Assembly (NCBI GenBank): GCA_963716475.1
Contig: OY970314.1
Location: 436,790 to 500,789 of the forward strand
From: Candidatus Woesebacteria bacterium
GTDB lineage: Bacteria > Patescibacteriota > Microgenomatia > UBA8517
Direction: 5' to 3'
Length of the DNA: 64,000 nt
This document shows positions 1 to 64,000 of this stretch, one piece after another (the first letter of the stretch is position 1; each line of letters starts with the position of its first letter). The notes beneath the pieces were generated by a model, which had not been told where the DNA came from, did not search any database, and worked only from the letters and a program-made list of their open reading frames with translations. The translations under genes were made by a program, and so were the position numbers.

Positions 1-225
1 GCAAAATCGGTAATTTCTTTTTCTCTTAATGTTAGTGTCTGAAAATTCTTCATGATTTTTGCCTTTATAATAAAAACCCTATTCCTGAAAAAATGGTGCC
101 ACAAATCTCAGGCCGGAAGCCCCGATGTTTTTCATTTTCATATTAATGTATAATGTCGTCCTGTTCAGGAGTATTGTATATTATTTTGTTTGCGTAAAAA
201 ACATAAAGATGTCACAATTCGGTGA

Positions 226-969
226 ATGAAAAAAATAGTCATAACAGGCGGGTCGGGAAAACTGGGAAAATCCTTAAAAAAGTTTTTTAACGAAGCTCTT
301 TTTCCGTCCCACCACGAGCTTGATATAACGGACAATAAATCTGTCGCCTCATATTTTAAAAAACACCAAGCTGACATCATAATTCATACGGCAGCCATTA
401 CACACGTCCGGCAGTGTGATGCAAACAGAAATTTCGCATGGAATGTTAACGTTCAGGGAACTGTAAATTTATTAAAAATACTACAAAAACAAAAGAATAA
501 CCCCTACTTTATTTTAATATCGACCCCGTGCATTTTTGACGGAAAATCATCTCCCTTTAACGAAGAAAGTATTCCCGATCCAAAAAATTTTTATGGTTTG
601 ACAAAACTTGCCCAAGAGGTTGCACTGCAATCATCGGGATTAAAAAATTGGCTAATCGTCAGAACAAATTTTATTCCGGAGGTCCCTTGGCCTTATCCTA
701 AAGCTTTCAAGGACAGATTTGGTACATATTTATTCAGCGATGATGTTGCTAAGATCATGAAAGACGTTGTGGAAAAAGGGACCACGGGAATAGTACATAT
801 TGTCGGAGATAGAAAGATATCTATGTACCAACTCGCAAAAATGGTGACACCAAAAATAAAACCAATGACCTTTAAAGATTATAGAGGTCCTGAACTTACC
901 GTGGATATGAGCTTGACCAGCAGAAGGTGGAGAAAATATAGGATCGGGTTCGCTAAAAACGCTATATGA
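226..969 (+). CDS. RmlD-like NAD(P)-dependent sugar 4-ketoreductase (dTDP-4-dehydrorhamnose reductase family)
   Basis: N-terminal Rossmann motif VITGGSGKLG. The layout LDITD...ADIIIHTAAIT and a catalytic YxxxK-like region match the RmlD substrate-binding family. 247 aa. Confidence 0.6.
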   Translation: MKKIVITGGSGKLGKSLKKFFNEALFPSHHELDITDNKSVASYFKKHQADIIIHTAAITHVRQCDANRNFAWNVNVQGTVNLLKILQKQKNNPYFILISTPCIFDGKSSPFNEESIPDPKNFYGLTKLAQEVALQSSGLKNWLIVRTNFIPEVPWPYPKAFKDRFGTYLFSDDVAKIMKDVVEKGTTGIVHIVGDRKISMYQLAKMVTPKIKPMTFKDYRGPELTVDMSLTSRRWRKYRIGFAKNAI

Positions 970-2270
970 ATTCTAAATCAAAACCTTCTGTAAAAAATAA
1001 GGTCGTTGCGGTTATTGGTTTGGGGTACGTTGGATTACCCCTGGCGCTGCTTGCCAAAAAAAGAGGTTATGACGTTATAGGTATTGACATAAATAAAGAT
1101 CGGGTAAAAAAAATTAACAACGGCATTTCTCCTATCACTGATAAAAAAATCGAAAAAGATCTTTCTACAACAAAAATCGTAGCTTCTTACGATTACGGCC
1201 TTGTCCAAAAAGCAAACATTATTATTATATGTGTTCCGACTCCCGTGACCAGCATCAAGAAACCGGATTTTAAACCGCTTATTGATAGCTGCAAAGAAAT
1301 CGGTAAAAAGCTGAAAAAGGAGCAACTGGTAATAGTGGAGTCAACCGTAAACCCCGGATCTATCAAAGAAATTGTGGTCCCGGTATTGGAAAAATATTCA
1401 GGTCTTAGAGTAAACAAAGACTTCCGTGTTTCCCATTGTCCTGAAAGAATTGACCCGGGAAACAGCAGGTGGAATGTCGAAAATATCCCAAGAGTTATAG
1501 GAAGCCTCAATAAAGTAGGGTTAACACAAACCAAAAAGTTCTATAAATCAATATTAAACGCACCTTTAAAATCAATGAGTACTATCGAGGAAGCCGAAGC
1601 CGTAAAAATATTTGAGAACAGCTTCAGAGATGTAAATATTGCCTTCGTTAACGAATTTGCAATGTCTTTCAATAAATTCGGCGTTAATATTTTAAATGTT
1701 ATTGATGGTGCTTCAACAAAACCGTTTTCGTTTCTTCCCCACTACCCCGGTTGCGGTGTTGGGGGCCACTGCATACCGGTCGATCCTTATTACATGATCG
1801 ACTACGCGAAAAATAATGGCTTTAATTATGAGCTTCTGGCACTAGCCAGGAAAATTAACAATAATATGCCAAAATTTACCGTGGATTTGACAGTCGACGC
1901 ACTCAAAAAAAATAAAATAAAAATCCGAAAGGCCATTGTTGCGGTTCTGGGACTATCATATAAAAAGGGTATTGCCGATACGCGGGAAACTCCTGCTTTC
2001 GTTATCATTGATCTCCTGAAAAAAAGAGGGATAAAAGTAAAATCATACGATCCTAAAGTGAAAATAAAATCTTCCTCTAAAACATTAACAGATAGCCTGT
2101 ATGGCGCTAACGCCGTCGTTATTGCTACCGATCATGATGAATTCCTGTCCCTGAAACCTAAATATTTTTTGAGTAAAGGAATAAAAATAATAATTGACGG
2201 AAGGAACTGCCTTAAAAGGGAAGAGTTTATTAAATCGGGAATTTATTACCGGGGAATTGGAGTAATTTAA
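966..2270 (+). CDS. Nucleotide-sugar 6-dehydrogenase (UDP-glucose/UDP-ManNAc/UDP-GlcNAc dehydrogenase family)
   Basis: NAD-binding motif VIGLGYVGLPLA at the N-terminus. Catalytic Cys region GGHCIPVDPYY. 434 aa, typical of Ugd/WecC/TviB. Overlaps the upstream gene by 4 nt. Confidence 0.8.
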   Translation: MNSKSKPSVKNKVVAVIGLGYVGLPLALLAKKRGYDVIGIDINKDRVKKINNGISPITDKKIEKDLSTTKIVASYDYGLVQKANIIIICVPTPVTSIKKPDFKPLIDSCKEIGKKLKKEQLVIVESTVNPGSIKEIVVPVLEKYSGLRVNKDFRVSHCPERIDPGNSRWNVENIPRVIGSLNKVGLTQTKKFYKSILNAPLKSMSTIEEAEAVKIFENSFRDVNIAFVNEFAMSFNKFGVNILNVIDGASTKPFSFLPHYPGCGVGGHCIPVDPYYMIDYAKNNGFNYELLALARKINNNMPKFTVDLTVDALKKNKIKIRKAIVAVLGLSYKKGIADTRETPAFVIIDLLKKRGIKVKSYDPKVKIKSSSKTLTDSLYGANAVVIATDHDEFLSLKPKYFLSKGIKIIIDGRNCLKREEFIKSGIYYRGIGVI

Positions 2271-2271
2271 A

Positions 2272-3213
2272 TTGCCAAACAAAAAAACAATCAGAGCCAA
2301 GTCGAATATTCTCATAACGGGTGGTTCCGGGTTTATCGGCATACATCTGATTAAGTATCTTCAAAAACATGGTCACAAAGATATAACTGTTATTGATCTC
2401 ATCTCCCCGAAAGTCAAAGGCATTAAATTTATAAAAAGCGATTTCAATAAGTTAAATATCAAAGCAAAAGCCCTTAAAAATATTGATTACGTCTTCCATT
2501 TCGCAGCCATAGTGGGTGTCGATAAAAGCCGGTTAAGTCCAAAATCAGTTATTCGGATAAATAACGTAAATACGAAGAAATTTATCGACTTGTGTGTAAA
2601 AATGGGTGTTAAGAGATTCATATTCAGTTCCTCTTCCGAAGTTTACGGAAATTCGAAAAATATCCCGTTTAAGGAAAATTCAAAACTACATCCCATTTCC
2701 GAATACGCAAAAAGCAAAATTGAAGTGGAGAAGTATCTTAAGAAATATCAAAACAAATTTAAAAATGGTGTCGGTATCGTAAGGTTTTTCAATGTTTACG
2801 GACCGGGTCAGAGAAAAGATTTCGTAATCAGCAAATTTATAGATAACGCAAGATCCGGAAAAGCCATTAAAATCCTCGGGGACGGGAATCAAACTCGGTG
2901 CTTTACTTATGTAGCCGATGCCATCGAGGGTCTTTACCGCGTATTCAAATACAACAAAAGTCGATATGAAATATTTAATATCGGTAGTAATCAGGAACAT
3001 ACAGTCAACGAATTGCCAAAAATTATTTTGAAAAATTTTCCCGGGTCTAAATCAAAGATCGTGCATGTTGGATATGGAAATGGTCAAAGGGGTTGCGACT
3101 TAGAGATCATACGGCGTGTTCCTGCAGTTTACAAAGCATTTAAATTACTGGGATTCACCGCAAAAACTACATTAAAAAGTGGAGTAAAACAATTTGTTGA
3201 AAATTCATCATAA
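2272..3213 (+). CDS. NAD-dependent epimerase/dehydratase (UDP-glucuronate decarboxylase / UDP-sugar 4-epimerase-like short-chain dehydrogenase/reductase)
   Basis: ILITGGSGFIGIHL Rossmann motif and a YAKSK catalytic YxxxK. 313 aa. Begins with a TTG start directly after the dehydrogenase. Confidence 0.7.
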   Translation: MPNKKTIRAKSNILITGGSGFIGIHLIKYLQKHGHKDITVIDLISPKVKGIKFIKSDFNKLNIKAKALKNIDYVFHFAAIVGVDKSRLSPKSVIRINNVNTKKFIDLCVKMGVKRFIFSSSSEVYGNSKNIPFKENSKLHPISEYAKSKIEVEKYLKKYQNKFKNGVGIVRFFNVYGPGQRKDFVISKFIDNARSGKAIKILGDGNQTRCFTYVADAIEGLYRVFKYNKSRYEIFNIGSNQEHTVNELPKIILKNFPGSKSKIVHVGYGNGQRGCDLEIIRRVPAVYKAFKLLGFTAKTTLKSGVKQFVENSS

Positions 3214-5466
3214 TCGTGTCTTAAACACGTAAACATTATTCTCCGAAAATATTTGGGTTCCATACGTCATTTTATAATTATCCGTCCCTTCGACTATCAA
3301 GTAGTGTATCTTGGAGTTACCGTCAATTAAAGCTCCCCGAACCGTTAAAAGGTAAATGTAGTTATCGGCAAAATTATTTTCAAACTGGTCATTTGTACCG
3401 ATTCTGCTCAGAGAAAAAGGCATCCCTTTAGAATCACCCAGAATTACATCGGTAATTTTTAGTTGTGTTGAATAGGGAACCAGGCCTATTTTGTAATCTA
3501 TAGGAGGTGCCTCCTGAAAATACCAATTGGTTTTAATTAGCCCGTAAATTCCGATAGTACCTAGTGCCAAAGTACAAACTATAAGGGTTAGCCTTTTCTT
3601 AAATAATTTGTCAAGGATATACGCAACCAAAATCATAGGAATGGGGAAAATTACCAAATAGTAATGTCCTGGGGGGTTTCCGTGAATAAAAAGACCGATA
3701 TAACTTACCAGTAAATTTATTATTAAAAGGTAAAACGGCATTTCCTTATCTCTGTTTTTGAATAATTTACTGACCAAATAAACAGAACTAATTGCTACCA
3801 GAATAAATAAAATAAGAGATATCGTTCCTTCGTATCCTACCAATGAGTCGGAGAAGAACTTATAAATCGAATAAAAATTCTCTGATAATATAGCCGTATT
3901 TACGGTATTTTTTTGATATACACCAAAAAATCCTAAAATACGGTACGGGATCCAACTCAACAGTTGTATCGTGATATTAAACTTATCTGAAATTTCGTAA
4001 ATAAAAAAGGTAATATTGGGAATTAAAAATCCCAAAACAAAATGTAATATGTATTTGAACTTTGGTTTAACCCGGTAAAAAAGAAAACAAACAACCAACG
4101 CAGGGATCAAGAGGAGGGGGCTGGGGAAAAAACTCATTGTCAAACCCAAAACAATTCCTAACTTAAATAAACTCTTACCCTCATCCTTTATCGAATCCCT
4201 TAAATACAAGAGATAAGGTAAAAATAAAATTGCGACAACTGGATTGTAACGGGAGTTTCTTGTTTGTAATATCCATGCGGGAGAAACCGCCACCAAAAAA
4301 GATGAGATTAAGGCAATGTTTTGATTAAATAATTTTTTAACATAATAGTAGCAAACCAAAATCGACAGCGCCCCCACTACTCCCCAAAAAACATTGATTA
4401 CGATAGGATTGTAATTCCAAATTAACAGTAGAATTATGTAAATCCAGTATGCAATCGGGGGTATGAAAAACCATTCGTGAGAAGTCCTGGGTCCTATTAG
4501 AAACGTCCGCGTACCGTGGATTATGTTCCAGACATTCGTATAGTCGGTTCCCACCTCTCCACCATAAAGAATGTTTGGATAAAATCTGTAAAATCTTAGA
4601 ATTGTAGCAAGCGCCAGAATACCCAAGAGTACTAATGTGTATTTGGAAAATCTAGCAAAACTTTCTACCAATAAAGCAGACAAAATTCCGTAATGCTTTT
4701 TAAAATATAGAAATCTGCTTTTTCTATTTATTGCTTTTGCCTCCGGTGATTCCTTAGGGGTTCCTTTAGATTCAAGATGAAGCGCCTCAGATCCTGCATT
4801 AAAATACAATTTCCAGCCTTTTTTATCAAGTCTTTTAGAAACATCGTTTTCTTCAAAATAAAGAAAAAGGTCTTTATCGAAACTCCCCATATCTTCATAG
4901 GCATTTCTTCTCATCATGAATGCCGCCAGTTGTACAACATCAACCCTTCTGGATGTATTTCTATCCCAATCACTCATCAGATGACGCTTAACAATATAGT
5001 TATTTGGAAACATTTTGTTTATAAATGACAAATAAAAAACGCCTCTCAAGGGTGTCAATTCGAGTGTTGTGCTTAAATAGGGTTTACCTGATACGTTTTT
5101 TATTCTCGGGGAAACAATGGCAATCTTTTTATTTTTTTGTAGAACTTTATAAGCATGACTTAATACTTTGTCATTAATCAAGATATCTGAGTCAATAGAA
5201 AATATATATTCGCCTTTAGTCTTATTAAACCCCAAATTATGACCCCCAGACCATCCTAGGTTTTTAGAGGTAGGTATATATTTTATCCAAGGGTATTTAC
5301 GAAGAATCCTATTCTTTTCGAGTTTTTCTTCATTGTTATCGACTAATATAACCTCAGCCAGTTTGAATTTCGTTTTAGCTTTTGCAAGCGAATCCAAACA
5401 TTTGAAGACTTCGTTTCCGTGTCCGTAGTGAACAACAACAACCGAAATTTTATTATTTTTCTGCAT
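3208..5466 (-). CDS. Family-2 glycosyltransferase fused to a large polytopic membrane domain (GT-C/ArnT/PMT-like)
   Basis: The N-terminal roughly 250 aa show the GT2 signature (SVVVVHYGHG...VILVDNN...IDSDILIND). The C-terminal roughly 480 aa are very hydrophobic with more than 10 predicted helices. 752 aa. Confidence 0.65.
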   Translation of the reverse strand: MQKNNKISVVVVHYGHGNEVFKCLDSLAKAKTKFKLAEVILVDNNEEKLEKNRILRKYPWIKYIPTSKNLGWSGGHNLGFNKTKGEYIFSIDSDILINDKVLSHAYKVLQKNKKIAIVSPRIKNVSGKPYLSTTLELTPLRGVFYLSFINKMFPNNYIVKRHLMSDWDRNTSRRVDVVQLAAFMMRRNAYEDMGSFDKDLFLYFEENDVSKRLDKKGWKLYFNAGSEALHLESKGTPKESPEAKAINRKSRFLYFKKHYGILSALLVESFARFSKYTLVLLGILALATILRFYRFYPNILYGGEVGTDYTNVWNIIHGTRTFLIGPRTSHEWFFIPPIAYWIYIILLLIWNYNPIVINVFWGVVGALSILVCYYYVKKLFNQNIALISSFLVAVSPAWILQTRNSRYNPVVAILFLPYLLYLRDSIKDEGKSLFKLGIVLGLTMSFFPSPLLLIPALVVCFLFYRVKPKFKYILHFVLGFLIPNITFFIYEISDKFNITIQLLSWIPYRILGFFGVYQKNTVNTAILSENFYSIYKFFSDSLVGYEGTISLILFILVAISSVYLVSKLFKNRDKEMPFYLLIINLLVSYIGLFIHGNPPGHYYLVIFPIPMILVAYILDKLFKKRLTLIVCTLALGTIGIYGLIKTNWYFQEAPPIDYKIGLVPYSTQLKITDVILGDSKGMPFSLSRIGTNDQFENNFADNYIYLLTVRGALIDGNSKIHYLIVEGTDNYKMTYGTQIFSENNVYVFKTRL

Positions 5467-5533
5467 ATATACGCGAAGTTTATCACAGCTTCATTTATTA
5501 CAATAATGTTTAAGTGGTAGAATACTTTGTTAT

Positions 5534-6367
5534 ATGGAAATTAACCAAAAATTGCCTCAAATCTATTTAGATCTATTAAAGAAAAGTCTGACAAGATATG
5601 TCTTTGATGATGGGTATCTCAGTCTCTACTTCAGAAATCATGGAAGGTTTAAACACCTACTATATCGAACCATCGGGAAAGTATTAGATCCGTTCTCGCT
5701 AGAACTTGTTAAACATAACCAGTTTAATCCAAAGGTACGTGAGCTTGGTAAAGACTGGCCAGCAACGGCTGATACCATGATCGGTTTGGTTGGCCTCAAT
5801 AATATTCAAGAATGTGTTGTAAATATCCTAAAAAAAGATATTCCGGGAGATTTAATAGAAACGGGTGTCTGGAGAGGTGGAGCAACGATTTTCATGCGCG
5901 GTATATTGAAAACTTACAATATTAGGGATCGCAAAGTATGGGTCGCTGATTCATTTGCTGGTTTACCTAAACCATCGAATGATCGTTTTAAAGAGGATAT
6001 GATAGACCATCTGGACACTTACCCCCAACTAAGAGTTTCTTTAAAAGAAGTTAAAATAAATTTTTCAAAATACGGATTACTCGATAACCAAGTCAAATTT
6101 CTTGTTGGTTGGTTTAAAGACACTCTTCCAAAAGCTCAAATTAAGCACCTGTCTTTGCTACGTTTAGATGGTGACATGTATGAATCCACCATGGTTGCTT
6201 TAAAAGCTTTATATCCAAAACTTTCAATTGGGGGTTATGTAATTATTGACGATTACTGCCTTCCTCAATGTAAAACTGCCACTAACGACTATAGACGGTT
6301 AATGAAAATCAAAGATCCAGTTCACGCTATCGGTAACACGGGTATCTTTTGGAGGAGAACAAGATAA
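5534..6367 (+). CDS. TylF/MycF-family SAM-dependent O-methyltransferase (macrocin O-methyltransferase-like)
   Basis: Motifs GVWRGGATIFMRGIL and LRLDGDMYESTMVALKALYPKLSIGGYVIIDDY are characteristic of the TylF family. 277 aa. Confidence 0.7.
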   Translation: MEINQKLPQIYLDLLKKSLTRYVFDDGYLSLYFRNHGRFKHLLYRTIGKVLDPFSLELVKHNQFNPKVRELGKDWPATADTMIGLVGLNNIQECVVNILKKDIPGDLIETGVWRGGATIFMRGILKTYNIRDRKVWVADSFAGLPKPSNDRFKEDMIDHLDTYPQLRVSLKEVKINFSKYGLLDNQVKFLVGWFKDTLPKAQIKHLSLLRLDGDMYESTMVALKALYPKLSIGGYVIIDDYCLPQCKTATNDYRRLMKIKDPVHAIGNTGIFWRRTR

Positions 6368-6391
6368 TTAAAACACTTTTGTAGTCTCCCT

Positions 6392-7663
6392 CTATTTTGA
6401 AAGAATCGGGTTTGGTAGAGGAATAATAAACCTTCCTCCTTTCTTTAAGTAATCTTTTTCCTTTTCTATAATGCTGTCTTTGTAATCCCAAGCAAAGATG
6501 AGGGTGTTTCTTATGGTATCTTTTCTGAATACGTACGGAGAAACTATTGGTATATGCGTTCCCGGGGTATATTTACCTTGTCTTTCCGGTGAATCATCCA
6601 CTATATAATCCAACATATTATTATCGATTCCACAGAAATTCGATAATGTGTTTGCTCGTCCACCTGCACCGTAACCTGCGATTCTTTGATTGCTTCTTTT
6701 TATATTAAGAAGAAGTTTCCTAAGTTCTAGTTTATGTTTGTAAACCTTTTTAGAAAAATCCCTCAAATAACTTTCTTTAAATATTTCGGACTTGGTTTCA
6801 CTTTTAATCAGTTCCACAACCCTTTTGTTAACCTTCCTAGAATGGTGGTTCTTAAATTTTACAAAGATTCTAATGGTACCTGAATGGATCGGAATTCTTT
6901 TAACATCAAATATTTCAAGATCGTATTTACTTAAAAACGGAACTAACGAATACAAACTGTAATAACTCAAATGTTCACCGTAGAAAAAATCGTATTGCAT
7001 TTTTTCCAATAAATCTGCCAGATAATGCACTTCAAAAACCAATATCCCTTTTGGATTAAGAAGCTTAATAATACCTTTGAAAACATTATTCATATCGTCA
7101 ATATGGGCTAAAACATTATTTGCCAAAATCATATCTGCTTTCCCATATTCCTTTACAATATTTTTTGCAGTTTTATCTCCAAAATAATCAACAATTGTTT
7201 TAACTCCCTTCTTTTCTGCTACTTTTGCAATATTTCTTGCGGGATCAACACCCAATACTTTATATCCCATTTTTTTTAAGGGTAACAGCAAGACCCCGTC
7301 ATTACTGCCTATTTCTACAATGAATGATTTTTTCTTGAGAAATCTCTTTTTCATTTCATTTGCATATTTTTGGAAATAACCCGATAGGCTAACCGAAGAA
7401 AGATAAAAATACTTTTCAAATAAAACCTTTTGGGGAATAAGATCTAAATTTTGTACAAGTCCACATTTTCTACAAAAGTATATTCTTAATGGATAAAAAT
7501 ACTCTTGGCCCAATTCTTTTTCAGTAAGGTAGTTACCCGCATGGGGCATGTACCCGAGATCCAATAACTTTACTAATTTCTTGCTTTCACAAAATCTACA
7601 CGACTTTCTTATTTTAAATTTACCAAGTCTAATTTTCCTTTTCATTTCAGTGTAGTTTATCAA
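6392..7663 (-). CDS. NDP-hexose C-methyltransferase (TcaB9/TylC3-like)
   Basis: N-terminal Zn-ribbon CRFCES...CRKCG, a SAM-binding block VEIGSNDG, then a C-terminal domain with GYGAGGRANTLSNFCGI, TPGTHIPIV and FAWDY. This matches the TcaB9 three-domain architecture. 423 aa. Confidence 0.75.
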   Translation of the reverse strand: MINYTEMKRKIRLGKFKIRKSCRFCESKKLVKLLDLGYMPHAGNYLTEKELGQEYFYPLRIYFCRKCGLVQNLDLIPQKVLFEKYFYLSSVSLSGYFQKYANEMKKRFLKKKSFIVEIGSNDGVLLLPLKKMGYKVLGVDPARNIAKVAEKKGVKTIVDYFGDKTAKNIVKEYGKADMILANNVLAHIDDMNNVFKGIIKLLNPKGILVFEVHYLADLLEKMQYDFFYGEHLSYYSLYSLVPFLSKYDLEIFDVKRIPIHSGTIRIFVKFKNHHSRKVNKRVVELIKSETKSEIFKESYLRDFSKKVYKHKLELRKLLLNIKRSNQRIAGYGAGGRANTLSNFCGIDNNMLDYIVDDSPERQGKYTPGTHIPIVSPYVFRKDTIRNTLIFAWDYKDSIIEKEKDYLKKGGRFIIPLPNPILSK

Positions 7664-7709
7664 AAAAGTACATATGTTATCACAGATCTAAAACAACCCG
7701 TGAAAAGCG

Positions 7710-8738
7710 TTAAGAAAGGATCTTTTCTTTTTTAAGGAGAATCCTGATATCGCCTTTTGACATTAAGGGGGTCGTGTCCGATGAATACCTAAATTCCTTA
7801 ATCTTGTAATTCAGAGTTTTGTAAGAAAAGCCCTGCTTTCCCGTTTCTATTTGGGGAAGGACTACGTAATGGTCTTTCTTTTTTATTGTTTTAAGTGACT
7901 CCATCGGCGATATCAGTGTTTCGTGAAGCTTTTCTCCTGGCCTGATACCTATTTCAATAATCTTTCTATTCTTAGCCTTCGAATTTTCTATCATCACCTC
8001 CGCAAGATCGTAAATTTTAAGAGGTCTGATCATGGGTATGAATATTTCCCCACCTTTCATTTTATTTAGAGCCGTGAACACCAATTGTGTTGCACTTTTT
8101 AGAGTTAAAACAAAACGAGTCATGTTTTTATCGGTTACAGTAAGATAACCGCCTTCCGAAATTTGCTTTTTAAATAATGGAATTATAGAACCACGTGATT
8201 CAAGAACGTTTCCATATCTAACCGATGCAAACCTTGTTTTTTTGGACCCTGTTTGGTTATTTGCTAAAGTAAATATTCTCTCCTGTATTCCCTTAGTCAT
8301 TCCCATAACGTTAATTGGCTCTACAGCTTTATCGGTACTAATTGATAAAACTTTGGATGCACCTACCCAAATAGCTGCATCAACTACATTTTGAGCACCT
8401 AAAATATTCGTCCTTACTGCTTCGAGAACATTGTATTCGGTAGATGGAATTTGTTTTAAAGCGGCCGCATGAATTATATAATCCACACCTCCAACCATAG
8501 CTTTTTTCAAAGAGGAGAGATCACGTACATCTCCAATCACAAACCTCAATTTATCTTTATATGCTTTCAGTTCGAATTGTAAAGAATACTGTCTGTCTTC
8601 GTCCCTGGAGTAAACAACGACCTGCTGGGGTCTCTCCTTTAGAATCTCTTTAACAAAAAAGGATCCGAATGATCCTGTACCTCCCGTAATTAATATTTTT
8701 TTATTCTTAAAGATGTTGTTCATTCTACCCTTTTTCAC
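7710..8738 (-). CDS. UDP-N-acetylglucosamine 4,6-dehydratase (PseB/FlaA1/CapD family)
   Basis: N-terminus KKILITGGTGSFGSFFVKEIL plus an STDKAVEPINVMGMTKG catalytic region. 342 aa, typical of PseB-type short dehydratases. Confidence 0.75.
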   Translation of the reverse strand: MKKGRMNNIFKNKKILITGGTGSFGSFFVKEILKERPQQVVVYSRDEDRQYSLQFELKAYKDKLRFVIGDVRDLSSLKKAMVGGVDYIIHAAALKQIPSTEYNVLEAVRTNILGAQNVVDAAIWVGASKVLSISTDKAVEPINVMGMTKGIQERIFTLANNQTGSKKTRFASVRYGNVLESRGSIIPLFKKQISEGGYLTVTDKNMTRFVLTLKSATQLVFTALNKMKGGEIFIPMIRPLKIYDLAEVMIENSKAKNRKIIEIGIRPGEKLHETLISPMESLKTIKKKDHYVVLPQIETGKQGFSYKTLNYKIKEFRYSSDTTPLMSKGDIRILLKKEKILS

Positions 8739-9951
8739 CCAGAGTCTTTCCGACGTAGTATACAGTGAAGGGCAGAGATACTACTGTACCGATAATGGCC
8801 GCCAATCCGGCCCCAATGATACCATAACTTCTCACCAAAGGCACGATTGTTATTAAAAGTCCAATTGTGCTTATTATTACAACTATTGTGGCATATTTCT
8901 GTTTGACCCGAGCCACGAGCAAAGATGATGATGACGTGGCTATCCCTCTTGTTACCCCTAGAATAGTTAATAGCTTGACAATAGGAACGGCCATTTCCCA
9001 TCCTTTTCCAAGTAATATTTCAACGATTGGTGTTGCAAAAACAAAGATAAAAACTCCAGAGCAAATCATAAGCACGGATGTTACTAAAAAATTCTTAATA
9101 AATGCTCGTTTAAGTCTTGATACATCATCCGAAATCTTTGAAAAAATAACAAACGTGACACTAAAAAAGACACCACCCACCTCGGTTAATGGAGCTGTGG
9201 ATATTTTATAAGCGTTTGAATATATTCCAAGCGGTGCCACCCCAAGCATTCTGCCAACTATTATGTTGTCGCTAGTTGTATAAATATAATCAAAGATACC
9301 GTATAAAGTAATCCATTTCCCCCGGTTTATAATTCTTTTCAACTTATCGACCTCGTAAGAAAATTTTGGTTTAGGACCGACAACTAGAAAGGTATAAATA
9401 ACCTCATACAATGCTCCACCAATGAGCCCCAACACTAATCCTAGGGGTGATTTGGTAATATACGCTCCGAAGACTGATAACAATGACTCTACAAAAAATA
9501 CCGAGGTGTTATAGAAATATTGTTTTTCAAACCGTAATTCTTTTTGAAACCTGATGACAGATGGATTTATAAAGCCTCGTATTAAGGGAACTGCTGCAAC
9601 AAAATAGAGAAGAATTCTAGCATCGGGGGAATTGAAAAATTTTGAAACAAATCCTGAAGTAACTGCTATAAGTAATGATATTAAAACACCTCTGACTATG
9701 GAAACAACCCATGCAGTATTAACATATTCTTCTAAATTGTCCCTTTCCTGAACTAAAAATATATTTATCCCTGTCTCTGTAATAATTTCCAAAAACCCTA
9801 ACGATATAGTAGCTATTGCATATATACCAAGATTAAAAGGTGACAATAGATGGGCAATAATCGCAATTCGTACAATACCAAGAATCCGATAAGAGACTCT
9901 AAATGCCCCCATCCACGTCACCCCTTTTATTGCGTCTTTTAAATACCCCAT
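8725..9951 (-). CDS. Polysaccharide/oligosaccharide flippase (Wzx, MOP superfamily)
   Basis: 408 aa, about 12 predicted TM helices, composition typical of Wzx. Lies inside the glycan operon and overlaps its neighbours. Confidence 0.6.
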   Translation of the reverse strand: MGYLKDAIKGVTWMGAFRVSYRILGIVRIAIIAHLLSPFNLGIYAIATISLGFLEIITETGINIFLVQERDNLEEYVNTAWVVSIVRGVLISLLIAVTSGFVSKFFNSPDARILLYFVAAVPLIRGFINPSVIRFQKELRFEKQYFYNTSVFFVESLLSVFGAYITKSPLGLVLGLIGGALYEVIYTFLVVGPKPKFSYEVDKLKRIINRGKWITLYGIFDYIYTTSDNIIVGRMLGVAPLGIYSNAYKISTAPLTEVGGVFFSVTFVIFSKISDDVSRLKRAFIKNFLVTSVLMICSGVFIFVFATPIVEILLGKGWEMAVPIVKLLTILGVTRGIATSSSSLLVARVKQKYATIVVIISTIGLLITIVPLVRSYGIIGAGLAAIIGTVVSLPFTVYYVGKTLGEKG

Positions 9952-10895
9952 TACCCGCTAAGTATACCTGATAGGAATCCTCCAATCACGGCCATATCTG
10001 AAGTTATTTGAATAATCGGTCCCCAAAGTGCCACTTTCCAGTCCCCAAATTCCAAAAAAACTTTTCTGTATGCCCAAATTAAATACAACAAAAATAATAC
10101 TATCAAAGCGGGGAGTAAGACATGATATTTAAACGATAAAACTAATATAGTCAGGCCTAAAACATACCTAAACATGATAAATAATGCCTTAATATTGTGC
10201 GACTCAAGACCTTTTCCCGGAAATAACCAAATTTTTGTCAAAGCATCTCCTCTTGCATAGCCAAACACTTTATTAAAAAACTCGCTTAGCTTATCCGGCA
10301 TCCCCCACTCTACCGTTGCATCTTTCACGCGTGAAATCTTTGCGCCAGTTTTTATTAGTTTCTTATTAAACATCGTATCCTCCACGGTTCCCTCTAAATT
10401 TTCGGGAAATCCCCCAAGTTCTTCCCAAATCTTTTTTGTAAATGCAAGTGAACGGGATGATGGCAGAAATCTATTGTTAAACTTTCCGGGTCTAACACCT
10501 AAATATACTGATTCTGCTTTTTGAAGCGCAGAGCCACCTGTCATTCTGTAAAAACCGGCAGAAACATCAACTCTTCCTGTTAAAAATGGAGCAGTAATTT
10601 TCTTTAACCAGTTTTTATCGGCGACACATCCCGCGTCCGTCGTGGCAATAACGTCTCCCTCCGCTATATCTACACCTATATTTCTGCCTTGCGCCCGCGT
10701 GCTTTTTTCAACCAGAAGTTTGATGCCGCCGTATTTCTTTTGATAATGGTGAATTATTTCAATGGTTTTATCCTTTGACCCGCCATCCACAATAATAATC
10801 TCTTTCGCCTTCTTGGATTGATTAAGTAAAGAGTCCAATAGAGAGGCTATTACTCCCTCTTCATTTAACGTGATTATACAAATTGAGATATTCAT
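9951..10895 (-). CDS. Family-2 glycosyltransferase with C-terminal membrane anchor
   Basis: SICIITLNEE...IIVDGGSKDKT...TTDAG(C) DxD-like GT2 signature, followed by two C-terminal hydrophobic helices. Confidence 0.7.
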   Translation of the reverse strand: MNISICIITLNEEGVIASLLDSLLNQSKKAKEIIIVDGGSKDKTIEIIHHYQKKYGGIKLLVEKSTRAQGRNIGVDIAEGDVIATTDAGCVADKNWLKKITAPFLTGRVDVSAGFYRMTGGSALQKAESVYLGVRPGKFNNRFLPSSRSLAFTKKIWEELGGFPENLEGTVEDTMFNKKLIKTGAKISRVKDATVEWGMPDKLSEFFNKVFGYARGDALTKIWLFPGKGLESHNIKALFIMFRYVLGLTILVLSFKYHVLLPALIVLFLLYLIWAYRKVFLEFGDWKVALWGPIIQITSDMAVIGGFLSGILSG

Positions 10896-11727
10896 CGGCT
10901 AATTTATCCCAAGTCTGCAACTTGGCCCATTTCTCAACATCTTTTCTTACAAACGGTGACATTTTCCAATAATCTTCTTTAATTTTATTGTTCCAGAATA
11001 ATTTTAACTTGCAACCGTATGATAAAGCTTCCAAAGCCGCTAGATAACCTCCTGGCGTACAATACACAGCTTTTTTATAATATGGTATCGGGTCAGTAAA
11101 TCCATGTACCTCTCCATAATTCTCACATTGTCCTCTCAAATCTCCGTCTCCGCAAAAATCAACTTGATATTGCGGGTTTTCCTTCAACCAATCAAGAAAT
11201 TTCAATAATCCTGTATTCTCCTCCAACCTTCCTACATAAACTATAGAGTTCTTAACTCTGGCTGTCTTGATATGTACAGTTGCGGTAGCACCATATGTAA
11301 TTAAATCAAATTTAATTCGTAAATATTTCTCAAGAAATTTCCCTACGCCAACGCTACCAGTCGAAAGTTTAGCAGCTATTCTTTTTTGCCAAATACCCAT
11401 CTTGGAAAGAGGGTTATCCCATTCTAAGCCATGAATTGTCGTAAATACGGGCTTTTCTGGATACAATAACCTGAATGGAAAATACCAAATGAAAACATCA
11501 TGGATATGAACAATATCTGTTTTTTTGATTAGATTTCGGTTTTTAAATAACCAAATCCAAATAAAAATTATACCTAACAACTTAATACGAGGGTATTTAA
11601 TATTCGCCTCTGATATAACGGTTACCTTGTTCCCCTTTTTCTTTAATATTTTGCCAATTTCCTCGACATGCTTTTCTACCCCGCCAATATTTGGGTAGTA
11701 GAGCCGTGTTATAAAAAGTATCTTCAT
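10861..11727 (-). CDS. GT4-family (group 1) glycosyltransferase
   Basis: N-terminus KILFITRLYYPNIGGVEKHV is typical of GT4/GT-B enzymes. 288 aa. Confidence 0.55.
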   Translation of the reverse strand: MKILFITRLYYPNIGGVEKHVEEIGKILKKKGNKVTVISEANIKYPRIKLLGIIFIWIWLFKNRNLIKKTDIVHIHDVFIWYFPFRLLYPEKPVFTTIHGLEWDNPLSKMGIWQKRIAAKLSTGSVGVGKFLEKYLRIKFDLITYGATATVHIKTARVKNSIVYVGRLEENTGLLKFLDWLKENPQYQVDFCGDGDLRGQCENYGEVHGFTDPIPYYKKAVYCTPGGYLAALEALSYGCKLKLFWNNKIKEDYWKMSPFVRKDVEKWAKLQTWDKLADEYLNLYNHVK

Positions 11728-12410
11728 TTCTTTTTACAAAAAACTATCAAAAGGTTTGGTTTTCTATACCAAGGAATCAGTTTAACTATAATGCTCTTAA
11801 TCGTAAAGAAGTTACGGAAAGCGAAAATAAATTCGGACTCTTCAATGACGAATCCGGCAGATTCTAATTCTTTCTTCAAAATATATAAGTTGTATTCTCG
11901 CACATGTCTACTATAGTTTTTCCCTTCTCTGTTCAATTTTTCAAGATTTTCGTTAAGGGGAACGGAAACCACAAGACTTCCGTGTTTTTTTGTAACACGA
12001 TTTATTTCTTTTAGTGCTTTTATTAGATCCTTTTCGTAGATATGCTCAAGAACGTCGAGCACAGCTACTGTATCAAAAAATGATGTCTTGAATGGAAGTT
12101 TGGATACACCTGCGACATAAAACTTTCCATTCAATGTTTTCTTGGCATTTTTAATTGATTTTGAAGAAATGTCTACACCATAAACTTCAATTGGTAACTT
12201 TGATTTAATTAAGTCTCTCTCCAAATTTCCTGCACCAATACCGATGTCAAGAAATTTCCCGGGGTTCCTTTTGAGAAAATGGATAACACTTTTAATTTTC
12301 TTAATATAAAAAGGGCCCTTTATGAGTACATCATTTTTCTCAAACAATAGTTTGTCCCACACTTTTGGTGTGTTTGGGTTTTTCATATATTTATACTCGA
12401 AGTTTACCAC
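11724..12410 (-). CDS. Class I SAM-dependent methyltransferase
   Basis: FLDIGIGAGNL motif I and VLDVLEHI post-II motif. 228 aa. Last gene of the minus-strand glycan operon. Confidence 0.6.
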   Translation of the reverse strand: MVNFEYKYMKNPNTPKVWDKLLFEKNDVLIKGPFYIKKIKSVIHFLKRNPGKFLDIGIGAGNLERDLIKSKLPIEVYGVDISSKSIKNAKKTLNGKFYVAGVSKLPFKTSFFDTVAVLDVLEHIYEKDLIKALKEINRVTKKHGSLVVSVPLNENLEKLNREGKNYSRHVREYNLYILKKELESAGFVIEESEFIFAFRNFFTIKSIIVKLIPWYRKPNLLIVFCKKK

Positions 12411-12845
12411 AAAATAGTTTGATTTAGCTTCACAAACTCCTTTAAAGTCTCATCCGTATAAATCAATAATATTTCAAAAGTGACAATGTATATTAATGTC
12501 CAAAAAGAAATTTGGATATAGGGAGATTATTCCTCAGAATTAATAACCTCCTCGTTAGGACTTGGTTTTAGGGCTTCAAAAGCTTTGTATACATAACAAA
12601 AGTATTTGATGGTGACCCTTTCGTAACCAAAAAAACCAATACATTAGACTGGATAGCGTAAACGCCCTAGAGTTGGATAAATGTCTTGGTAAGGAAGCAA
12701 AAGCAGATATGGAAAAACTTATATTAAATAAAAAGGTTTTCATAACAGTAACACCCTCGTTCAACCTTATTCAGGTGATAAATAGTTTCATACCTACGAT
12801 ATTGTATATTGACAATATATTCAAGATAGTTAAAACTTATTACGT

Positions 12846-14567
12846 ATGTATTCGAAACATAGATACTTATTCACACTTTTACTGGTTGGAATCTTAGGCC
12901 TAGTTATCCCCTCATCAGTTTCCGCATGCACCTATAATTCAACCATAACGGGAAACCATTTAGATATTCAGGTGCAAAATAATGATTGGCCAAATTTAGG
13001 GGTCCTTGAAATCATAAGTTTTTCGCATACTGCTATATGGGAGAAAATGTATCAGCCGTCCGGAGTAAATTGGGTTACAACATGGGATAATCTAGGTAAC
13101 AATATGTATTTTGGATTAATCGGAGGCTTAAACGGAGATACTGCATATTGGGGATTTAATGCGTTGACTGTTACAACAATTACTATCCCATATGGAGTTT
13201 ATGGAGTTGATTTTATTGGGTCACTATCTCATCAGGATTATTATATTCAAATGAACCACCCTGAAGATTTTGGATCAAATTATTTTGTTTGTACTCGAAA
13301 TGGAGAAGTGATTAATCAAAATTTAGTCACTCCTACGAAAGTTATTTTTGTACCTGGATTGGGGGCAAGCTGGAATGCAAATGCTATCTTGAATTGTACA
13401 AAGGACACTAACTCCAGCTGGACTCTTGCACCTTTTGCAGAAGATATTTACAACCCAGTTATCCAGGCAATAAATGAATATGGTTGGACTACTATACCCT
13501 TTTACTATGATTGGAGAAACCCTGTTTTACAAAATTCCAAACAGCTGGCAAGCTTTATTGATCAAAACTCCATGGCAGAAGAGATGGTAAACCTAGTAGG
13601 CCACAGTATGGGAGGACTTATCGGGAGAGGATACCTAGAGGCCTCTAGCGGAGGAAAACTTTCAAGCCTTTTAACCGTTGGTAGTCCGCATAAGGGTTCT
13701 GCCCTCGCCTACCCACCTTGGGCCGGTGGAGAGATCTGGAACGACAACTTTTTGATAAAAATTGCGATGACTCTCTACCTCAAGCATTGCGGTGGAATAC
13801 CCGCAACTGATAAAGATATTATTCATTATGAACTCCCTTCTGTCAAAGATCTCTTACCGACCGATCCATATCTACAAAAAAATAAAATAGCAGATCTTTA
13901 TCTGCCGACAAATCCTGAGAACAAAAATGATTGGTTAAATAATTTATCTTCTAAATCTTGGGGGGTAAGACTGGGTTACATAGCGGGAACCAGTTTTAAT
14001 ACTTTAAAGATAATCCAAACAAAAGATCCCAATAAAAAAGATTTTTATCTCGGTATTTGGGTCGATGGGAAACCAACCGGAAAAACATTTTCACCGGATG
14101 GTGATGGGACAGTATTATCAAGTAGCGCAATATTACCTAATGCAAGTTTCAGCGCCACAATAGACCAAACCCATACTGGCTTAGTGACTTCTGCCGAAGG
14201 TGTGGCCAAAATATTGGAATTTTTAGGTAAAACCGAAACTGTAACCACCCAACCGACATCACATTTAAACACTGTTGAACCAAACTCGGCACTCATAATT
14301 ATTGGCTATCCTGCCGATTTTACAGTTACGGACAAAAACGGAAAATCCAAAATGGACAAAGACGGTATGATTAGCTTCATGAACCCAGAGTCGGGATCGT
14401 ACAAGTTAAATCTTATTCCCAAGTCAAATAACACACTTTTTATAGTTACTCAATTTTTGCCAAATGGAAATGTAAAGTATAAAGAATACAATTTCGAAGG
14501 GTTTGGACCGAAGTTCAAAACAGTATTATTCGATCCCCTAAACCCAGTTGATGACCCGCTTTACTAA
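12846..14567 (+). CDS. Secreted alpha/beta-hydrolase, lipase/acyltransferase-like (GHSMGG nucleophile elbow; PGAP1/LCAT-like) with extra N- and C-terminal beta-rich domains
   Basis: N-terminal signal peptide MYSKHRYLFTLLLVGILGLVIPSSVSA. Central LVGHSMGGLIGRGY lipase pentapeptide. About 200 aa of non-catalytic C-terminal sequence. 573 aa. Confidence 0.6.
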   Translation: MYSKHRYLFTLLLVGILGLVIPSSVSACTYNSTITGNHLDIQVQNNDWPNLGVLEIISFSHTAIWEKMYQPSGVNWVTTWDNLGNNMYFGLIGGLNGDTAYWGFNALTVTTITIPYGVYGVDFIGSLSHQDYYIQMNHPEDFGSNYFVCTRNGEVINQNLVTPTKVIFVPGLGASWNANAILNCTKDTNSSWTLAPFAEDIYNPVIQAINEYGWTTIPFYYDWRNPVLQNSKQLASFIDQNSMAEEMVNLVGHSMGGLIGRGYLEASSGGKLSSLLTVGSPHKGSALAYPPWAGGEIWNDNFLIKIAMTLYLKHCGGIPATDKDIIHYELPSVKDLLPTDPYLQKNKIADLYLPTNPENKNDWLNNLSSKSWGVRLGYIAGTSFNTLKIIQTKDPNKKDFYLGIWVDGKPTGKTFSPDGDGTVLSSSAILPNASFSATIDQTHTGLVTSAEGVAKILEFLGKTETVTTQPTSHLNTVEPNSALIIIGYPADFTVTDKNGKSKMDKDGMISFMNPESGSYKLNLIPKSNNTLFIVTQFLPNGNVKYKEYNFEGFGPKFKTVLFDPLNPVDDPLY

Positions 14568-15229
14568 CTCTTTATCCAATTTTTGTAGTTTTTGTAAAGT
14601 CTGGGGAGTTCGACAAAAACTACCACTCCAAGCACGATTGCATAAGAAATAATTGCAAAAGAATAAAAAGGTTGAACCCTGAAATCAGTCCCGATCAAAA
14701 ATCCGTGGAGTCCGACAATCAGAAAAACCGCATAATTAATTACGTGGAGTTTTCTCCAGTTTGCTCTCATCCATGGGGTAGCTTTCCTAAAAATCCCGGC
14801 AAAAACCGTAATTGATAAAAGCCAAAAAGAAATTCTTCCCAAAGTGTAGTAGTAGTCAATCCGGCTTTGACAAAGCAAACAAACGTCTACAAAAACAAAA
14901 TAGGGATTCCAGCCGATTCCTGCGAAATGATTAAAAACCATAAAAGTTAAAGGGTGCAATAACGCCAGAGAATAAATTATTACTCCTTCAATTACGTGAT
15001 ACTTAAAAACCCATTCCCCTATTATTTTCTGTAGTTTATCCATAAAAGCTCCCAAGATAAGCTGCACAAAAAGTAAGGTAAAAAGAGTCAGTCCCAGAAT
15101 CCTTTGAATATAGTTGGTTAGTGTCGCAGAATTTTTAAGAACCAAAGAGAGTGGTGTTACCTGAAGAGCAGTTATAGGAACCAATAGCAAAAGTACGATA
15201 ACGAAAGCGAAGAAGATAACCTTTTTCAT
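14564..15229 (-). CDS. Polytopic membrane protein with paired His in helices (ferric-reductase/MsrQ-like heme b domain?)
   Basis: 221 aa, about 6 predicted TM helices. His pairs at HVIEG...LHPL and KLHVIN...GLHGF resemble bis-heme ferric-reductase-like transmembrane components. No partner gene is adjacent. Confidence 0.35.
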   Translation of the reverse strand: MKKVIFFAFVIVLLLLVPITALQVTPLSLVLKNSATLTNYIQRILGLTLFTLLFVQLILGAFMDKLQKIIGEWVFKYHVIEGVIIYSLALLHPLTFMVFNHFAGIGWNPYFVFVDVCLLCQSRIDYYYTLGRISFWLLSITVFAGIFRKATPWMRANWRKLHVINYAVFLIVGLHGFLIGTDFRVQPFYSFAIISYAIVLGVVVFVELPRLYKNYKNWIKS

Positions 15230-15308
15230 ACTATTTAGTATAACCGTTTTTGTGTGGTCGCACCTGACACAATATTGATTTTCAAACTCGCTATGTTATA
15301 CTCCGCTC

Positions 15309-15560
15309 ATGGCTGAAAAAATCGTTCCGGTTTTTGTAGAAAAGACTGTTCCAAGAGCAGAATGGATCAAAGCTTCCAGATTTGACGACCCCCACTGGCC
15401 TATCAAAAGAAGCTTTGGGGTTTTATTCGAAGCCCGTCAGGTTGATATGGCTGAAAATATCACTTACAAAGTTTGTACAACCTACCCCGGTTGTTCACCT
15501 TGTACAAATTATCCTACATGCCCCATTGTTTCCCTCGTAGAACCAGATATAACCTCTTAA
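15309..15560 (+). CDS. Small Cys-rich hypothetical protein
   Basis: 83-aa ORF ending in CTTYPGCSPCTNYPTCPIV. No recognisable family. May not be expressed. Confidence 0.3.
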   Translation: MAEKIVPVFVEKTVPRAEWIKASRFDDPHWPIKRSFGVLFEARQVDMAENITYKVCTTYPGCSPCTNYPTCPIVSLVEPDITS

Positions 15561-15584
15561 ACTACCTCTTTAAAAATACCAAAG

Positions 15585-15658
15585 TGGTCGCGCCTGGGCT
15601 CGAACCAGGGACCTTACGAATGTGAATCGTACGCTCTAACCAGCTGAGCTACGCGACC
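15585..15658 (-). tRNA. tRNA-Val (anticodon CAC)
   Basis: The reverse complement folds as a canonical cloverleaf. The arms are acceptor GGTCGCG/CGCGACC, D-arm GCTC-AGCTGGTTA-GAGC, anticodon stem TACGA/TCGTA with loop TTCACAT, and T-arm CCTGG-TTCGAGC-CCAGG. The discriminator is A and CCA is not encoded. Confidence 0.85.
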
Positions 15659-16010
15659 GGGTATTAAACTCATATTTTAGCACTCCCGGCAGAATTTATT
15701 GAGACTTGATTCTTTTTCTGACTTGAGAGAATATGGCGCTTGTGGGTAAAGAACACAACGAAAACGAAATAATTCCCGGGGACGCAAAAGATAAACCCTT
15801 TGACCCGACGTCACACCAACCAATTACAATAGAAGTTGACGGTATCGAAACCACTATCACATTTGAAGCTTGGTTAAAGATGTTAAATACGAATGGCCGC
15901 GGTGGTACGTAATTATATGAGGAAAAGTTATTGACACCGGCGACACAACCCTTTAGAGTTAAATGTAATGATTCATACATTGCCTCGCTGAAGGCGGGTC
16001 ATTACGTAAT

Positions 16011-17048
16011 ATGAATCATCAAATCCCACTTGGCCTCTCTTACGATGACATTCTTCTGGTTCCCCAATATTCCGAGATAAAAAGCCGCTCGGATATAGAT
16101 TTATCTGCCCAAATCACACCCAACCTTAAGCTAAACATTCCCCTCATCAGTTCTAATATGAGCAGCATCACCGATTCTAATTTCGCAATTTCACTCGGAA
16201 AACTTGGAGGTTTGGGGGTCCTGCCCCGTTTCATGACTCCACAGGAAGAAGTAAATATGGTAGAGGCAGTTAAAAAAGAAAAAGTTTTAGTCGGCGCCGC
16301 AGTAGGTATAAGGGAAAACAGTTTTGAAAGAGCCAGGCTCTTGGTTTCTGCCGGGGCCGACCTTTTGGTTTTGGATGTAGCCCACGGACATATGTTACAA
16401 ACCATTCAAGCAACAAAAATGCTAAAACAAATATTCGGTAATAAAGTAGGCATTGTTTCCGGCAATGTCGTTACTTATGAAGCCGCTAAAGATTTATTCC
16501 AAGCCGGAGCAGACTGTGTCAAAGTTGGTATTGGTCCCGGTTCGACTTGTATAACCAGAACCGAAACGGGTTGCGGCGTTCCCCAGATCTCAGCTGTGCT
16601 TGCCTGCGCAAAAGCGGCCAGAAAATATCACAAAACGTTAATTTGTGACGGTGGAATGAAAAATTCCGGTGATATCGTCAAAGGTTTAGCCGCCGGTGCC
16701 TCGGCAATAATGACAGGTCATCTCTTTGCCGGTTTGGAAGAAACCGCCGGAAAAATCATTGTCAAAGACGGCAAGAAATATAAAGAGTACAACGGATCAA
16801 CATCGCTTATAGAAAAATCAAGACAATCTCCGAATAGCATCAGCCATATTGAGGGAATAGCAAGTTTTGTTCCATATAAAGGCACTCTTGGTCCGAATTT
16901 GGAAAGAATTTTGGAGAATATCCGCTCCGGTTTTTCCTACACAGGAGCTAAAAACATAAAAGAACTTTGGCGGAGAGCGAAATTCATCAGAGTCTCACCG
17001 ATTGGCATAAAAGAAAACGGGCATCACGATGTAATACTTGCAAGCTAA
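16011..17048 (+). CDS. IMP dehydrogenase/GMP reductase family enzyme lacking CBS domains
   Basis: N-terminus [14 protein letters not shown]. Catalytic loop [20 protein letters not shown]. 345 aa without a CBS pair, which is GuaC-like in size. Confidence 0.75.
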
Positions 17049-17064
17049 CCTCTCTTGGTAAATA

Positions 17065-17631
17065 ATGAATGATATGATTAAGCGTTTGGGCGCGTTTTTT
17101 TTGGATGTTTTGGAGGTAGTTGTTTTTGCAGTAGGAATATTCTTCTTTATTTACCTCCTGGTTATGCGTCCGCATAAAATCAGCGGACAATCGATGATGC
17201 CGAATTTTCAGGACGGTGAATTTCTTTTGACCGAAAAAGTTACTTATTATACAAGGAATCCCGAGAGGGGTGATGTTGTGGTCTTTATGCCACCCGTTTC
17301 CGACACGGATGAGTTTATTAAAAGGGTAATAGGCCTTCCAGGAGAAAGAGTCCTGATTAAAGACGGACACGTCTACATAAACGACAAACTACTTCAGGAG
17401 TCTTATATAAATGACGGGGTTATAACTTCCGGAGGACCCTTCCTGGGCGAAGATACGGAGTATGCCGTCCCCCCGGGTCAATATTTTGTTATGGGCGATA
17501 ACCGCCAAAATTCTTCCGACTCGAGATATTGGGGAACTATCACCAAAAAAGTAATAACAGGGCGTGCATGGATATCTTATTGGCCGGTAAACATCTCCGG
17601 AGTGATAAAACAGCCAAGCTATAACTTCTAG
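17065..17631 (+). CDS. lepB: Signal peptidase I
   Basis: N-terminal TM helix, catalytic Ser in SGQSMMPNF, KRVIGLPGE and GDNRQNSSDSRYWG boxes. Confidence 0.8.
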   Translation: MNDMIKRLGAFFLDVLEVVVFAVGIFFFIYLLVMRPHKISGQSMMPNFQDGEFLLTEKVTYYTRNPERGDVVVFMPPVSDTDEFIKRVIGLPGERVLIKDGHVYINDKLLQESYINDGVITSGGPFLGEDTEYAVPPGQYFVMGDNRQNSSDSRYWGTITKKVITGRAWISYWPVNISGVIKQPSYNF

Positions 17632-17636
17632 ATTAT

Positions 17637-18476
17637 TTAACCAGTTACGCCTTTGTATATTTTCTGAAGAGTATTTTCAGTTTCTTCCAAACCACCCTTA
17701 AGAACAAAAATTACCCTTGTCTCTCTTCTGGACCTGATTAGCTTCACTGAATTACTCCGCAAGGCGTCTCCATCCGCATTATTTTTCAAGGCTGTCTCCA
17801 TATCTGCCTGCATTTTGTCGATTTCTTCGGAGATTATTCTTACGTGACCGCTGGGTCTTTCTACTTCCTGCTGGGACTTGACTTTCATTCTTCTTGCAAG
17901 CTCCTCAGCCCTTCTCACGGAGCCACTTTCCCGCAAAATGATCTTATACGCCTCTATCATTAAACTGCTGTCGTCAATCGCAGCCAATGCCCTTGCGTGG
18001 CCCTCGCTTATAAGTCCCGAAAGGAGTCCGTCCTTAAGCGCATCCGGAAGGGATAATAGTCTAAGAGAATTGCTCACATAGGCTACACTTTTGCCAATTC
18101 TCACTGCAATTTCACTGGTTGTCAGACCAAATTCGTTCATTAAACGCTCAAAACCCTTGGCCCTGTCAAGCGGATTAAGGTCAACCCTCTGGACATTTTC
18201 CACAAGAGCCATCTCAAGCATTCCTTTGGGAGAAGTTTCTCTAACTATTGCGGGGACATGGGTGAGCCCGGCCAATTTTGCCGCTCTCCACCGACGCTCC
18301 CCTGCAATAATTTGAAAACCGGCCGGAGTTTTGGCAATAACCAGGGGTTCCAATATTCCGTGCTCGCGGATAGAATCGACCAGATCAACCAGGCTTTCCG
18401 GAGTTATTGCACCACGGGGCTGCAGGGGGTTGGGCTGAAGCTGATTTATCTCTATTTGTATTACTTCCTCTGCCAT
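17637..18476 (-). CDS. parB: ParB/Spo0J-family partition protein
   Basis: ParB N-terminal box IIAGERRWRAAKLAGL followed by an HTH. 279 aa. No parA is adjacent. Confidence 0.75.
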   Translation of the reverse strand: MAEEVIQIEINQLQPNPLQPRGAITPESLVDLVDSIREHGILEPLVIAKTPAGFQIIAGERRWRAAKLAGLTHVPAIVRETSPKGMLEMALVENVQRVDLNPLDRAKGFERLMNEFGLTTSEIAVRIGKSVAYVSNSLRLLSLPDALKDGLLSGLISEGHARALAAIDDSSLMIEAYKIILRESGSVRRAEELARRMKVKSQQEVERPSGHVRIISEEIDKMQADMETALKNNADGDALRSNSVKLIRSRRETRVIFVLKGGLEETENTLQKIYKGVTG

Positions 18477-18477
18477 A

Positions 18478-18729
18478 TTATTCGGAAACTACGCTTATGA
18501 CTTTTTTGCCTAATTTCCTGCTAAACTTTGTCACGCCGTCCATAACAGAATAAAGACCGTGGTCTCTCCCCTCTTTTACACCCGTTCCTTTGGAAAAAAG
18601 CGTTCCTCTTTGTCTGACCAATATCTCTCCTTTGACAACCTTTTCTCCGCCAAAAAGTTTAACTCCTAGTCTTTTGCCTGCGGGACTAACATGTTGTGAA
18701 GCTTTTCCACCTGCTTTATGTGTTGACAT
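18478..18729 (-). CDS. rpmA: 50S ribosomal protein L27
   Basis: MSTHKAGGKA...GKRLGVKLFGGE matches the bL27 consensus. 83 aa. Confidence 0.9.
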   Translation of the reverse strand: MSTHKAGGKASQHVSPAGKRLGVKLFGGEKVVKGEILVRQRGTLFSKGTGVKEGRDHGLYSVMDGVTKFSRKLGKKVISVVSE

Positions 18730-18770
18730 ATTGTTTTATCCGTCAACACTTGCGGTATGTGTTGACATAT
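18716..18770 (-). promoter_or_regulatory. 15-nt direct repeat TATGTGTTGACATAT, two copies, plus inverted partial copy CCGTCAACAC in the rplU-rpmA spacer. The first copy spans the rpmA start codon.
   Basis: Copies read directly in the sequence at 18716-18730 and 18756-18770. The inverted core lies at 18740-18749. Confidence 0.5.
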
Positions 18771-18835
18771 CCTTCGCACAATATAAAGTATGTTTTCACA
18801 GTTGTCAAGAGGTCAGAGAGTTATAGTTTGATACC

Positions 18836-19144
18836 CTAACCAATTCTTTCAACAAGAAGCCTTGTGTATTGGGGTCTGAAACCTGTGTGTCTCTTATATC
18901 TGCTTTTTGCTTTGAATTTGTAAATTTCAATTTTCTCTCCTTTTTCCATTTCAGTTACAACCTTAACCTTTATCTTGGCGTCTTTGATCACGGGTTTACC
19001 CACTTTGACGCTCTCCCCATCGACTAAAAGTAGAGTTTCGATCTCAAATTTCTTGGGGTCAACGAGTCTGTCGACTAGGATTTCCTTACCCTCGGAAACC
19101 CTATATTGTTTTCCGCCGATTCTAACTACCGCGTATTTGTCCAT
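18836..19144 (-). CDS. rplU: 50S ribosomal protein L21
   Basis: MDKYAVVRIGGKQYRVSEG matches the bL21 consensus. 102 aa. Confidence 0.9.
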   Translation of the reverse strand: MDKYAVVRIGGKQYRVSEGKEILVDRLVDPKKFEIETLLLVDGESVKVGKPVIKDAKIKVKVVTEMEKGEKIEIYKFKAKSRYKRHTGFRPQYTRLLVERIG

Positions 19145-19161
19145 AACAGGTTGTATTTTAA

Positions 19162-19512
19162 TTGATTGAGTATATATTTACAAGTATGCCTAGTCAGATA
19201 GAAAGAGTGGGCGGTTACCTTAATCTGCATGTTGGGGAGCAGTTGGATATCGCCGGTTTGGCCCAGGACTTAGGAATCTCCAAAAGGCGGATATCCACTA
19301 TTGTGGGTCTCCATTATTCACACAGACTGGAACCTCCCGAGGGGCGGGCAAGGGTTATTCTTCCCCCTGACGGTCCGGATCCTCTAAGCCATAAGGCCGT
19401 GAGCAAGGTGGTGCCAAGTAAAGAAGAACCAACAATAATATATATTGCCGGACGGGGACGTTCACACAAAAAGCATACGGATCAAATCGAAGACGATTGG
19501 GGCAGTGAATAA
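19162..19512 (+). CDS. Hypothetical 116-aa ORF filling a GC-rich (~51%) spacer; possible HTH-like stretch; could instead be a non-coding leader on the opposite strand
   Basis: Open frame with a weak HTH-like segment LAQDLGISKRRISTIV. Atypical composition and GC content versus neighbours. No family recognised. Confidence 0.25.
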   Translation: MIEYIFTSMPSQIERVGGYLNLHVGEQLDIAGLAQDLGISKRRISTIVGLHYSHRLEPPEGRARVILPPDGPDPLSHKAVSKVVPSKEEPTIIYIAGRGRSHKKHTDQIEDDWGSE

Positions 19513-19522
19513 CTTATGATGT

Positions 19523-20572
19523 TTATTTCTTCGCTCCCACTGCAATTCCCAGGCCGGCCGTTGTGGCCAGAAGCGACGAGCCCCCTGCCGAAAGAAGAGG
19601 AAAAGGAATACCCGTAACCGGAAGTATGCCCATATTCATACCGACGTGGACAAAGATTTGGACAAGATAGATCAGGAAAAACCCGGATATGTAAGCCCGG
19701 GCCGCTGCTGAAACCGCATTTTCCATGAAGTGGGTTAATCTGAAAAGAATAATAAAACTTACCATCAGGGCAAGGCCGGCACCAACTATTCCAAGTTCCT
19801 CAGCTGTTGCCGCAAAAATAAAATCCGTCTGCTTTTCCGGTAAAAAAGCCAGTTGTGTCTGAATGCCCTTTCCAAGACCCGTTCCAAAAATCTTTCCGGA
19901 ACCTACGGCGATAGTTGATTGAAGGCTATTGTATCCGGCACCCAATGGATCGCTTGTAGGCGAGAGAAATGTCAGTATTCTTTGTTTTTGATATGACGCC
20001 AAGAGATTCCAAAGTAGAGGGATGATGACAATTGTTCCGGCCAATCCCGCTAAAAGATATTTTTTATTGAATTTACTGGCAATAAGCACACCGACAAATC
20101 CAATCACAGTAAGGACTGATACACCCAGACTTGGTTGAATTAAAATAAGAATCACCGGAATGGCTAAAAGTCCTATCGCTTTAAATACTCTTTTTAAACT
20201 CATCTCGCCTCTTGTCATATAGTTTGCAAAAAAAACCAAAAGTAACGGGCGCACTATTTCGGCCGGTTGAAGACCGGAAGGTCCTATTGGAATCCAACGA
20301 AAAGTCCCCCTTGTGACCTTGCCGATAATCAAAGTAAGAAGAAGAAGCGCGATGCTTGCTATATAAAAATGCTTGGAAAAAAGGGAAACAATATCAAAAT
20401 CAATTTGCGAAAAAAACCAAAATGCGCCGAGAGCCACAATAATATAAACAAAATAGAGAGGGAAAATGGTTTTATCAAGTGAGGAAAGAATGACAACACT
20501 AAAAATTATTAGAAAAAGTACAGAAACTGAAATGGTAATGTCTTTAAACAAAAAGCCGGAGATAGACCGCAT
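19523..20572 (-). CDS. SEDS-family peptidoglycan polymerase (RodA/FtsW paralog)
   Basis: 349 aa and about 10 TM helices. The C-terminal block PVTGIPFPLLSAGGSSLL is the SEDS signature. A second paralog sits in the division/cell-wall cluster. Confidence 0.8.
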   Translation of the reverse strand: MRSISGFLFKDITISVSVLFLIIFSVVILSSLDKTIFPLYFVYIIVALGAFWFFSQIDFDIVSLFSKHFYIASIALLLLTLIIGKVTRGTFRWIPIGPSGLQPAEIVRPLLLVFFANYMTRGEMSLKRVFKAIGLLAIPVILILIQPSLGVSVLTVIGFVGVLIASKFNKKYLLAGLAGTIVIIPLLWNLLASYQKQRILTFLSPTSDPLGAGYNSLQSTIAVGSGKIFGTGLGKGIQTQLAFLPEKQTDFIFAATAEELGIVGAGLALMVSFIILFRLTHFMENAVSAAARAYISGFFLIYLVQIFVHVGMNMGILPVTGIPFPLLSAGGSSLLATTAGLGIAVGAKK

Positions 20573-20573
20573 A

Positions 20574-23500
20574 TCAGGAAGATTTTACCACTTTGTACTT
20601 CCCCTTTTTCAAACCCGCAATCTGAGCCTTTTTTGTCATCCATTCGACCAGCTCTTTCCTGGCGGGAACTTTCTCTAAAGTTACATCCACCGTCTGTTTT
20701 AGATTAAGCCCAAGTTTCTTTCTGTCCCCCTGGATACTCCTGACCAGGGCTCTGACCTCAGCCTCTTCCAGCAGTTCCGGCGTAATAGTTGTATCGAGTT
20801 CAATTTTATCCGACCCGCCAAGAAATTGAATAGTCTTTACGTTAAGCTCCTGACAGGCCAAGTCTACAATTTCCTTACTCATTTTGATGCTCTGCCCATA
20901 GACTTTGGCCTTTGCCAAGGGCTGCCTTACAGGAATTCCTAATTCTTTCCTTTTGGCGTGTATTTTTTCTACAATCTCCCTGATTTTTTCCATTTCCTGG
21001 GTAAGATCAATTTCGGTCGAAGTCAGATGTGAAGTATCACTAAATTCAGGCCAATCAGCAAGATGAATAGATTTTTCTTTGCTAAGATTTGTGTACATTG
21101 CATCTGCAAGAAACGGAGTAAAAGGTGCCATTATCTTGCAAAGACTGCAAAGGACATAATATGTTGAGGCATAAAAAGCATTACTGTCATCCCCTGTTTC
21201 CTTAGCAGGTCCGACCCTGTCGCGGGATCTTCTTATATACCAAAGCGAAAGATCGTCTACAAACTTTTCAATTTCACCCGAAGCATTAACTGCGTCAAAT
21301 TTTTCAAGAAATTCAGTCACAAGACTGACGGTTTGATTAAGTCTTACCAATATCCATTTGTCTAAAATATTAGTGGATTTGCCGGGCTTCCGGCGGGAAC
21401 CTGGTATCCAGCCGTCGAGATTTGCATATGTTACAAAAAAGTTATAAACATTCCAGAGTTTCAAATGAAACTGTCTTCTGACTTCATCAGCAGTTTTATA
21501 ACCAAAAAGCATGTTTTCGGAAGGATTTTGTTTCGCAAACATCCACCTCATGACATCCGCTCCGATTTTATCTGCACCCTCGTTAAACTCAATCATATTC
21601 CCCAAACTTTTATGCATTGCGCTTCCGTCCTCTCCTAACACGGTCCCGTGCCCCAGAACCGTTTTAAAAGGATTTGTGTCTTCCAAAACGGTGCTCATGG
21701 CGATCATTGCGTAAAACCAGTTTTTAAACTGCCCGGGAAAACTCTCGGTAATAAAATCCGCCGGGAACCATTTTTCCCAACTCTCGCGGTCAGTAAGATA
21801 AAGCGGTTTGGTTTTGCCTGTCTCAAAACCACAGGCTTTATTATTTTCGCTGATAGTAGAAAAGGGAACTATACCGGCGTCGAGCCAGGGGTTTCCTACC
21901 GGCTCAATTCTGGAAACGATTGCGCCGCAGTGGGAGCATTTTATTTTTACGGCATCAATTTGCGGTTTATGGGGGCTCTTTCCGGCAAAACCTTTCCAGC
22001 CTTCTACCGCACGCTCCTTCAGTTCTTCCTTGGACCCGAAAACCTCAAAATTATGGCATTTTTTACACTCCCATATGGGTAGCGCTAAACCCCAATACCT
22101 GTTCTTCTTACTTATAAGCCAATCATGCATATTCGTTAACCAATCCATTTCGCGGTCAAGTCCGAAGCTTGGAATCCAGTGTATCTTTTCTGCCACAATT
22201 TTCATTCTTTCTCTTAATGTCCTTGTATCGGGCATTGTTTTAATCTCATCTTCCCCGTCTTTCCATTTTTCGATTTTAAGAACGGAGTTTTCTTTTGAAG
22301 ACTTGCGGCCGGCTTTGTCCATCGCGATATACCATTCGTCCGTCATTTTCCAAACAAGTTCGGTTTTGCACCTCCAACATGAAGGATAACGGTGTGTATA
22401 ATTCATGGTCTTATACAAAAATCTTCCGTCTTCGAAGTCTCTCAGGTGATTAAGTACCAAATTCGGGTCCTTCTTGGCATTTTTACCGGCCAAAAACCCA
22501 AACCCGCTTAAATAATTGGCCTGGTCATCAATTGCGGCAATTATCGGAAGACCAATCTTTTTGCCAAATTTATGATCCTCCGCGCCGGTACCGGTCGAGG
22601 TATGAACAATTCCTGTTCCCTCTTCCGTGCTTATCGGCAATATCAAAGGATCCGTGGCGGCAACGGTGTGAAATTTATCATTTTTGGCCGTTCCGGTCTT
22701 TATTGCAGGCAGGTCGTCAAATGCCCCGGCATACCTTAGTCCGATAAGTTTGGATCCTCTTGTAACTTTTAGTTCCTTTGAACGAACGCCTGCAAAAACC
22801 CGGTCCTTCGCACCTCTTGCAACCCAATATTTCTTCCTACCGACTTCCATAAGTGAATATTCGGCGTCACCGTCAATGGCAAGGGCAATATTGGCCGGAA
22901 CAGTCCACGGAGTCGTTGTCCAGGCAAGCAAATATTCATCCGGCTGCCCGACAATGGGGAAAGAAAGAAATACCGACTCGTGGGTTACTTCTCTGTAATC
23001 CTCGGTCAAAATTTCATGCTCGCTAATCGCAGTTTCACACCTTGGACACCATGGCACAACATCGTTACCTTTATAAATCCAGCCGAGGTCTGAACAAACT
23101 TTAAGAAAGTGCCAAATCATATAATTATTGTCCTCGCTTAGTGTGTAGTAGGAATTGTCCCAATCCATAAAGTACCCGAGCCTTTTACTTTGCTCCGTTT
23201 GAATTTTGGAATATTTTTCGACACGATCCCTGCAAAGCTGGACAAATTTAGCCACGCCAAATTTTTCGATATCTTTTTTATTCTTAAAACCAAGCTCCTT
23301 CTCGACTTCAACTTCAACCCACAGGCCCTGACAATCAAAACCATTCTGAAACCTCTCCCTGTACCCCTGCATATTCTTGAATCTTTGCCAAAGGTCTTTA
23401 TACATTCTTCCCCAGGCGTGGTGAACCCCCATTGAATTATTGGCAGTAATAGGGCCATCCAGAAAAGAAAAATAGCTTTTGCTGTTTTTGTTACGATTTA

Positions 23501-23612
23501 AATACTTTTTAACAACGTCTCCCTTCTCCCATTCTTTGAGAAGTTTGGTCTCGGCTCGGGGAAAATCGACTTTAAGATCGACAGGTTCAAAAAAAGGCTT
23601 ACTTTTGGCCAT
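20574..23612 (-). CDS. ileS: Isoleucine--tRNA ligase (type 2, eukaryote/archaeal-like)
   Basis: PITANNSMGVHH class-I HIGH-region variant, WTTTPWT motif, KMSKS-region HKSLGN. 1012 aa. Confidence 0.9.
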   Translation of the reverse strand: MAKSKPFFEPVDLKVDFPRAETKLLKEWEKGDVVKKYLNRNKNSKSYFSFLDGPITANNSMGVHHAWGRMYKDLWQRFKNMQGYRERFQNGFDCQGLWVEVEVEKELGFKNKKDIEKFGVAKFVQLCRDRVEKYSKIQTEQSKRLGYFMDWDNSYYTLSEDNNYMIWHFLKVCSDLGWIYKGNDVVPWCPRCETAISEHEILTEDYREVTHESVFLSFPIVGQPDEYLLAWTTTPWTVPANIALAIDGDAEYSLMEVGRKKYWVARGAKDRVFAGVRSKELKVTRGSKLIGLRYAGAFDDLPAIKTGTAKNDKFHTVAATDPLILPISTEEGTGIVHTSTGTGAEDHKFGKKIGLPIIAAIDDQANYLSGFGFLAGKNAKKDPNLVLNHLRDFEDGRFLYKTMNYTHRYPSCWRCKTELVWKMTDEWYIAMDKAGRKSSKENSVLKIEKWKDGEDEIKTMPDTRTLRERMKIVAEKIHWIPSFGLDREMDWLTNMHDWLISKKNRYWGLALPIWECKKCHNFEVFGSKEELKERAVEGWKGFAGKSPHKPQIDAVKIKCSHCGAIVSRIEPVGNPWLDAGIVPFSTISENNKACGFETGKTKPLYLTDRESWEKWFPADFITESFPGQFKNWFYAMIAMSTVLEDTNPFKTVLGHGTVLGEDGSAMHKSLGNMIEFNEGADKIGADVMRWMFAKQNPSENMLFGYKTADEVRRQFHLKLWNVYNFFVTYANLDGWIPGSRRKPGKSTNILDKWILVRLNQTVSLVTEFLEKFDAVNASGEIEKFVDDLSLWYIRRSRDRVGPAKETGDDSNAFYASTYYVLCSLCKIMAPFTPFLADAMYTNLSKEKSIHLADWPEFSDTSHLTSTEIDLTQEMEKIREIVEKIHAKRKELGIPVRQPLAKAKVYGQSIKMSKEIVDLACQELNVKTIQFLGGSDKIELDTTITPELLEEAEVRALVRSIQGDRKKLGLNLKQTVDVTLEKVPARKELVEWMTKKAQIAGLKKGKYKVVKSS

Positions 23613-23722
23613 ATAGACCTAGTGTACCTCACTTTAAGCCGTTCTTCCAGCCTGCTAGATCATTCCAAGGCTAAACTAGGCACGATGTGCGGGTTGTCTA
23701 ACCTTCGGCGTATACTTAATTA

Positions 23723-23860
23723 ATGATCATCCGAAGGAAAGACGGCTATTTTGTTATTTCCGAAAAAGGAAAGAAAAAGCTTGGCGGTCCCTACAAAAAA
23801 CGTGAGGATGCCGAGCGCAGGTTGCAACAAGTCGAATATTTCAAACGGATTGGAAGATAA
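23723..23860 (+). CDS. Candidate small basic protein (45 aa)
   Basis: ATG-initiated ORF not in the track. It reads MIIRRKDGYFVISEKGKKKLGGPYKKREDAERRLQQVEYFKRIGR. No family assignment can be made from memory. Confidence 0.25.
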   Translation: MIIRRKDGYFVISEKGKKKLGGPYKKREDAERRLQQVEYFKRIGR

Positions 23861-23949
23861 CAACCGACAATCTCCATTGACTAGTCGTTGTATATAGTTT
23901 AATCATCTTAAATTATTGCTTTTCGTATTCCGGTGACAGATACTTAATT

Positions 23950-24612
23950 GTGAAACAAAAAGGTTTTGCCCCAATTATATTTTTGATTTTGATAGCTTTG
24001 GTATTAGTTGGATATGGGGGATACAGAATATTAGGAAATCCCCGGCAGTTGACCGAGAGAGGTGGACCAACTGCTCCCCCTTCTTCATCCTCTGACCCAA
24101 CTGCAAATTGGAAAACATATACTGATGGAGTTTTTGGCTATTCAATTAAATATCCGGAAGATTGGGAATGTAATGTTATCGGTGAACCATTATATAACTA
24201 TGGTTCTTTGGTTACTTTTAGGCCACAGCAGGATAATTCTTCCGTTATAAAGGAGATGAAAGACGTTGGCATAATCAATGTCGGAGTCAATAGAAGTGAT
24301 AAAAGTTTAGATTCTTGGATTAAAGACTTCTATTGTTTAAAACCTGAAGATTGTATCCAGCCAATAATTGATACCACTTTAGATGGACAATTGGCAAAGA
24401 AAGTATATTCTGCTTCCGACTCAGCCCTCACAACAGAAGCAATTGTAGTGAAAATAGATAAGCCTAATGACACTCAAGTAATGTATAAAAGTCTTTTCTA
24501 TACATTAACTTTAAATCATGTGGGTGGTTATGACCCCTTTAGGACGATTACGTTGGAAGAAAGAAAAATAATATTCGATGAAATGGTGTCCACCTTCAAA
24601 TTTACCCAATAA
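23950..24612 (+). CDS. Membrane-anchored hypothetical protein (N-terminal TM, extracytoplasmic domain)
   Basis: 220 aa. N-terminal helix FAPIIFLILIALVLVGYGGY then a Pro/Ser-rich linker. No recognisable domain. Confidence 0.4.
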   Translation: MKQKGFAPIIFLILIALVLVGYGGYRILGNPRQLTERGGPTAPPSSSSDPTANWKTYTDGVFGYSIKYPEDWECNVIGEPLYNYGSLVTFRPQQDNSSVIKEMKDVGIINVGVNRSDKSLDSWIKDFYCLKPEDCIQPIIDTTLDGQLAKKVYSASDSALTTEAIVVKIDKPNDTQVMYKSLFYTLTLNHVGGYDPFRTITLEERKIIFDEMVSTFKFTQ

Positions 24613-24668
24613 TTTTTTCTTCAGCAGTTGATCCCAAATACAACGACTTAAATTGTCTTTGGGTTTCG

Positions 24669-25886
24669 TTAATGAATTTTACGAAGGAATGCCGGAATTT
24701 CAAATTTCTCTCCAAAAACATCCTCGTCCTTTGAAGAACCGCCATCTTCTTCGGGTGGTTCATTTTTATGCTCTTCATCTTCCTCTTCACCCTTGGAAGT
24801 CTGTACTTCACTGACAACGCCCTGGACGACGGGTTTTTGGACAGACGTCTGACTCATCTGGGCAAGGCGTGACCGGGTTTCATCAAATCCTGTAGCAATA
24901 ACGGTAATTTTGACCTGATCGGTCAGATCGGGCTTAATTACTGCGCCAAATATAACGTTTGCATCAGGATCTGCCGCGGAAGAAATAATCCTGGCTGCTT
25001 CATCAACCTCAAACATAGTCAAATCGTTTCCTCCGGCAATGTTAAAAAGGACCCCGCGGGCGCCCTCTATCGAAAGGTCAAGAAGCGGTGAGGAGATGGC
25101 CGCGCGTGCCGCCATCTGAGCCCTATTTTCTCCAACCCCGGTCCCAATTCCAAGAAGAGCCGAACCGGCATTGCTCATAATTGCCTTTACATCGGCAAAA
25201 TCTACGTTTACAAGACCCGGTGTTGTAATAATATCCGCAATTCCCCCAACACCTTGCCCCAGCACCGAATCAACCACTTTAAACGCTTCCAGAAGCGTCA
25301 TTTTCCTGTCAATTACATCCATCAGCCTTTGATTGGGTATAACAATTAAAGTGTCCGTAGCATCCCTGAGCTTTTCAATCCCATCCTCAGCCGCAACCAT
25401 CCTCCGCGTTCCCTCAAAAGCAAACGGCTTGGTTACAACCCCTACGGTGAGAGCCCCTGCTTCCTTAGCAAGTTGGGCAATAATCGGAGAGGCACCCGTT
25501 CCGGTTCCGCCACCCATTCCCGCTGTAACAAAAACCATATCGGAATCGATTAAAAGTTCTTTAATTTTTTCCATCGATTCTTCAGCCGCTTGGCGTCCAA
25601 ACTCCGGATCTCCTCCGACTCCAAGACCTTTGGTTAATTTTTCACCGATCTGAAGTTTTGTCGGAGCTTTATTATTGAGAAGTACTTGCGCATCTGTATT
25701 TACTGCTATAAATTCAACGCCGTCAACAAGTCCCGTCTCGATCATTGAGGCAATCGCGTTCCCTCCGCCTCCACCCACGCCAATTACTTTAATTTTAGCT
25801 ATTCTGGCAGAATCAGGTTTTACGAGAGCCATATATATACATCTCTCACTTTCTTTTAGAAGAAAGTGAGGCAAAGAAATAAACAC
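24669..25886 (-). CDS. ftsZ: Cell division GTPase FtsZ
   Basis: [10 protein letters not shown] tubulin signature, T7 loop, C-terminal conserved peptide EIPAFLRK. 405 aa. Confidence 0.95.
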
Positions 25887-25952
25887 AAATCACACGAGCA
25901 GCAGGATTGTACATTGGGCAGAAGAAAAACTCAAGGCAACAAAATTTATATA

Positions 25953-27215
25953 CTAAGGCAACAAATTTTTTATATTATCGATCAATTTACCAAATATTCC
26001 AACTGAGGGTAGTTTTATCTTTTTTGCAAAGCTTGTCAAGTTCTCATTCGGTACTTCCTTGGCCCCGTAAAGAAGGAGTCCGATTGATGTTGCAAACGAT
26101 GGCAACATTATGTCATCAACCAGCCCGCCAACCCCCGTCGGAACCCCAATCCTAACGGGAAGGGAAAGCATACGTTTAGCTGAATCGGTAACCCCTGCTG
26201 TTTCGGCTCCTCCTCCCGTAATCACAGCCCCTGAAGGAACCCTGTTGGCCACACCCTCTCTTTCCAATTCAATTCTAACCATTGTAAATATTTCATTTAA
26301 GCGTGGCCGGATTATTCCTTCCAAAAGTGTTTTTTTGGAAACTTTCTTGATTTCGGTAACACCCATTTTTTCCAAATCCATCTCATCGCCCTCGTCTTTA
26401 TCCTTTTGTTTCTTATCCGAAAGTGCAATCTTAATTTTTTCTGCAGTCTCAAGGGAAACTCTAAGTCCGATTGCCAAATCATTGGTAACATTCTTAGCAC
26501 CTACAGGAATAACACCCGAGTATGCCAATGCGCCGTCGATATATGCCGCTATGGATGTCGTTCCGCCGCCTACATCAATTAGCACGCACCCGAGTTCCTT
26601 CTCCGTGGGGGATAAAACGCTTTCTGCCGAGGCCAGCCCGGAAAAAACCAAATCGTCGATTTGAACACCAACCTCATTTACAGCCTTTCTTATATTTTTA
26701 ACTGCCGCCGAGGCTGCAGAAATAATATGCGTATCAACTTCCAGGCGGACGCCGCTCATTCCCACGGCATCCCGGACTCCTGCTTCTCCGTCAACAATAA
26801 ATTCCCTGGGAAGAATGTGAATGGCCTCCCGTGAAGCGGGCAGAGAAATTGCGGAAGCTGCTTCTACGGCTCTATCAATATCGTTCTGGTTTATTTCTCC
26901 GCTGGGATCCGAAACTGCAACGACTCCGTGGGAGTTCTGCGAATGAATATGGGCTCCTCCCAGGGCCACAAAAACACTCTCAAGGTTATATCCTGCCATC
27001 CTCTCGGCAGCCTCGACCGATGAAATCGTCGCCTCAACCGCCTCTTCAATATCAACGATCTGCCCCTTTTTAATTCCGCGGGATTCTGAGGTAGCCGCTC
27101 CCACAACATTTAAAGAGGTCTCGGAAGTTACGGGGTCTACCGCCACTTGGCTGACAAGCGTGGCAATTTTACTGGAACCTATGTCAATTGCGGCTATAAT
27201 TCTTGATTTACTCAT
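25953..27215 (-). CDS. ftsA: Cell division protein FtsA
   Basis: Actin-like ATPase motifs AAIDIGSSKI, DVGGGTT and VITGGGA. 420 aa. Directly upstream of ftsZ. Confidence 0.9.
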   Translation of the reverse strand: MSKSRIIAAIDIGSSKIATLVSQVAVDPVTSETSLNVVGAATSESRGIKKGQIVDIEEAVEATISSVEAAERMAGYNLESVFVALGGAHIHSQNSHGVVAVSDPSGEINQNDIDRAVEAASAISLPASREAIHILPREFIVDGEAGVRDAVGMSGVRLEVDTHIISAASAAVKNIRKAVNEVGVQIDDLVFSGLASAESVLSPTEKELGCVLIDVGGGTTSIAAYIDGALAYSGVIPVGAKNVTNDLAIGLRVSLETAEKIKIALSDKKQKDKDEGDEMDLEKMGVTEIKKVSKKTLLEGIIRPRLNEIFTMVRIELEREGVANRVPSGAVITGGGAETAGVTDSAKRMLSLPVRIGVPTGVGGLVDDIMLPSFATSIGLLLYGAKEVPNENLTSFAKKIKLPSVGIFGKLIDNIKNLLP

Positions 27216-27220
27216 CTTTG

Positions 27221-27889
27221 TTATCTTAATACCGGATTTGTGAAACGCAAGTCTATCTGCGAATACCCTGCAAGGTTACCATCTTCCATCACTTTTGAAT
27301 AGATCAACCTCAAAGAACCAAGCAAAACTTCGCTGTCTCCCTCTAATGGAAATATTACTCTGATTTGGCCTGGAAGTTCAACAAGCAAACTTCCGTCCTG
27401 AACCTGCGACTCCCTGACTTGATACATTTGGAAAATTCCGCCGGCTAAATTAAGTGCAAAAAGATTCGCCTGACTTATGTTTTGTCCTACGGCCGGTAAA
27501 CTTTCTCCCACAGCAATAGCCGGCAAAACAGAATCTTGTGCAGTCGAAAGGACACTCCCGTCTTTATCAACCAGAACCAGTGAACCTGTACCTGTGTCCT
27601 TAAACGCAACAACGGCTTTTTTTATCAAAAGCTCGACATGTAAAATATTCGGAATTTTATACTGAAGTGAATAATCGGAAACCAAAAACTCGGACTTAAG
27701 GATTTTGCGAACACCGTTTTTTGAAGAAAACAGACTTTTTCCGTTAAAAGAATTCAGCTTGTCCAAAACTTGCTTCGGACAATCACCATACTGGCTTTTG
27801 CAATCAATTCTTATTTTAATGAAAAACGGTGAGATAAATAAAAGAATTAAAACTAAAAATACACAAGAGATTGCAAAGATTTTTTTCAC
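27221..27889 (-). CDS. ftsQ: FtsQ/DivIB-like cell division protein (POTRA)
   Basis: 222 aa, single N-terminal TM. Sits between murG and ftsA. Sequence is weakly conserved. Confidence 0.55.
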   Translation of the reverse strand: MKKIFAISCVFLVLILLFISPFFIKIRIDCKSQYGDCPKQVLDKLNSFNGKSLFSSKNGVRKILKSEFLVSDYSLQYKIPNILHVELLIKKAVVAFKDTGTGSLVLVDKDGSVLSTAQDSVLPAIAVGESLPAVGQNISQANLFALNLAGGIFQMYQVRESQVQDGSLLVELPGQIRVIFPLEGDSEVLLGSLRLIYSKVMEDGNLAGYSQIDLRFTNPVLR

Positions 27890-29118
27890 TTCACGTACTT
27901 CCTTAATATTAGTAAAAGCTTTCCGGACGCCCCCCGGTCCGGACTATCTTTAGACCTGATTTTTTCAACAATCGCAGAATAATCTCCGATTAAATTCTCG
28001 ATGTATGCATACAGCAGTTCCGGTGTTAAAACTTCCTGTCGAATAATTTTGGCTACACCCCAGCCCACGGCAATCCTTGCATTTTTCATCTGTTCGTTCA
28101 TAAAGCTAACCGGGATAGGGATAAATATAGCCGGCCGCTTTATGGCCATAACTTCTGAAACGGTGTTTGCCCCGGCCCTGGCAATTACAAGATCACATTT
28201 TTGATAAATTTTATAAACTTCAAGGGGATTAACCCGGACAAAAACTTCGTAATTATCCCTAAGAGCCTGCGGCAACTTTTGTTTAATATCTGAGAATTTC
28301 AGATAATCCAAGCCGCCGGTTTGATGAATTACCTTATATTTTGATAGAAGTTTTTTTAGAATACTCTCCAATGCCTCATTAATTTTTTGAGACCCGCGTG
28401 ATCCGCCTGTTACAAATATTACCGGTGGCTCCCCGATCTTTGACTTAGCTTTAACCCTTGTAACTTCTTTCATAACAGGATTTCCCGTTAATTCACACTT
28501 GGCGTGTGGGTAATATTTTTCACTTTCGCTTCTGGAAACGGCAATCCTCGACGCAAATTTTGCCGTCATGAGATTGGCCCGACCGGCAACAGATGTTTGT
28601 TCGTGGATTACAACGGGAATCCCGAGAATGTATGCGTTTAAGACAACGGGAAAGGAAGCAAAGCCTCCAAATGAAAGTACTACGCGAGGTCTAATTTTCA
28701 GTAAATAATAAAAGGATTGGAGTATCCCCACAGGTATTTTTAATATTGACGGAATTGTCCAGATTGTAAAACGCCTTTGGATCCTGCCTGTCGTTAAAGG
28801 AAGAAATTTAACTCCAAGCCTGGGTAAAATCTCGGACTCCAAAGTCAGAACTTTTCTGCCCTCAATTGCATTTTTTACTCCGATCCAGGTTATATCCCAA
28901 TCCAGTCCCTCGGCTTTAATCTCCTGGATAACTGCAACAGCGGTTGTGGCGGCGTGTCCGCCGGTAAATACAACTTTACCGGGGCTCTGACCGGCCAAGC
29001 TTTGCTTACCGGGGCTCTGACCGGCCAAGCTAGGTTTATTTTCTTTGCTTCTTAATTGTTCCATAACTTGTTTCTGATATCGCAAATCTGGATATATTAA
29101 GAAGTATACCGCAAGCAA
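27886..29118 (-). CDS. murG: UDP-GlcNAc:lipid I N-acetylglucosaminyltransferase MurG; N-terminal extension with tandem SLAGQSPGK repeat; true start probably ATG at 29064 or later
   Basis: VVFTGGHAATTAVAVI G-loop. C-terminal GT-B half with GGSRGSQ. The called start overlaps the ftsW 3' end by 83 nt. Confidence 0.85.
   Translation of the reverse strand: MLAVYFLIYPDLRYQKQVMEQLRSKENKPSLAGQSPGKQSLAGQSPGKVVFTGGHAATTAVAVIQEIKAEGLDWDITWIGVKNAIEGRKVLTLESEILPRLGVKFLPLTTGRIQRRFTIWTIPSILKIPVGILQSFYYLLKIRPRVVLSFGGFASFPVVLNAYILGIPVVIHEQTSVAGRANLMTAKFASRIAVSRSESEKYYPHAKCELTGNPVMKEVTRVKAKSKIGEPPVIFVTGGSRGSQKINEALESILKKLLSKYKVIHQTGGLDYLKFSDIKQKLPQALRDNYEVFVRVNPLEVYKIYQKCDLVIARAGANTVSEVMAIKRPAIFIPIPVSFMNEQMKNARIAVGWGVAKIIRQEVLTPELLYAYIENLIGDYSAIVEKIRSKDSPDRGASGKLLLILRKYVK
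28976..29035. repeat. Two tandem copies of a 30-nt unit (TTACCGGGGCTCTGACCGGCCAAGCT + 4 nt)
   Basis: Read directly in the sequence. The period of 30 keeps the murG frame, encoding SLAGQSPGK(Q) twice. Confidence 0.8.
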
Positions 29119-30169
29119 CTAAGATCATCACCAAACTGCTACCACCGTAGGAAATAAAAGGTAACGGGATTCCCGTCAAGGGGACTAAAGCTACCATCGA
29201 AGCAATGTTCAAAAACGCCTGTCCCCCAATCCACACGGTTATACCGATTGCGAGATTCTTGGAAAAAGTATCCGGAGCGTTACGGGCGATCTTTAATGCC
29301 AGCATAATAAAATAGACAAAAAGCGCAATTATTACTACTCCGCCTACTAGACCTAACTCTTCGGCAATCACGGCAAAAATCGAATCCGTTGAGGCTTCCG
29401 GGAGAAACGAATATTTTTGGAGAGAAGCACCGAGTCCTACGCCAAATATTCCGCCCGAACCGAGCCCTAAAAGGATCTGCCTCATGTGATAAGAATTCCC
29501 CAAAGGGTCCTGAGAAATTTGCAAGAATGTGAGAAGTCTTTCCTTCCTGTATGATGACAGGAGAATTAAAGGAATCCCTGCCAAAAGTCCTAAGACTACT
29601 GCCCCCAAAAGATACCAAAGATTTACACCTGAAACAAAAATCTGAGATATGCCTATCATAGCAATTATTAAGGCTGTTCCTAGGTCCGGTTGAAGCATAA
29701 TCAGGATGAGAATAATCAGAAGCGGGAGAAAATAGGCGATGGCTCCCTTAGCTTTGGATGCTAATTTCGCAAAATAGACACAAATTGCAAACTTAATTAC
29801 CTCCGAAGGTTGAAAATTGACAGGACCTAAAAATATCCAGCGCCTGGCCCCGAGAGCCGAAAATCCCAGACGCGGCAAAAGAACAATCACCAGCAAAATT
29901 AATGAAACAAAAAAAATCGGTGTTGCCAGTTTCTCCCAAAAGGTATATTTAATTTTTGAACAGACGAAAAGCAAGATTAATCCCACACCCGCCCATTCCA
30001 GCTGTTGCTTAAAAAGAAAAAACTTGTCCCCAAAGTTATTTAGTGCCTGAGGAGCCGAAACATCAGCAACAGCGACCAGGCCAATAGCCACAAAAGAAAT
30101 TATCAAAAAGAATAACCTTTTATCAATCGATTGTTTTTGCCTTGAAAGTTTTGATTTACCGTTTCTCAC
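29036..30169 (-). CDS. ftsW: SEDS-family lipid II flippase/polymerase FtsW
   Basis: 377 aa. SEDS C-terminal block LPLTGIPLPFISYGGSSLV. Located between mraY and murG. Confidence 0.8.
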   Translation of the reverse strand: MRNGKSKLSRQKQSIDKRLFFLIISFVAIGLVAVADVSAPQALNNFGDKFFLFKQQLEWAGVGLILLFVCSKIKYTFWEKLATPIFFVSLILLVIVLLPRLGFSALGARRWIFLGPVNFQPSEVIKFAICVYFAKLASKAKGAIAYFLPLLIILILIMLQPDLGTALIIAMIGISQIFVSGVNLWYLLGAVVLGLLAGIPLILLSSYRKERLLTFLQISQDPLGNSYHMRQILLGLGSGGIFGVGLGASLQKYSFLPEASTDSIFAVIAEELGLVGGVVIIALFVYFIMLALKIARNAPDTFSKNLAIGITVWIGGQAFLNIASMVALVPLTGIPLPFISYGGSSLVMILVACGILLNISRFAISETSYGTIKKQRK

Positions 30170-30181
30170 GTCTACCCTTCG

Positions 30182-31231
30182 TTAAATTGTCGCCAACCAA
30201 AGACCAAAAATCGCCAGAAGAAGACCAAACATCCAAGCCCTCATTACAATCTTGGGCTCCTGCCATCCCTTTGCCAATAGCGTGTGGTGAATCGGTGCTA
30301 ATGGAAAAATTGGCCTTTTAAGATATTTCCAGCCAAACATTTGAATGGCCGATGTCGCTACCTCTATTACAAAAACCCCACCGATAACAACAAGGGCAAT
30401 AATTTTTCCGGTAACAAGTCCGATTACTCCGAGCATGGCTCCGAAGGATAACGCCCCGGCATCTCCCAGGAAAATTCTGGCCGGCCAAACATTAAAATAC
30501 AAGAATGCGATTAGTCCCCCAACCCATAAAGACATAAAAAGTGAAAGAGGAGTGTCAAGATTCCCGGTAGCAATTATTTCAAAGGCAATTAAACAAATTA
30601 TCAATAGTCCCGCAGCAAGACCATCCAATCCGTCCGTGATATTAAAAGCATTCGTAAAGGCAACTATGACAAAAGCAGCAAAAGGTACATACCAAATCCC
30701 CAAATTAAAAACAATATTGAAAATGGGGATATTTATTATTTGAATTCCCAAGTATCTGTAAATAAAAAAACCAATAAAAAGAGCAAGAATGCATTGCAAG
30801 GCGAATTTATGCTTACGACGAAGGCCAAACCATAAGCCAAGTACGCCTTTTGTCGGTTTACTGAAAATCTTTAGAAGGTCATCTGAAAGACCCAAAAGGC
30901 CAAAAGAAATGAATGTAAAAAATATAATAAATAATTCTGCCCTTAGGGAAAAGGAACTCGTAATGTACATACCGAGGTACTCTGAAAGTGGAAATATTAT
31001 GGCAAACAAAATAGAAATCAAGGTTATAAGCAAAACCCCGCCCCCTACCGGCGTACCGGTCTTAATGTCATGCAGTCTGTCAAAAAGAGGAATTTTTCCG
31101 GTTTTAGGAGCCTCGCGTTTCCTGATTAATTTTAGTTTGTATAGAAGATCGATAAAAGGAACTATTAAAACAAAGCACATCAAAAATGAAAAAATAATAA
31201 GTCCCAGAGCCAGAGGTAAAAAATTGGCCAT
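30182..31231 (-). CDS. mraY: Phospho-N-acetylmuramoyl-pentapeptide transferase
   Basis: 349 aa, 10 TM helices. Conserved NAFNITDGLDGLA and HH loop motifs. Confidence 0.9.
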   Translation of the reverse strand: MANFLPLALGLIIFSFLMCFVLIVPFIDLLYKLKLIRKREAPKTGKIPLFDRLHDIKTGTPVGGGVLLITLISILFAIIFPLSEYLGMYITSSFSLRAELFIIFFTFISFGLLGLSDDLLKIFSKPTKGVLGLWFGLRRKHKFALQCILALFIGFFIYRYLGIQIINIPIFNIVFNLGIWYVPFAAFVIVAFTNAFNITDGLDGLAAGLLIICLIAFEIIATGNLDTPLSLFMSLWVGGLIAFLYFNVWPARIFLGDAGALSFGAMLGVIGLVTGKIIALVVIGGVFVIEVATSAIQMFGWKYLKRPIFPLAPIHHTLLAKGWQEPKIVMRAWMFGLLLAIFGLWLATI

Positions 31232-31303
31232 ATATACTACCTTTCAGATTATAACAGCATTCATTATGCCTCACAATTAAATTTCGAGGCCGGAAAGCGA
31301 CAA

Positions 31304-32518
31304 TCAGATAAGCGAGTCCACCAGTTTGTCAAGATGGATTGAGCGTGAGCCTTTAACAAACAGGGCTGAGTCCTTATTTAAAAGCGGCTCGAGTATCGGG
31401 AGTACTTCAGATTCGTTTGTCGTTAAAAAACACTTATTCTGACCCATAAGTTTTCCGGCTTCTTCAGCTACAAACCTCGAGGCACTGCCTACGCCAATAA
31501 GATAATCAAAGTTCATCTTCCCGATCTTTTTACCAAGTTCTTTATGAGAAGATTCTTCAAATTGCCCAAGTTCCAGCATATCGCCGATTACCGCGATCTT
31601 TTTTCTCGAATGTGCAAGTTTATTAAAAGTATCAAGCGATTCGCTCGCTGCTTTGGGGTTACTGTTATATGAATCGTCAAAGATTATCCCATGATTTTTA
31701 CTTCTAATAATGTTAAGTCTGTGTTTTAAATGTTTAAATTTTTCAATGCCGGCTGAAATACTCTCCAGCCCCAAACCTAGAGAGGACGCTGCGGCAGCAG
31801 CAGCAAGAGCGTTAGTTACAAATTGCACACCAAACGCCTTCATATGCACATTACGATTAATCTTTCCGGTAACCAGAGTGAACGATGTGCTTAAATCCTT
31901 ATTCAGACTGATATCTTTCGCATAAATATCACTACCCCTGCCGTACCAGCACACCTTGGCTTTTGTCGACTTGGCAAAAGTTTTAACCACGGGGTCCTCA
32001 AAATTTAAAACGGCTATTCCGTTTTCTGATAATGATTTTGTAAGCTTGCTTTTCTCAGAAGATACCCCTCCAACGTTTTTTAAAAATTGAGTATGTGTAG
32101 TTGCAATATTTGTTACAATGGCGATATCGGGTTTTACCAGCCACAAATAGTAACCCATTTCATTCACAAATTCGACTGACATCTCGAGGATCAAATATTT
32201 TGTACCCCAGGAGGTCTTCAGTATGGTATTGGGAATGTTATACACCGGGTCGATATTTTCTTCAGACCAACAGGTTTTGGCTTGTGTGCTTAGAATTGAT
32301 CCCAAAATTTCTGTGGTAGTTGTTTTGCCTGTGCTACCGGTTATTCCGATAACTTTAATCTTTGTGTACTTTTGAAGAAGTTTTAGATAGCGTCGCGCCA
32401 GTCGCCTCTTGACAGGGTGAATTATCCACTGAGATATCAAATTATGTGAAGCAAAAATATCTTCCGGCGGAAGCTCAGGCGTTACCCACCAACGGATTAT
32501 CGGATTAATTTTCCTCAT
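31304..32518 (-). CDS. murF: UDP-MurNAc-tripeptide--D-alanyl-D-alanine ligase
   Basis: Mur ligase P-loop IGITGSTGKTTT. 404 aa. Operon position before mraY. Confidence 0.75.
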   Translation of the reverse strand: MRKINPIIRWWVTPELPPEDIFASHNLISQWIIHPVKRRLARRYLKLLQKYTKIKVIGITGSTGKTTTTEILGSILSTQAKTCWSEENIDPVYNIPNTILKTSWGTKYLILEMSVEFVNEMGYYLWLVKPDIAIVTNIATTHTQFLKNVGGVSSEKSKLTKSLSENGIAVLNFEDPVVKTFAKSTKAKVCWYGRGSDIYAKDISLNKDLSTSFTLVTGKINRNVHMKAFGVQFVTNALAAAAAASSLGLGLESISAGIEKFKHLKHRLNIIRSKNHGIIFDDSYNSNPKAASESLDTFNKLAHSRKKIAVIGDMLELGQFEESSHKELGKKIGKMNFDYLIGVGSASRFVAEEAGKLMGQNKCFLTTNESEVLPILEPLLNKDSALFVKGSRSIHLDKLVDSLI

Positions 32519-33660
32519 TTAATAATTCTGGGTAAAAGTGGGTTTATCCTCGAAACCACTTCATAGTTTATTGTACCAATTTTCTTAGCCCATTCATCAG
32601 CAGAAACCTTTAAACCGTCTTTATTCCCCAATAAGGCAACTTCATCTTCCAGTTTAACTTTTTTAATATCAGTGACATCAATCATAATCATGTTCATTGC
32701 CACCCTGCCGACTACATTTGCATAATGACCGTTAATTATCACCCTGCCGATATTTGAAAGCCTCCTGTCGTATCCGTCTGAGTAGCCAACGGGTATAACT
32801 GCAATCTTTGTTTTTCTTGATGCGAACCATGTCTGGCCGTAACTGACCGACTCACCTACATCAATATACTTAATTTGGGCAACTATACTTTTCCAGGTCA
32901 GAACAGGTTTTAGTACCAAATTTCTTTTAAGAGCCAGAAGGGATACTCTCGTTTCAAGAGACATCCACCATCCGTATATACCAAATCCCACTCTTACCAT
33001 CGAAAAATGTGTTTCCGGATAAAGCAGAGTTCCTGCTGAGGCTGCAGTATGGATCAGGGGTGGGTGGAAACCCGCCTTTTTAACTGCTTTTAATGCCTTC
33101 GTAAATTCTGCAAGTTGCTTTCTGGCGAATGACGGATCCAGCGTATCTTCGATGTTTGCGTAGTGGGTATAAACGCCTTCCAGATAAAAAGCTTTCGGGT
33201 GGGCTTTAATAAATTTAAGAAAAACGGACAAGTCTTTTTCTTGAATACCCTGCCTGTTTAATCCTGTTTCAATCTTCAGATGAATTTTTGCTGGTTTATT
33301 CTGTTTTAGCGAGACAATTTTTCTCAATGTTTCAATGTTATAGACAACAAATGAAATGTTATTCTCAATAGTGGTTAAGACATTTGCCAGTGTCGTATAT
33401 CCGAGAATTAACACAGGCGTGGCGCCGTCAATTTCACGAATAATTAAGGCTTCATCAATATTATCAACGGCAAACACATCAACTCCATTCTTTAGGATAG
33501 GAATAATTTTCCTAAGGTCGTGTCCGTAAGCGTTAGCTTTTACGACAGCGGCTAACTTTACATTCTTGCCGATTCTTTTTCGGAAAACGGCTACATTATG
33601 AAGCAATGCGCCTTTCGAGACTTCAACCCAGCTCTTGTAAATATTGTTATTTAATTGCAT
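32515..33660 (-). CDS. alr: Alanine racemase
   Basis: PLP-Lys motif AAVVKANAYGHD. 381 aa. Confidence 0.85.
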   Translation of the reverse strand: MQLNNNIYKSWVEVSKGALLHNVAVFRKRIGKNVKLAAVVKANAYGHDLRKIIPILKNGVDVFAVDNIDEALIIREIDGATPVLILGYTTLANVLTTIENNISFVVYNIETLRKIVSLKQNKPAKIHLKIETGLNRQGIQEKDLSVFLKFIKAHPKAFYLEGVYTHYANIEDTLDPSFARKQLAEFTKALKAVKKAGFHPPLIHTAASAGTLLYPETHFSMVRVGFGIYGWWMSLETRVSLLALKRNLVLKPVLTWKSIVAQIKYIDVGESVSYGQTWFASRKTKIAVIPVGYSDGYDRRLSNIGRVIINGHYANVVGRVAMNMIMIDVTDIKKVKLEDEVALLGNKDGLKVSADEWAKKIGTINYEVVSRINPLLPRIIK

Positions 33661-34675
33661 ATCCGATAATTAGGTCTATTAGTTTTGGATAGGAAATTCC
33701 GGCGGCTTTTGCTTCCTTCGGCAATAACGATAGCTTTGTGAGTCCGGGTATTGTGTTAATTTCCAGAATGTACAATTTATTCTTTTTCAAAATAAAGTCA
33801 ACTCTGGCAAAACCCTTCGCACCTATAGCTCTAAATACTTCGATCGACAGTTTTTTTATCGCGTTCTCGTTCTTCTTAGAAATTCTCGCAGGAATAATCT
33901 CTTCGGACCCGCTTTCGCTATATTTGGATTCATAATCAAAAAACTCTCCTTTTGGAACAATTTCGATAGGGGGCAGAGCAATTAATTTGTCATTTCCCAG
34001 TACTCCGCACGTCAACTCAGTTCCTTCAATATACTCATCTATCAATACTTTATCCGAATATTTAAAAGCCTCTTTAACTGCACTCAAAAGTTGGATCTTA
34101 TTTCCGGCAATAGCGGCACCGACGGAAGATCCCTGATCATTTGGTTTAACAAAATAGGGAAAATTCCCGATCCTGCTCACAAGTTTTAAAATGTTTCTGT
34201 CCCTCCTGGTTACCACAATATATTTAGGAATGGCTAGATCGGCTTCTTTCATTAACTTTCGAAAAGTCTCTTTATCCATTCCGATAGCAGAAGCTAAAAC
34301 TCCGGAACCCGTATAGGGAATCCCCGTCAGTTCCAGCATCCCCTGAATTGTCCCGTCCTCGCCAAACGGCCCGTGCATGGCAATAAAAATAACGCTTGGC
34401 CCAATCCCCGATAGAGTTCCGACCCCTGGGATTAATTTTTCTTCGGAAAGAATAATCTCACGATTTGTCCCTTTCAATTTCAGAGGATTGACTAATTTTA
34501 GGAGTGAGTCCTTTGTGGTAAGTTTCCACTTCACTCCTGTTTTGGAAACAACGACAGGAAGTACTTTATATTTTCTGGAGTCCAAACTTGCAACTACATT
34601 TGTCCCGGAAAGAATCGAAACCTCATGCTCGGGTGACCTGCCACCCATCAAAACTATTACATTGGTTTTATTCAT
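33647..34675 (-). CDS. ddl: D-alanine--D-alanine ligase
   Basis: N-terminus VIVLMGGRSPEHEVSILSG and an ATP-grasp C-terminal domain. 342 aa. Confidence 0.85.
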   Translation of the reverse strand: MNKTNVIVLMGGRSPEHEVSILSGTNVVASLDSRKYKVLPVVVSKTGVKWKLTTKDSLLKLVNPLKLKGTNREIILSEEKLIPGVGTLSGIGPSVIFIAMHGPFGEDGTIQGMLELTGIPYTGSGVLASAIGMDKETFRKLMKEADLAIPKYIVVTRRDRNILKLVSRIGNFPYFVKPNDQGSSVGAAIAGNKIQLLSAVKEAFKYSDKVLIDEYIEGTELTCGVLGNDKLIALPPIEIVPKGEFFDYESKYSESGSEEIIPARISKKNENAIKKLSIEVFRAIGAKGFARVDFILKKNKLYILEINTIPGLTKLSLLPKEAKAAGISYPKLIDLIIGYAIK

Positions 34676-35547
34676 TCCAACTTTAGGACAGCTTCTTTAA
34701 ATTGCGCCCCTCTATCTTTATAATTTTTAAACATGTCAAAACTGGCCGATGCGGGAGAGAGAATTACCACTCCCCCTTTCGGACAAACTCTGTATGCCTC
34801 TTCGACTATCCGGTCCATGGAGGTCTTTCCGAGGTTGACAATGTTCTTGCCTTTAATACCGGATCCGATTTTCTCTCCGGTATTCCCTATCAACAGCAAA
34901 TTCTTAACATTATCCCTTTCCTCCAATTCATCCCTCAACTGCCCATAATCTAGCCCTTTGTCACTTCCCCCAAGAATCACGGTCTCCGGTTCGGTAAAGG
35001 ATTTAATTGCAGCAATAGTCGGCTGTGGCCCGGTGGCAAAGGAGTCATTATAAAAAGTAACGCCGTTAACCGTTCCTACCAGTTCGAGCCTGTGTTCAAG
35101 ACCCTTGAAAGATCTAACCGTTTTCAAAACAATGTCCTCTTTCACTCCGACAATTTTGGCAACGGCTACCGCAGCCGCAATATTCTCAAGATTATGTTCT
35201 CCGCGAAGTAATAAATTTTGCTTATATTTTCCCTCCAGACAGGCTTTTGAGAAATAGATGATCTTGCCTTTTGTAATCTTCGCAAAATTTTTAGGTGTTT
35301 CATATTCTTCATTTAATATCGCAAAATCGTCGGGGTTCTGGTGACTCACGATATTCTTCTTGGACTCGACATACTCCTCTTTATTTTTGTGCCAATCCAT
35401 ATGATCAAGGGTAATATTTAAAACTACCGCGATACTGGGGCTTTTAGTCATATCAATTAGTTGGAAAGAAGATAACTCCATGACGACCAGGCTATCTTTT
35501 TTCAGTTTCGGCAGAAGTTCTAAATAAGGCTTACCGATATTGCCCAC
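34672..35547 (-). CDS. murD: MurD (UDP-MurNAc-L-Ala--D-Glu ligase) C-terminal portion. Its frame is open up to 35706 and encodes the P-loop upstream of the called GTG start. It is disconnected from the MurD N-domain by a frameshift.
   Basis: The same frame, read upstream, gives GKIIGITGTKGKGTASTL (P-loop) and EKAGVEITSSLKIFF. These align to the MurD central domain. Confidence 0.75.
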   Translation of the reverse strand: MGNIGKPYLELLPKLKKDSLVVMELSSFQLIDMTKSPSIAVVLNITLDHMDWHKNKEEYVESKKNIVSHQNPDDFAILNEEYETPKNFAKITKGKIIYFSKACLEGKYKQNLLLRGEHNLENIAAAVAVAKIVGVKEDIVLKTVRSFKGLEHRLELVGTVNGVTFYNDSFATGPQPTIAAIKSFTEPETVILGGSDKGLDYGQLRDELEERDNVKNLLLIGNTGEKIGSGIKGKNIVNLGKTSMDRIVEEAYRVCPKGGVVILSPASASFDMFKNYKDRGAQFKEAVLKLE

Positions 35548-35683
35548 TAAATAAACATCCTTCCCCGCATTTTTGAGAATTTCATAAACCAGTGTAGAGG
35601 CGGTTCCTTTGCCCTTTGTTCCGGTTATGCCTATTATTTTTCCCGGACACTTATCAAAAAATATTTTTAAGGAGGATGTTATC

Positions 35684-38155
35684 TCAACTCCTGCTTTTTC
35701 CGGCTTTTACAATTTCCGAAAGGTATCTGTAAACTCCGGGGGAACGGACAATGATATCGTAGTCGTTTAAATTTTTGAGATAGCTTTTGTCATACTTTCT
35801 ATCGAGAATAGTAACTTCGTCCCCAAGATCCTTGAAATACTTCTCGGCATCCTGCCCCTCAAGACCGTAGCCAAGAATAGCTATCTTTTTCCCGGATCCG
35901 ATAAATTGGACTTCCGGTTCTAATTTAACTCCAAATTTCTTTTCTACGTCCTGAATTATCATTCTTGAGAGTCCGGCGATATCGGAATAACCGGCCTTAC
36001 CGGATTTGTTTATTAAAATAAGTGAATTTTTGGAAGACACGGCCGCACCCTTATATGTCTTACCTTTCCATCCCGCTTTTTCTATTAACCAACCTGCATA
36101 TAATTTGAATTTATTTCCAAAAGGAAAACTCGGTATCCCGGGAATTTCGGCTTCTACGATAGGATTTTTAAAGAAAGATCCTGCATTGCCGACTTCATTT
36201 GGGTCCTCCAATTTTTCCTGCCTTAAAGTCAGAACCGCATTTCTTATTTGTTCCAGGGAAGGTTTTTTTATATTTTGTTTATTAAGAATGTTTAAGAGAG
36301 ATTCATACTTAACTACCGGGTGTTTATTCCTATTCAATTTAAAAGTTACTGATGTAATCAGATATTTCTGCCAATTTTCCGGCTTTCTGAAAAAACTTTC
36401 TCTATATCCGAATTTACAATCGGCATTTGAAAAGTCTTTAAATTTCCCGGTTTCAAACTCGTAAGCCCTTACATTAAACAATGTGTCTTTGACTTCCTGT
36501 CCGTATGCACCGATGTTTTGAACAGGAGAAGCTCCGACTGTACCCGGAATACCGGACATGCATTCGATACCTTGATATTCATATTTAGCTGCATACTCGA
36601 CCAAATCGTCCCATTTCATTCCTGCTTGAGCTGTTATTTTGACATCTTTTACCTCATTAAGGGCCTCTTCCAGAGTACGGCCGCTGCCTGTAAATTTAAT
36701 CACAACACCGTTAAATTCCTTATCCGAAACTAAAATATCTGTCCCATCCCCTAATACGAAAATCGGTAAATTATTATCCTTTGCGTATTTAGTAGCCATA
36801 TCTATTTCTTTCCTGGTTTTAACTTCAAAATATTTTTTAATTTTTCCGCCGATTCTGAAAGAAGTCATCTCCGAAAACTTCGGTTCAATAATTTTTGCAA
36901 TTTTCCTGGCCCACAAGTAGCTTTTTCCTGCACCCATCACCAAAACTACATCGCCGGGTTTTAAATATTCATTTAAATATAAAAACATTTTACCGGCATC
37001 ACCGAAACAAATTGTGTCTTTATGATTGGATGCTTTAGCTATTGAATTCTCACTGATACCAAAATGCTCGGTATCCCTGGCTTCGAATATCGGGCCGATT
37101 ATAACTTTATCTGCCGAATCAAAAACCCCATTATAATTTGGAAGGAGTGCTTTGGTTCTGGAATATGAATGGGCTTCGTAGATTGCCCAAATTCTTTTAT
37201 CTTTATAGTTCTCTCTTAATGAATCGACTGTCGCTTTAATTGCCGTAGGATGATGGGCATAATCATCGTAAACTCCAATTCCGTTTCTTTCCGAAATTAA
37301 TTCCATTCGTCTGCCTACGCCGGGAAACTCCTCAAGCGATTTGGTAATTACACCTTCATTGATTTTTAAATACCTGCCTAATGCAATCACCCCTAGGGCG
37401 TTTGCAAGATTATGTTTTCCCATAATCTTAAGGTGCAGGTCCAAATTTTTATCTTTTAGTGAATATTTGATTATTTTTAAACCTGAAGTATCAATTTCCC
37501 CCAGCAATTTTTGCACACCGGGAGAGTCGGCGTTTACAATCAACACTTTTTCCCCCACCAAATTCCCGATAAACTTTTTGTAGCTATCAAAGATTTGTTT
37601 TTCCGATTTAAAATAATCCGGATGATCAAACTCTACATTATTCAAAATAATTATCTCCGGATGATAATTTAAAAAATTATCGTAAAACTCATCCGCTTCG
37701 GTTACAAAATATTTTCCTCTCCCAAACCTAGCTCCGCCCTGCCACTCCTTATAATTTGCACCTAGGTTAACCAGAGGGTCCAGTCCCGCGTCGGTTAGAA
37801 GTTTCCCGGCCATTGCTGTGGTGGTTGACTTACCATGAGTCCCTACAACACAAATTACTTTCTTTCCATTATGTAAATACTTACCCAAAAACTCCTGCCA
37901 GGTAATTGATATTCTCCTTTTTTCTCCCACGACCAGCTCGGGATCTTTGAATTTTTGAAAATAAACGGCCGGAGTTACCACCAGCAAATCAATATTTTTG
38001 AGGTGATCCGGTGAATGGCCATGAAAGAATTTATCTGAATACGCAGTACTTTCTTCAAGATCACATCCTGTTACGTTATACCCCATCTTTGAAGAAAGAA
38101 ATGCAATACCGGACATTCCGCTTCCCCCAATTCCCATCAGGTGAATATTTTTCAT
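35684..38155 (-). CDS. murC: Fusion protein: MurC (UDP-MurNAc--L-Ala ligase), MurB (UDP-GlcNAc-enolpyruvate reductase) and the N-terminal Rossmann domain of MurD, all in one frame
   Basis: MurC has MGIGGSGMSGIA and VVGTHGKSTTT. MurB has FRIGGKIKKY FAD-binding and NAGSFFKNP. The last roughly 70 aa, GKKIAILGYGLEGQD...IIVRSPGV, match the MurD N-domain. No stop or start separates the domains. Confidence 0.85.
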   Translation of the reverse strand: MKNIHLMGIGGSGMSGIAFLSSKMGYNVTGCDLEESTAYSDKFFHGHSPDHLKNIDLLVVTPAVYFQKFKDPELVVGEKRRISITWQEFLGKYLHNGKKVICVVGTHGKSTTTAMAGKLLTDAGLDPLVNLGANYKEWQGGARFGRGKYFVTEADEFYDNFLNYHPEIIILNNVEFDHPDYFKSEKQIFDSYKKFIGNLVGEKVLIVNADSPGVQKLLGEIDTSGLKIIKYSLKDKNLDLHLKIMGKHNLANALGVIALGRYLKINEGVITKSLEEFPGVGRRMELISERNGIGVYDDYAHHPTAIKATVDSLRENYKDKRIWAIYEAHSYSRTKALLPNYNGVFDSADKVIIGPIFEARDTEHFGISENSIAKASNHKDTICFGDAGKMFLYLNEYLKPGDVVLVMGAGKSYLWARKIAKIIEPKFSEMTSFRIGGKIKKYFEVKTRKEIDMATKYAKDNNLPIFVLGDGTDILVSDKEFNGVVIKFTGSGRTLEEALNEVKDVKITAQAGMKWDDLVEYAAKYEYQGIECMSGIPGTVGASPVQNIGAYGQEVKDTLFNVRAYEFETGKFKDFSNADCKFGYRESFFRKPENWQKYLITSVTFKLNRNKHPVVKYESLLNILNKQNIKKPSLEQIRNAVLTLRQEKLEDPNEVGNAGSFFKNPIVEAEIPGIPSFPFGNKFKLYAGWLIEKAGWKGKTYKGAAVSSKNSLILINKSGKAGYSDIAGLSRMIIQDVEKKFGVKLEPEVQFIGSGKKIAILGYGLEGQDAEKYFKDLGDEVTILDRKYDKSYLKNLNDYDIIVRSPGVYRYLSEIVKAGKSRS
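35689..35708. repeat. 10-nt near-perfect tandem duplication (minus strand AAAAGCCGGA / AAAAGCAGGA) at the murD frameshift point
   Basis: Read directly in the sequence. Removing either copy joins the murC-murB-murD' frame to the 'murD frame. Confidence 0.7.
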
Positions 38156-39693
38156 CGCTCAATTCTTAGAACTCTTCCCTTAAAGGCTTCTCTGGCAGCT
38201 TCTTCATCGGACCAAGGATATTCCTTTAGGCCATAGGCCATACTTCTTTCGTGACCTTTACCGCAAATCACGACAGTATCTCCCGGCTTTGCCAGTTTCC
38301 TGATTGCATAATAAACAGCCTCCCCGCGCTCGGGAATCTTCAGAAAATACTTAGACTTTTCATTATCAATTTTTAAATTCTTGGAAATTTCAACCGCTCC
38401 CTGGGACCTGGCACCTGATGCGATTCTATTAATGATTGCGGTGACTTTTTCACTCCTCGGATCCTCTGCAGTAATAACGGATATATCGGAAATTTTTCCT
38501 GAAATTTTTCCCATTTCCCTCCTCTTACTTTTGTCTCTTTCCCCGGCACAACCAAAAACCGAAATAAGCCTGCCCTGAGTAACTTTCCTGAGATAAGTCA
38601 AAACATTTAAAAGAGCGTTTGGCGTATGCGCAAAGTCGATAAAGACCTTAAAACTCTGACCTAAACTCACTTCCTGCAATCTCCCTGCCGGGGAATCAAA
38701 TGACCGGATTGCTTTAACTACCCGTTGAACCGGAATATCGTATATTTCAGCCACACTTATGGCCGCCATCATATTTGAAACGTTGTATTTGCCGTGAAGG
38801 TTACTGACAATTTTTGCGGGGTGTCCTTCATAATAGATATTAAATTCAAGTCCTTTTTGTGTATCTTCAATTTCCCTTGCCCTGGCGTCTACGTTACCTT
38901 TCAAACTATAAAAAAATACTTTCGTTTTTCGCGGTAACAACTTTTGTATCACTTTCCACGATTTATCATCTTTATTCAGCACTACCGTATTTTTGGCTAA
39001 CTTCAAAAAAGAAATTTTTACTTTTCTATAATTATCAAAATTCTTATGATAATCGAGGTGGTCGTGCGTAATATTGGTCAGGGCTGCCGTATCAAAATCT
39101 ACCCCGGCTATCCTTTGCTGATCAATACCGTGTGAGGTTACTTCAATAACTGCGTATTCGCAACCGGACTCAACCATTTTAGCCAAAAACGCCTGAAGTG
39201 AAACCGGGTCGGGATTTGTAACATGTAAACCTGTATCGAATTCCTTTTTCCCTACTTTGGCAAGAATTGTAGAAACTAAACCGACTTTCATACCGGCTGT
39301 AGCCAAAATGTGATAGATAAGATGACATGTTGTTGTCTTTCCGTCGGTTCCCGTTACTCCTATTATCTTTAGCTTCCTTGAGGGATACCCAAACCATGCA
39401 GCGGCCAGAACTCCCAAAACCTTCCTTGTATCGGCAACAACAATATATGTGGCATCGTTTGTATTTTCCGGTACTTTCTCACAGACAACCACGCTTGCGC
39501 CACTTTTTACCGCCTGCTTAATAAAATTATGACCGTCAAAATTTATACCCCTTACGGCAACGAAAATATAATCCTTTCCTACCTGCCTCGAGTCAGCGGT
39601 AATACCACGGGTAGAAGTATCGGAGCTTCCAAATAACTCAAATTTACCTATGTCTTTCAGTAAACTCCCGATCTTTTTCTTCATAGCCTCCAC
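38152..39693 (-). CDS. murE: UDP-MurNAc-L-Ala-D-Glu--diamino acid ligase
   Basis: P-loop IIGVTGTDGKTTT. Diamino-acid specificity region TAEDPRSE is DNPR-like. 513 aa. ATGA overlap with murC. Confidence 0.85.
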   Translation of the reverse strand: MEAMKKKIGSLLKDIGKFELFGSSDTSTRGITADSRQVGKDYIFVAVRGINFDGHNFIKQAVKSGASVVVCEKVPENTNDATYIVVADTRKVLGVLAAAWFGYPSRKLKIIGVTGTDGKTTTCHLIYHILATAGMKVGLVSTILAKVGKKEFDTGLHVTNPDPVSLQAFLAKMVESGCEYAVIEVTSHGIDQQRIAGVDFDTAALTNITHDHLDYHKNFDNYRKVKISFLKLAKNTVVLNKDDKSWKVIQKLLPRKTKVFFYSLKGNVDARAREIEDTQKGLEFNIYYEGHPAKIVSNLHGKYNVSNMMAAISVAEIYDIPVQRVVKAIRSFDSPAGRLQEVSLGQSFKVFIDFAHTPNALLNVLTYLRKVTQGRLISVFGCAGERDKSKRREMGKISGKISDISVITAEDPRSEKVTAIINRIASGARSQGAVEISKNLKIDNEKSKYFLKIPERGEAVYYAIRKLAKPGDTVVICGKGHERSMAYGLKEYPWSDEEAAREAFKGRVLRIER

Positions 39694-39779
39694 GCACGCC
39701 CCCTATTATACTAAATTCCCCGAACAAAGGCTTTCCCACAGGGTGAATTAGCACCTCCGTTAAGATATAATACGCCTGT

Positions 39780-40925
39780 ATGATCCTATATGAATTCGAA
39801 GGTAAGAAGATTCTCGCAGAAAATGGAATCAGCGTACCCCGCTCGATATTGGCCACATCACCCCAACAATTGGTAACTCTTCAATTTCCGGTAATACTCA
39901 AGGCTCAGGTACTTTCCGGAAAAAGAATGGAAGCCGGAGGAATAATCGAGGTCAAGAATAAAAAAGGTCTTAAAAAATCACTGTCTGACCTTTTTTCCAA
40001 AAACATAAACGGGGAACAGGTGAAAGCAGTTCTTATTGAGGAGAAATTACACTTCAGCAGTGAATATTATCTCTCGATATCTTACAATTCCGATTTACGT
40101 TCACCCGTGATCACCTTTTCAGAAAAAGGCGGTACCGGTATTGAAAAAAGGGGTGCTAAAATTATAAAAGTGGATCCTATTACTGGGGATTTTAACAAAA
40201 AGGAGTTTCCGGAAATAGTTTCAAAAGTTTTACCGCAAATCTTAAAAATCTTTTTTGAGAATGATTGCCTTCTTACGGAGATAAATCCGCTTATTGTTTC
40301 CGAGGGACTTTTAACGGCCCTTGACGCAAAAGTCAGTCTTGACGATTGTGCTTTGGAACGTCATAAGGAAAGAGTCTTTCCGGGAAGATCCGTTCCGGGA
40401 CACGTAGCCAGCAAAAACGAAGTCGAGGCAAAAAAAATTGACGAAAACGATTACCGGGGTACGGCCGGTTCTACTTATTTTGACTTAGACGGCGACATTG
40501 CGGTTCTGGCTTCAGGCGGAGGGGCATCATTAACCGCAATGGATGCTTTGCTGGCCGCCGGCGGAAAACCCGCAAACTATACCGAATACTCGGGGAACCC
40601 TCCCAAAGAAAAGGTTGAAAAATTGACAAAAATTGTACTTTCAAAAAAGGGGCTGCATGGCCTTTGGGTGGTTGGGGCAATAGCAAATTTTACCGATATT
40701 TACGAAACATTATCTGGGCTTGTCGAGGCTTTAAGAAATCTTACTCCCAAACCCGTTTTTCCAATTGTCATCAGGCGCGGCGGCCCGAATGATGAAAAGG
40801 CCTTTGAGATGCTCAAAAAAGTCAAGGATTTTGAACTTCATCTCTACGGTCAGGAAACTTCCATTACGGAGTCTGCTGAAATTATTGCCAACCTGGCAAA
40901 AAAATATGTTACTACTACCAAATAA
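39780..40925 (+). CDS. Succinyl-CoA synthetase beta-subunit-like ATP-grasp protein (SucC/AclB/CcsA family)
   Basis: ATP-grasp N-terminus ILYEFEGKKILAENGISVP. C-terminal CoA-ligase block AVLASGGGASLTAMDAL...GGKPANY. 381 aa. Confidence 0.75.
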   Translation: MILYEFEGKKILAENGISVPRSILATSPQQLVTLQFPVILKAQVLSGKRMEAGGIIEVKNKKGLKKSLSDLFSKNINGEQVKAVLIEEKLHFSSEYYLSISYNSDLRSPVITFSEKGGTGIEKRGAKIIKVDPITGDFNKKEFPEIVSKVLPQILKIFFENDCLLTEINPLIVSEGLLTALDAKVSLDDCALERHKERVFPGRSVPGHVASKNEVEAKKIDENDYRGTAGSTYFDLDGDIAVLASGGGASLTAMDALLAAGGKPANYTEYSGNPPKEKVEKLTKIVLSKKGLHGLWVVGAIANFTDIYETLSGLVEALRNLTPKPVFPIVIRRGGPNDEKAFEMLKKVKDFELHLYGQETSITESAEIIANLAKKYVTTTK

Positions 40926-41802
40926 TGCCAAGTTAATCGGTCAGGGTTTAACGGGTTCTGAAGGAAGCAGATCCCTGCCCTTAATGCTTTCCTACGGAAC
41001 AAATATAGTAGCCGGAGTTACACCCGGAAAAGGCGGACAAATAGTTAATAAAATTCCTATTTTTAATTCCGTTAAAGAAGCTATCGATTCCGTCGGTCCC
41101 GTAGACGGTTCTGTTCAATTTGTTCCACCGCTCTTTACAAAAAGTGCCGTTTTTGAAGCCCTTGATGCGGGTATAAAATTTATACTGATCGGTGCAGAAA
41201 AAGTTCCCGTTAGGGATGCTGCAGAAATATACGCTTATGCCGGGAAGCTCAACGCAAATGTTATCGGTCCGAGTTCTGTAGGCATAATAAACCCCGAAAA
41301 AAGATTAAAAATCGGAGAAATCGGAGGACAAAACCCGGACCGGGTTTTTACCAAGGGCAATGTGGCCATAATATCAAAATCCGGAGGAATGACTTCTGAG
41401 ATAGGACTATTACTTAAAAACAATAACCTTGGCATTTCCTGGGCTGTAGGTATCGGCGGGGATAGAATTATTTCAACTGATTTTGCAGATTTTCTTTTGG
41501 AACTCGATAAAGATAAAAAAACGGAAGCGTCCGTAATCTTCGGAGAACTTGGCGGTACATATGAAGAAAGAGTTGCCCGCCTGGTTAAAAATGGGAAAAT
41601 TAAAAAACCTGTTATTGCTTTTGTCGCGGGTGAATTTACAGCCAGTTTACCCGGCAATGTACAATTTGGCCATGCGGGAGCTATTATAGAAGGTAAGAGA
41701 GGACTTCCTTCTGAAAAAAGAAGGGTCTTACGGGAATCCGGAGTTTTGGTTGCAGATAATTTTGACGAGATTCCTAATCTGGTTATAAAATCAATCCAAT
41801 AA
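40906..41802 (+). CDS. Succinyl-CoA synthetase alpha-subunit-like protein (SucD/AclA-N/CcsB family); start refined to ATG 40906
   Basis: IGQGLTGSEGS CoA-binding motif. Phospho-His loop QFGHAGAII. About 298 aa from the internal ATG. The track ORF begins 141 nt earlier in a region overlapping sucC. Confidence 0.8.
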   Translation: MLLLPNNAKLIGQGLTGSEGSRSLPLMLSYGTNIVAGVTPGKGGQIVNKIPIFNSVKEAIDSVGPVDGSVQFVPPLFTKSAVFEALDAGIKFILIGAEKVPVRDAAEIYAYAGKLNANVIGPSSVGIINPEKRLKIGEIGGQNPDRVFTKGNVAIISKSGGMTSEIGLLLKNNNLGISWAVGIGGDRIISTDFADFLLELDKDKKTEASVIFGELGGTYEERVARLVKNGKIKKPVIAFVAGEFTASLPGNVQFGHAGAIIEGKRGLPSEKRRVLRESGVLVADNFDEIPNLVIKSIQ

Positions 41803-42467
41803 TGGCAATAACAATAAAACATATTGATGGTATTCCCTATTTCGGAAAAGAAAACCTTTTGGAAATTGCCCCAAATATCAATTTCTCCGAAATGATTTTT
41901 GAACTTTTAAGTACTAAAAGACCAAATGAAGCCGAGTCGAAAATTTTCGAAACTATACTCAATCTTTCGATTGATCATGGAGAAGAAACTCCTTCTGCAA
42001 TTAAAACTATCGGGGCAGCAAAGGGAGGAAAAACCATTTCCGAGTCGGTCTCCGCAGGAATTTTACAAATAAACGACATGCACGGCGGGGCAATCGAACC
42101 GGCGATGAATCTTTTTTATAAAATAAAAAACGAAAAATTAGATATCAAAAAGGTTGTTGATGATTATCTGGATAATGACAGAAGAATGCCTGGATTCGGA
42201 CATAGAATTTACGATATTGATCCGAGAGCTCAGCTTATTTTTAAATTGGCAAGACAGCAGAATATTTCAGATGAATTTATTGAAATTGCACAAAGTTTGG
42301 AAAAGAGCCTTAAAAGTGCCAAGGGCAAACCCATTCCCGTTAACATCGACGGAGCCATCGCTTCGATTCTTTGCACCTTCGGCTGGAATTCTAATCTTGG
42401 CAATGCGGTCTTCATTATTGCCAGGATTCCGGGCCTTTGCGGTCAATTTTTGAATAACTCAAAATGA
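41802..42467 (+). CDS. Short citrate-synthase-like protein (citryl-CoA lyase / ACL C-terminal domain-like)
   Basis: The GFGHRIYD box matches the citrate-synthase catalytic His motif GFGHRVY. 221 aa, far shorter than citrate synthase. TAATG overlap with the sucD-like gene. Confidence 0.55.
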   Translation: MAITIKHIDGIPYFGKENLLEIAPNINFSEMIFELLSTKRPNEAESKIFETILNLSIDHGEETPSAIKTIGAAKGGKTISESVSAGILQINDMHGGAIEPAMNLFYKIKNEKLDIKKVVDDYLDNDRRMPGFGHRIYDIDPRAQLIFKLARQQNISDEFIEIAQSLEKSLKSAKGKPIPVNIDGAIASILCTFGWNSNLGNAVFIIARIPGLCGQFLNNSK

Positions 42468-43255
42468 AAAATCTCTCCGACTTCCGGCCAAAAGGTATTC
42501 TGCTTGACGTTGACGGAACTCTGGTAAATTCAAAAAAGACCGTTTCTGTTAATACCATAAACGCTATTAAAAAAATTATTGATAAAGGTATTAAAGTCGG
42601 CGTTTCCACGGGACGAAGTTACCCCTCTCTCGCAAATTACATACTTCCTATGTTTCCTCCGGAATCATTACACATAATCGCGGGGGGAGGGCAGATTGTT
42701 AAAGGTTCCGGCGAAATTGTTTGGGAAAAGAATCTGGCGTCAGCGGCCGTTAAACTTATATGCCAAACCGCTGAACGTCTGGGTGGAAAATTTGCCTTCG
42801 GACAGGGAAAAATACTTTATTGCAGCGGCGGGCTTTTGCAAAAGTATGCCGGTCATCCCTGGAAAATTAAAGTCAGGCCGATATTCGGTATCGGCAATTG
42901 GACGACCCCGTTAATTTCATTGCAGAATATCAATCAGGAAATTTTTACATTTTTAAAAGAGCCTGACATAAACATTTTTTTCACCGAAACATCTTTTGAA
43001 AAAGCCCTGGACGTAACGGCGGCAGGTGTTAATAAACTTTCTGCTGCCAAAATCTGGTCGGAAATGCTGGGTTTAACTTTGAAAGATATTATGAGTATCG
43101 GGGATAGTGTAAACGACCTGGAACTGATTCGGGGTTCAGGATTTTCCGTGGCAATGGGTCAGTCCCCTGAAATATTAAAATCGCATGCGGACACTGTAAT
43201 CGGAAATGTTGATGAAGACGGGTTGGCTGCCTTTTTGGAAAAATTTACCTCGTAA
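42464..43255 (+). CDS. HAD-superfamily hydrolase, Cof/IIB subfamily
   Basis: Motif I LLDVDGTLVNS, motif III K, motif IV GDSVND. 263 aa. Confidence 0.7.
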   Translation: MKNLSDFRPKGILLDVDGTLVNSKKTVSVNTINAIKKIIDKGIKVGVSTGRSYPSLANYILPMFPPESLHIIAGGGQIVKGSGEIVWEKNLASAAVKLICQTAERLGGKFAFGQGKILYCSGGLLQKYAGHPWKIKVRPIFGIGNWTTPLISLQNINQEIFTFLKEPDINIFFTETSFEKALDVTAAGVNKLSAAKIWSEMLGLTLKDIMSIGDSVNDLELIRGSGFSVAMGQSPEILKSHADTVIGNVDEDGLAAFLEKFTS

Positions 43256-44453
43256 AAATCGTTCCCGGCATAACTATGGTTTCCTCCTTGATTACTGCTC
43301 CGGGATTTGTTCCGGAGTGTATCCCTATTTTTACCCTGTCCCCGATTAGGGCACCAAAATAAGAAGATTTCGTATCAACCGTTTCCCCCTTTATTTGGAC
43401 TCCCACATCGCCCCTGTCCAAACGCCGGTTGGCGGTAATAAATCCGGCTCCGATCCGGACATCCTCGCCGATAATGCTGTCCCCGATATAGCCGGAGTGA
43501 ATATGTGTATTCTTACCGATAAGCGAGTGTTTAACCTGAACGGCATTTTGAAGTTCAACCCCTTCCTCAAGTACCGATTCTTTCCCTACTTTGCAGTAAC
43601 TTCCGACAATGGCATTTCTTCCTATATAACAAGGGCCGTCGATTATTGCGTAATCAAAGATTTTTGCGCCTTCCTCAATAATGACGGGGCCTCTTAAAAT
43701 TGCGCTTGGAGCTATTTCGCAGCCTTTTTTAGATACTGCCTTATCGGCAATCTTAGAAAAACGGTAATGGATAATATCAAATAGATCCCAGACATATTTG
43801 AGTGAGAGTGCCGGCTCCTTGCTCTCTATCATGAAAACTTCCTTTTCCCGGGAGTATTTATCCAGTCCGTCCTCGAACTGATACTGCGAATTCTGAATGG
43901 TCTTAAGAAAATCGGTAAAGTCCTTCGTCAGAATATATATTCCCAAGACTCTTTTATCGGAAAGTCCCGTAATATCTTCCGGTTTCTCTACGACTCCCTT
44001 AACTCTTCCGCCCTCAAGTTTTAACATGCCATACTTTTGGGGTTCATCGGTTGTCTGCCCAAAAAGAACCACCCCTTCTCCCTTGTCCAAAAATTTAAGA
44101 TGTTCCCCGACGTTTATTTGCTGGGAGTTTATCAAAAGAAATCTCTCGTCCGGTATGACACCAGATTCCAAAATTGCATTAGCCCCTCCGAGTGGTTCCT
44201 TTTGGTCATGGAAAAAGACGGGTACTTTTATATCTGATGTTTCTATCAGTTTTTTGATCGCCAGGTCACGGGGCGATTTGATAATCTCGATCCTTTTCAC
44301 TCCCGTTCCGGCCAAACTACGGATCGTTTGGACAATCAACGGCTCACCAAAAACGGAGAAAGTACCCTTATGTCTGGCCCTCCTGAACGGTTCAAAACGG
44401 GTGTTTTCACCCGCGGCTAAAATAACTGCCTGTTCCGGAATACTGTTCGGCAT
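43245..44453 (-). CDS. Sugar-1-phosphate nucleotidyltransferase fused to left-handed beta-helix acyltransferase (GlmU-like / archaeal-type bifunctional)
   Basis: N-terminus AVILAAGENTRF NTP-transferase motif. The C-terminal roughly 150 aa carry hexapeptide repeats (IGRNAIVGSYCKVG, IGEDVRIGAGF). 402 aa. Confidence 0.65.
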   Translation of the reverse strand: MPNSIPEQAVILAAGENTRFEPFRRARHKGTFSVFGEPLIVQTIRSLAGTGVKRIEIIKSPRDLAIKKLIETSDIKVPVFFHDQKEPLGGANAILESGVIPDERFLLINSQQINVGEHLKFLDKGEGVVLFGQTTDEPQKYGMLKLEGGRVKGVVEKPEDITGLSDKRVLGIYILTKDFTDFLKTIQNSQYQFEDGLDKYSREKEVFMIESKEPALSLKYVWDLFDIIHYRFSKIADKAVSKKGCEIAPSAILRGPVIIEEGAKIFDYAIIDGPCYIGRNAIVGSYCKVGKESVLEEGVELQNAVQVKHSLIGKNTHIHSGYIGDSIIGEDVRIGAGFITANRRLDRGDVGVQIKGETVDTKSSYFGALIGDRVKIGIHSGTNPGAVIKEETIVMPGTIFTR

Positions 44454-44468
44454 AGCTTAATTTAATCA

Positions 44469-45530
44469 TCAATCCAAGCGAATCTCAATAACACTTGCAT
44501 CGTCCCTCGGTTTTAATCTGGGAATTTTATCAAATTCCGGGTCCTCATCCAACTTCTCCGCTCCCTGCTCAAGAACTGAGCCAAAAGAGTTTTTCCCAAA
44601 CATATTGATAAATTCTCCAACCGACCACTCCATCGAACTTCCTTTTTCCCTGTAGGGAAGAAGCGCCCCGTCTGAATATAAATAAATCGATGATAATTTA
44701 TCGGAAATTTCAAATTCATCGCTATAAATCAAATGATTTTCAATAAGCTCCGGCATTCCGTTTAATATTCCGCATCCGCCCTTGGAATTTATTTTCCTGC
44801 GAAATGAATCTTGCAGTTGCAGCTTCACTTTTGACCAGACATTTTCATCTGTACGAACCTGCCTGAGGCTGATGCCGCCCTCTTTGGCTAAACTTTTGGC
44901 ATATTCAAATGTTTCCCGGTCAAATTTTTCGTTCAAATTGGGTGTCAAAATACTGACAGTACCGTCACTTTCATATTTTGCCGCGGAGGAATCGGCCGCC
45001 TGTGCCAAACTCGCCTTTTTCTGTCGGGAATCAATAACTAAAAACACCGCTGCCATTCCCGGAACAGTAAGAACATCGTTATAATCAACACCCTGAACTT
45101 TTTTCATTTCCCCCTGAATCCAGGAGTTAACATTAATCATTACGTCTTTTGCGGATACGTTTTCTTTATCGCACATATCTTTATATACCTGTGCGCTTTT
45201 AAAACCCAGTGATACAATGTGTGATAAATAAAAAGCGCCGGAAATTTTATCGGGAGTGAGCCCTGCAATATCTTTTTGACAAGAGGCTCCATCCAAAACT
45301 GCAAACAAGGTTCGACCCTCACCCATCGGCAGAATCATTAAAGAATCCTCGTTTAGCTGTTCCGGTTTGGCCGCCAAGGTCTCTGCAAAATAAATACCTG
45401 AGTGAAAACGGTTTCTTTCCTGTCCTTTCTGAATATTATCTGTCTCGGCAGTCCTAAGAAACCAAAACAAAGGTTTATCACCTAATTTTTTTAATCTATC
45501 ATCATCTGAAGAGTTTCTTGGTCTTTCCAT
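44469..45530 (-). CDS. PP2C/PPM-like protein, probably degenerate (lacks the DGxGG metal-binding glycine pair)
   Basis: QLNEDS...LFAVLDGASC and the C-terminal IYLYSDGAL echo PP2C motifs 1, 2 and 8. Key residues are substituted. 353 aa. Confidence 0.35.
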   Translation of the reverse strand: MERPRNSSDDDRLKKLGDKPLFWFLRTAETDNIQKGQERNRFHSGIYFAETLAAKPEQLNEDSLMILPMGEGRTLFAVLDGASCQKDIAGLTPDKISGAFYLSHIVSLGFKSAQVYKDMCDKENVSAKDVMINVNSWIQGEMKKVQGVDYNDVLTVPGMAAVFLVIDSRQKKASLAQAADSSAAKYESDGTVSILTPNLNEKFDRETFEYAKSLAKEGGISLRQVRTDENVWSKVKLQLQDSFRRKINSKGGCGILNGMPELIENHLIYSDEFEISDKLSSIYLYSDGALLPYREKGSSMEWSVGEFINMFGKNSFGSVLEQGAEKLDEDPEFDKIPRLKPRDDASVIEIRLD

Positions 45531-45539
45531 CTTTTTGGA

Positions 45540-45863
45540 TTATATAACTTCCGGCGTCACTTTCATGGATGAAAAAGTGGAAACTGCATTTTTTGGATCA
45601 CCTATGTATATAGGGAATCCCGGAGCCTTCACTAAGTTAATCAATATTTCATTCTCATCCTGCCTGACAAGAAGTGAGTAGTGAACACCGAATCCCTCAT
45701 GGGCTTCCGGATAAACCATAAAATTTGTTTTAACTTTGGGGAATTTCTTATCTATTTCACTTTTGATTTTTATCACCGAATCACGGCAATTATTTGCGTC
45801 TGTTATTGAATCATCTCCCTGAACAAGTTCTCTTACATATCCCGTTATATTTTCCAAAGACAT
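45540..45863 (-). CDS. Hypothetical protein (107 aa)
   Basis: ORF in operon position between nagB-like and PP2C-like genes. No recognisable motif. Confidence 0.3.
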   Translation of the reverse strand: MSLENITGYVRELVQGDDSITDANNCRDSVIKIKSEIDKKFPKVKTNFMVYPEAHEGFGVHYSLLVRQDENEILINLVKAPGFPIYIGDPKNAVSTFSSMKVTPEVI

Positions 45864-45868
45864 TGAAT

Positions 45869-46660
45869 TTATTTACCGAGAAGACTACCCGCTTCCCGGT
45901 CAATTATAAAAGTTACATTTGGGTGCAATCTCAAAAATGAAGCCGGAGCCTCTGATCCGATTGGCCCTTTCAGGGTTCTTTGAATACCCTGGGCTTTCTG
46001 AAGGCCTTTAGCAATTAGAACAATCTTCTTCGAATCCAAAATATCTGCAACACCCTGGGTTATTGCCTTTTGAGGAACTTTATTTTCATCACCGTCAAAA
46101 AATCTGGCATTAGCTTTTATGGTCTCTGCGTCAATCTGAACCACCCTTGTACGGGAATCGTATGCCGAACCCCGCTCATTGAAAGCAATATGACATGTTA
46201 ATCCGGGTCCGATACCGACAATTGCAAGATCTGAGGGGCCTGTCAATGCCAAAACTAACTGATAACGGGTCACTTCCTCCTCCGGGTCTTCTGCAGCGGA
46301 GTTAGGAATAAATCTCCGGTTCTCAGGAATGTTAACATGGTTAAATAAATTATCTCTCATAAATGTGTCATAACTTTGGGGGTGATTTTTAGGCAAAGGC
46401 CAATATTCATCCAAGTTTCTGGTAGTTACACCGCTCATGTCCATTCCTTTTTTATTTGCGTCGATCATCAAACCGTAAAGTCCTAGCGGTGAAGATCCTG
46501 TCGCTAAAGTAAAAACGGATTTGGGGTTCTCCATAATCTGATCTTCTAAAATTGAAAAAGCATATTTGTCTACAATTTCGGGTGAAGGAAGTAAAACAAT
46601 TTCGGGATTGTAGACTCGAAGATGCTCGTATGAACTTGGATTTAAATTTTCAACTGCCAC
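45869..46660 (-). CDS. nagB: Glucosamine-6-phosphate deaminase / 6-phosphogluconolactonase family protein
   Basis: NagB/Pgl fold motifs FTLATGSSPL and IVLIAKG. 263 aa. Confidence 0.65.
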   Translation of the reverse strand: MAVENLNPSSYEHLRVYNPEIVLLPSPEIVDKYAFSILEDQIMENPKSVFTLATGSSPLGLYGLMIDANKKGMDMSGVTTRNLDEYWPLPKNHPQSYDTFMRDNLFNHVNIPENRRFIPNSAAEDPEEEVTRYQLVLALTGPSDLAIVGIGPGLTCHIAFNERGSAYDSRTRVVQIDAETIKANARFFDGDENKVPQKAITQGVADILDSKKIVLIAKGLQKAQGIQRTLKGPIGSEAPASFLRLHPNVTFIIDREAGSLLGK

Positions 46661-46717
46661 GGTTTTATATTACCGATACATTCTATACCCTAATGCAAGT
46701 TTTTTTACCGGGGATGC

Positions 46718-47977
46718 TTAATTCCTGCCCGACTTGAGGACTTCATGATAAACATCATGCAAACCTTGCCCGCTTTTTTTCCAAGAAAACTTCCTGATCC
46801 GTTTTTTCTCTCTATACCTATAATCGGTCAGCCCGTGTTTCCCGATAATCAGATCTTCCATTTGTTCAGCAAGTAATAATGGGTTACTTACCGTAGTAAT
46901 CAAACCGGCGCGGTGCGAATCAACCAGATCTGAAATACCTGAAACGTTTGAAATAATTACCGGAGTTCCGCAGGCTATGGCCTCCAGAGCTACCATTCCG
47001 AATGATTCATAATGAGACGGCATTACGACAATGTCAGCTGCCGAATAATAATAGTGAAGCTCTTTTTGAGGTTTTTGTCCGATAAATTCAACCGATGCTT
47101 CAATCTTAAGATTTCTGCGGAGCTTCCTCAAATATTTAAGCTCATCCGGCCAAAGACTTACGGGTTCGGATGTGTCCCCGCCGATAACCCACAGGCAAAT
47201 CCGCTTTCGGAGATCGGGACGCCTTACCAATAGTACTTTTAAGGCATAAAGTAAGGAATCAAAACCTTTTAGAGGTTCGATCCTTCCGACGGCCAAAATA
47301 ATTTTGGTATCATTTTTTGCTTTTACAACCCGTCTCGCCGCCGATTTCGGCATCGGGAAAAAGAGATTTTTATCGACTCCGGGGCTGACAACCCGGATTT
47401 TTATTGACGGGCAGTTATATAAATATTTCAAATAAGCCGCATCGTTGGCGCTCGAGGCAACTACCATATCTGCTTTTTGTACCAATTCAAACTCTGCCTT
47501 AAGTCTGATATCCTCCTCTTTTTCGGCCGGGGTCCTACCCACAAGATTCTTCATTAATGCCAGAGTATGAAAAGACATAATTAAAGGAATATGCAATTTC
47601 TTTTTAACGATTAATCCGGCCAACCCCGACAAATAGTAGTGGCAGTGCAATAAATCATATTTAACTCCTTCCCTCTCGGAAAAATCAAAAAAAGCTTTTA
47701 CGAATGGGCTGATATATGGAAGTAAGAACTTCTTGGAGATGGGTTTTTCGGATCCTACAACAAGATGGATGAGTCTGACATTCGGAGAAACCTGAACAAT
47801 ATGGGGTTCGTTCTTATTCTGCGAGCGCGTAAACATATCGACCTTAAATCCGATTTTTCCTAATTCTTTTGCCGTTTCCAACACGTAGACATTTAATCCT
47901 CCCGTTTCCTTACCTTCGCTTGAAGCCAAAGGACAAGCGTGCAGGGAAAAGACTGCCAAATATTTTGAGGCCCTCAT
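46718..47977 (-). CDS. GT4-family glycosyltransferase (MshA/BshA-like retaining GT-B)
   Basis: GGLNVYVLE N-terminal donor-site motif. C-terminal EX7E-like region SFGMVALEAIACGTP. 419 aa. Confidence 0.7.
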   Translation of the reverse strand: MRASKYLAVFSLHACPLASSEGKETGGLNVYVLETAKELGKIGFKVDMFTRSQNKNEPHIVQVSPNVRLIHLVVGSEKPISKKFLLPYISPFVKAFFDFSEREGVKYDLLHCHYYLSGLAGLIVKKKLHIPLIMSFHTLALMKNLVGRTPAEKEEDIRLKAEFELVQKADMVVASSANDAAYLKYLYNCPSIKIRVVSPGVDKNLFFPMPKSAARRVVKAKNDTKIILAVGRIEPLKGFDSLLYALKVLLVRRPDLRKRICLWVIGGDTSEPVSLWPDELKYLRKLRRNLKIEASVEFIGQKPQKELHYYYSAADIVVMPSHYESFGMVALEAIACGTPVIISNVSGISDLVDSHRAGLITTVSNPLLLAEQMEDLIIGKHGLTDYRYREKKRIRKFSWKKSGQGLHDVYHEVLKSGRN

Positions 47978-47997
47978 ATTACTAATAGGCGATTATA

Positions 47998-49773
47998 CTA
48001 TTTTACAGTTACGGATTTTGCGAGATTGCGCGGCTTGTCCGGATCCAAACCTTTTTTTATAGTCAGATAATAGGCAAGAAGCTGTGCGGCAACAACATTC
48101 GGAATAATTGTGGCTTCCCCGGCATCAGCAACATGCATATAGTAGTCAAAGACCTCGTGGGGTTTATAGGAAATCCCGATAACTACGCCTCCCCGGGCTT
48201 TCATCTCCATTGCTCCGGCGAGATTTGCTCCGTAAGTTTCATCGTTTGGCAAAAAAGTTATACATGGAGTTCCCTTCTCGACCAATGCCAGAGGTCCGTG
48301 CTTTAGTTCTCCGGCAGCCAGGCCTTCTGCATGAATATAGGAAATTTCCTTAATCTTTAAAGCCGTTTCAAGGCTTGCCGGGTAGGAAAGCCCGCGCCCG
48401 ATTACATAAACATGTTTCCTTTCCGAAATTCTTGAAGCCAACCTCCTAATTTTCTGCAAAGACTTCGGCAATAATAACTGCCTAACCGATCCGGCTGCTG
48501 CCATTAGTGCTTCCTGACCTTCCTTTACTCCGCTATTTAGAGAGTAGGCAAGGAGAATGAGATGCGCCAGCATACCGGTAAAAGCTTTGGTTGAAGCAAC
48601 CGCCTGCTCGGGTCCGGCTTCAATTAACATTTTGTAATCCGATAGACGGTAAAGGGAAGATCCTGAAACATTAACGAGACTCAGGATTTTTGCACCCCTT
48701 TGCTTGGCCTTTTTAACCGACTCCAGAATATCCATAGTTTCACCGGACTGCGAAACTGCAATAACTAAACTGTGATTGTCCAGGAAATCAAGATGATATC
48801 CGAACTCGCTGCCGATTGCCGGGTTCACATGCCTTTTAGCCACCTTCGAAAATAAATACGTACCGGCAAGACAAGCATATGAAGCTGTCCCACAACCCAC
48901 CAGATACGTCCCCCGCGCCTCTCTGACTATTTTTGCCATCTGACGGGCCTGTGAAGCCCCATTTCGTGCAATATTGGTAATTATATGAGGCTGCTCAAAA
49001 ATTTCCTTAAGCATATAGAATTTATATTTCCCTTTTTCGCCTTGCTCCTCCTTCCCGTCAAGTTTACTTATTTTAGGTATAACTTTTCTCCCGGTTTTGG
49101 TATTAAAAATCATAACCTCCCCGGGAGTAAGCACAGCCATTTCATTATCTTCAAGGAAATAGACCTCTCTGGTATGGGAAAGTAGAGCGGAAGAGTCGCT
49201 TGCCAAAAAATTTTCGTTTTTTCCGAATCCGATTACCAAGGGAGAACCGTTTCTGGCCGCTACAAGCAGATTCTTTTTTGCGCTAATCGCAATCATTGCA
49301 TTAAGTCCTTCCATCCGGTTAAATGCTGCCATTACGGCATCGGGAAAAGACTTGTTTTTAGAAAGATCCTCAATCAAATGTGTTAACGTCTCCGTGTCGG
49401 TTTCGGAAATAAATTTATGGCCTTTTTTCAGAAGCTTTCTTTTAATCCCCTCATAGTTTTCAAATATACCGTTATGGATAACGGCTATCGTACCGCTACA
49501 ATCAAGGTGGGGGTGGGCATTTATATCCGTTACCCCCCCATGAGTCGCCCAACGTGTATGACCAAAGGAGAGAGAACCGTTTGGTAAGTCGTCAACATTT
49601 GCATTTCCGATTTTACCGGCTTTCTTCTTGACGGCAATCGTATCTTTATCAGCGTTTGGAATCACACCGACTCCCCAACTATCATAACCCCGGTACTCAA
49701 GCTTCTTTAAACCACTAAAAACAATTTTCTGGGCATCGCGCCTGTAGCCGATATAGCCAAATATTCCGCACAT
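47998..49773 (-). CDS. glmS: Glutamine--fructose-6-phosphate aminotransferase
   Basis: N-terminal nucleophile MCGIFGY. Two SIS domains. 591 aa. Confidence 0.9.
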   Translation of the reverse strand: MCGIFGYIGYRRDAQKIVFSGLKKLEYRGYDSWGVGVIPNADKDTIAVKKKAGKIGNANVDDLPNGSLSFGHTRWATHGGVTDINAHPHLDCSGTIAVIHNGIFENYEGIKRKLLKKGHKFISETDTETLTHLIEDLSKNKSFPDAVMAAFNRMEGLNAMIAISAKKNLLVAARNGSPLVIGFGKNENFLASDSSALLSHTREVYFLEDNEMAVLTPGEVMIFNTKTGRKVIPKISKLDGKEEQGEKGKYKFYMLKEIFEQPHIITNIARNGASQARQMAKIVREARGTYLVGCGTASYACLAGTYLFSKVAKRHVNPAIGSEFGYHLDFLDNHSLVIAVSQSGETMDILESVKKAKQRGAKILSLVNVSGSSLYRLSDYKMLIEAGPEQAVASTKAFTGMLAHLILLAYSLNSGVKEGQEALMAAAGSVRQLLLPKSLQKIRRLASRISERKHVYVIGRGLSYPASLETALKIKEISYIHAEGLAAGELKHGPLALVEKGTPCITFLPNDETYGANLAGAMEMKARGGVVIGISYKPHEVFDYYMHVADAGEATIIPNVVAAQLLAYYLTIKKGLDPDKPRNLAKSVTVK

Positions 49774-49859
49774 AAAATTTTATGGTGAGAAGCTGCCTAA
49801 ATGTGGTTATTGAGTAAAATTTTCTTTAGTCCCTAAATTACTTTAGGATTTTGAAAAAA

Positions 49860-50035
49860 TCATTTCGGTGCTCAATACGCCGGAAGGTTTCCGCAGATAC
49901 TCCTCAAGGCCTGATCATAAATACGCCTCAAAGGGTCCGATCCCAAGCACCAGAATAATGCCTGGCCTTCATCCTCGTATCCCCTCGGCTCTAACCCGGC
50001 CGCCCGGGGCCACACGCTTATATTTTAAAGAAACC
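49860..50035 (-). ncRNA. Candidate structured leader RNA upstream of glmS (possible glmS ribozyme)
   Basis: GC-rich island in an AT-rich spacer on the glmS strand. The minus strand reads AUAUAAGCG...GCCCCGGGCGGCCGGG...GGGGAUACGAGGAUGAAGGCCAGGCAUUAUUCUGG. It contains an ACGAGGAUGAAGG segment preceded by a GC hairpin, reminiscent of the glmS ribozyme P1/P2 core. Not verifiable without a covariance model. Confidence 0.3.
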
Positions 50036-50067
50036 ACTGCTTCCCGCTCGCAGAGATTATACAGTTC

Positions 50068-51087
50068 CTACCGACTACTAGTCAAACCGCTTACCAAAGC
50101 CAAAATGGCCATGCGAAGTTTATTCTGATCATGTCGTATCATGCTACGGTTAAGCCCGTCCCCTTTAACTCTTTCCGCAATTTTTCTTGAGAGTAAATCA
50201 GTCCTTATAATTTTAACTCCGGCAGAAATATGTTTATCAGTCAAGTCGTCATTAACCGGAACTGCGCTCTCCTTTTCATAAGCCTTAATTGCCGGCCTGG
50301 GAAAACTGTAATTGTTGTTAACTAAAACATAATTTATAAGTTTCAGAGGCATATATTTCTTCAAGTCTTCAAAAAAATCCGACAATGCGTAATCGGGCGT
50401 TTCGGAGACTGAGTCCATCAAATTTGCAATAAATAAAATTTTTCCTTTAGTTTTCTTTAATGCCGGCACCACACCGTCAACAATTAGATTGGCAACTGTA
50501 TTCGTATAGAAATCCCCGGGCCCCATTATTATTAAATCCGCATTTAGTATTGCCAACCGGGCCTCCGGATTAAGTTTTGCAACAGGGATTGTTTTTAATT
50601 CTGTTATTCTTAGACCGCCTTTGCGTTGAGGAACATCTATATTGTGCTCACCTATAATTTTCGATCCGTCTTCATATTCGGCCACGAGTCGCACGTCGGT
50701 GTAACTTATCGGAATAATATCTCCCTCAACTTGAAGAAGACGACAGGTCTCTTCAATCCCTTTCTTTTGGGAACCCATGATATCCGCCATTGCCGCCATA
50801 AATAAATTTCCGAATGTCATTCCCTCAAGACCTGCTCCTCCCTGATGATAACGATATGTAAACAATTTTCTTAAAACGGTTTTATTTTTTGACAATGCGA
50901 CAATCGCCTGTCTGATTCCCGACGTCGGCAGCAAACCAAACTCATCACGTATCACACGATTTGAACCCCCTTCATCAACCATAGTCATTAACATACTTAT
51001 TTTGACCGGGGCACTGCTTAATCCCGAGGCTACAACATAAGAACCTGTGCCTCCCCCTAAAATAACAATGTTTGGCATTTCGCTCAT
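50068..51087 (-). CDS. yvcK: YvcK/CofD-family gluconeogenesis-factor-like protein (UPF0052)
   Basis: IVILGGGTGSYVVASGL N-terminus typical of YvcK/CofD. 339 aa. Confidence 0.75.
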   Translation of the reverse strand: MSEMPNIVILGGGTGSYVVASGLSSAPVKISMLMTMVDEGGSNRVIRDEFGLLPTSGIRQAIVALSKNKTVLRKLFTYRYHQGGAGLEGMTFGNLFMAAMADIMGSQKKGIEETCRLLQVEGDIIPISYTDVRLVAEYEDGSKIIGEHNIDVPQRKGGLRITELKTIPVAKLNPEARLAILNADLIIMGPGDFYTNTVANLIVDGVVPALKKTKGKILFIANLMDSVSETPDYALSDFFEDLKKYMPLKLINYVLVNNNYSFPRPAIKAYEKESAVPVNDDLTDKHISAGVKIIRTDLLSRKIAERVKGDGLNRSMIRHDQNKLRMAILALVSGLTSSR

Positions 51088-52337
51088 TCTTTTTTATAAA
51101 TTTCCGCTCCAAGCAACTTCAGTCTTTCATCTATTTTTTCATAGCCCCGGGCAACTATTTCCACATTTTCAATTTCACTTTTTCCTGAAGCCGCAAGAGC
51201 GGCCAAAATAACCGAAATACCGGCTCTGATATCTTTACAAAACAGCCTGTCACTCAGAAGCGGGGTGGGTCCGCTGACAATAACCCTATGCGGGTCGGCG
51301 ATAAAAATTTTAGCACCCATTGAAATTAAATCATCTACAAAAAACATTCTCCATTCATACATCCAGTCGTGACAAACCACAGTCCCGGCTGTCTGGGTGG
51401 CAAGGACGATAAAAGGACTCATAAGATCCGTTGGGAAGCCCGGCCATGGTCTGGTTTGAAATTTAGACCTTGAGGCGATCAATTTTGAAGGAAGAACGGT
51501 AAGTGAATTTTGCGAAGTCTTAAAATTTACCCCCATATAAGAAAGATAATTTAATATCATGGGGCATTCCTCCGTTTTAAAATCCTCGATTTTAATTTCG
51601 CCCCCGGTTATTGCCGCCGCAATCGCAAATGTTCCTCCTTCAATGTGGTCAGGACAAACCTTATATTCCACCCCTTTCAGTTTCCCTCCGGAAACATTTA
51701 AAACATTCGATCCGATACCGTCAATTTTTACTCCCATCTTTACCAAAAAATTCGCTAAATCGGTAACATGGGGCTCTGTTGCTGCGTCTTCAATTTTCAT
51801 CCTCTCTGATATTGAACAGGCCATCATAAGTCCCATTTCAGTAGCCGTTACGGACGGTTCGTCAAGAAAAATATCCTTCGACTTCCTGTCTTTCCAGTCC
51901 AGGTAGTATCTTCCGTCTTCTCGTCGGATTGTAACTCCCATTTTCTGCATCATGGCAAAGTGAGTATCGAGAAGCCTTTCCCCAATCTGATCTCCTCCGG
52001 GCGGGGTAACGATAGCTTTTCCGAAACGGACCAATAGGGGAGCTGCCAGAACCACCGAAGCCCTAAATTTACTTGAAAGGTCCGGGTCAAGATCAAAAGA
52101 GGTCAGGCCTTTCGGGTCAATCGTTACGGAGTGATCCTCCCGTTTCACTCTTACTCCAAGCCTGGCGACAAGATCAAGCATAACCGACACATCTGAAATA
52201 TCGGGAATATTGGTAATGGTTGAAGGAGAATCGGCCAAAAGTGCCGCAGGAATAAGCTTTAAAGCTGAATTTTTATTGCCGGAAAGCCTGATGGTTCCCT
52301 CAAGCTTTTTGCCACCTGTAACTATGAATTTCGCCAT
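51084..52337 (-). CDS. murA: UDP-N-acetylglucosamine 1-carboxyvinyltransferase
   Basis: MAKFIVTGGKKLEGTIRLSGNKNSALKLI matches the MurA N-terminus. 417 aa. Confidence 0.9.
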   Translation of the reverse strand: MAKFIVTGGKKLEGTIRLSGNKNSALKLIPAALLADSPSTITNIPDISDVSVMLDLVARLGVRVKREDHSVTIDPKGLTSFDLDPDLSSKFRASVVLAAPLLVRFGKAIVTPPGGDQIGERLLDTHFAMMQKMGVTIRREDGRYYLDWKDRKSKDIFLDEPSVTATEMGLMMACSISERMKIEDAATEPHVTDLANFLVKMGVKIDGIGSNVLNVSGGKLKGVEYKVCPDHIEGGTFAIAAAITGGEIKIEDFKTEECPMILNYLSYMGVNFKTSQNSLTVLPSKLIASRSKFQTRPWPGFPTDLMSPFIVLATQTAGTVVCHDWMYEWRMFFVDDLISMGAKIFIADPHRVIVSGPTPLLSDRLFCKDIRAGISVILAALAASGKSEIENVEIVARGYEKIDERLKLLGAEIYKKE

Positions 52338-52355
52338 TTATTAAGTTGTATTGTA

Positions 52356-54077
52356 TCACTGACCGGGCTGTATGCCCAAATACGGGAAAAGGTCCTTGGC
52401 AATTGAATACCAGAGGGGAGCCGCGGTTTCGGCAGCCCACGGAGAGGATTGAGGTGATTTAAGTGTAACCAGCATTACAAACTTTGGATTTTCTGCAGGC
52501 GCAAACCCGATAAATGAATGATTTGTATTTGTGGTGTCGTAATGACCGGCAACAGGAATCTGGGCCGTCCCCGTTTTACCGGCAACATTAAAACCGGGTA
52601 TTCTGCACCACTTGGCTTCCCCGTTTTCTGCCGCATTTACCATCATCTGAGTGACCTCCTCGGCAGCCTGCTGACTAATAATCCTAACCGGCGGGTCAGA
52701 TTTTACTTTTTCTTCCCAACCGTCTCCCTTAATAGCATTCACAACTTTGGGTGTAATCAGAAGGCCGCCATTGGCAATAGCCGCCACCGCCCTAACCATT
52801 TCTATTCCGGTTACCGCAACTCCCTGACCAAAACTTGTGGTTGCCAGATCAACCACATTCCAGGTTCCTTTTTCCCGAAGTTTTGGAGCACTTTCCCCTT
52901 GTAGATCAATTCCGGTTTTTTGTCCTATCCCAAATTTGCTTAAATAATCATATAGAGTGTCCGCTCCCAATTTTTGGCCTACAAAAGACATTCCTACATT
53001 GTCTGACTCCACTATTACACCAGTCATAGTTATCCCCGGATGATACTTATCATTCCAGGTCTTTATCAGGTATTTGTCTACTTTTAAGGGACCGCTGCAT
53101 ATATCACAGGTTGTATCGGGGCTAACCACGCCTGAATCTAACCCCGCCGCCATGACCAAAACCTTAAATATCGACCCCGGTTCAAAAGAGTCCGAAATGA
53201 CAGGATTTTTGAATAGTGAATTATTATATATAGAGTAATTTGCAGGATCAAAAGACGGCAAACTGGCCATTGCCATAACATTCCCGGTAGTCGGATCCAT
53301 CACCGTTACACTTCCGCCGGCAGCTCCGTATTTCTTAATCCCATCGAGAAGCCCCTGCTCAGCCACGGTTTGTATCCTTTTATCGATATTTGTTTCCAGA
53401 TCTACTCCGGAAATTGCTGAAACCTGGGTAGTTCCACCCAATAGTATCGGGGAACCCAACGCGTCTTTTTGACCTCCTACAAAACCGGGTTTTCCGCTCA
53501 GAGGCAGATCATAGTACCCTTCTATACCGAAATAGCCAATATCGCTGCCTTTGTCGTCTTTACCCACGAATCCTAGAAGTTGCGCGGCACTGCTGGCTTC
53601 AGGATAGTATGAGGTTTCCTGGGGATCAAAACCTATTCCCTGAATTTTTAGGGCTTCTATATTTCTTTTGATATCGTCAGCAACTTTCTGCTCCAGGGCT
53701 ACCCAACTTGCAGTTGACTTCCCGAGAGTCGCGGTAAGTTTTTCGGTCTCCGTCAAAAGAGCCTCCCTATCACCCGAGTACACGAAAAAAGGTGCCAATT
53801 TGTTTGCAATCTGCGACGGACTATCCGTAAGTTGACGCGGGTTAGCCCAAACTAACCAGGCTTGGGTTCTAACTGCCCAGTAGCTTCCGTCTGAAGCCAG
53901 TATATTTCCTCTGGGAGCTGTTATAACTTGAGACGAATTGTATTGATTTTTTGCTTCATCCGAAAGACTTGCTCCTTTAATTACCTGCCAATAAAAAAGT
54001 CTTACGCTGAGGGTCACAAAAAGAATAAGAGAAAAAATAGAAATTATTCTGATTTTTAGCAGCATTTTTCTATTCAA
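52356..54077 (-). CDS. ftsI: Class B penicillin-binding protein (FtsI/PBP3-like transpeptidase)
   Basis: N-terminal TM, dimerisation domain. SxxK (SIFK), SxN (SDN) and KTG (KTGT) transpeptidase motifs. 573 aa. Confidence 0.8.
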   Translation of the reverse strand: MNRKMLLKIRIISIFSLILFVTLSVRLFYWQVIKGASLSDEAKNQYNSSQVITAPRGNILASDGSYWAVRTQAWLVWANPRQLTDSPSQIANKLAPFFVYSGDREALLTETEKLTATLGKSTASWVALEQKVADDIKRNIEALKIQGIGFDPQETSYYPEASSAAQLLGFVGKDDKGSDIGYFGIEGYYDLPLSGKPGFVGGQKDALGSPILLGGTTQVSAISGVDLETNIDKRIQTVAEQGLLDGIKKYGAAGGSVTVMDPTTGNVMAMASLPSFDPANYSIYNNSLFKNPVISDSFEPGSIFKVLVMAAGLDSGVVSPDTTCDICSGPLKVDKYLIKTWNDKYHPGITMTGVIVESDNVGMSFVGQKLGADTLYDYLSKFGIGQKTGIDLQGESAPKLREKGTWNVVDLATTSFGQGVAVTGIEMVRAVAAIANGGLLITPKVVNAIKGDGWEEKVKSDPPVRIISQQAAEEVTQMMVNAAENGEAKWCRIPGFNVAGKTGTAQIPVAGHYDTTNTNHSFIGFAPAENPKFVMLVTLKSPQSSPWAAETAAPLWYSIAKDLFPYLGIQPGQ

Positions 54078-54352
54078 GGAAGCTTAGCCACCGGTTCCGG
54101 CGGGGCTACATATACCAAGTTTACCGGTTTTACATAACCCAACTCGGTGCTTTTTTCCTGAAGCGAGCTCATTGATAAGGTTTTAACCAGCGTATCCTCA
54201 AGATATCTCTTTTGATCGGAGAGCTGCGCTTCCTGTTTTTGAAGATTGGAAACCTCGGCCCCGGAAGTCACAGTTACCACTGTCATTAGAACCGACGAAA
54301 CTGCCAGAGCTGCCAAAAAACCTATCAGAATGTATTTTTTAAAATTTTTCAT
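54074..54352 (-). CDS. ftsL: FtsL-like small bitopic division protein
   Basis: 92 aa, single TM then a coiled-coil-like segment. Canonical position between rsmH and ftsI. Confidence 0.45.
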   Translation of the reverse strand: MKNFKKYILIGFLAALAVSSVLMTVVTVTSGAEVSNLQKQEAQLSDQKRYLEDTLVKTLSMSSLQEKSTELGYVKPVNLVYVAPPEPVAKLP

Positions 54353-54355
54353 ATA

Positions 54356-55234
54356 TTATTTTTGTAAAACCCGCATTTTTGCACTTCTTGCCCGCCTGTT
54401 ATTATTTATTTCCTCTTCATCAGCCAAAATGGGTTTGAAAGTAATAATTTTTGCCCCATCTTTACTTTTCTCCTTAAAAAAGTTCTTGACTATTGCGTCT
54501 TCACCGGAATGAAAACTGATTACTGCCAGTCTGCCCCTTTTTGCCAATATCCCGAACGCCTTGGGTAGCGCCTCTTCCAAATTTGTAAGCTCGCTATTGA
54601 CTGCAATCCTTAAAGCCAGAAAAGGCAAGGTGGCAACGTTTAGACCCGGCTTCCCGATCCGCAAACCTTCTGATATTTCCAAAAGATCTCCGACTGTTGC
54701 TACCGGTTTAGCTAACCTTGAATGCAAAACGCGTCCGCTGATCCACTTGGCTGCTCCCGGTTCAAGAGTTACTTTAAAAAGTTCTTCCAGTTGATCCTCC
54801 CTAAGAACGTTAAGCAAATCCGCTGCTTTAACCCCCTGGGTTTCCGGATCAATTCGCATATCAAGTGCTGCTTCCGGATTTTCGAACGAAAAGCCTCTTT
54901 CAGTATCCTTTAGGTGAATATTTGTTACACCCAAATCGAAAAGAATTCCGGCAACCGAATTCCAGCCTAATTTTATGGCAATTTCATCAATTTCAGTAAA
55001 ATTTCCGTTTACCAGTTTGTAATCTTTCTCTCCGGAATCCCTAAGCCGCTCCTCGGCAATTGCCAGTATTTTTGGGTCCAATTCGATTCCCAAAACCTGT
55101 CCCCCTTGTTTTAAAATTTCGAGAGTGTGACCGCCATTACCGACCGTTGCGTCAATATACTTGCGGGCTTTTTCAATGTGCAAAACCTCAATGACTTTAT
55201 CCACCAATACCGATTCGTGGTAATTATTTTTCAT
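54356..55234 (-). CDS. rsmH: 16S rRNA (cytosine1402-N4)-methyltransferase
   Basis: HESVLVDKVIE and DATVGNGGHT motifs. 292 aa. Confidence 0.9.
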   Translation of the reverse strand: MKNNYHESVLVDKVIEVLHIEKARKYIDATVGNGGHTLEILKQGGQVLGIELDPKILAIAEERLRDSGEKDYKLVNGNFTEIDEIAIKLGWNSVAGILFDLGVTNIHLKDTERGFSFENPEAALDMRIDPETQGVKAADLLNVLREDQLEELFKVTLEPGAAKWISGRVLHSRLAKPVATVGDLLEISEGLRIGKPGLNVATLPFLALRIAVNSELTNLEEALPKAFGILAKRGRLAVISFHSGEDAIVKNFFKEKSKDGAKIITFKPILADEEEINNNRRARSAKMRVLQK

Positions 55235-55658
55235 TCTTGCTAAGATCCTCTATGTATTCCTTGGTTGTCTTGGCCAGGTTTACCGACTTTTCATCCCAGG
55301 CAGCCTTTGACCAAATTTCAACTCTATCGACAAGTCCTACAAAAACTGCTTCGCGACCCAAGTCCGCGTAGGATGACAAAATCTCGGGTATAACAATCCT
55401 GCCTTGCTCATCGGGCTCGGTTTCGAATGCACTTCCTAAAATAAACCGCTCAATGTCGCGTACTCCCAAGCCTGCTGTCTTTTTTCCGCCCGTCAATCTT
55501 CCCAAAAGCCTTTCCCAAAAGGCTGAGCTAACTAAGATCAGGCAATCTTCATACCACATAGCCAGTATGGGATTATCTCCAAGTTCTTTTAAAAATTTTT
55601 TAGGTACAGCGACGCGTCTCCCGTCGCCAATGTTGCCCAAATATGATCCGATTAACAT
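55224..55658 (-). CDS. mraZ: Transcriptional regulator MraZ
   Basis: Duplicated MraZ (SpoVT/AbrB-like) half-domains. GDGRRVAVPKKF motif. 144 aa. Confidence 0.9.
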   Translation of the reverse strand: MLIGSYLGNIGDGRRVAVPKKFLKELGDNPILAMWYEDCLILVSSAFWERLLGRLTGGKKTAGLGVRDIERFILGSAFETEPDEQGRIVIPEILSSYADLGREAVFVGLVDRVEIWSKAAWDEKSVNLAKTTKEYIEDLSKNEK

Positions 55659-55998
55659 AGGTTAGTCTCGGGCAGGGACTCACCACTTTTTACCACTAGA
55701 CACCATTCTGATATGTTTTCACAGTCATGTCAAGTCCTTCTTCACGGTTTTCATTAAAAAGTGTCACGGAGTGAAGACGGCACTTCAGAATTTAGAGATG
55801 AAGGATAAAAAATCCGGTATTACTGGATGAAACCCTTTATCAAGATTGCTTTTTAGACCTTTTGTCAAGCTTGGCTCCCCCTGTGGAATTCGATCCACAC
55901 ATTGTTACCTAAATAAAGCCCATAATCACCACAATTTCAATTTATGATATAAGCCAAGGACTTGACAACTAATTCTATAGGTATATATATTAGACAGG

Positions 55999-56790
55999 AT
56001 GTGCCTCCCAAAAGAACTTCTTAAATTTGACGGGAAGGGATTCATACTTGTATTAATCGGGATTGTTGTCGGGGTCTTGATCGTAACAACAGCAAGAGCC
56101 CAGTCGACAGACATTATTCGAGCCTGTATCGCTCAACCAAACGGCAATAGTCAATCTAAAAACGTTGCTGGAAATGCAAATGCCGGATCTGTGAGAATAG
56201 TACAAAGTCAAAGCGATTGCAGAAGCGATGAAACTTACATAACTTGGAATATTCAAGGCCCACAGGGTTTACCGGGCCCATCGGGTGCTCCTGGAAATAG
56301 TGGTGAAATTGGAGTTGGAGAATTCCTTAGTAACGACTTTAGCGGAGTTAGTTTATACTCGGGTAGTATTAATCCTCTTCAATATAGAAACTTCGCCAGT
56401 GCTAACTTCACAAATGCTAACTTGATCATGGTCGATTTTTCATATTCAGATTTGACCAGTGCTAACTTCACAAATGCTTATTTGACTGCAGTTCACTTTG
56501 TTTTTTCTAAAGCAGAGGGTGCAAACTTTTCGGGAACAAACTTAGAAGGAGCATATTTAATTTCTGGGAATTTCATAGGTGCAAATTTTACTGGTGCTTA
56601 CATGCATGGCAACTCTATTAATAATGCCATATTTTCAAACGCAAACTTTACAAATGCTGATTTGTTAAATTCTGTAGAATCCCCTGCTGACATTTCTGGT
56701 GCTGTTTGGTCAAATACAACATGCCCTGATGCAACCAATAGTAATAATAACGGAGGTACGTGCGAGGGCCACTTTATAGTTAGTCCTTAA
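55999..56790 (+). CDS. Membrane-anchored pentapeptide-repeat protein
   Basis: N-terminal TM helix. The C-terminal half is tandem A(N/D)(F/L)xx pentapeptides (ANFTNANL, ANFTNAYL, ANFSGTNL and others). 263 aa. Confidence 0.7.
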   Translation: MCLPKELLKFDGKGFILVLIGIVVGVLIVTTARAQSTDIIRACIAQPNGNSQSKNVAGNANAGSVRIVQSQSDCRSDETYITWNIQGPQGLPGPSGAPGNSGEIGVGEFLSNDFSGVSLYSGSINPLQYRNFASANFTNANLIMVDFSYSDLTSANFTNAYLTAVHFVFSKAEGANFSGTNLEGAYLISGNFIGANFTGAYMHGNSINNAIFSNANFTNADLLNSVESPADISGAVWSNTTCPDATNSNNNGGTCEGHFIVSP

Positions 56791-56797
56791 TCCAACA

Positions 56798-58381
56798 CTA
56801 ATATATAATTATAGGTTCCCTTGCTTCAATGGTCTTTAAAATAGCTGCAAACGTTTGGGTCGGGGAAATTTGGTAGGCCGTTTGGGCTGCTGTTAACGCC
56901 CCTGCCCTGTCTCCAGCTAAATATCTTGCTACCGCCACATAACTCCAATTTGCTGCCAAACCTTTGTTAAAATCCAATGCCCGATTGTAAGCAATGACAG
57001 CTTGATCATATTTTTTATTCTTTAAGTAAAAATCCCCAAGGGCACCAAAAGTCATTGAATTGGGAAGGAGACGGGTCGCTGAAATATAATGTGATTCCGC
57101 ATCCCTATTTCTTCCCTCCCCGCTTGCCACCTCGCCCGACATTACTTCTATTAGAAAATTATTCTGATTATATTTAGCATCGTGACTAATCAGTGAAGCT
57201 GTATTGTACCAATCTCCTACCCGAACTATTGTCCTAACAGAAAATAGTAAAATTATGATAATCGCAAACAACATTAACTTCCTTATTTGAAAGTGATATT
57301 GGGTTGAAATAAACTCGATTATTACCCAAATCAAACCGAGTAGACCTGCTAAGGCAAAATAGAAATAATGATCGGCTACGGTTTGATCTAAAGGAATAAT
57401 CTGCAAATAAACGACTAAACCCATCAAAAACCATATAGTGAAAAGGAGATATTTCTTAAATTGTTCCCTGTTTTCTTTGAATATAAGAAACCCATGAAAC
57501 AAAATCAAAGCAAAAAAGATAGCATCAAGAATAAGGGGTAAATAAAAATCTGCGAAATTTAAATTTCTAACCACCCACATCTGGAATGCTACCAGATTAA
57601 TTGGAAAAAAAGAAGTTTTCAAATAATAAAGAATAATACTCGGGATACTCATTGCCCTTTCGGCTAAACTCATTGATTGAATAGGGACAACTGGAAGTGT
57701 ATTTACAAACAAGTTTACATGGCCTACACCTAGTCTTAATATCAAGTAAAAAAATATGGCAGCTAAGCTTTGATATATGTTTTTTATAAAATTTTCCTTC
57801 CGATATAGAAAAGTAAAAAAAGGAATAATAATCAAAAATACCAGGCCAGTTTCCTTTGATAATAGTGAGAGCAGGAGAAAAAGAGGAATTAAAAAGTCGG
57901 AAATTCCTCTTTTAGTTTTAAGTGTCATATAAAAAGCAAGTAGGCCAAAAAACATGAACAAATTATTATCCAAGGCTGTTATGTACACGACAGTTTCGAC
58001 ATTAATTGGATGAACTAAATATATCAAAGCCATTAGAAAAGGTACTTCGTCTTTGAAGAAATATTTAAAAATGATATAAAGTAGGATTGTATTAACTACA
58101 TGAAGCAATATTTGAACCAAGTGATAGCCAAACGTGTTTTCACCGGATAAAGAATAAATTACGGTAAAGGTGGCGGACATTATTGGCCTATAAAACATAT
58201 TTCTCAAATTTGTCTCATCATAGTAGATTCCGTTCTGAAGAAAAGTCGGTAGGTTCGTTATTGAGTGAACCAGCGGATTATTTACTATCTGTTCAATGTC
58301 ATCGCCAATAAAATTATTAAATAATCCTCTACCATATACAATCAACCCGACTGCAATTAAAATTAATATATATTTCTTCAT
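56798..58381 (-). CDS. Polytopic membrane protein with C-terminal TPR repeats (PMT/ArnT/DUF2723-like GT-C candidate)
   Basis: 527 aa, about 11 N-terminal TM helices. The C-terminal roughly 120 aa have TPR-like YxxAxxxY/ALxxNP periodicity. Confidence 0.5.
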   Translation of the reverse strand: MKKYILILIAVGLIVYGRGLFNNFIGDDIEQIVNNPLVHSITNLPTFLQNGIYYDETNLRNMFYRPIMSATFTVIYSLSGENTFGYHLVQILLHVVNTILLYIIFKYFFKDEVPFLMALIYLVHPINVETVVYITALDNNLFMFFGLLAFYMTLKTKRGISDFLIPLFLLLSLLSKETGLVFLIIIPFFTFLYRKENFIKNIYQSLAAIFFYLILRLGVGHVNLFVNTLPVVPIQSMSLAERAMSIPSIILYYLKTSFFPINLVAFQMWVVRNLNFADFYLPLILDAIFFALILFHGFLIFKENREQFKKYLLFTIWFLMGLVVYLQIIPLDQTVADHYFYFALAGLLGLIWVIIEFISTQYHFQIRKLMLFAIIIILLFSVRTIVRVGDWYNTASLISHDAKYNQNNFLIEVMSGEVASGEGRNRDAESHYISATRLLPNSMTFGALGDFYLKNKKYDQAVIAYNRALDFNKGLAANWSYVAVARYLAGDRAGALTAAQTAYQISPTQTFAAILKTIEAREPIIIY

Positions 58382-58385
58382 TCTT

Positions 58386-58405
58386 TATAGTATAGTATAG
58401 TATAG
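58386..58405. repeat. (TATAG)4 pentanucleotide microsatellite immediately upstream of the 56798-58381 gene start
   Basis: Read directly: tatagtatagtatagtatag followed by tag. Confidence 0.85.
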
Positions 58406-58636
58406 TAGCATAGGTTTTAAAGTTTTAGTTAACAATTGATTATAAATCTTTGAGTGGCCAGTATCGGATTTTTATAACAAATGTTTTTCTTCTCCCGCCT
58501 TGCTTTGACCATTCCAAGCATTCGAAGATGAGACAAGCGCTGTGGCATATTGTACTTCCGAATACTAACGACATCGGATATTTAATACATACACATTTCT
58601 TTCGAATCTGGCATTTGAAAACCAGAATGTTTGAAG

Positions 58637-59308
58637 TTACTGACTTAATTTCCCTGCGTGGGTCTTTCCGTCTGAAGCAAAAACTCCGTATCCATTCTGC
58701 CAGACAACATACGTCGAGGGGTCAGGTTGTTGAAAAGTGGTCATGGTTACGAAGAACACCCCTTTGGCAATGCCGTTTAATTCATAAGTAAACTTACCGT
58801 CAACTGAGGTTAGGGTTGTTACCCCGGATTGCAAATGAAAATCGGTTACGAGTTTCCCAATTAACTTTCCGCTCGCGTCCCTGAATTTGAGAGTCATTGT
58901 CCCCTGTTCCACGCCCGCATCATACCTGTATTTTCCGGAGGATTCCGAGCCCATCAATAAGGGTCTATCGATATCGGTTCCGTCCAATTTAACAGTTCCG
59001 GGAACGCCCTGTTGTCCGCCGTCGGTTGTACCGTAAACCAACTCGTAATCCATAGAAACGGCGCCCGTAACATTTATTTTTTGAACTTTAAAATCCAACC
59101 AGTGTCCGTCAGATCCTTTGACTTGGGGATTACTTGTCGGAATAAGCATAACTACCGGCCATTCAGCTTGCGGAAGATCCGGAACGCTTGCCTCTTCCTG
59201 GGCAGGTGAAACGGTTCCGCTCTTCTTACCCCTGGCTATAAAGAAAATGGCAACTAAAAGGATAATAAGCCCGGCACCGATTAGAATTAGCGGTAGAAAT
59301 TTTTTCAC
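58637..59308 (-). CDS. Secreted/anchored hypothetical protein (223 aa)
   Basis: N-terminal TM/signal anchor, then a Gly/Thr-rich, beta-strand-like sequence. No motif recognised. Confidence 0.4.
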   Translation of the reverse strand: MKKFLPLILIGAGLIILLVAIFFIARGKKSGTVSPAQEEASVPDLPQAEWPVVMLIPTSNPQVKGSDGHWLDFKVQKINVTGAVSMDYELVYGTTDGGQQGVPGTVKLDGTDIDRPLLMGSESSGKYRYDAGVEQGTMTLKFRDASGKLIGKLVTDFHLQSGVTTLTSVDGKFTYELNGIAKGVFFVTMTTFQQPDPSTYVVWQNGYGVFASDGKTHAGKLSQ

Positions 59309-60636
59309 TTCAATTTATTTTCAAAGTATTCCTGAAGTTTGTCAATACCTAGCCTATCCTGCTTTGCCGTGTCCCTGTCGCGTACAGTCACGGTGGCATC
59401 GTCCAGAGACTGGAAATCGACAGTTACACACCACGGAGTTCCTATCTCATCCTGGGCAAAGTAGCGTTTGCCGATATTGCCCCTATCGTCCCATGCGGTA
59501 TTAAAATTCTTCTTCAAACCGGAGTAGACTTCCCGGGCCTTCTCGACAAGTTCCGGTTTATTCTTAAGCAGAGGAAATACTGCAATCTTATAGGGGGCCA
59601 GTTTCGGATTAAGTTTTAAAATTACCCGCTCACCATCTTCCCTATATGCATCAATTAAAAAGAAAAGCATGGCGCGATCTACCCCTCCTGAGGTTTCAAT
59701 GACCCAGGGGGTAAATTCCTCACCGGTTACTTCGTCTTTATATTTCAAACCATGATTTTTCAAATCAAAATCACCTCTGTGATGAATTCCTTCAAATTCG
59801 CTCCAACCGAAGGGTGCCTCATACTCAAGGTCTGTTGCATATCTTGCATAGTGAGCTCTTTTTTCGGGTTCATGATCATGAAATCTTAATTTATCAGGGT
59901 TAATTCCGAGATCAGAATACCATTTCTTCCTGGCTTCTTTCCAAAACTCAAAAGTTTCTTTGCTTTTCCCCTCATCGGGACGCACAAAATACTCAAGTTC
60001 CATTTGATCGAACTCGCGGTCGCGGAAAGTTAAGTTTCCCGGTGTAATTTCATTCCTAAAAGCTTTCCCTATTTGTGCAATTCCGAAAGGAATTTTCACA
60101 CGGGTTGAGTCAACTACATTTTTAAAATTAACAAAAACCCCCTGAGTAATTTCGCCCCTGAGATACGCCTTCTCCTTGGGTTCGACGGTCCCCAGGAGTA
60201 CTTCAGTTAAAGTATTAAATTGCTTTGGTTCAGTCCAATTTACCTTGCCATCATGCTCTTTTTCATGATTTTTAACCGCGGTCTCATCGTCTGCCTTAAA
60301 TCTTTTATGACAAACTTTACATTCAACTAGGGGGTCGGTAAATGCTTTGAGGTGGCCTGATTTTTCCCAAACGATAGGGTTCATGATCACGGCCGCATCC
60401 ATTCCAACAACATCCTCCCTGGAATAGACCATTGATCTCCACCACTGTCCCTTGATATTGTTTTTTAGCTCAACGCCGAGAGGACCGTAATCCCAAAAAC
60501 CCTGGTACCCGCCGTAAATTTCACTTCCCTGAAAAATAAATCCGCGGCGTTTCGCCAAAGAAGTAATTTTCTCCATCAGATCCAAATGATTATCAATATC
60601 CATTACAAGAAGAATTATATCAATTTTTTCTCTCAA
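59305..60636 (-). CDS. glyQS: Glycine--tRNA ligase, alpha2 dimeric type
   Basis: MEKITSLAKRRGFIFQGSEIYGG N-terminus with class II motifs. 443 aa from the first ATG; the true start is probably the internal MEKITS. Confidence 0.9.
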   Translation of the reverse strand: MREKIDIILLVMDIDNHLDLMEKITSLAKRRGFIFQGSEIYGGYQGFWDYGPLGVELKNNIKGQWWRSMVYSREDVVGMDAAVIMNPIVWEKSGHLKAFTDPLVECKVCHKRFKADDETAVKNHEKEHDGKVNWTEPKQFNTLTEVLLGTVEPKEKAYLRGEITQGVFVNFKNVVDSTRVKIPFGIAQIGKAFRNEITPGNLTFRDREFDQMELEYFVRPDEGKSKETFEFWKEARKKWYSDLGINPDKLRFHDHEPEKRAHYARYATDLEYEAPFGWSEFEGIHHRGDFDLKNHGLKYKDEVTGEEFTPWVIETSGGVDRAMLFFLIDAYREDGERVILKLNPKLAPYKIAVFPLLKNKPELVEKAREVYSGLKKNFNTAWDDRGNIGKRYFAQDEIGTPWCVTVDFQSLDDATVTVRDRDTAKQDRLGIDKLQEYFENKLK

Positions 60637-60865
60637 CTGTTACCGTACATTCGGTAACCAAAGCTGCGATAGCTCCGACGGCAGCCAGGACCGGGGCAAT
60701 GACGGCACCTATCACACCTAAGGTAAGAGGGAATGTCACCAGGTCTTTACCCTTTTTATCGGAAATCGTAATTCTTCTCACATTTCCTTCTTTGATAAGA
60801 GCTTTAACTTTTTTCAAAAGCTCCTCACCTTTAATCTCGTATTTTTCTTCCTTCACTCTCCCCAT
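60620..60865 (-). CDS. DUF4342-family small protein
   Basis: 81 aa. EEKYEIKGEELLKKVKALIKEGNVRRITI plus a C-terminal Gly/Ala-rich hydrophobic segment. Confidence 0.55.
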   Translation of the reverse strand: MGRVKEEKYEIKGEELLKKVKALIKEGNVRRITISDKKGKDLVTFPLTLGVIGAVIAPVLAAVGAIAALVTECTVTVERKN

Positions 60866-60881
60866 GAGTATTAATATATCA

Positions 60882-61388
60882 TTATTTATTCAAAATCCAA
60901 ACGGAGAAGTTAAGAATTGAAGCAAAACTCACCCAAATGATATACGGATAAAGCAGATAACTTGCGGTTTTATTAATCCTTCCAAGCGCTAAAATTGTTT
61001 TTAGAATAAAAATCCACATAAGAAGAATTACGACCAAAGCAAGGAATAGATTTCTGGCACCAAAAAATACCGGCGACCAAATTGCGTTTAGTGCAAGTTG
61101 AATTCCAAAAAGATAAAGCGCATCTCTCACCTTTTTTGTTTTAAGACCCTTTTGCCAAACCAGAGCCAAACTGATTCCCATCAAAATATAAAGGGCTGTC
61201 CAAACCGGCCCGAATATCCAGTTGGGAGGGCTAAAAGCGGGTTTATTTATGAAAGCATACCAAGTCGGAATCGAAGAAACCGTAAATATAGTTCCTACCG
61301 CACCCGCGGACAAACAAATAATAATTGATAGAACGTATCGGAGAAATTTGTTCATGATTTTAATGCATACCTCTTGCGATAACCACAA
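60882..61388 (-). CDS. tspO: TspO/MBR-family tryptophan-rich sensory protein
   Basis: 168 aa, 5 TM helices. Conserved WYAFINKPAFSPPNWIFGPVWTALY segment. Confidence 0.8.
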   Translation of the reverse strand: MWLSQEVCIKIMNKFLRYVLSIIICLSAGAVGTIFTVSSIPTWYAFINKPAFSPPNWIFGPVWTALYILMGISLALVWQKGLKTKKVRDALYLFGIQLALNAIWSPVFFGARNLFLALVVILLMWIFILKTILALGRINKTASYLLYPYIIWVSFASILNFSVWILNK

Positions 61389-61481
61389 ACCTATGTCGTA
61401 GGGCTGAGCAAGATACTATACCCGGCGTCAAAGTACCGTAGGCGTTTAGGCCTTGGTACTTTATACTAACTCTCTTGTATA

Positions 61482-62525
61482 ATGTTATGCAAGGTGAAAA
61501 GAAGGATTTTTGTGGGACTACTTTGTTTGGGAATTTTTATATTGGGTTTTGTCATGGCTTATCTTTCTTTAACTTTATCAAAAATATTTATTAAGAAACC
61601 GGCAACGTCACCCTCCCCTACCACAAATTCGTTTTCGCAAGCCTCTCCCGCCCCCGTAACTAACCCTAAGGGAGTTTTTAATTTAATATTTTTAGGCTAC
61701 GGCGGGGCAGGACATTCCGGTTCATACCTGACCGACAGCATGATTATCGTACATATTGACACCAATACGGGAAAGGCCGCTCTGATTTCAATCCCGAGAG
61801 ACCTTTGGGTTCAGGGAAATCACAAAATTAATGCCGAGGCTTCCATAAACGGTTTTCAAAATATCGGTAACACCATCCAAAACGTCACCGGACAACACAT
61901 TGATTATTTTGTATCGGTAGATTTCGGCGGATTTACTAAAATTATTGATGATCTGGGAGAAATTACTGTTGATGTTCCAAAGACTTTCGACGATCCGTTC
62001 TATCCAATCACGGGGCAGGAAAATAATACCTGCGGATTTACGGAGGATCAGATAAATGCACTAAAGGCAAAATATTCCGGCGCCCAACTTGAAATGCAAT
62101 TCACCTGCCGCTACGAACACCTGCATTTTAATCAGGGTTCTGCAAATCTTGACGGAACAACTGCATTAAAATTTGTCCGCTCCCGCCATGGTGACAGTGA
62201 TTTCGGTCGTAGTCTAAGGCAATTTGCAGTACTTATCGGAATCGAGAATAAATTAATCTCTCTTAAATCTCTGGGGAAACTGGATGACACAATAAACACA
62301 CTATCAAACATTATTCGGACCGATTTGACGGCAGGTACAATAAAAACCTTGATAAATGTGTTCGGGGATCCCGGTAAATATAAAATAAATCAAATCCAGA
62401 TAACTACGGATAACATCTTGAATGAGGGAACCAGCAGTGACGGTCAATATATCCTGATTCCGAAAGCCGGAATGTTTAACTTCACCGGAATTAAAAGTTA
62501 TATTACTACAAATATAAATTTATAA
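61482..62525 (+). CDS. LCP-family (LytR-CpsA-Psr) cell-envelope glycopolymer transferase
   Basis: N-terminal TM, then LCP core FNLIFLGYGGAG...SDSMIIVHID...ISIPRDLWV. 347 aa. Confidence 0.8.
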   Translation: MLCKVKRRIFVGLLCLGIFILGFVMAYLSLTLSKIFIKKPATSPSPTTNSFSQASPAPVTNPKGVFNLIFLGYGGAGHSGSYLTDSMIIVHIDTNTGKAALISIPRDLWVQGNHKINAEASINGFQNIGNTIQNVTGQHIDYFVSVDFGGFTKIIDDLGEITVDVPKTFDDPFYPITGQENNTCGFTEDQINALKAKYSGAQLEMQFTCRYEHLHFNQGSANLDGTTALKFVRSRHGDSDFGRSLRQFAVLIGIENKLISLKSLGKLDDTINTLSNIIRTDLTAGTIKTLINVFGDPGKYKINQIQITTDNILNEGTSSDGQYILIPKAGMFNFTGIKSYITTNINL

Positions 62526-63046
62526 TGGAAACGATAACTCTTGCAGGAGGTTGTTTTTGGTGCACTGAGGCAATTTTTTCTCAATTAAGAGGTATTACTA
62601 AAGTAAGCCCCGGGTATTCCGGAGGCTATGCCCAAAACCCGTCCTATGAAGAAGTCTCTACGGGAAAAACGGGTCATGCAGAAAGCATCCAAATTGTTTT
62701 TGACCCGAAAATAATTTCTTTAGATAAACTACTTTATGTTTTTTTCAAACTTCATGATCCGACATTACTGAATAGGCAAGGTTCGGATATCGGGACTCAA
62801 TATCGATCTGCAATATTCTTCCAAGGAAGCCAACAAAAAGCAGTAGCGCTAAAAGCCGGAGTTGAAGCTCAACATGACCATAAAGACCCGGTTGTGACAG
62901 AAATAACACCTTTAAAGAATTTTTTCCCGGCCGATCCTTCACATAAAGATTACTATTTCAAACACAGACTATCTCCTTATTGTATTCTGGTAATCGATCC
63001 AAAAATTAAGAAGTTGAAAAAAGAATTTAAAAGCTATATTTCTTAG
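62525..63046 (+). CDS. msrA: Peptide methionine-(S)-S-oxide reductase
   Basis: Active-site GGCFWC at the N-terminus. 173 aa. Confidence 0.9.
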   Translation: METITLAGGCFWCTEAIFSQLRGITKVSPGYSGGYAQNPSYEEVSTGKTGHAESIQIVFDPKIISLDKLLYVFFKLHDPTLLNRQGSDIGTQYRSAIFFQGSQQKAVALKAGVEAQHDHKDPVVTEITPLKNFFPADPSHKDYYFKHRLSPYCILVIDPKIKKLKKEFKSYIS

Positions 63047-63057
63047 TACAACACCAG

Positions 63058-63324
63058 TTAAGTTTTTTCTTTATGTTTTCCGGAAATTCTGATCGGTATG
63101 TGGGAACGGAGCCAATTCCTGATTATCCTGGCATTTGTATCTTGATCAGGCAACTCCAATTGGGGACCAAGAATAACGGATAGGTTGTTACATCGGCCGT
63201 GATTAGGCTGATGATATGCGGACCTCACAAAGTGGTTTACCTTGTCGCAAGACCGCATATCGTTGACGTCGCTGCCAAAATCATCCAGCCCGCCCAGACT
63301 GTCTATGTCTTCTTTCCGGCCCAC
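63058..63324 (-). CDS. Hypothetical ORF (88 aa), doubtful
   Basis: Open frame only. Atypical composition and no motif. Confidence 0.15.
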   Translation of the reverse strand: MGRKEDIDSLGGLDDFGSDVNDMRSCDKVNHFVRSAYHQPNHGRCNNLSVILGPQLELPDQDTNARIIRNWLRSHIPIRISGKHKEKT

Positions 63325-63412
63325 AAGGAGTTTATAATCCTATGAACCCCCTATCGACAACTGGCAAAAAATTTATAAAATGTAATTTCACTTAGTCTTC
63401 GGGAAAATATTT

Positions 63413-63955
63413 TCAATCGTTAAGAACGTAAACATCCTGCCTGGTATCGCTTACCCCGATTTTTTCTCCCTCTCCTTTTAAAATTCTTTCATACGGCCGG
63501 CAGGAATAGCACCCGTCTTTGGGGCACTTAAAATGATTAATTTGTCTGGCCAGCTTAATTCTCCTGGCAACCGTGTAAACTTTTTCAAAGGATTTATTTA
63601 TATCAGGCAATTTCTTTTCAATAAGACCATCGTCTCTGTCCAAATACCAATATGACACTCCTGAAACCTTTTTGCTTTGAGTATTTGTTGCCAATAGAAG
63701 ATATATGGGAAGCTGGAGCGAATCTTCAGGTTCTTCGTTTTTTCCGGTTTTAAAGTCAATTATATGAACCGAATCACCTTTTTCTTTATATTCCAGCCAG
63801 TCAATTTTACCGCAAAGAATAATATTATCTTCAACGCTAAGCCAATAGTTAGGAAGATTTATACTCGATTTAATTTTTATAGCCGGACGTACGATCGGCC
63901 CCGGGTTTTCCTGCAAATTAATAAGCATTTGCGTTCCCCTTTCCCTGTAAACCAT
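63413..63955 (-). CDS. PD-(D/E)xK nuclease, Cas4/RecB-family-like with C-terminal Cys cluster; N-terminus may extend beyond the window
   Basis: HIIDFKTGK (motif II/III DxK), QLPIYLLLA (QhxxY) and C-terminal CPKDGCYSC. This matches the Cas4/RecB nuclease-domain layout. No cas genes or CRISPR are visible in the window. Confidence 0.55.
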   Translation of the reverse strand: MVYRERGTQMLINLQENPGPIVRPAIKIKSSINLPNYWLSVEDNIILCGKIDWLEYKEKGDSVHIIDFKTGKNEEPEDSLQLPIYLLLATNTQSKKVSGVSYWYLDRDDGLIEKKLPDINKSFEKVYTVARRIKLARQINHFKCPKDGCYSCRPYERILKGEGEKIGVSDTRQDVYVLND

Positions 63956-64000
63956 CTCTTCCGAGTGTGTTTTAAAGCCTCCTTTTTTGCCCGTAATTTT

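Follow-up and report, generated by a model that had tools for sequence, protein, structure and literature searches.

A Patescibacterial surface-glycan locus predicted to make a C-methylated 6-deoxy-N-acetylhexosamine

Introduction

Which sugar would be made by a surface-glycan locus that pairs a UDP-GlcNAc dehydratase with a C-methyltransferase of the TylC3/TcaB9 family? Such a locus lies in a Woesebacteria-like Patescibacterium, within a 64,000-nucleotide stretch of DNA (the window) on a contig of about 0.98 Mb, a size in keeping with the small genome assumed in the initial annotation. That annotation predicted a 6-deoxy amino sugar that is both C- and O-methylated. Every gene it named is an intact open reading frame of the expected family by Pfam and NCBIfam. 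Together with a gene cut by the left window edge, the locus comprises:

1–53, minus strand: opening 17 codons of p190, a small GT2-like gene that continues past the left window edge (translation MKNFQTLTLREKEITDF)
226–969, plus strand: short RmlD/WbvR-like NDP-4-keto-6-deoxyhexose 4-reductase, 247 aa (RmlD_sub_bind, 117 bits)
966–2270, plus strand: UDP-N-acetylhexosamine 6-dehydrogenase, WecC/Cap5O/TviB-like (TIGR03026, 401 bits)
2272–3213, plus strand: extended SDR, most like UDP-hexuronate 4-epimerase (MoeE5, 148 bits)
3208–5466, minus strand: 752-aa fusion of GT2 and PMT_2 (Pfam)
5534–6367, plus strand: TylF-family metal-dependent sugar O-methyltransferase (PF05711, E = 1e-95; TylF, 320 bits)
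6392–7663, minus strand: NDP-4-ketohexose C-methyltransferase, TylC3/TcaB9 family, 423 aa from a TTG start (Methyltransf_13, _23 and _14)
7710–8738, minus strand: short soluble PF02719 UDP-GlcNAc 4,6-dehydratase, maker of the 4-keto intermediate (Polysacc_synt_2, 342 bits)
8725–9951, minus strand: Wzx-type MOP flippase (Polysacc_synt_3, 201 bits; MOP flippase NF007773, 150 bits)
9951–10895, minus strand: backbone GT2 glycosyltransferase (PF00535, 92 bits)
10861–11727, minus strand: short GT4-like (GT-B) backbone glycosyltransferase (Glyco_transf_4, 44 bits)
11724–12410, minus strand: class I SAM methyltransferase, 228 aa, first gene of the backbone operon (Methyltransf_11, 66 bits)

Results

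The gene at 7710–8738 does belong to a dehydratase family, but its initial label, PseB-type, is imprecise: the protein scores 365.6 bits against the PseB HMM, below the equivalog cut-off of 407.75, and 257 bits against the FnlA HMM, for which the cut-off is 730. Its motif, STDK...VMGMTK, combines TDK with MxxxK, methionine replacing the tyrosine of YxxxK as in CapE and FnlA, both proven dehydratases, and is invariant among the orthologues. The locus therefore holds a producer of a 4-keto-6-deoxy-HexNAc, as had been claimed, and not an ordinary epimerase. The true start of the gene is probably the methionine at 8723; orthologues begin later in the alignment, by five columns in L001 (88%) and four in L005 (68%).

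The neighbouring protein at 6392–7663 has a three-domain architecture in Pfam and matches solved sugar C-methyltransferases over its full length: MtmC at 273 bits, KijD1 at 252 bits and TcaB9 at 241 bits (about 32% identity). All four zinc cysteines are kept (C22, C25, C64 and C67), as are Y85, N183, H187, Y228, E230 and H231, which correspond to Y76, N177, H181, Y222, E224 and H225 of TcaB9. These features support its assignment, already proposed, as a catalytically intact member of the TcaB9/TylC3 family. The solved members all act on dTDP-sugars, and we know of no family member with demonstrated activity on a UDP-linked or 2-acetamido sugar. Sequence does not tell C3 from C5 methylation, nor a D from an L configuration.

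We compared the C-methyltransferase with its relatives across 81 distinct loci. A short PF02719 dehydratase lies at most 6 kb away from 29 of 94 related C-methyltransferases. A neighbour-joining tree contains 30 dehydratase-linked sequences, a set that includes the window protein and was tagged more loosely than the preceding count; 27 of them fall into one 46-member clade, to which the window protein belongs and which is separate from that of the solved enzymes. Outside this clade, 3 of 49 are linked. A clade overlapping the dehydratase-linked clade at a Jaccard index of at least 0.8 was recovered in 99 of 100 bootstraps. Other clades adjoin a genuine RmlB, for example the neighbour in L085 (TIGR01181, 409 bits), whose identical 346-aa sequence family occurs in L052. 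The coupling to the dehydratase is not obligatory, since three close relatives, L002, L003 and L009, retain both the C-methyltransferase and a reductase in a cassette that lacks the dehydratase.

The description of 226–969 as an RmlD-like 4-ketoreductase also stands. The protein scores 122.7 bits against TIGR01214 (below the cut-off of 224), has the archaeal RmlD 2ggs (273 aa) as its best solved relative, and retains the Y123-xxx-K127 motif. It is encoded 5 kb from the window's C-methyltransferase, in a separate operon, and is not orthologous to the cassette reductase of the closest relatives (24–28% identity). Its orthologues, 43–51% identical, adjoin a C-methyltransferase and a PF02719 dehydratase in L032 and L024/25/27/34. 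In L032 the dehydratase, the RmlD-like gene (51% identical to 226–969) and the C-methyltransferase abut without gaps, and in archaeal loci the three stand back to back; the Thermoplasmata loci also carry a UDP-GlcNAc 2-epimerase, giving a full WbvB/WbvR/WbvD-like set plus the C-methyltransferase. In L076, a 50% homologue lies about 2.8 kb from a C-methyltransferase, with no PF02719 gene nearby. Comparative genomics thus supports a tie between the 4-keto-6-deoxy-HexNAc producer, the C-methyltransferase and the RmlD-like 4-reductase.

At least nine related Woesebacteria-type loci repeat this gene order and carry the same cassette, indicating that the grouping is not chance assortment. The relatives share a backbone of methyltransferase, GT4, GT2, Wzx, a variable cassette, GT-C, p190, Wzy_C and a gene for an Ig-domain protein; in the window the order is rearranged, and the cassette comprises three enzyme genes, for the dehydratase, the C-methyltransferase and TylF, plus a GT-A domain that is joined to the GT-C in one protein. 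The flippase is a member of this conserved backbone, as are the GT2 (homologues 61–81% identical) and the GT4 (homologues of 287–311 aa). The 228-aa methyltransferase, with homologues at the same position in L005, L009, L012 and L087, is likewise part of the backbone and not of the sugar cassette. In L087, where the backbone is equally related (Wzx 63%, GT-C 70%), an acetyltransferase and a GT1 take the place of the dehydratase, C-methyltransferase and GT-A. Translational overlaps join the methyltransferase, GT4, GT2, Wzx and dehydratase genes, and also the reductase, dehydrogenase and epimerase-like SDR genes. The explanation that we find most probable is a Wzx-dependent cluster for assembling a surface glycan, here in its Woesebacteria form, in which a conserved backbone carries a swappable sugar cassette.

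In the fusion protein at 3208–5466, residues 1–240 form a cytoplasmic GT-A (GT2) domain. Two interface helices lead from it to a GT-C membrane domain resembling that of ArnT, and a small extracytoplasmic domain follows at the C-terminus; a conserved motif, GEVGTDY, lies at 303–309. In the AF2 model (pLDDT 88.7), the membrane domain has a GT-C fold; structure comparison relates the C-terminal part to ArnT (5ezm, TM 0.61), AglB, PglB, STT3 and ALG9/12.

The window contains no Wzy, as first reported, and this absence had been taken to hint at protein glycosylation or a short glycan. That argument does not hold. The minus-strand gene at position 53, where the cassette leaves the window, runs off the edge; its 17 residues (MKNFQTLTLREKEITDF) match those of L001 p190 (MKNIQTLTLNEENITDF) at 13 of 17 positions, and p190 precedes Wzy_C in every relative examined, in the order GT-C, p190, Wzy_C, Ig (Big)-domain protein. 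The missing Wzy is thus an artefact of the window edge: all relatives have Wzy_C two genes beyond GT-C, and the window's own copy presumably lies just outside. Protein glycosylation is possible on other grounds, namely that GT-C and Wzy_C/PglL-family genes are conserved. The reported lack of an initiating phosphoglycosyltransferase was confirmed among the ORFs scanned across the window, where the only phosphoglycosyltransferase is MraY of the dcw cluster (30182–31231).

Two further gene sets bear on the predicted glycan. The dehydrogenase, which overlaps the reductase gene by 4 nt, is closest to UDP-N-acetylhexosamine 6-dehydrogenases (PDB 4r16, a UDP-ManNAc dehydrogenase, 301 bits; Cap5O, 237 bits), in line with the 6-dehydrogenase first proposed. 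Its companion, initially a decarboxylase/epimerase, is epimerase-like: it best matches the UDP-GlcA 4-epimerase MoeE5, against about 109 bits for UDP-xylose synthases, and reaches no NCBIfam equivalog cut-off, so that decarboxylation appears the less likely role. TylF matches MycF and NovP at about 250 bits; among the related cassettes it is found in the window's genome only, where it occupies the relatives' reductase slot. TylF-family enzymes such as MycF and NovP act on already attached sugars. Given this, and the backbone position of the 228-aa methyltransferase, O-methylation of the C-methylated sugar itself, as originally envisaged, cannot be inferred.

Discussion

We propose that the cassette probably makes a branched, C-methylated 6-deoxy-N-acetylhexosamine for a Wzx-flipped lipid-linked glycan. 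The starting substrate would be UDP-GlcNAc; GlmS and a GlmU-like gene (43245–44453) lie in the same window. The dehydratase would convert it to UDP-2-acetamido-2,6-dideoxy-hex-4-ulose, the C-methyltransferase would remove the C3 proton beside the 4-keto group and methylate C3 from SAM, and the reductase would then reduce C4 with NAD(P)H, yielding UDP-2-acetamido-2,6-dideoxy-3-C-methylhexose of a configuration that the sequence does not fix. The GT-A domain of the fusion travels with the cassette and is the best candidate for transferring the branched sugar. The dehydrogenase and epimerase-like SDR may supply a HexNAc-uronic acid to the same glycan, and TylF and the 228-aa methyltransferase may add O-methyl groups at unspecified positions. 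The polyprenol-linked oligosaccharide would be extended by the GT4, the GT2 and the small GT2-like protein, flipped by Wzx, and polymerised or transferred outside the membrane by the GT-C domain and the Wzy_C protein. In this scheme the gene families, intact catalytic residues, conserved synteny, gene coupling at clade level and GT-C fold are observed, whereas the substrate, the sequence of steps, regio- and stereochemistry, the acceptor and a Wzy_C in this genome are predicted.

This route would in effect be a 6-deoxy-L-HexNAc pathway of the WbvB/WbvR type into which a C-methylation step has been inserted. WbvR is RmlD-like, as is 226–969. In WbvB/WbvR/WbvD (UDP-L-RhaNAc and UDP-L-QuiNAc; Vibrio cholerae O37, Rickettsia) and in FnlA/B/C or CapE/F/G (UDP-L-FucNAc), UDP-GlcNAc is likewise the substrate of a short PF02719 dehydratase bearing TDK and Met-xxx-Lys, and a C4 reductase follows; PMC6765297 describes the pathway to UDP-L-QuiNAc. 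The window differs in placing a TylC3/TcaB9-type C-methyltransferase between dehydration and reduction, in a dehydratase below both equivalog cut-offs, and in having no UDP-GlcNAc 2-epimerase, a gene that the related archaeal loci do hold. With the actinomycete dTDP-sugar 3-C-methyltransferases (TylC3, EryBIII, MtmC, TcaB9, KijD1) the window enzyme shares the three-domain fold signature, zinc site, catalytic residues and full-length similarity (240–273 bits), but it is partnered by a UDP-GlcNAc dehydratase rather than RmlB, in a Wzx-type locus of a Patescibacterium. Recruitment of this family into surface-polysaccharide synthesis has a parallel in virenose (6-deoxy-3-C-methylgulose) of Coxiella burnetii phase I LPS, whose pathway, with the predicted C-methyltransferase CBU_0691, was inferred in silico (PMC3539893). 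Virenose, however, lacks a 2-acetamido group and has a GDP- or dTDP-hexose as its precursor, whereas the precursor predicted here is UDP-GlcNAc.

The same genes could instead serve two separate sugars, the dehydratase and reductase making an ordinary 6-deoxy-L-HexNAc (L-RhaNAc or L-QuiNAc type) and the C-methyltransferase acting on a different nucleotide sugar, a dTDP- or GDP-4-keto-6-deoxyhexose produced by genes elsewhere in the genome, in the manner of the mycarose or virenose pathways. The dTDP-sugar substrates of the solved enzymes, the GDP or dTDP substrates of the Coxiella model (PMC3539893), the dehydratase-free cassettes of L002, L003 and L009 and the RmlB neighbours of other clades are all consistent with such a division. 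Yet the scanned window ORFs include no clear RmlA and no further 4,6-dehydratase such as RmlB or Gmd, the GlmU-like gene being the sole nucleotidyltransferase; the C-methyltransferase falls in the clade with the specific link to PF02719 dehydratases, and the three genes form one unit in L032. We consider two sugars unlikely. Methylation at C5, giving a 5-C-methyl (gem-dimethyl, noviose-like) 6-deoxy-HexNAc by the same pathway, seems distinctly improbable. The conserved residues match TcaB9, a C3 methyltransferase, and MtmC, KijD1 and TcaB9, the nearest solved relatives in a comparison set without C5 enzymes, all methylate C3; these points weigh weakly against the C5 reading. In its favour, NovU, CloU and CouU, of the same family, take a 4-keto-6-deoxy sugar and methylate it at C5. 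A C5 carbanion-type intermediate also arises in the reaction of PF02719 inverting dehydratases, and the TylF-family enzyme encoded nearby is similar to NovP, the O-methyltransferase of noviose.

The fusion protein raises the question whether the branched sugar is a decoration rather than part of a repeat unit. As in ArnC/ArnT, Ppm1/Pmt and GtrB/GT-C systems, a GT2, a PMT_2/ArnT-fold GT-C and a flippase share one locus with adjoining nucleotide-sugar tailoring genes, and the GT-A domain might load the sugar on polyprenyl phosphate for flipping and single transfer by the GT-C to a protein or wall polymer. The ArnT-like fold, the succession of GT-A, two interface helices and TM helices seen in polyprenyl-phosphate glycosyl synthases, the C-methyltransferase gene directly upstream of the fusion homologue in most relatives, and the GT39 or ArnT-like labels that sources give to stand-alone homologues would fit this arrangement. 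Here, however, both domains form one polypeptide, and the GT-A profile matches an elongating GT2, chondroitin synthase, over its whole length (80 bits, residues 7–240) but DPMS over the N-terminal half only (48 bits), with barely any match to ArnC (17 bits). L087 has a GT-B in its place, a class not known to us to make polyprenyl-phosphate sugars. Moreover, Wzx in the locus and Wzy_C in the relatives suggest that the GT-C may act on an oligosaccharide, and we regard single-sugar transfer as rather unlikely. That the locus is a decaying remnant of horizontally acquired genes, making no unusual sugar, is scarcely credible: its GC content (0.335–0.376, against about 0.40–0.46 in the remaining window) and rearranged order could be read this way, but low GC is usual for surface-glycan loci, the ORFs are intact and full length with conserved catalytic residues and translational overlaps, and the cassette is conserved in many genomes.

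A C-methylated 6-deoxy-N-acetylhexosamine in a Wzx-dependent glycan is thus the reading we prefer. We found no C-methylated N-acetyl deoxysugar in the literature searched, which makes the prediction novel but also unverified. The individual enzyme families are well known; the pathway into which we place them is a prediction, and its C-methylated 6-deoxy-HexNAc product would be new.

The glycan locus and its gene content

The glycan region has a GC content of 0.335-0.376, compared with about 0.40-0.46 in most of the remaining window. The genes named in the initial annotation are all intact open reading frames, and Pfam and NCBIfam bear out their families:

226-969, plus strand: RmlD-like short SDR (Pfam/NCBIfam)
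966-2270, plus strand: NDP-sugar 6-dehydrogenase (Pfam/NCBIfam)
2272-3213, plus strand: extended SDR (Pfam/NCBIfam)
3208-5466, minus strand: GT2 + PMT_2 fusion protein (Pfam/NCBIfam)
5534-6367: TylF (Pfam, E 1e-95)
6392-7663, minus strand: C-methyltransferase, Methyltransf_13/_23/_14 (Pfam/NCBIfam)
7710-8738, minus strand: dehydratase, Polysacc_synt_2 (Pfam/NCBIfam)
8725-12410, minus strand: Wzx, GT2, GT4-like protein and class I SAM methyltransferase (Pfam/NCBIfam)

From 12410 to 7710, each minus-strand gene overlaps its neighbor. In the plus-strand trio (226-3213), the first two genes overlap and the third begins two bases past the end of the second. Operon structure is argued from these overlaps only, because a promoter and terminator scan of positions 1-13000 returned sites no more numerous than in shuffled sequence. 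The closest named relatives of the genome bearing the C-methyltransferase are Candidatus Woesebacteria, and the best hit in a scan of species-representative genomes is 62% identical.

The TylF protein matches PF05711 over its full length (320.3 bits, cut-off 23) and aligns to the solved sugar O-methyltransferases MycF and NovP with 251 and 248 bits, respectively. The dehydrogenase is nearest to UDP-ManNAc/GlcNAc dehydrogenases and the adjacent extended SDR to MoeE5, a UDP-GlcA 4-epimerase. We read these two genes as a putative branch for a HexNAc-uronic acid.

A C-methyltransferase of the TylC3/TcaB9 family

The 6392-7663 protein belongs to a family known from actinomycete dTDP-sugar antibiotic pathways. 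It carries all three TylC3/TcaB9 domains, arranged as an N-terminal zinc domain (PF08421, 70.7 bits), a class I SAM domain (PF13489, 70.7 bits) and a C-terminal PF08484 domain (163.8 bits). It aligns over its full length to the solved dTDP-sugar 3-C-methyltransferases MtmC (273 bits), KijD1 (252 bits) and TcaB9 (241 bits), a comparison set made up of C3 enzymes. In the TcaB9 alignment the zinc cysteines C22, C25, C64 and C67 are retained, and residues Y85, N183, H187, Y228, E230 and H231 correspond to TcaB9 Y76, N177, H181, Y222, E224 and H225. The TcaB9 residues carry the names and numbering of the TcaB9 literature; matching residue identities confirmed the +2 offset relative to the deposited sequence. 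Most of the zinc and active-site residues are invariant across 18 homologues. Together, these features identify the protein as a predicted NDP-4-ketohexose C-methyltransferase of the TylC3/TcaB9 family, acting at C3 or C5.

The complete zinc site depends on translation from the TTG at 7663. In the public annotation (P0001, 385 residues) the protein begins 38 codons late and loses the zinc site's first CxxC. Homologues of 413-419 residues favor the long form, starting at the TTG or a few codons downstream. Some members of the family are fused to other domains and reach 660-1100 residues (for example, the proteins P0252, P0264 and P0288).

The dehydratase as source of the 4-keto substrate

The top matches of the dehydratase are H. 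pylori PseB/FlaA1 (263 bits), Pen, FnlA and CapE. It scores 365.6 bits against the PseB model TIGR03589, under the equivalog cut-off of 407.75, and 257.3 bits against the FnlA model TIGR04130, under the cut-off of 730. At the YxxxK position the dehydratase reads VMGMTK, with Met replacing Tyr, compared with LYGATK in H. pylori FlaA1; this Met is invariant among the dehydratase orthologues. When the dehydratase (STDKAVEPINVMGMTK) is aligned to FnlA (STDKAVYPINAMGISK) and CapE (STDKAAYPINAMGISK), the Thr-Asp-Lys and Met-xxx-Lys elements are shared exactly. PglF also has Met in the SDR tyrosine position. The Thr-Asp-Lys element and the invariant CapE/FnlA-like Met make the enzyme a credible candidate for producing UDP-4-keto-6-deoxy-HexNAc.

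The initial annotation had described this dehydratase as PseB-type. That label is imprecise, given the sub-threshold PseB score, the Met in place of Tyr, and the gene content of the window, whose scanned open reading frames include no PseC (the aminotransferase), PseH, PseG, PseI or PseF. The same scan rules out a pseudaminic-acid locus. A 4-amino sugar product is also ruled out, as the locus contains no aminotransferase.

C-methyltransferases linked to the dehydratase fall largely in one clade

An exhaustive search of the C-methyltransferase family returned 3,733 clusters (50% identity) at E <= 1e-30; the family is therefore common. In the species-representative genomes, 551 stretches encode relatives, from which 79 distinct loci were retained. 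A short PF02719 dehydratase lies at most 6 kb from 29 of 94 C-methyltransferases (81 distinct loci), and for 17 of these 29 an RmlD-like reductase is also present. In a neighbor-joining tree, 27 of 30 dehydratase-linked sequences, a count that includes the window protein and uses looser tagging than the 29 of 94, fall in one 46-member clade that holds the window C-methyltransferase. Outside this clade, dehydratase linkage is found for 3 of 49 sequences (Fisher p 2.6e-8, an indicative value only, since the clade was picked post hoc from sequences that are not independent). The clade is stable: a match with a Jaccard index of at least 0.8 was recovered in 99 of 100 bootstrap replicates, with exact recovery in 39 of 100. 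Using a 45% identity threshold as a proxy for the clade gives a weak association (p 0.017 overall, 0.15 for full-flank loci), and the tree provides the stronger test. Other C-methyltransferase clades adjoin a genuine RmlB, which scores 409 bits against TIGR01181, or extended SDRs of other kinds. Members of the dehydratase-linked clade are found in Patescibacteria and in DPANN and Thermoplasmata archaea, and also on contigs labelled Planctomycetota, Verrucomicrobia and Cyanobacteria.

Several loci present the three enzymes in compact form. In the Aenigmatarchaeota locus L032 (8222-11284), the genes for dehydratase, reductase and C-methyltransferase abut, the reductase sharing 51% identity with the 226-969 protein. 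Four Thermoplasmata-type loci (L024, L025, L027, L034) contain the C-methyltransferase, a 42-43% identical reductase orthologue, a UDP-GlcNAc 2-epimerase and the dehydratase. The WbvB/WbvR/WbvD arrangement constitutes the UDP-L-QuiNAc pathway (PMC6765297), and the Thermoplasmata-type loci match this set but have the C-methyltransferase in addition. These archaeal sets support a functional link in the window, even though the reductase gene lies 5 kb from that of the C-methyltransferase. There are also counter-examples: the loci L002, L003 and L009 have a C-methyltransferase and a reductase in a cassette that lacks the dehydratase.

The reductase

The 226-969 reductase scores 122.7 bits against the RmlD model TIGR01214, under the equivalog cut-off of 224, and the match is confined to the Rossmann half (profile positions 1-148 of 285). 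Among solved structures it is nearest to 2ggs, a short archaeal RmlD. The 247-residue protein has an N-terminal GGSGKLG, an ISTP segment, in which the catalytic Ser/Thr was assigned by eye, and Y123-GLT-K127. A truncated pseudogene is ruled out, as the orthologues are similar in length (256-272 residues). The reductase is just 24-28% identical to those of the closest Woesebacteria relatives. Its closest relatives are on archaeal-labelled contigs: 51% identity in Aenigmatarchaeota, 50% in the Methanosarcinales-labelled locus L076 and 42-43% in the Thermoplasmata-type loci. This distribution suggests that Patescibacteria and archaea have exchanged the sugar module.

A conserved backbone carries an exchangeable sugar cassette

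The homologous loci share a recurrent gene order. It begins with lipase-like and ferric-reductase-like neighbors, an optional methyltransferase, GT4, GT2 and Wzx, continues with an optional PF02719 dehydratase, a short opposite-strand reductase, the C-methyltransferase and the GT2/PMT_2 fusion, and ends with a 190-residue GT2-like protein, Wzy_C and an Ig-domain membrane protein. The window differs from its relatives in that TylF fills the reductase slot and a plus-strand trio of a reductase from another lineage, a dehydrogenase and an epimerase is inserted after the fusion gene. The flanking 573-residue lipase/PGAP1-like alpha/beta hydrolase and ferric-reductase-like membrane protein (12846-15229) are conserved cassette neighbors in Woesebacteria loci.

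Wzx is present in the window and Wzy_C is seen in the relatives only. The initial annotation had taken the lack of both a Wzy polymerase and an initiating phosphoglycosyltransferase as a hint of protein glycosylation or a short glycan. At the left edge, a gene on the minus strand begins at position 53 and agrees with the 190-residue GT2-like protein at 13 of 17 residues before leaving the window; the cassette therefore extends leftward past the edge. Since this protein precedes Wzy_C in the relatives, we expect Wzy_C just outside, and the absence is most likely an artefact of the window edge. Neither the scanned open reading frames of the window nor any related cassette includes an initiating phosphoglycosyltransferase; the sole enzyme of this type is the MraY of the dcw cluster.

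The backbone of one related locus, L087, is as close to that of the window as are those of the relatives bearing the C-methyltransferase (Wzx 63%, GT-C 70%). In L087, an acetyltransferase and a 542-residue GT1 separate Wzx from a stand-alone GT-C (9001-10461) and substitute for the dehydratase, C-methyltransferase, reductase and GT-A domain. Swapped at equal backbone relatedness, the segment from Wzx to GT-C thus behaves as an exchangeable, serotype-like cassette.

The fusion protein combines GT-A and GT-C domains

In a confident AlphaFold model (pLDDT 88.7), the GT-A domain of the 752-residue fusion protein is followed by two interface helices, then by about 13 transmembrane helices and a small domain at the C-terminus. 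With residues 271-752 modelled alone, Foldseek returned ArnT (5ezm, TM 0.61) and AglB (E 4.5e-6), with further GT-C matches to PglB, STT3, ALG9/12 and Pmt4. In the predicted structure, the membrane part thus has a GT-C fold. The GEVGTDY segment (residues 303-309), conserved as GE-x-G-x-DY, directly follows the first transmembrane helix and fits the acidic motif that GT-C enzymes carry in their first extracytoplasmic loop. Among the few homologues with source names, the fusion family appears largely confined to Patescibacteria; stand-alone GT-C forms of 485 residues also exist.

An ArnC/ArnT-like reading of the fusion protein is weakly disfavored, because the GT-A profile matches elongating GT2s over the whole domain, better than polyprenyl-phosphate sugar synthases. 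Because it moves together with the C-methyl sugar genes, the GT-A domain is the likeliest transferase for the C-methyl sugar.

Other envelope and metabolic genes in the window

Genes at 43245-49773, 56798-58381 and 61482-62525 encode GlmU-like, NagB-like, GT4 and GlmS proteins, a second PMT_2 GT-C with TPR repeats, and an LCP (LytR-CpsA-Psr) ligase, which suggest that the organism may make wall-linked glycopolymers. Inside the dcw cluster, 35684-38155 (minus strand) encodes an 823-residue fusion of a MurC-like Mur ligase and MurB (FAD_binding_4 and MurB_C). Three genes at 39780-42467 (plus strand) resemble parts of ATP-citrate lyase or citryl-CoA synthetase/lyase, with ATP-grasp_2 and Citrate_bind, CoA-binding/CoA-ligase, and the C-terminal half of citrate synthase; they are unexpected for a Patescibacterial genome of roughly 1 Mb.

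Discussion

The initial annotation predicted a sugar that is both C-methylated and O-methylated, and this prediction is borne out in part. Intact enzymes and the clade-level coupling argue that the locus likely makes a C-methylated 6-deoxy-HexNAc; an O-methyl group on that same sugar would be at most a possibility. We tentatively put forward a broader proposal, which we regard as possible: a distinct, widespread and uncharacterised clade of TylC3-like C-methyltransferases would use UDP-4-keto-6-deoxy-HexNAc to form a C-methyl-branched 6-deoxy-N-acetylhexosamine, a monosaccharide class not yet reported in any glycan. In Woesebacteria, this sugar would represent one exchangeable 'serotype' cassette of a conserved envelope-glycan machine around the GT-A/GT-C fusion, maybe glycosylating surface proteins.

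A C-methyltransferase of this family is predicted for virenose in Coxiella LPS (PMC3539893), and a recent review describes 3-C-methyl-branched sugars as 'quite uncommon' in glycans (PMC9912281). Our incomplete literature search found no report of a C-methyl 2-acetamido-6-deoxyhexose, including the 3-C-methyl form, and none that pairs a C-methyltransferase with a UDP-GlcNAc dehydratase, which is no more than absence of evidence. The product is a prediction from an uncharacterised combination of enzyme families that are individually ordinary; current understanding is not overturned. If the proposal is true, the known monosaccharides would gain a new branched amino sugar, and a methyltransferase family familiar from dTDP-sugar antibiotic pathways would gain a branch specific to UDP-HexNAc. 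The locus offers a concrete prediction: three soluble enzymes and one UDP-sugar of +14 Da.

Patescibacteria and DPANN archaea are ultra-small and mostly uncultivated, and to our knowledge very little has been learned about their surface glycans. Cultivated Patescibacteria are described as obligate episymbionts. Host recognition and phage attack are plausibly governed by the surface chemistry of such organisms, and a constant backbone with a swappable cassette suggests surface variation in Woesebacteria akin to that of O-antigen.

What the first reader, a model, noticed from the sequence alone, without database searches (positions are those of the whole stretch)
34672..38155. MurC-MurB-MurD tri-domain fusion whose murD portion is split by a 10-nt near-duplication
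MurC, MurB and the Rossmann N-domain of MurD are encoded in a single uninterrupted frame (35684-38155). The frame stops at 35684. The +1 frame that opens at 35706 continues seamlessly into the MurD P-loop (IIGITGTKGKGT) and the rest of MurD, down to 34672. The switch point coincides with the minus-strand duplication AAAAGCCGGA/AAAAGCAGGA at 35689-35708. Deleting either copy gives one 1157-codon ORF. MurC-MurB fusions are known, but a triple fusion with MurD would be very unusual. The break may be a sequencing or assembly error at an A-rich duplication, a recent inactivating mutation, or a site that needs frameshifting.
Basis: seen in the sequence. Interest (0 to 1): 0.7.

Follow-up and report, generated by a model that had tools for sequence, protein, structure and literature searches.

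The report
Frameshifted three-enzyme cell-wall fusion gene
This is a real, lineage-specific gene that joins three consecutive cell-wall precursor enzymes (MurC, MurB, MurD) into one protein; in this assembly it is broken by one extra base, not by a 10-base duplication, and the break is most likely a sequence error or a very recent mutation.

Summary

(1) The MurC-MurB-MurD fusion is real. The conceptual product passes the curated murC, murB and murD models. At least 15 intact proteins of 1131-1171 aa (64-77% identical, Woesebacteria/Patescibacteria) share the architecture and gene order. The window nests inside that clade.

(2) The break is one extra base, not a 10-nt duplication. The window is 1 nt longer than its closest ortholog (GCCGGAAAAAGC against GCCGAAAAAGG). 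Removing one G (35700/35701) gives a 1160-aa ORF reading KAEKAGVEITS. This restores an invariant Glu and the fixed 45-residue spacing seen at 26 related loci. Removing 10 nt would delete three conserved residues. The "repeat" is simply the codons for K-A-E and K-A-G, and occurs at chance frequency.

(3) The out-of-frame part shows no decay, and no programmed-frameshift signature is present or conserved.

Whether the base is a consensus error (my preference, about 0.55) or a real recent mutation (about 0.35) cannot be decided without reads. The three-enzyme fusion is absent from the literature I searched but is already in databases. Interest is modest.

The parts
36899..38155 (-). [quoted passage not shown] The ATG at 38155-38153 overlaps the murE stop by 4 nt.
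   Evidence: TIGR01082 murC scores 433.7 bits against a cutoff of 335.1, over residues 3-419. The model matches solved MurC chains with TM(target) about 0.8.
35885..36877 (-). MurB module (UDP-N-acetylenolpyruvoylglucosamine reductase), aa 427-757. It follows MurC after a short linker.
   Evidence: NF000755 scores 309.2 bits against a cutoff of 277, over residues 427-757. Pfam FAD_binding_4 and MurB_C also match. The linker 424-438 has pLDDT <50. The model matches solved MurB with TM(target) 0.81.
35702..35884 (-). First 61 residues of the MurD N-terminal (UDP-binding, Rossmann-like) domain, aa 758-818, still in the frame of MurC-MurB.
   Evidence: MurB ends ...EPEVQFIG and MurD starts KKIAILGYG with no stop codon between them. 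The T. maritima MurD 4BUC aligns from query residue 12, which is fusion residue about 749.
35695..35703 (-). Tract CCGGAAAAA that holds the one extra base. The most parsimonious candidate is one of the two G at 35700/35701.
   Evidence: The window reads GCCGGAAAAAGCAGGAGTT (19 nt). The closest ortholog reads GCCGAAAAAGGCGGAGTT (18 nt). Removing one G restores KAEKAG and the invariant E819.
35684..35701 (-). Out-of-frame tail GGA AAA AGC AGG AGT TGA (G-K-S-R-S-stop) that ends the 823-aa ORF.
35689..35708 (-). It is the codons for K-A-(E)/K-A-G plus the inserted base, not a duplication event.
34672..35700 (-). Remainder of MurD (aa 819-1160 of the repaired protein) in the +1 frame: the end of the N-domain, the central ATP-binding domain (P-loop GITGTKGKGT at 35631-35602) and the C-terminal domain. 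The stop overlaps the ddl start.
   Evidence: TIGR01087 murD scores 416.9 bits against a cutoff of 211.95, over residues 772-1154 of the 1157-aa conceptual product (10-nt deletion) scanned. This part is 73.0% identical to orthologs, against 72.9% for orthologs compared with each other, and keeps 143 of 145 ortholog-invariant columns. The first ATG/GTG/TTG in this frame is GTG 35547, after the P-loop.
38152..39693 (-). murE, the intact upstream neighbour in the cell-wall/division (dcw) cluster.
   Evidence: Pfam Mur_ligase, Mur_ligase_M and Mur_ligase_C match at full length.
25953..34675 (-). Intact downstream cell-wall/division genes: ddl (33647-34675), alr (32515-33660), murF (31304-32518), mraY (30182-31231), ftsW (29036-30169), murG (27886-29118), a 222-aa ORF with no Pfam hit (27221-27889), and ftsA (25953-27215).
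   Evidence: All named genes have full-length Pfam matches. The gene order is the same as at the ortholog locus L001.

Best explanation
The locus is a trifunctional murC-murB-murD gene. One polypeptide of 1160 aa carries three consecutive cytoplasmic steps of peptidoglycan precursor synthesis: MurB makes UDP-MurNAc, MurC adds L-Ala, MurD adds D-Glu. The domain order is C-B-D, joined by very short linkers. This fusion is ancestral to a subclade of Woesebacteria (Patescibacteria), in which murC, murB and murD are adjacent and have fused in several combinations.

In this assembly the gene carries one extra base in the tract GCC-G[G]-AAAAA (35700/35701). The base shifts the frame inside the last helix of the MurD N-domain.

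The 10-nt 'duplication' is an illusion. It comes from the codons for Lys-Ala-Glu and Lys-Ala-Gly plus the inserted base.

My preferred reading is that the extra base is a consensus or base-calling error, or an allele that is not fixed, and that the organism makes the intact 1160-aa enzyme.

Shown: the fusion, its conservation, the 1-nt nature of the lesion, and the lack of decay. Inferred: that the base is artefactual.
For: The fusion is real.
- The murC, murB and murD equivalog models all score above their cutoffs on the conceptual product.
- The three modules match complete solved MurC, MurB and MurD structures.
- 15 intact proteins of 1131-1171 aa are 64-77% identical to the repaired protein and cover 99-100% of the conceptual query.
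- The synteny murE|CBD|ddl|alr|murF|mraY|ftsW|murG is the same.
- The window nests in the tri-fusion clade, next to P0001.

The lesion is 1 nt.
- The window is 19 nt where the closest ortholog is 18 nt.
- All 15 tri-fusion orthologs read KAE[KEGN]xGV.
- The spacing from SPG to the P-loop GK is 45 aa at 26 related loci. The 1-nt repair also gives 45; the 10-nt repair gives 42.
- The repaired junction aligns without gaps to solved MurD 3LK7.
- E819 is invariant and is restored by the repair.

There is no decay.
- The post-shift part is 73.0% identical to orthologs, against 72.9% among orthologs.
- It keeps 143 of 145 invariant columns.

The pathway is still needed: every other dcw gene in the cluster is intact.

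One consistent but weak point: other ENA contigs also carry MurD genes cut by frame breaks (P0242 and P0243).
Against: - The rest of the 64-kb window shows no other frameshift signature.
- 178 homopolymers of >=6 nt and 445 of 5 nt lie inside intact ORFs. The assembly is therefore not prone to indel errors.
- The extra base is not in a long homopolymer (G1->G2, next to an A5 run).
- A second dataset (Logan run ERR12035932) holds the same organism with 3 SNPs in 7.5 kb, so real population variation exists. Its contigs do not cover position 35700.
- No reads and no same-species intact allele could be found.
Confidence: 0.55

Rival explanations
1. The extra base is a real and very recent mutation, fixed or dominant in this population. 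The cell then makes an 823-aa MurC-MurB protein carrying a dead-end stub of the MurD N-domain. MurD activity is then lost, supplied by another murD copy outside the window, or supplied at a low level by spontaneous +1 slippage of tRNA-Lys on GGA-AAA-A. That slippage would give ...KAGKAGVEITS....
For: - The assembly otherwise looks accurate at 623 homopolymer runs within ORFs.
- The lesion duplicates an adjacent base, which is typical of replication errors.
- Population variation exists.
- A run of five A spans the shift window, so a +1 slip from AAA to AAA is sterically possible and would restore the frame (read directly from the sequence).
Against: - MurD is required for a pathway whose other genes are all intact here.
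- The downstream 342 codons show no second lesion and no relaxed conservation.
- None of the 15 orthologs has the lesion.
- The downstream frame has no ATG/GTG/TTG before the P-loop, so it cannot be expressed on its own.
- The break falls inside the N-domain, in helix 812-820, with strand 824-826 and helix 828-835 still to come. It is not at a domain boundary.
Confidence: 0.35
2. This is an evolved, programmed +1 ribosomal frameshift (prfB-like) that sets the ratio of MurC-MurB to the full MurC-MurB-MurD protein.
For: An A-AAA-A motif and an AGGAG (Shine-Dalgarno-like) sequence lie within the 20-nt window where a +1 shift would restore the frame, and a 0-frame stop follows within 4 codons.
Against: - It is not conserved: all 15 orthologs are in frame.
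- The in-frame motif A-AAA-A occurs 156 times in the genes of this window.
- The next 0-frame codon AGC, and AGG, are common codons.
- The AGGAG lies 3' of the A-run, not 5' of it as in prfB. It is simply the codons for G-V-E, and GGAG is present in the ortholog too.
- There is no stable local RNA structure (z = 0.20).
Confidence: 0.04
3. A 10-nt tandem duplication, created the frameshift. The ancestral gene was the 1157-codon ORF.
For: Two adjacent 10-mers match at 9 of 10 positions, and deleting either one restores an ORF.
Against: - The window is 1 nt, not 10 nt, longer than the ortholog.
- The 1157-aa version lacks three residues, including the invariant Glu, that are present in every relative.
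- It would also introduce a 3-residue gap against solved MurD.
- Such adjacent near-identical 10-mers occur at chance frequency.
Confidence: 0.02

Closest known systems
MurB/C (MurC-MurB) fusion enzyme of Verrucomicrobium spinosum (Naqvi et al. 2016, PMC4803751)
   Same: MurC is N-terminal and MurB is C-terminal in one polypeptide. [quoted passage not shown]
   Different: The V. spinosum protein is 770 aa, has a linker of about 100 residues and has no MurD. Here the MurC-MurB linker is only about 5-15 residues, a complete MurD is appended, and the lineage is Patescibacteria rather than Verrucomicrobia.
Pairwise Mur chimeras surveyed by Shirakawa et al. 2023 (PMC10214165): MurE-MurF, MurC-Ddl, MurC-MurB, MurG-MurC, MurD-FtsW
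   Same: These are fusions of neighbouring dcw-cluster genes, some without a linker. They are interpreted as support for a cytoplasmic Mur multi-enzyme complex.
   Different: That survey reports pairs only and excluded proteins from unidentified species. It lists neither MurB-MurD nor any three-enzyme chimera. Here three consecutive pathway steps sit in one chain.
Intact MurC-MurB-MurD proteins in public databases (P0001-P0003, P0005-P0016; e.g. MCX6704465.1, Candidatus Woesebacteria)
   Same: Same architecture, same junction sequences and same gene neighbourhood. They are 64-77% identical to the repaired protein.
   Different: They are uninterrupted ORFs. The window copy has one extra base.
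Programmed +1 frameshift of prfB (RF2)
   Same: Restoring the frame needs a +1 shift close to an in-frame stop codon.
   Different: There is no conservation, no upstream SD-like stimulator at the right spacing, and no slow codon or stop in the A-site at the slippery codon.

Membership tests
MurC-MurB-MurD tri-fusion family (Woesebacteria clade) | Complete MurC module | tested here: met
   TIGR01082 scores 433.7 bits against a cutoff of 335.1, over residues 3-419.
MurC-MurB-MurD tri-fusion family (Woesebacteria clade) | Complete MurB module directly after MurC | tested here: met
   NF000755 scores 309.2 bits against a cutoff of 277, over residues 427-757.
MurC-MurB-MurD tri-fusion family (Woesebacteria clade) | Complete MurD module, including the N-domain, directly after MurB with no stop codon | tested here: met
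   On the 1157-aa conceptual product, TIGR01087 scores 416.9 bits against a cutoff of 211.95. No stop lies between ...EVQFIG and KKIAILGYG.
MurC-MurB-MurD tri-fusion family (Woesebacteria clade) | One uninterrupted ORF of about 1130-1170 codons | tested here: not met
   As given, the sequence has an 823-aa ORF followed by a +1-frame continuation. The feature is met only after removing one base.
MurC-MurB-MurD tri-fusion family (Woesebacteria clade) | Shared gene neighbourhood and phylogenetic nesting among tri-fusions | tested here: met
   The order murE|CBD|ddl|alr|murF|mraY|ftsW|murG is the same as at L001. In a rough NJ tree the window is sister to P0001/L003 within the tri-fusion clade.
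   The excess is 1 nt. The spacing is 45 aa at 26 loci; the 10-nt repair gives 42 and the 1-nt repair gives 45.
   2 loci in the window against 1.4 +/- 0.8 in shuffles.
Programmed +1 ribosomal frameshift (prfB type) | The shift site is conserved in orthologs | tested here: not met
   All 15 orthologs, and 26 related loci, are in frame.
Programmed +1 ribosomal frameshift (prfB type) | A slippery P-site codon with a slow or stop codon in the A-site, and an SD-like stimulator just upstream | tested here: not met
   A-AAA-A is present but is followed by the common codon AGC (164 of 19,327 codons). AGGAG lies downstream of the A-run. The motif occurs 156 times in the window's genes.
Programmed +1 ribosomal frameshift (prfB type) | Measured frameshift product | not testable with these tools
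   This needs a reporter assay or proteomics.
V. spinosum-type MurB/C fusion | MurC N-terminal and MurB C-terminal in one chain | tested here: met
V. spinosum-type MurB/C fusion | Linker of about 100 residues; two enzymes only | tested here: not met
   The linker is about 5-15 residues, and a third enzyme (MurD) is appended.

The most novel reading that the evidence does not exclude
The extra G is real and fixed, and this Woesebacteria population keeps its wall synthesis going by low-level +1 slippage on GGA-AAA-A. That would set a low MurD to MurC-MurB ratio from a single gene. Separately, and independent of the frameshift: the intact 1160-aa MurC-MurB-MurD chain is a natural single-polypeptide 'Mur metabolon' covering three consecutive steps. 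No such protein is in the Mur chimera literature I searched.
Probability: 0.06. Interest if true: 0.55.

Novelty: new variant of a known kind. Interest (0 to 1): 0.3.

Why it matters
The frame break is of local importance only. Annotators should treat 34672-38155 as one murC-murB-murD gene with a single-base frameshift, and should not 'repair' it by removing 10 nt.

The architecture is of some wider interest. Published work on Mur chimeras describes only pairs, and uses them to argue for a cytoplasmic Mur complex and for substrate hand-over. A conserved, almost linker-less chain carrying MurB, MurC and MurD covers three successive reactions. Its relatives include MurC-MurB, MurB-MurD and even MurE-NTP-transferase-MurC-MurB fusions in the same lineage. 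These proteins would be a ready-made natural system for testing channelling, and for structural work on how Mur enzymes pack together. The mix of architectures also shows how easily adjacent dcw genes fuse and split in small Patescibacteria genomes.

Tried and rejected
- An exact-pattern scan for the junction, allowing 1-3 bases at the lesion, found nothing in GTDB species genomes or JGI metagenomes.
- Look-ups for the window's own 823-aa and 291-aa products, Ddl, Alr and a guessed contig-edge fragment found no record.
- MurE and MurF look-ups found the same organism in Logan run ERR12035932. Those contigs stop at window 37153 and restart at 33407, so they miss the site.
- Exact look-up showed that contig-edge (cut) products are not in the protein collection. 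Homology searches therefore cannot reveal a fragmentary intact allele.
- The third homolog search, using the 103 aa upstream of the junction, was insensitive. It gave 7 candidates, did not recover the window's own protein, and added only two unrelated truncated MurDs.
- The accession ERR12035932 is not mentioned in the searchable literature.
- Re-initiation was rejected. The TTG overlapping the TGA is in the wrong frame and stops after 2 codons. ATA, 5 nt after AGGAG, is a non-canonical start, and the same GGAG...ATA is present in the in-frame ortholog.
- UGA recoding was rejected, because the 0-frame meets two further stop codons within about 10 codons.
- The AlphaFold2 model (pLDDT 77.5, pTM 0.43) supports the three folds but not any particular arrangement between the enzymes.
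Full report
**What is in the sequence.** On the minus strand an ORF runs from ATG 38155 to TGA 35686-35684 (823 aa). The +1 frame opens at 35706 and continues to the stop at 34672. It reads KPEKAGVEITSSLKIFFDKCPGKIIGITGTKGKGT... The adjacent 10-mers AAAAGCCGGA/AAAAGCAGGA lie at 35708-35689, and removing either one gives a 1157-aa ORF.

**Is it a MurC-MurB-MurD fusion?** Yes.
- On the conceptual product the curated NCBIfam equivalog models all exceed their cutoffs:
  - murC: 433.7 bits (cutoff 335.1), residues 3-419.
  - murB NF000755: 309.2 bits (cutoff 277), residues 427-757.
  - murD TIGR01087: 416.9 bits (cutoff 211.95), residues 772-1154.
- Pfam finds two sets of Mur-ligase domains flanking FAD_binding_4 and MurB_C.
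- The MurD part, including its N-domain, aligns to solved MurD structures. 4BUC covers query 12-418, and 3LK7 aligns across the junction without a gap.
- An AlphaFold2 model of the repaired protein has pLDDT 77.5 and pTM 0.43. Its three modules superpose on complete solved MurC, MurB and MurD, with TM(target) of about 0.8, 0.81 and 0.72-0.76. No solved chain covers more than one module.

**Is the fusion real or an accident of this assembly?** It is real.
- A search of 5.8 billion proteins returned 15 intact proteins of 1131-1171 aa covering 99-100% of the conceptual query. They are 64-77% identical to the repaired protein.
- They come from NCBI, JGI, ENA and Logan assemblies of Woesebacteria/Patescibacteria. 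Some are annotated by JGI with all three activities.
- The window's own 823-aa ORF is in the database as P0004, from a 982,852-bp contig.
- The closest ortholog locus (L001) has the same gene order: murE, fusion, ddl, alr, murF, mraY, ftsW, murG. The window's neighbours are all intact, with full-length Pfam matches.
- Among species-representative genomes the same three adjacent genes occur in four arrangements:

| Arrangement | Examples |
|---|---|
| C, B, D separate | most loci (23) |
| CB + D | L009, L011, L012, L013, L015, L017-L020, L049 |
| C + BD | L006, L007, L026, L036, L051 |
| CBD | L001/L003 |

- In unfused relatives MurB ends ...EVQLINF* and MurD starts 10-25 codons later.
- A rough neighbour-joining tree of the concatenated modules places the window inside a clade that is almost entirely tri-fusions, sister to P0001.
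- A search of 1.84 billion 50%-identity representatives listed no full-length C-B-D protein among its best 150, so no independent tri-fusion cluster showed up outside this clade.

**What broke the frame?** One base, not a 10-nt duplication.
- Every tri-fusion ortholog reads ...PEI[VI]KAE[KEGN]xGV[EK][IV]... at this point. That is three residues more than the 10-nt-deletion model allows.
- At the DNA level the closest ortholog has GCC GAA AAA GGC GGA GTT (18 nt). The window has GCCGGAAAAAGCAGGAGTT (19 nt).
- Removing one G (35700/35701) gives a 1160-aa ORF reading SEIVKAEKAGVEITSS.
- This restores a Glu that is invariant across the alignment.
- It also restores the 45-residue spacing between the SPG motif and the P-loop Lys that is constant at 26 related loci. 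The 10-nt repair gives 42.
- Removing a C of GCC gives the same peptide. Removing an A gives KAGKAG and loses the invariant Glu. The extra base therefore lies in CCGGAAAAA, most parsimoniously the second G.
- The 'near-duplication' is the codon pattern AAA-GCC-GAA / AAA-GCA-GGA (K-A-E / K-A-G) with the inserted base.
- Adjacent 10-mers differing by at most one base occur twice in the window, against 1.4 +/- 0.8 in shuffles.

**Has the out-of-frame part decayed?** No.
- Residues 819-1160 are 73.0% identical to the orthologs. The orthologs are 72.9% identical to each other over the same columns.
- 143 of 145 ortholog-invariant columns are kept.
- The frameshift is therefore artefactual, very recent, or compensated.

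**Could the two pieces work as they stand?** This is unlikely.
- The downstream frame has no ATG/GTG/TTG before the P-loop. The first is GTG 35547, which gives the 291-aa P0166 lacking the P-loop.
- In the model the break lies in helix 812-820 of the MurD N-domain. A strand (824-826) and a helix (828-835) of that region still follow, so the break is not at a domain boundary.

**Programmed frameshifting?** This is unlikely.
- A +1 slip of tRNA-Lys on GGA-AAA-A would restore the frame.
- The site is not conserved in any ortholog.
- The in-frame motif A-AAA-A occurs 156 times in this window's genes.
- The following codons AGC and AGG are common.
- The AGGAG lies downstream of the A-run and is simply the G-V-E codons, as GGAG is in the ortholog.
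- There is no local RNA structure (z = 0.20).

**Error or real mutation?** This is unresolved.
- *For an error:* the gene is essential, it sits in an otherwise intact pathway, it shows no decay, and the lesion is unique to this assembly.
- *Against a simple homopolymer error:* the window has no other frameshift signature. 178 runs of >=6 nt and 445 runs of 5 nt sit inside intact ORFs.
- *Independent data:* one dataset was found. Logan contigs from run ERR12035932 match window 37153-44693 (3 SNPs) and 27371-33407 (identical), but leave 33408-37152 uncovered.
- *Limit of the searches:* contig-edge products are not in the protein collection. The absence of an intact same-species allele from the homology searches is therefore uninformative.
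- *My weights:* error or non-fixed allele 0.55, real recent mutation 0.35, programmed recoding 0.04, and 10-nt duplication 0.02.

**Comparison with what is known.**
- The V. spinosum MurB/C enzyme has MurC at the N-terminus and MurB at the C-terminus, a linker of about 100 residues and 770 aa. It complements murB and murC mutants (PMC4803751).
- The 2023 survey of Mur chimeras lists only pairs (MurE-MurF, MurC-Ddl, MurC-MurB, MurG-MurC, MurD-FtsW) and excluded unidentified species (PMC10214165).
- Full-text searches for MurC-MurB-MurD or MurB-MurD returned nothing relevant.
- The three-enzyme chain is therefore a new variant of a known kind. It is already present in sequence databases but not, as far as I could search, described.
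- The frame break itself is ordinary.

Noticed in passing
window 39780-42467 (+): A three-gene cluster that resembles a split ATP-citrate lyase or citryl-CoA synthetase/lyase: ATP-grasp_2 + Citrate_bind (39780-40925), CoA_binding + Ligase_CoA (40885-41802), and the C-terminal half of the citrate-synthase fold (41802-42467). This is unexpected in a ~1-Mb Patescibacteria genome.
   Followed up: partly
window 49806-50029 (-): A glmS ribozyme (Rfam RF00234, 42 bits against a gathering score of 37) lies directly upstream of glmS (47998-49773).
   Followed up: partly
P0022 / L010 2280-6848 (JACOZU010000032.1, Candidatus Woesebacteria): A 1464-aa protein joins MurE, an NTP-transferase (GlmU-N-like), MurC and MurB in one chain. 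It is a four-module fusion in the same lineage.
   Followed up: partly
L006, L007, L026, L036, L051; P0122 and many others: MurB-MurD di-fusions of about 700-850 aa are common in Woesebacteria/Microgenomates. This pairing is not listed in the published survey of Mur chimeras.
   Followed up: partly
window 27886-29118 (-): The longest murG ORF overlaps ftsW by 83 nt. Its N-terminal extension contains the tandem peptide PSLAGQSPGK/QSLAGQSPGK. The true start is probably an internal Met.
   Followed up: no
L083 (window 37153-44693) and L084 (window 27371-33407): Logan contigs from run ERR12035932 carry the same organism. L083 differs at 3 positions in 7541 nt and L084 is identical. The assembly is broken exactly over the 3.7 kb that holds the rest of murCBD, ddl and the start of alr.
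   Followed up: yes
P0242, P0243 (ENA contigs of 2995 and 1418 nt): Two other Patescibacteria MurD ORFs end out of frame near the P-loop (P0243 within it, P0242 about 20 residues after it). Frame breaks in murD are therefore not rare in metagenome assemblies.
   Followed up: no
window 58385-58408: A short tandem array of TATAG/TAGTA units lies in an intergenic gap. It was the only other hit of the adjacent-10-mer scan.
   Followed up: no

Follow-up and report, generated by a model that had tools for sequence, protein, structure and literature searches.

What is a gene cluster that resembles a divided ATP-citrate lyase (ACL) doing in a Candidatus Woesebacteria bacterium with no visible TCA cycle? 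CPR bacteria and DPANN archaea have a minimal metabolism, and the origin of their central building blocks is in question; orphan citrate cleavage beside UDP-GlcNAc genes would be a testable source of one such block, acetyl-CoA for cell-wall sugars. The window analysed here is a 64-kb stretch of a contig of ~983 kb. A preliminary description of it had listed a SucC-like gene, a SucD-like gene with the loop GHAGAI and a gene for a 221-aa protein carrying GFGHRIYD, all in one operon, and had likened them to the citryl-CoA synthetase (CCS, CcsAB) plus citryl-CoA lyase (CCL) system or to a split ACL. We consider it rather likely that together these genes specify a split system for ATP-dependent citrate cleavage that belongs to the CCS/CCL-ACL family, and we propose for it a role in anabolic acetyl-CoA supply.

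Results

Organization of the module

The three genes were found as described, in tandem on one strand, with overlaps of 20 nt between ccsA and ccsB, 1 nt between ccsB and ccl (TAATG) and 4 nt between ccl and the HAD phosphatase gene (ATGA) (Table 1). These overlapping junctions are consistent with a single operon, as had been proposed, and the HAD start overlapping the ccl stop is consistent with translational coupling. The HAD phosphatase of the preliminary description was confirmed by Pfam (Hydrolase_3, 1.5e-41) and by the Cof-subfamily model TIGR00099 (141.7 bits, above the cut-off of 137); its gene had no matches in the other loci, and the adjacency is not kept in other lineages. The SucD-like ORF was listed from TTG 40765, and the public gene call starts at TTG 40885 to give 305 aa; the start at ATG 40906 is where the N-terminus begins to align with the alpha subunits of CCS and succinyl-CoA synthetase (SCS).

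Table 1. Features of the module and of the neighbouring amino-sugar and cell-wall genes (positions within the window).
Feature	Position	Strand	Remarks
MurE	38152..39693	-	Mur_ligase domains; divergent from module
ccsA/aclB-like beta (large) subunit	39780..40925	+	381 aa; ATP-grasp and ACL-type citrate-binding domain
ccsB-like alpha (small) subunit	40906..41802	+	298 aa; CoA-binding domain, phospho-His loop FGHAGAI (His256)
ccl-like citryl-CoA lyase	41802..42467	+	221 aa; short form without C-terminal Arg arm
Cof-type HAD-IIB phosphatase	42464..43255	+	directly after ccl
GlmU-like archaeal-type bifunctional sugar-1-phosphate nucleotidylyltransferase/acetyltransferase	43245..44453	-	NTP_transferase and Hexapep
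NagB-like glucosamine-6-phosphate deaminase/isomerase	45869..46660	-	Glucosamine_iso; TIGR00502 226 bits, cut-off 237
GlmS, glutamine--fructose-6-phosphate aminotransferase	47998..49773	-	GATase_6/7 and two SIS domains
YvcK/CofD-related UDP-GlcNAc-binding protein	50068..51087	-	CofD 8e-66; TIGR01826 233, above cut-off 196
MurA, UDP-GlcNAc enolpyruvyl transferase	51084..52337	-	EPSP_synthase family 5e-66; dcw-cluster position

Essentially every other ORF of at least 90 aa in the window was scanned with Pfam, and no other TCA gene was detected, in agreement with the preliminary view of the locus. Aconitase, IDH and a citrate exporter were all absent from the window, and neither a citrate transporter nor an oxaloacetate-consuming enzyme was seen near the module. 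By Pfam, the remaining ORFs are dcw/peptidoglycan, nucleotide-sugar, glycosyltransferase and housekeeping genes.

The three proteins

The beta subunit joins an ATP-grasp domain (ATP-grasp_2, PF08442, 2e-26) to a C-terminal half that matches Citrate_bind (PF16114, 7e-26; 91 bits against a cut-off of 26.8) and not Ligase_CoA. Its top PDB match is CcsA of Hydrogenobacter thermophilus (6hxq_B, 7e-51), followed by AclB (2e-35) and SCS beta (2e-30), and the NCBIfam SCS beta models score at about half of their cut-offs (TIGR01016, 183 against 376; NF001913, 177.5 against 370). In alignments for which the ACLY numbering was checked, G272, N303, T305 and R332/R333 are the equivalents of ACLY G309, N346, T348 and R379, positions that the literature ties to citrate binding; they are invariant across the CPR, CcsA and AclB sequences and substituted in SCS. 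The motifs SGGGAS, ANY(T/A)EYSG(N/D)PP, ANFTD and RRGGP are held in common with ACL, and the SCS substrate motifs GGGA, NIFGGI(V/T)R and VRLxGTN are missing, with ACL/CCS motifs in their place. EYSG and ANFTD are derived motifs common to the CPR/DPANN beta subunits and ACL, whereas Aquificae CCS keeps SCS-like states.

Phylogeny was by neighbour-joining (NJ) only, a distance-based method. SCS was set apart from the beta subunit of the module with 100% bootstrap, CcsA of the Aquificae and Nitrospirae formed a separate clade (100%) that did not include the window's sequence, and the split uniting the CPR/DPANN sequences with ACL received 89%. The CPR/DPANN-type beta subunit looks like an unfused sister lineage of ACL. 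The preliminary description had looked to phylogeny to tell the pair from canonical SCS: the beta subunit, by tree and by motifs, leaves SCS and groups with ACL, but the alpha-subunit tree gave no resolved placement.

The alpha subunit contains CoA_binding (9e-19) and Ligase_CoA (1e-11) domains. Among solved structures it is most similar to archaeal SCS alpha chains (2yv1/2yv2, 44-45% identity; 2e-67 for 2yv2), ahead of CcsB (6hxq_A, 7e-60), and it scores 276 with the NCBIfam SCS alpha model TIGR01019, whose cut-off is 353. Upstream of GHAGA, alignment places a 3-residue insert that is common to CCS and ACL and is not found in SCS (AGEFTASLPGNVQFGHAGA in the window, AGRFQESLEGVSFGHAGA in CcsB and AGR---TAPPEKRMGHAGA in SCS).

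In the 221-aa protein, GFGHRIYD occupies residues 131-138, and the Pfam Citrate_synt match (6e-31) covers only positions 143-346 of the 357-position profile. A phmmer search of the PDB favoured H. thermophilus CCL (6hxp, 1.6e-40) over the best citrate synthase (7e-18). The citrate-synthase fold anticipated for this protein was recovered in an AF2 model (pLDDT 93.9), which Foldseek superposed on 6hxp with a TM of 0.94 (rmsd 1.7 Å), on the CCL modules of ACL at 0.88-0.90 and on citrate synthases at 0.70-0.76. Residues H59, H94, H134, R135, R142, D183 and R208 are all invariant in 44 homologues, and the catalytic and binding residues align with ACLY H900/H975/R976/D1026/R1065. Judged by the model, the protein is a complete and confidently folded CCL domain with its catalytic residues intact, and proteins of this type are conserved in >1000 sequence clusters. 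Its best NCBIfam model is a citryl-CoA lyase (NF004869, 163.5 bits), below the cut-off of 212; it falls far under the cut-offs of all citrate synthase models, and all three module proteins lie under curated NCBIfam cut-offs.

The lyase ends in ...GLCGQFLNNSK, ahead of the conserved ...KPVRR... arm. The aligned C-terminal Arg arm reads KPVRR in CCL, LIRL in ACL and IARPR in E. coli GltA, where it carries the citrate-synthase Arg that is donated into the partner's active site. An armless short subclade comprises the window, five further loci (L002, L005, L007, L009 and L019) and the top database matches of ~220 aa. Longer relatives within the same clade retain the arm, which makes citryl-CoA the most likely ancestral substrate; the armless form may be active only as part of an ACL-like complex, or only on a substrate that is modified.

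Other assignments were tried and rejected. MtkAB/Mcl does not fit, as the beta model for malate--CoA ligase gives 116, where its cut-off is 604, and the lyase has a citrate-synthase fold rather than the HpcH/CitE aldolase fold. A full-length citrate synthase (~370-430 aa) is not compatible with 221 aa, the partial profile coverage and the model scores. Nor is this a fused ACL: the 298-aa and 221-aa ORFs are separate and joined only at TAATG, whereas AclA in ACL loci has 609-616 aa. By sequence, the CCS/CCL and ACL labels would both fit, the gene organization being CCS/CCL-like and the beta subunit ACL-like. The likeness drawn in the preliminary description thus agrees with the citrate-site motifs, the lyase fold, the alpha insert and the NJ tree.

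Distribution and gene neighbourhood

The ccsA-ccsB-ccl module is conserved across many CPR bacteria and DPANN archaea, and the genes are contiguous in most of ~70 CPR/DPANN-type loci from two collections. It is already known to databases, since NCBI and JGI name homologues citryl-CoA lyase/synthetase; its value therefore lies in a functional hypothesis and in the choice of an experimental target. Some sources label homologues succinyl-CoA synthetase or citrate synthase. A preprint (bioRxiv 10.1101/2022.10.25.513756) states that sequences from CPR and DPANN that carry SCS or citrate synthase annotations fall with CCS and CCL; its passages on them do not mention a link to hexosamine genes, an ACL-like signature or a short-form lyase. 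Our literature search found no paper connecting CPR/DPANN CCS/CCL with a hexosamine-gene association. What goes beyond the known module is the armless short lyase subclade and a recurrent neighbourhood of amino-sugar genes.

In the window, a GlmU-like gene is convergent with the module; its product matches ST0452 (PDB 5z09, 8e-39) and scores 269 bits with TIGR03992, below the cut-off of 292. We surveyed genes lying no more than 8 kb from the module, in ~55 evaluable CPR/DPANN loci, and found glmS in 14, a GNAT in 19, a GlmU-type LbH acetyltransferase in 13, YvcK in 11 and an acetyltransferase of any kind in 32, counts that ignore shared ancestry and come from a sample with a few near-duplicate loci. 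The acetyltransferase/hexosamine link takes at least five distinct gene architectures, among them glmU-like-glmS-ccsA-ccsB-ccl in a Woesearchaeote (L023), glmS-ccsA-ccsB-ccl-GNAT in a Microgenomates relative (L086) and, in L091, L106 and L013, a stand-alone GlmU acetyltransferase domain immediately upstream of ccsA. The window has a matching gene set (GlmU-like, glmS and YvcK) on the strand opposite the module. Not all loci show the link, and it is weaker in those most closely related to the window: no sugar genes lie beside the module in L002-L006 and L008, and Woesebacteria loci read dnaG-rpoD-ccsA-ccsB-ccl. The neighbouring GNATs best match RimI, weakly. The recurrence of glmS, GlmU-type or GNAT acetyltransferases and YvcK suggests that the module supplies acetyl-CoA for amino-sugar N-acetylation.

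Discussion

We suggest that the beta subunit, through its ATP-grasp and citrate-binding domains, and the alpha subunit, with its CoA-binding domain and His256, would convert citrate, ATP and CoA to citryl-CoA by way of phospho-histidine and citryl-phosphate, and that the 221-aa protein of citrate-synthase fold would split citryl-CoA into acetyl-CoA and oxaloacetate; we infer both steps from the sequences. For a bacterium with no visible TCA cycle, the module could serve as an anabolic acetyl-CoA generator, drawing citrate presumably from the host or the environment; acetyl-CoA supply from scavenged citrate had also been suggested in the preliminary description. The acetyl-CoA would pass to N-acetyltransferases of the UDP-GlcNAc/amino-sugar pathway and from there to peptidoglycan and envelope glycans; candidate consumers are the GlmU-like enzyme in the window and, elsewhere, GNAT or stand-alone GlmU acetyltransferase domains. 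More tentatively, and with a good deal of doubt, we propose a dedicated generator of amino-sugar acetyl-CoA running on scavenged citrate, coupled physically or transcriptionally to GlmS, to GlmU-type/GNAT acetyltransferases and to YvcK, and forming the unfused sister of an ACL that is itself of anabolic descent.

Among the alternatives, an unlikely one is that the module acts on some other hydroxy- or dicarboxylic acid (malate, citramalate, methylcitrate or itaconate) and yields acetyl-CoA or another short acyl-CoA. A different acyl-CoA/hydroxy-acid pair, raised already in the preliminary description, stays a candidate because the lyase of the subclade lacks the C-terminal Arg arm, which helps citrate synthases to bind the oxaloacetate/citrate carboxylate; the clade is also uncharacterised, and its three proteins miss the curated family cut-offs. 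However, all four ACL citrate-site positions are invariant in the beta subunit, the residues that the lyase retains for oxaloacetate binding and catalysis (H59, H134, R142, R208 and D183) do not vary either, and the arm kept by long-form relatives points to citryl-CoA as the ancestral substrate.

The reactions of CCS and CCL are reversible in principle, and no sequence feature fixes their direction. The module might then run from acetyl-CoA and oxaloacetate through citryl-CoA to citrate, making ATP by substrate-level phosphorylation as an energy-conserving citrate synthase, which is what the ACL of Desulfobacter postgatei reportedly is. [quoted passage not shown] Yet the recurrent neighbours are glmS and consumers of acetyl-CoA (GlmU-type, GNAT), not makers of oxaloacetate or users of citrate, and the lack of aconitase, IDH and a citrate exporter in the window likewise makes this direction quite improbable.

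The CPR lifestyle is host-associated, which would suit a third alternative, that citrate cleavage supplies the step otherwise missing from an rTCA cycle divided between episymbiont and host. The preprint reports no rTCA enzymes besides CCS and CCL in Nanohaloarchaea or in related DPANN/CPR, and raises the idea of a syntrophic rTCA shared with Haloarchaea (bioRxiv 10.1101/2022.10.25.513756). The proposal is speculative and would need the partners to exchange acetyl-CoA, to which membranes are impermeable, and around our module there is no carbon-fixation signal and envelope-sugar genes adjoin instead; we regard it as highly unlikely here.

Least credible, and largely refuted, is an ordinary SucCD pair beside a truncated or degenerate citrate synthase, with the ACL resemblance an artefact of annotation: SCS chains or models are the best PDB match of the alpha subunit and the best NCBIfam matches of both subunits, and some annotations agree, but those models stay under their cut-offs, Citrate_bind takes the place of Ligase_CoA, all three SCS substrate-site motifs are replaced, SCS separates in the tree and the lyase domain is complete and widespread.

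If the amino-sugar proposal and the sister relation to ACL both hold, ACL would descend from an enzyme of anabolic acetyl-CoA supply, as ACLY still is in eukaryotes, and not from a carbon-fixation enzyme. A natural split ACL that stands nearer to ACL than Aquificae CCS/CCL does could inform the order of the fusions that made ACL. It could also bear on a point now disputed for ACLY, namely whether its citrate-synthase-homology module takes part in catalysis or acts allosterically.

Comparison with known systems

CcsA/CcsB (EC 6.2.1.18) and Ccl of H. thermophilus (6hxq, 6hxp) are, like the module, three separate polypeptides of the same domain content. No solved structures match the beta subunit and lyase of the window better, they have the alpha insert upstream of the phospho-His, and their two-step chemistry is predicted for the module as well. 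Identity is only 34-41%, however, and Aquificae CcsA has DIGG and ANNTR where the module has the ACL-like EYSG and ANFTD; Aquificae/Nitrospirae CCS forms its own NJ clade, with the module on the ACL side. In Aquificaceae loci ccsA stands alone, in contrast to the tight operon seen here, H. thermophilus CCL keeps the Arg arm that our lyase lacks, and the organism that carries the module is a CPR bacterium, not an autotroph, in which no TCA cycle is visible.

ACL (EC 2.3.3.8; the two-subunit enzymes of Chlorobium limicola, 6hxj, and Methanothrix, 6hxi, and eukaryotic ACLY) shares the beta motifs, is the NJ sister of the beta subunit and has CCL modules on which the lyase superposes well, and the anabolic supply of acetyl-CoA by eukaryotic ACLY resembles the role proposed here. 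Unlike the module, with its separate ORFs, AclA unites alpha and CCL in one polypeptide of about 610 aa; identity is ~30%, ACL has Phe where the lyase keeps a citrate-synthase-type His94, and ACL retains the C-terminal arm. SucCD (E. coli, Thermus, archaeal 2yv1/2yv2) has the superfamily, the subunit architecture and the phospho-His GHAGA mechanism in common with the module, but differs from its ACL-type citrate-binding domain in beta and its CCS/ACL insert in alpha. Citrate synthases (type II and archaeal; 1vgp, 6abx, E. coli GltA) resemble the lyase in how their catalytic core folds and in the His-His-Asp/Arg residues, and the lyase lacks their N-terminal half and their C-terminal arm with its RP motif. 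The module belongs to the family of CPR/DPANN CCS/CCL homologues named by NCBI and JGI and treated in bioRxiv 10.1101/2022.10.25.513756, which reads them as components of a shared rTCA; we propose instead that they could serve amino-sugar synthesis.

Results

The three module genes and the HAD gene behind them overlap at every junction (20 nt between ORF A and ORF B; 1 nt, TAATG, between ORF B and ORF C; 4 nt, ATGA, between ORF C and the HAD gene), so that a single operon, as the preliminary description had it, is the natural reading. We set the ATG start of ORF B by alignment to alpha subunits of succinyl-CoA synthetase (SCS) and citryl-CoA synthetase (CCS); the longest listed frame opens at TTG 40765, and the public gene call prefers TTG 40885. 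A promoter and terminator scan of 39400-43600 returned 11 sites against 7.8 expected. The generic promoter scan missed a perfect TATAAT hexamer ending 8 nt 5' of the ccsA ATG, and there is no obvious Shine-Dalgarno sequence at the ccsA start; the transcript may have little or no leader. The HAD phosphatase described downstream is indeed present, but we reject it as a conserved fourth member, since no HAD-IIB homologue adjoins the module in other loci. A different family, HAD_2, recurs in glmS-type clusters elsewhere.

Features of the window and of homologous ccsA loci in other genomes (L handles; coordinates local to each locus)
Feature	Position	Strand	Length	Remarks
ccsA-ccsB-ccl module	39780-42467	+		
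TATAAT site	39760-39782			
ORF A, SucC-like beta (ccsA/aclB-like)	39780-40925	+	381 aa	
ORF B, SucD-like alpha (ccsB-like)	40906 (ATG start)	+	298 aa	
ORF C, citryl-CoA-lyase-like (ccl)	41802-42467	+	221 aa	
Cof-type HAD-IIB hydrolase	42464-43255	+		fourth gene
Archaeal-type GlmU-like enzyme	43245-44453	-		ST0452-like, 8e-39; TIGR03992, 269 bits
ORF without match	44469-45530	-	353 aa	
ORF without match	45540-45863	-	107 aa	
GlmS	47998-49773	-		
YvcK	50068-51087	-		over curated cut-off
NagB-like, GT4 glycosyltransferase, MurA		-		
MurC-MurB fusion	35684-38155	-	823 aa	C-terminal MurD N-terminal Rossmann domain (KKIAILGYGLEGQ...)
Remainder of MurD	34672-35547	-		another frame (...KAGVEITSSLKIFFDKCPGKIIGITGTKGKGT...)
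Polysaccharide/nucleotide-sugar cluster	1-15000			
NUDIX hydrolase	L016:10016-10492			
Protein without Pfam match	L025:9998-11050		350 aa	
ORF across aclB and aclA	L056:7986-11057	+	1024 aa	Nitrospinota MAG (UBA9963)
dnaG-rpoD-ccsA-ccsB-ccl	L084:4931-10672			Woesebacteria
dnaG-rpoD-ccsA-ccsB-ccl	L085:4952-10666			Woesebacteria
MurE-NTP_transferase fusion	L086:12194-14254	-	686 aa	Microgenomates
MurL-type epimerase	L086:2333-3589	-		between MurC-MurB and MurD

ORF A carries ATP-grasp_2 and the citrate-binding domain of ATP-citrate lyase (ACL), PF16114 (91 bits; cut-off 26.8), ORF B carries CoA_binding and Ligase_CoA, and ORF C covers only positions 143-346 of the 357 in the Citrate_synt profile. 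Both motifs first reported are there, GHAGAI within the phospho-histidine loop FGHAGAI of ORF B (His256) and GFGHRIYD at residues 131-138 of ORF C. Among solved structures, ORF C matches the H. thermophilus citryl-CoA lyase (CCL) 6hxp at 1.6e-40, the best citrate synthase at 7e-18 and the CCL modules of ACL at ~1e-16, and CcsA (6hxq_B, 7e-51) is the best match of ORF A, followed by C. limicola AclB (2e-35) and SCS beta (2e-30); for ORF B, archaeal SCS alpha chains (2e-67) rank a little above CcsB (7e-60). An AlphaFold2 model of ORF C, built from 44 homologues, is confident (pLDDT 93.9, pTM 0.89); its TM is 0.94 against 6hxp (rmsd 1.7 Å), 0.88-0.90 against the CCL modules of ACL and just 0.70-0.76 against citrate synthases, which removes the concern that the third protein might lack a citrate-synthase fold. 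None of the three proteins reaches the cut-off of a curated NCBIfam model, be it SCS or citryl-CoA lyase; they belong to an uncurated, uncharacterised branch. Their nearest named homologues come from Microgenomates/Woesebacteria (CPR/Patescibacteria); homologues are called citryl-CoA lyase, citryl-CoA synthetase large subunit or ATP citrate lyase citrate-binding domain-containing protein at NCBI/JGI, and citrate synthase, succinyl-CoA synthetase or acetate--CoA ligase family in other sources.

Domains, structure matches and motifs thus bear out the proposed likeness to CcsAB plus Ccl or a split ACL, and we have little doubt that the module belongs to the split CCS/CCL-ACL family. Malate thiokinase with malyl-CoA lyase is ruled out by curated NCBIfam scores and fold comparison. 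Pfam searches covering practically every other ORF of the 64 kb turned up peptidoglycan/dcw, nucleotide-sugar, glycosyltransferase and housekeeping genes and no other TCA-cycle genes, in agreement with the first reading.

We aligned CPR, DPANN, Aquificae, Nitrospirae, ACL and SCS sequences, E. coli SucCD included. A three-residue insert ahead of the phospho-histidine is present in the alpha subunit of the window, CCS and ACL, and absent from SCS. In the beta subunit we compared the three segments making up the ACLY citrate site, which hold G309, N346/T348 and R379 (numbering verified; citrate-binding role from the literature). These read ANYTEYSGNPP, ANFTDI and IRRGGP in the window; ANYAEYSGDPP, ANFTDV and VRRGGP in ACL; ANFTDIGGNPP, ANNTRI and VRRNGP in Aquificae/Nitrospirae CCS; and ANFLDVGGGA, NIFGGIVRCD and VRLxGTN in SCS. 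Because DIGG and the Arg of NTR in Aquificae CCS are SCS-like states, EYSG and FTD look like derived states common to the CPR/DPANN type and ACL.

The phylogeny proposed as a check resolved one protein of the three. In the neighbour-joining tree of the beta subunit (100 bootstraps), SCS stands apart from all others at 100%, Aquificae plus Nitrospirae CCS and ACL form clades at 100% each, and a split with 89% support unites CPR/DPANN with ACL; rooted, the topology is (SCS,(Aquificae/Nitrospirae CCS,(ACL, CPR/DPANN))). The alpha and lyase trees did not resolve how CPR/DPANN, Aquificae/Nitrospirae and ACL are related to one another. As these are distance trees alone, we provisionally regard the beta subunit as sister of ACL.

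Residues H59, H94, H134, R135, R142, D183 and R208 of the lyase are invariant in the 44 homologues (57-70% identity) and align with catalytic and substrate-binding residues of citrate synthase and ACLY (ACLY H900, H975/R976, D1026, R1065). The window lyase belongs to a short subclade of ~221 aa (with L002, L005, L007, L009, L019 and the top database matches, ~220 aa) that ends at ...GLCGQFLNNSK and lacks the C-terminal arm ...EEx3EKPVRRLx5Yx(G)... kept by other CPR/DPANN lyases and Nitrospirae Ccl; its ACL counterpart is ...RLIRL..., and the IARPR motif of E. coli citrate synthase aligns with it. In citrate synthases the arm supplies an arginine that acts in the active site of the partner subunit, and from this and the alignment we infer a like role in CCL. 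The missing arm is the main structural departure of the window lyase from characterised relatives.

When one genome from each GTDB species was scanned with a pattern, at least 589 relatives of ORF A came up, and the best 80 of these comprise CPR and DPANN at 40-61% identity (Woyke-, Lloyd-, Taylor-, Jorgensen-, Magasanik-, Curtiss- and Nomurabacteria and Minisyncoccota; Woesearchaeota and Nanoarchaeota), Nitrospirae and Aquificaceae CCS at 34%, and Chlorobi, Nitrospira and Nitrospina ACL at 30%. Almost every CPR/DPANN locus has ccsA, ccsB and ccl side by side in this order, and an independent set of metagenome loci gave the same distribution and synteny. Several CPR loci (L016, L025, L010, L095, L100, L108) have an extra gene between ccsB and ccl: a NUDIX hydrolase, which might act on CoA or acyl-CoA, in L016, a 350-aa protein without Pfam match in L025, and small ORFs in others. 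The ORF in L056 may be a complete single-chain fusion of ACL, as in eukaryotes, or may result from a missing stop codon. Many CPR-type loci 40-61% identical to the window (L002, L003, L005, L008, L010, L014 and others) sit in MAG records titled 'uncultured Gammaproteobacteria' or 'Candidatus Saccharibacteria', probably placeholder or wrong labels.

Clustering of neighbour ORFs over 32 loci recovered GlmS, GNAT acetyltransferases, a YvcK/CofD-related UDP-GlcNAc-binding protein, HAD_2 hydrolases, sugar-1-phosphate nucleotidylyltransferases, archaeal-type bifunctional GlmU, TrmB regulators, DegT sugar aminotransferases and glycosyltransferases. Arrangements include glmU-like-glmS-ccsA-ccsB-ccl (L023, a Woesearchaeote), glmS-ccsA-ccsB-(NUDIX)-ccl-GNAT-HAD-yvcK (L016, L102), TrmB-HAD-NTP-transferase-glmS-yvcK-GNAT-ccsA-ccsB-ccl (L018, L099, L105), glmS-ccsA-ccsB-ccl-GNAT within a dcw cluster (L086, a Microgenomates relative with a short lyase) and a GNAT divergent from ccsA (L012, L022, L093, L095, L097, L101, L110, L123). 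Stand-alone GlmU acetyltransferase-domain proteins lie immediately 5' of ccsA in other loci, matching for example bacterial GlmU positions 248-438 in L091 (232 bits) and the archaeal GlmU C-terminal half in L106, L116 and L013 (170-180 bits). Among ~55 evaluable CPR/DPANN loci, with a few near-duplicates, the 8 kb around the module hold glmS in 14, a GNAT in 19, a GlmU-type acetyltransferase in 13, yvcK in 11, and at least one acetyltransferase in 32; expectation for a single-copy gene in a ~1 Mb genome is ~2% (binomial P ~1e-11, shared ancestry ignored). The window, too, carries this gene set, on the strand opposite the module and convergent with it. The hexosamine-gene link is absent in several of the closest relatives of the window (L002-L006, L008) and in Woesebacteria; L084 and L085 show a macromolecular-synthesis operon context and no sugar genes. 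The neighbouring GNATs gave weak and non-specific matches, with RimI best, and none that assigns them to GlcN-6-P N-acetyltransferase (GNA1).

Other loci in the region deserve mention. The two mur ORFs look like a MurC-MurB-MurD triple fusion (34672-38155) broken by a 1-nt frameshift near 35685-35700, which may be an assembly error or real; the MurE-NTP_transferase protein of L086 is another fusion joining peptidoglycan ligases to nucleotide-sugar enzymes. Neither Pfam, NCBIfam nor PDB gives a significant match for the 353- and 107-aa ORFs that separate the GlmU-like gene from the NagB-like one; the former has PP2C-like motifs (FAVLDGAS, LYSDGAL, DDASVIEI) and a faint PP2C_2 match (E 0.04). 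The cluster at 1-15000 (RmlD-like, UDP-glucose dehydrogenase, epimerases, GT2/GT4, TylF and C-methyltransferases, a flippase) has a GC content of 0.34-0.37, clearly below the 0.41-0.46 of the remaining window, which suggests that this glycan locus was acquired horizontally or is evolving fast.

Discussion

We suggest that the module probably cleaves citrate to acetyl-CoA and oxaloacetate. Three unrelated kinds of putative acetyl-CoA-dependent sugar N-acetyltransferase lie beside it in different lineages of both domains, and the most economical reading is that it would feed acetyl-CoA to the amino-sugar N-acetyltransferases encoded alongside, a role that we propose tentatively.

Another acid as substrate is unlikely given the ACL-like citrate-site segments; a modified substrate or an obligatory complex may apply to the short form, mainly because it lacks the arginine arm. 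Slightly less likely still is that the same enzymes run in the reverse, ATP-yielding direction, away from the acetyl-CoA that the neighbouring acetyltransferases would use. An rTCA cycle shared with a host is improbable here; a 2022 preprint describes CCS and CCL as the sole rTCA enzymes of Nanohaloarchaea and proposes a cycle split between them and their host (10.1101/2022.10.25.513756). An ordinary SucCD with a degenerate citrate synthase, for all the SCS matches of ORF B, is very unlikely, and we reject it on motifs, curated cut-offs, trees and fold.

The family itself is already known: that preprint reports CPR/DPANN sequences labelled SCS or CS (citrate synthase) as monophyletic with CCS and CCL (10.1101/2022.10.25.513756), and a DPANN survey found ACL, CCS and CCL in a few MAGs without a complete TCA cycle. 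Within the library searched, we found no paper tying CPR/DPANN CCS/CCL genes to hexosamine synthesis. We offer the ACL-like signature, the short lyase and the sugar-pathway association as additions, in the form of hypotheses. Because it is currently disputed whether the citrate-synthase-homology module of ACLY is catalytic or allosteric, a natural ACL-like split system is a useful experimental object. Its three contiguous genes differ both from ACL loci, where aclB is paired with a 610-aa aclA, and from Aquificaceae, where ccsA is solitary.
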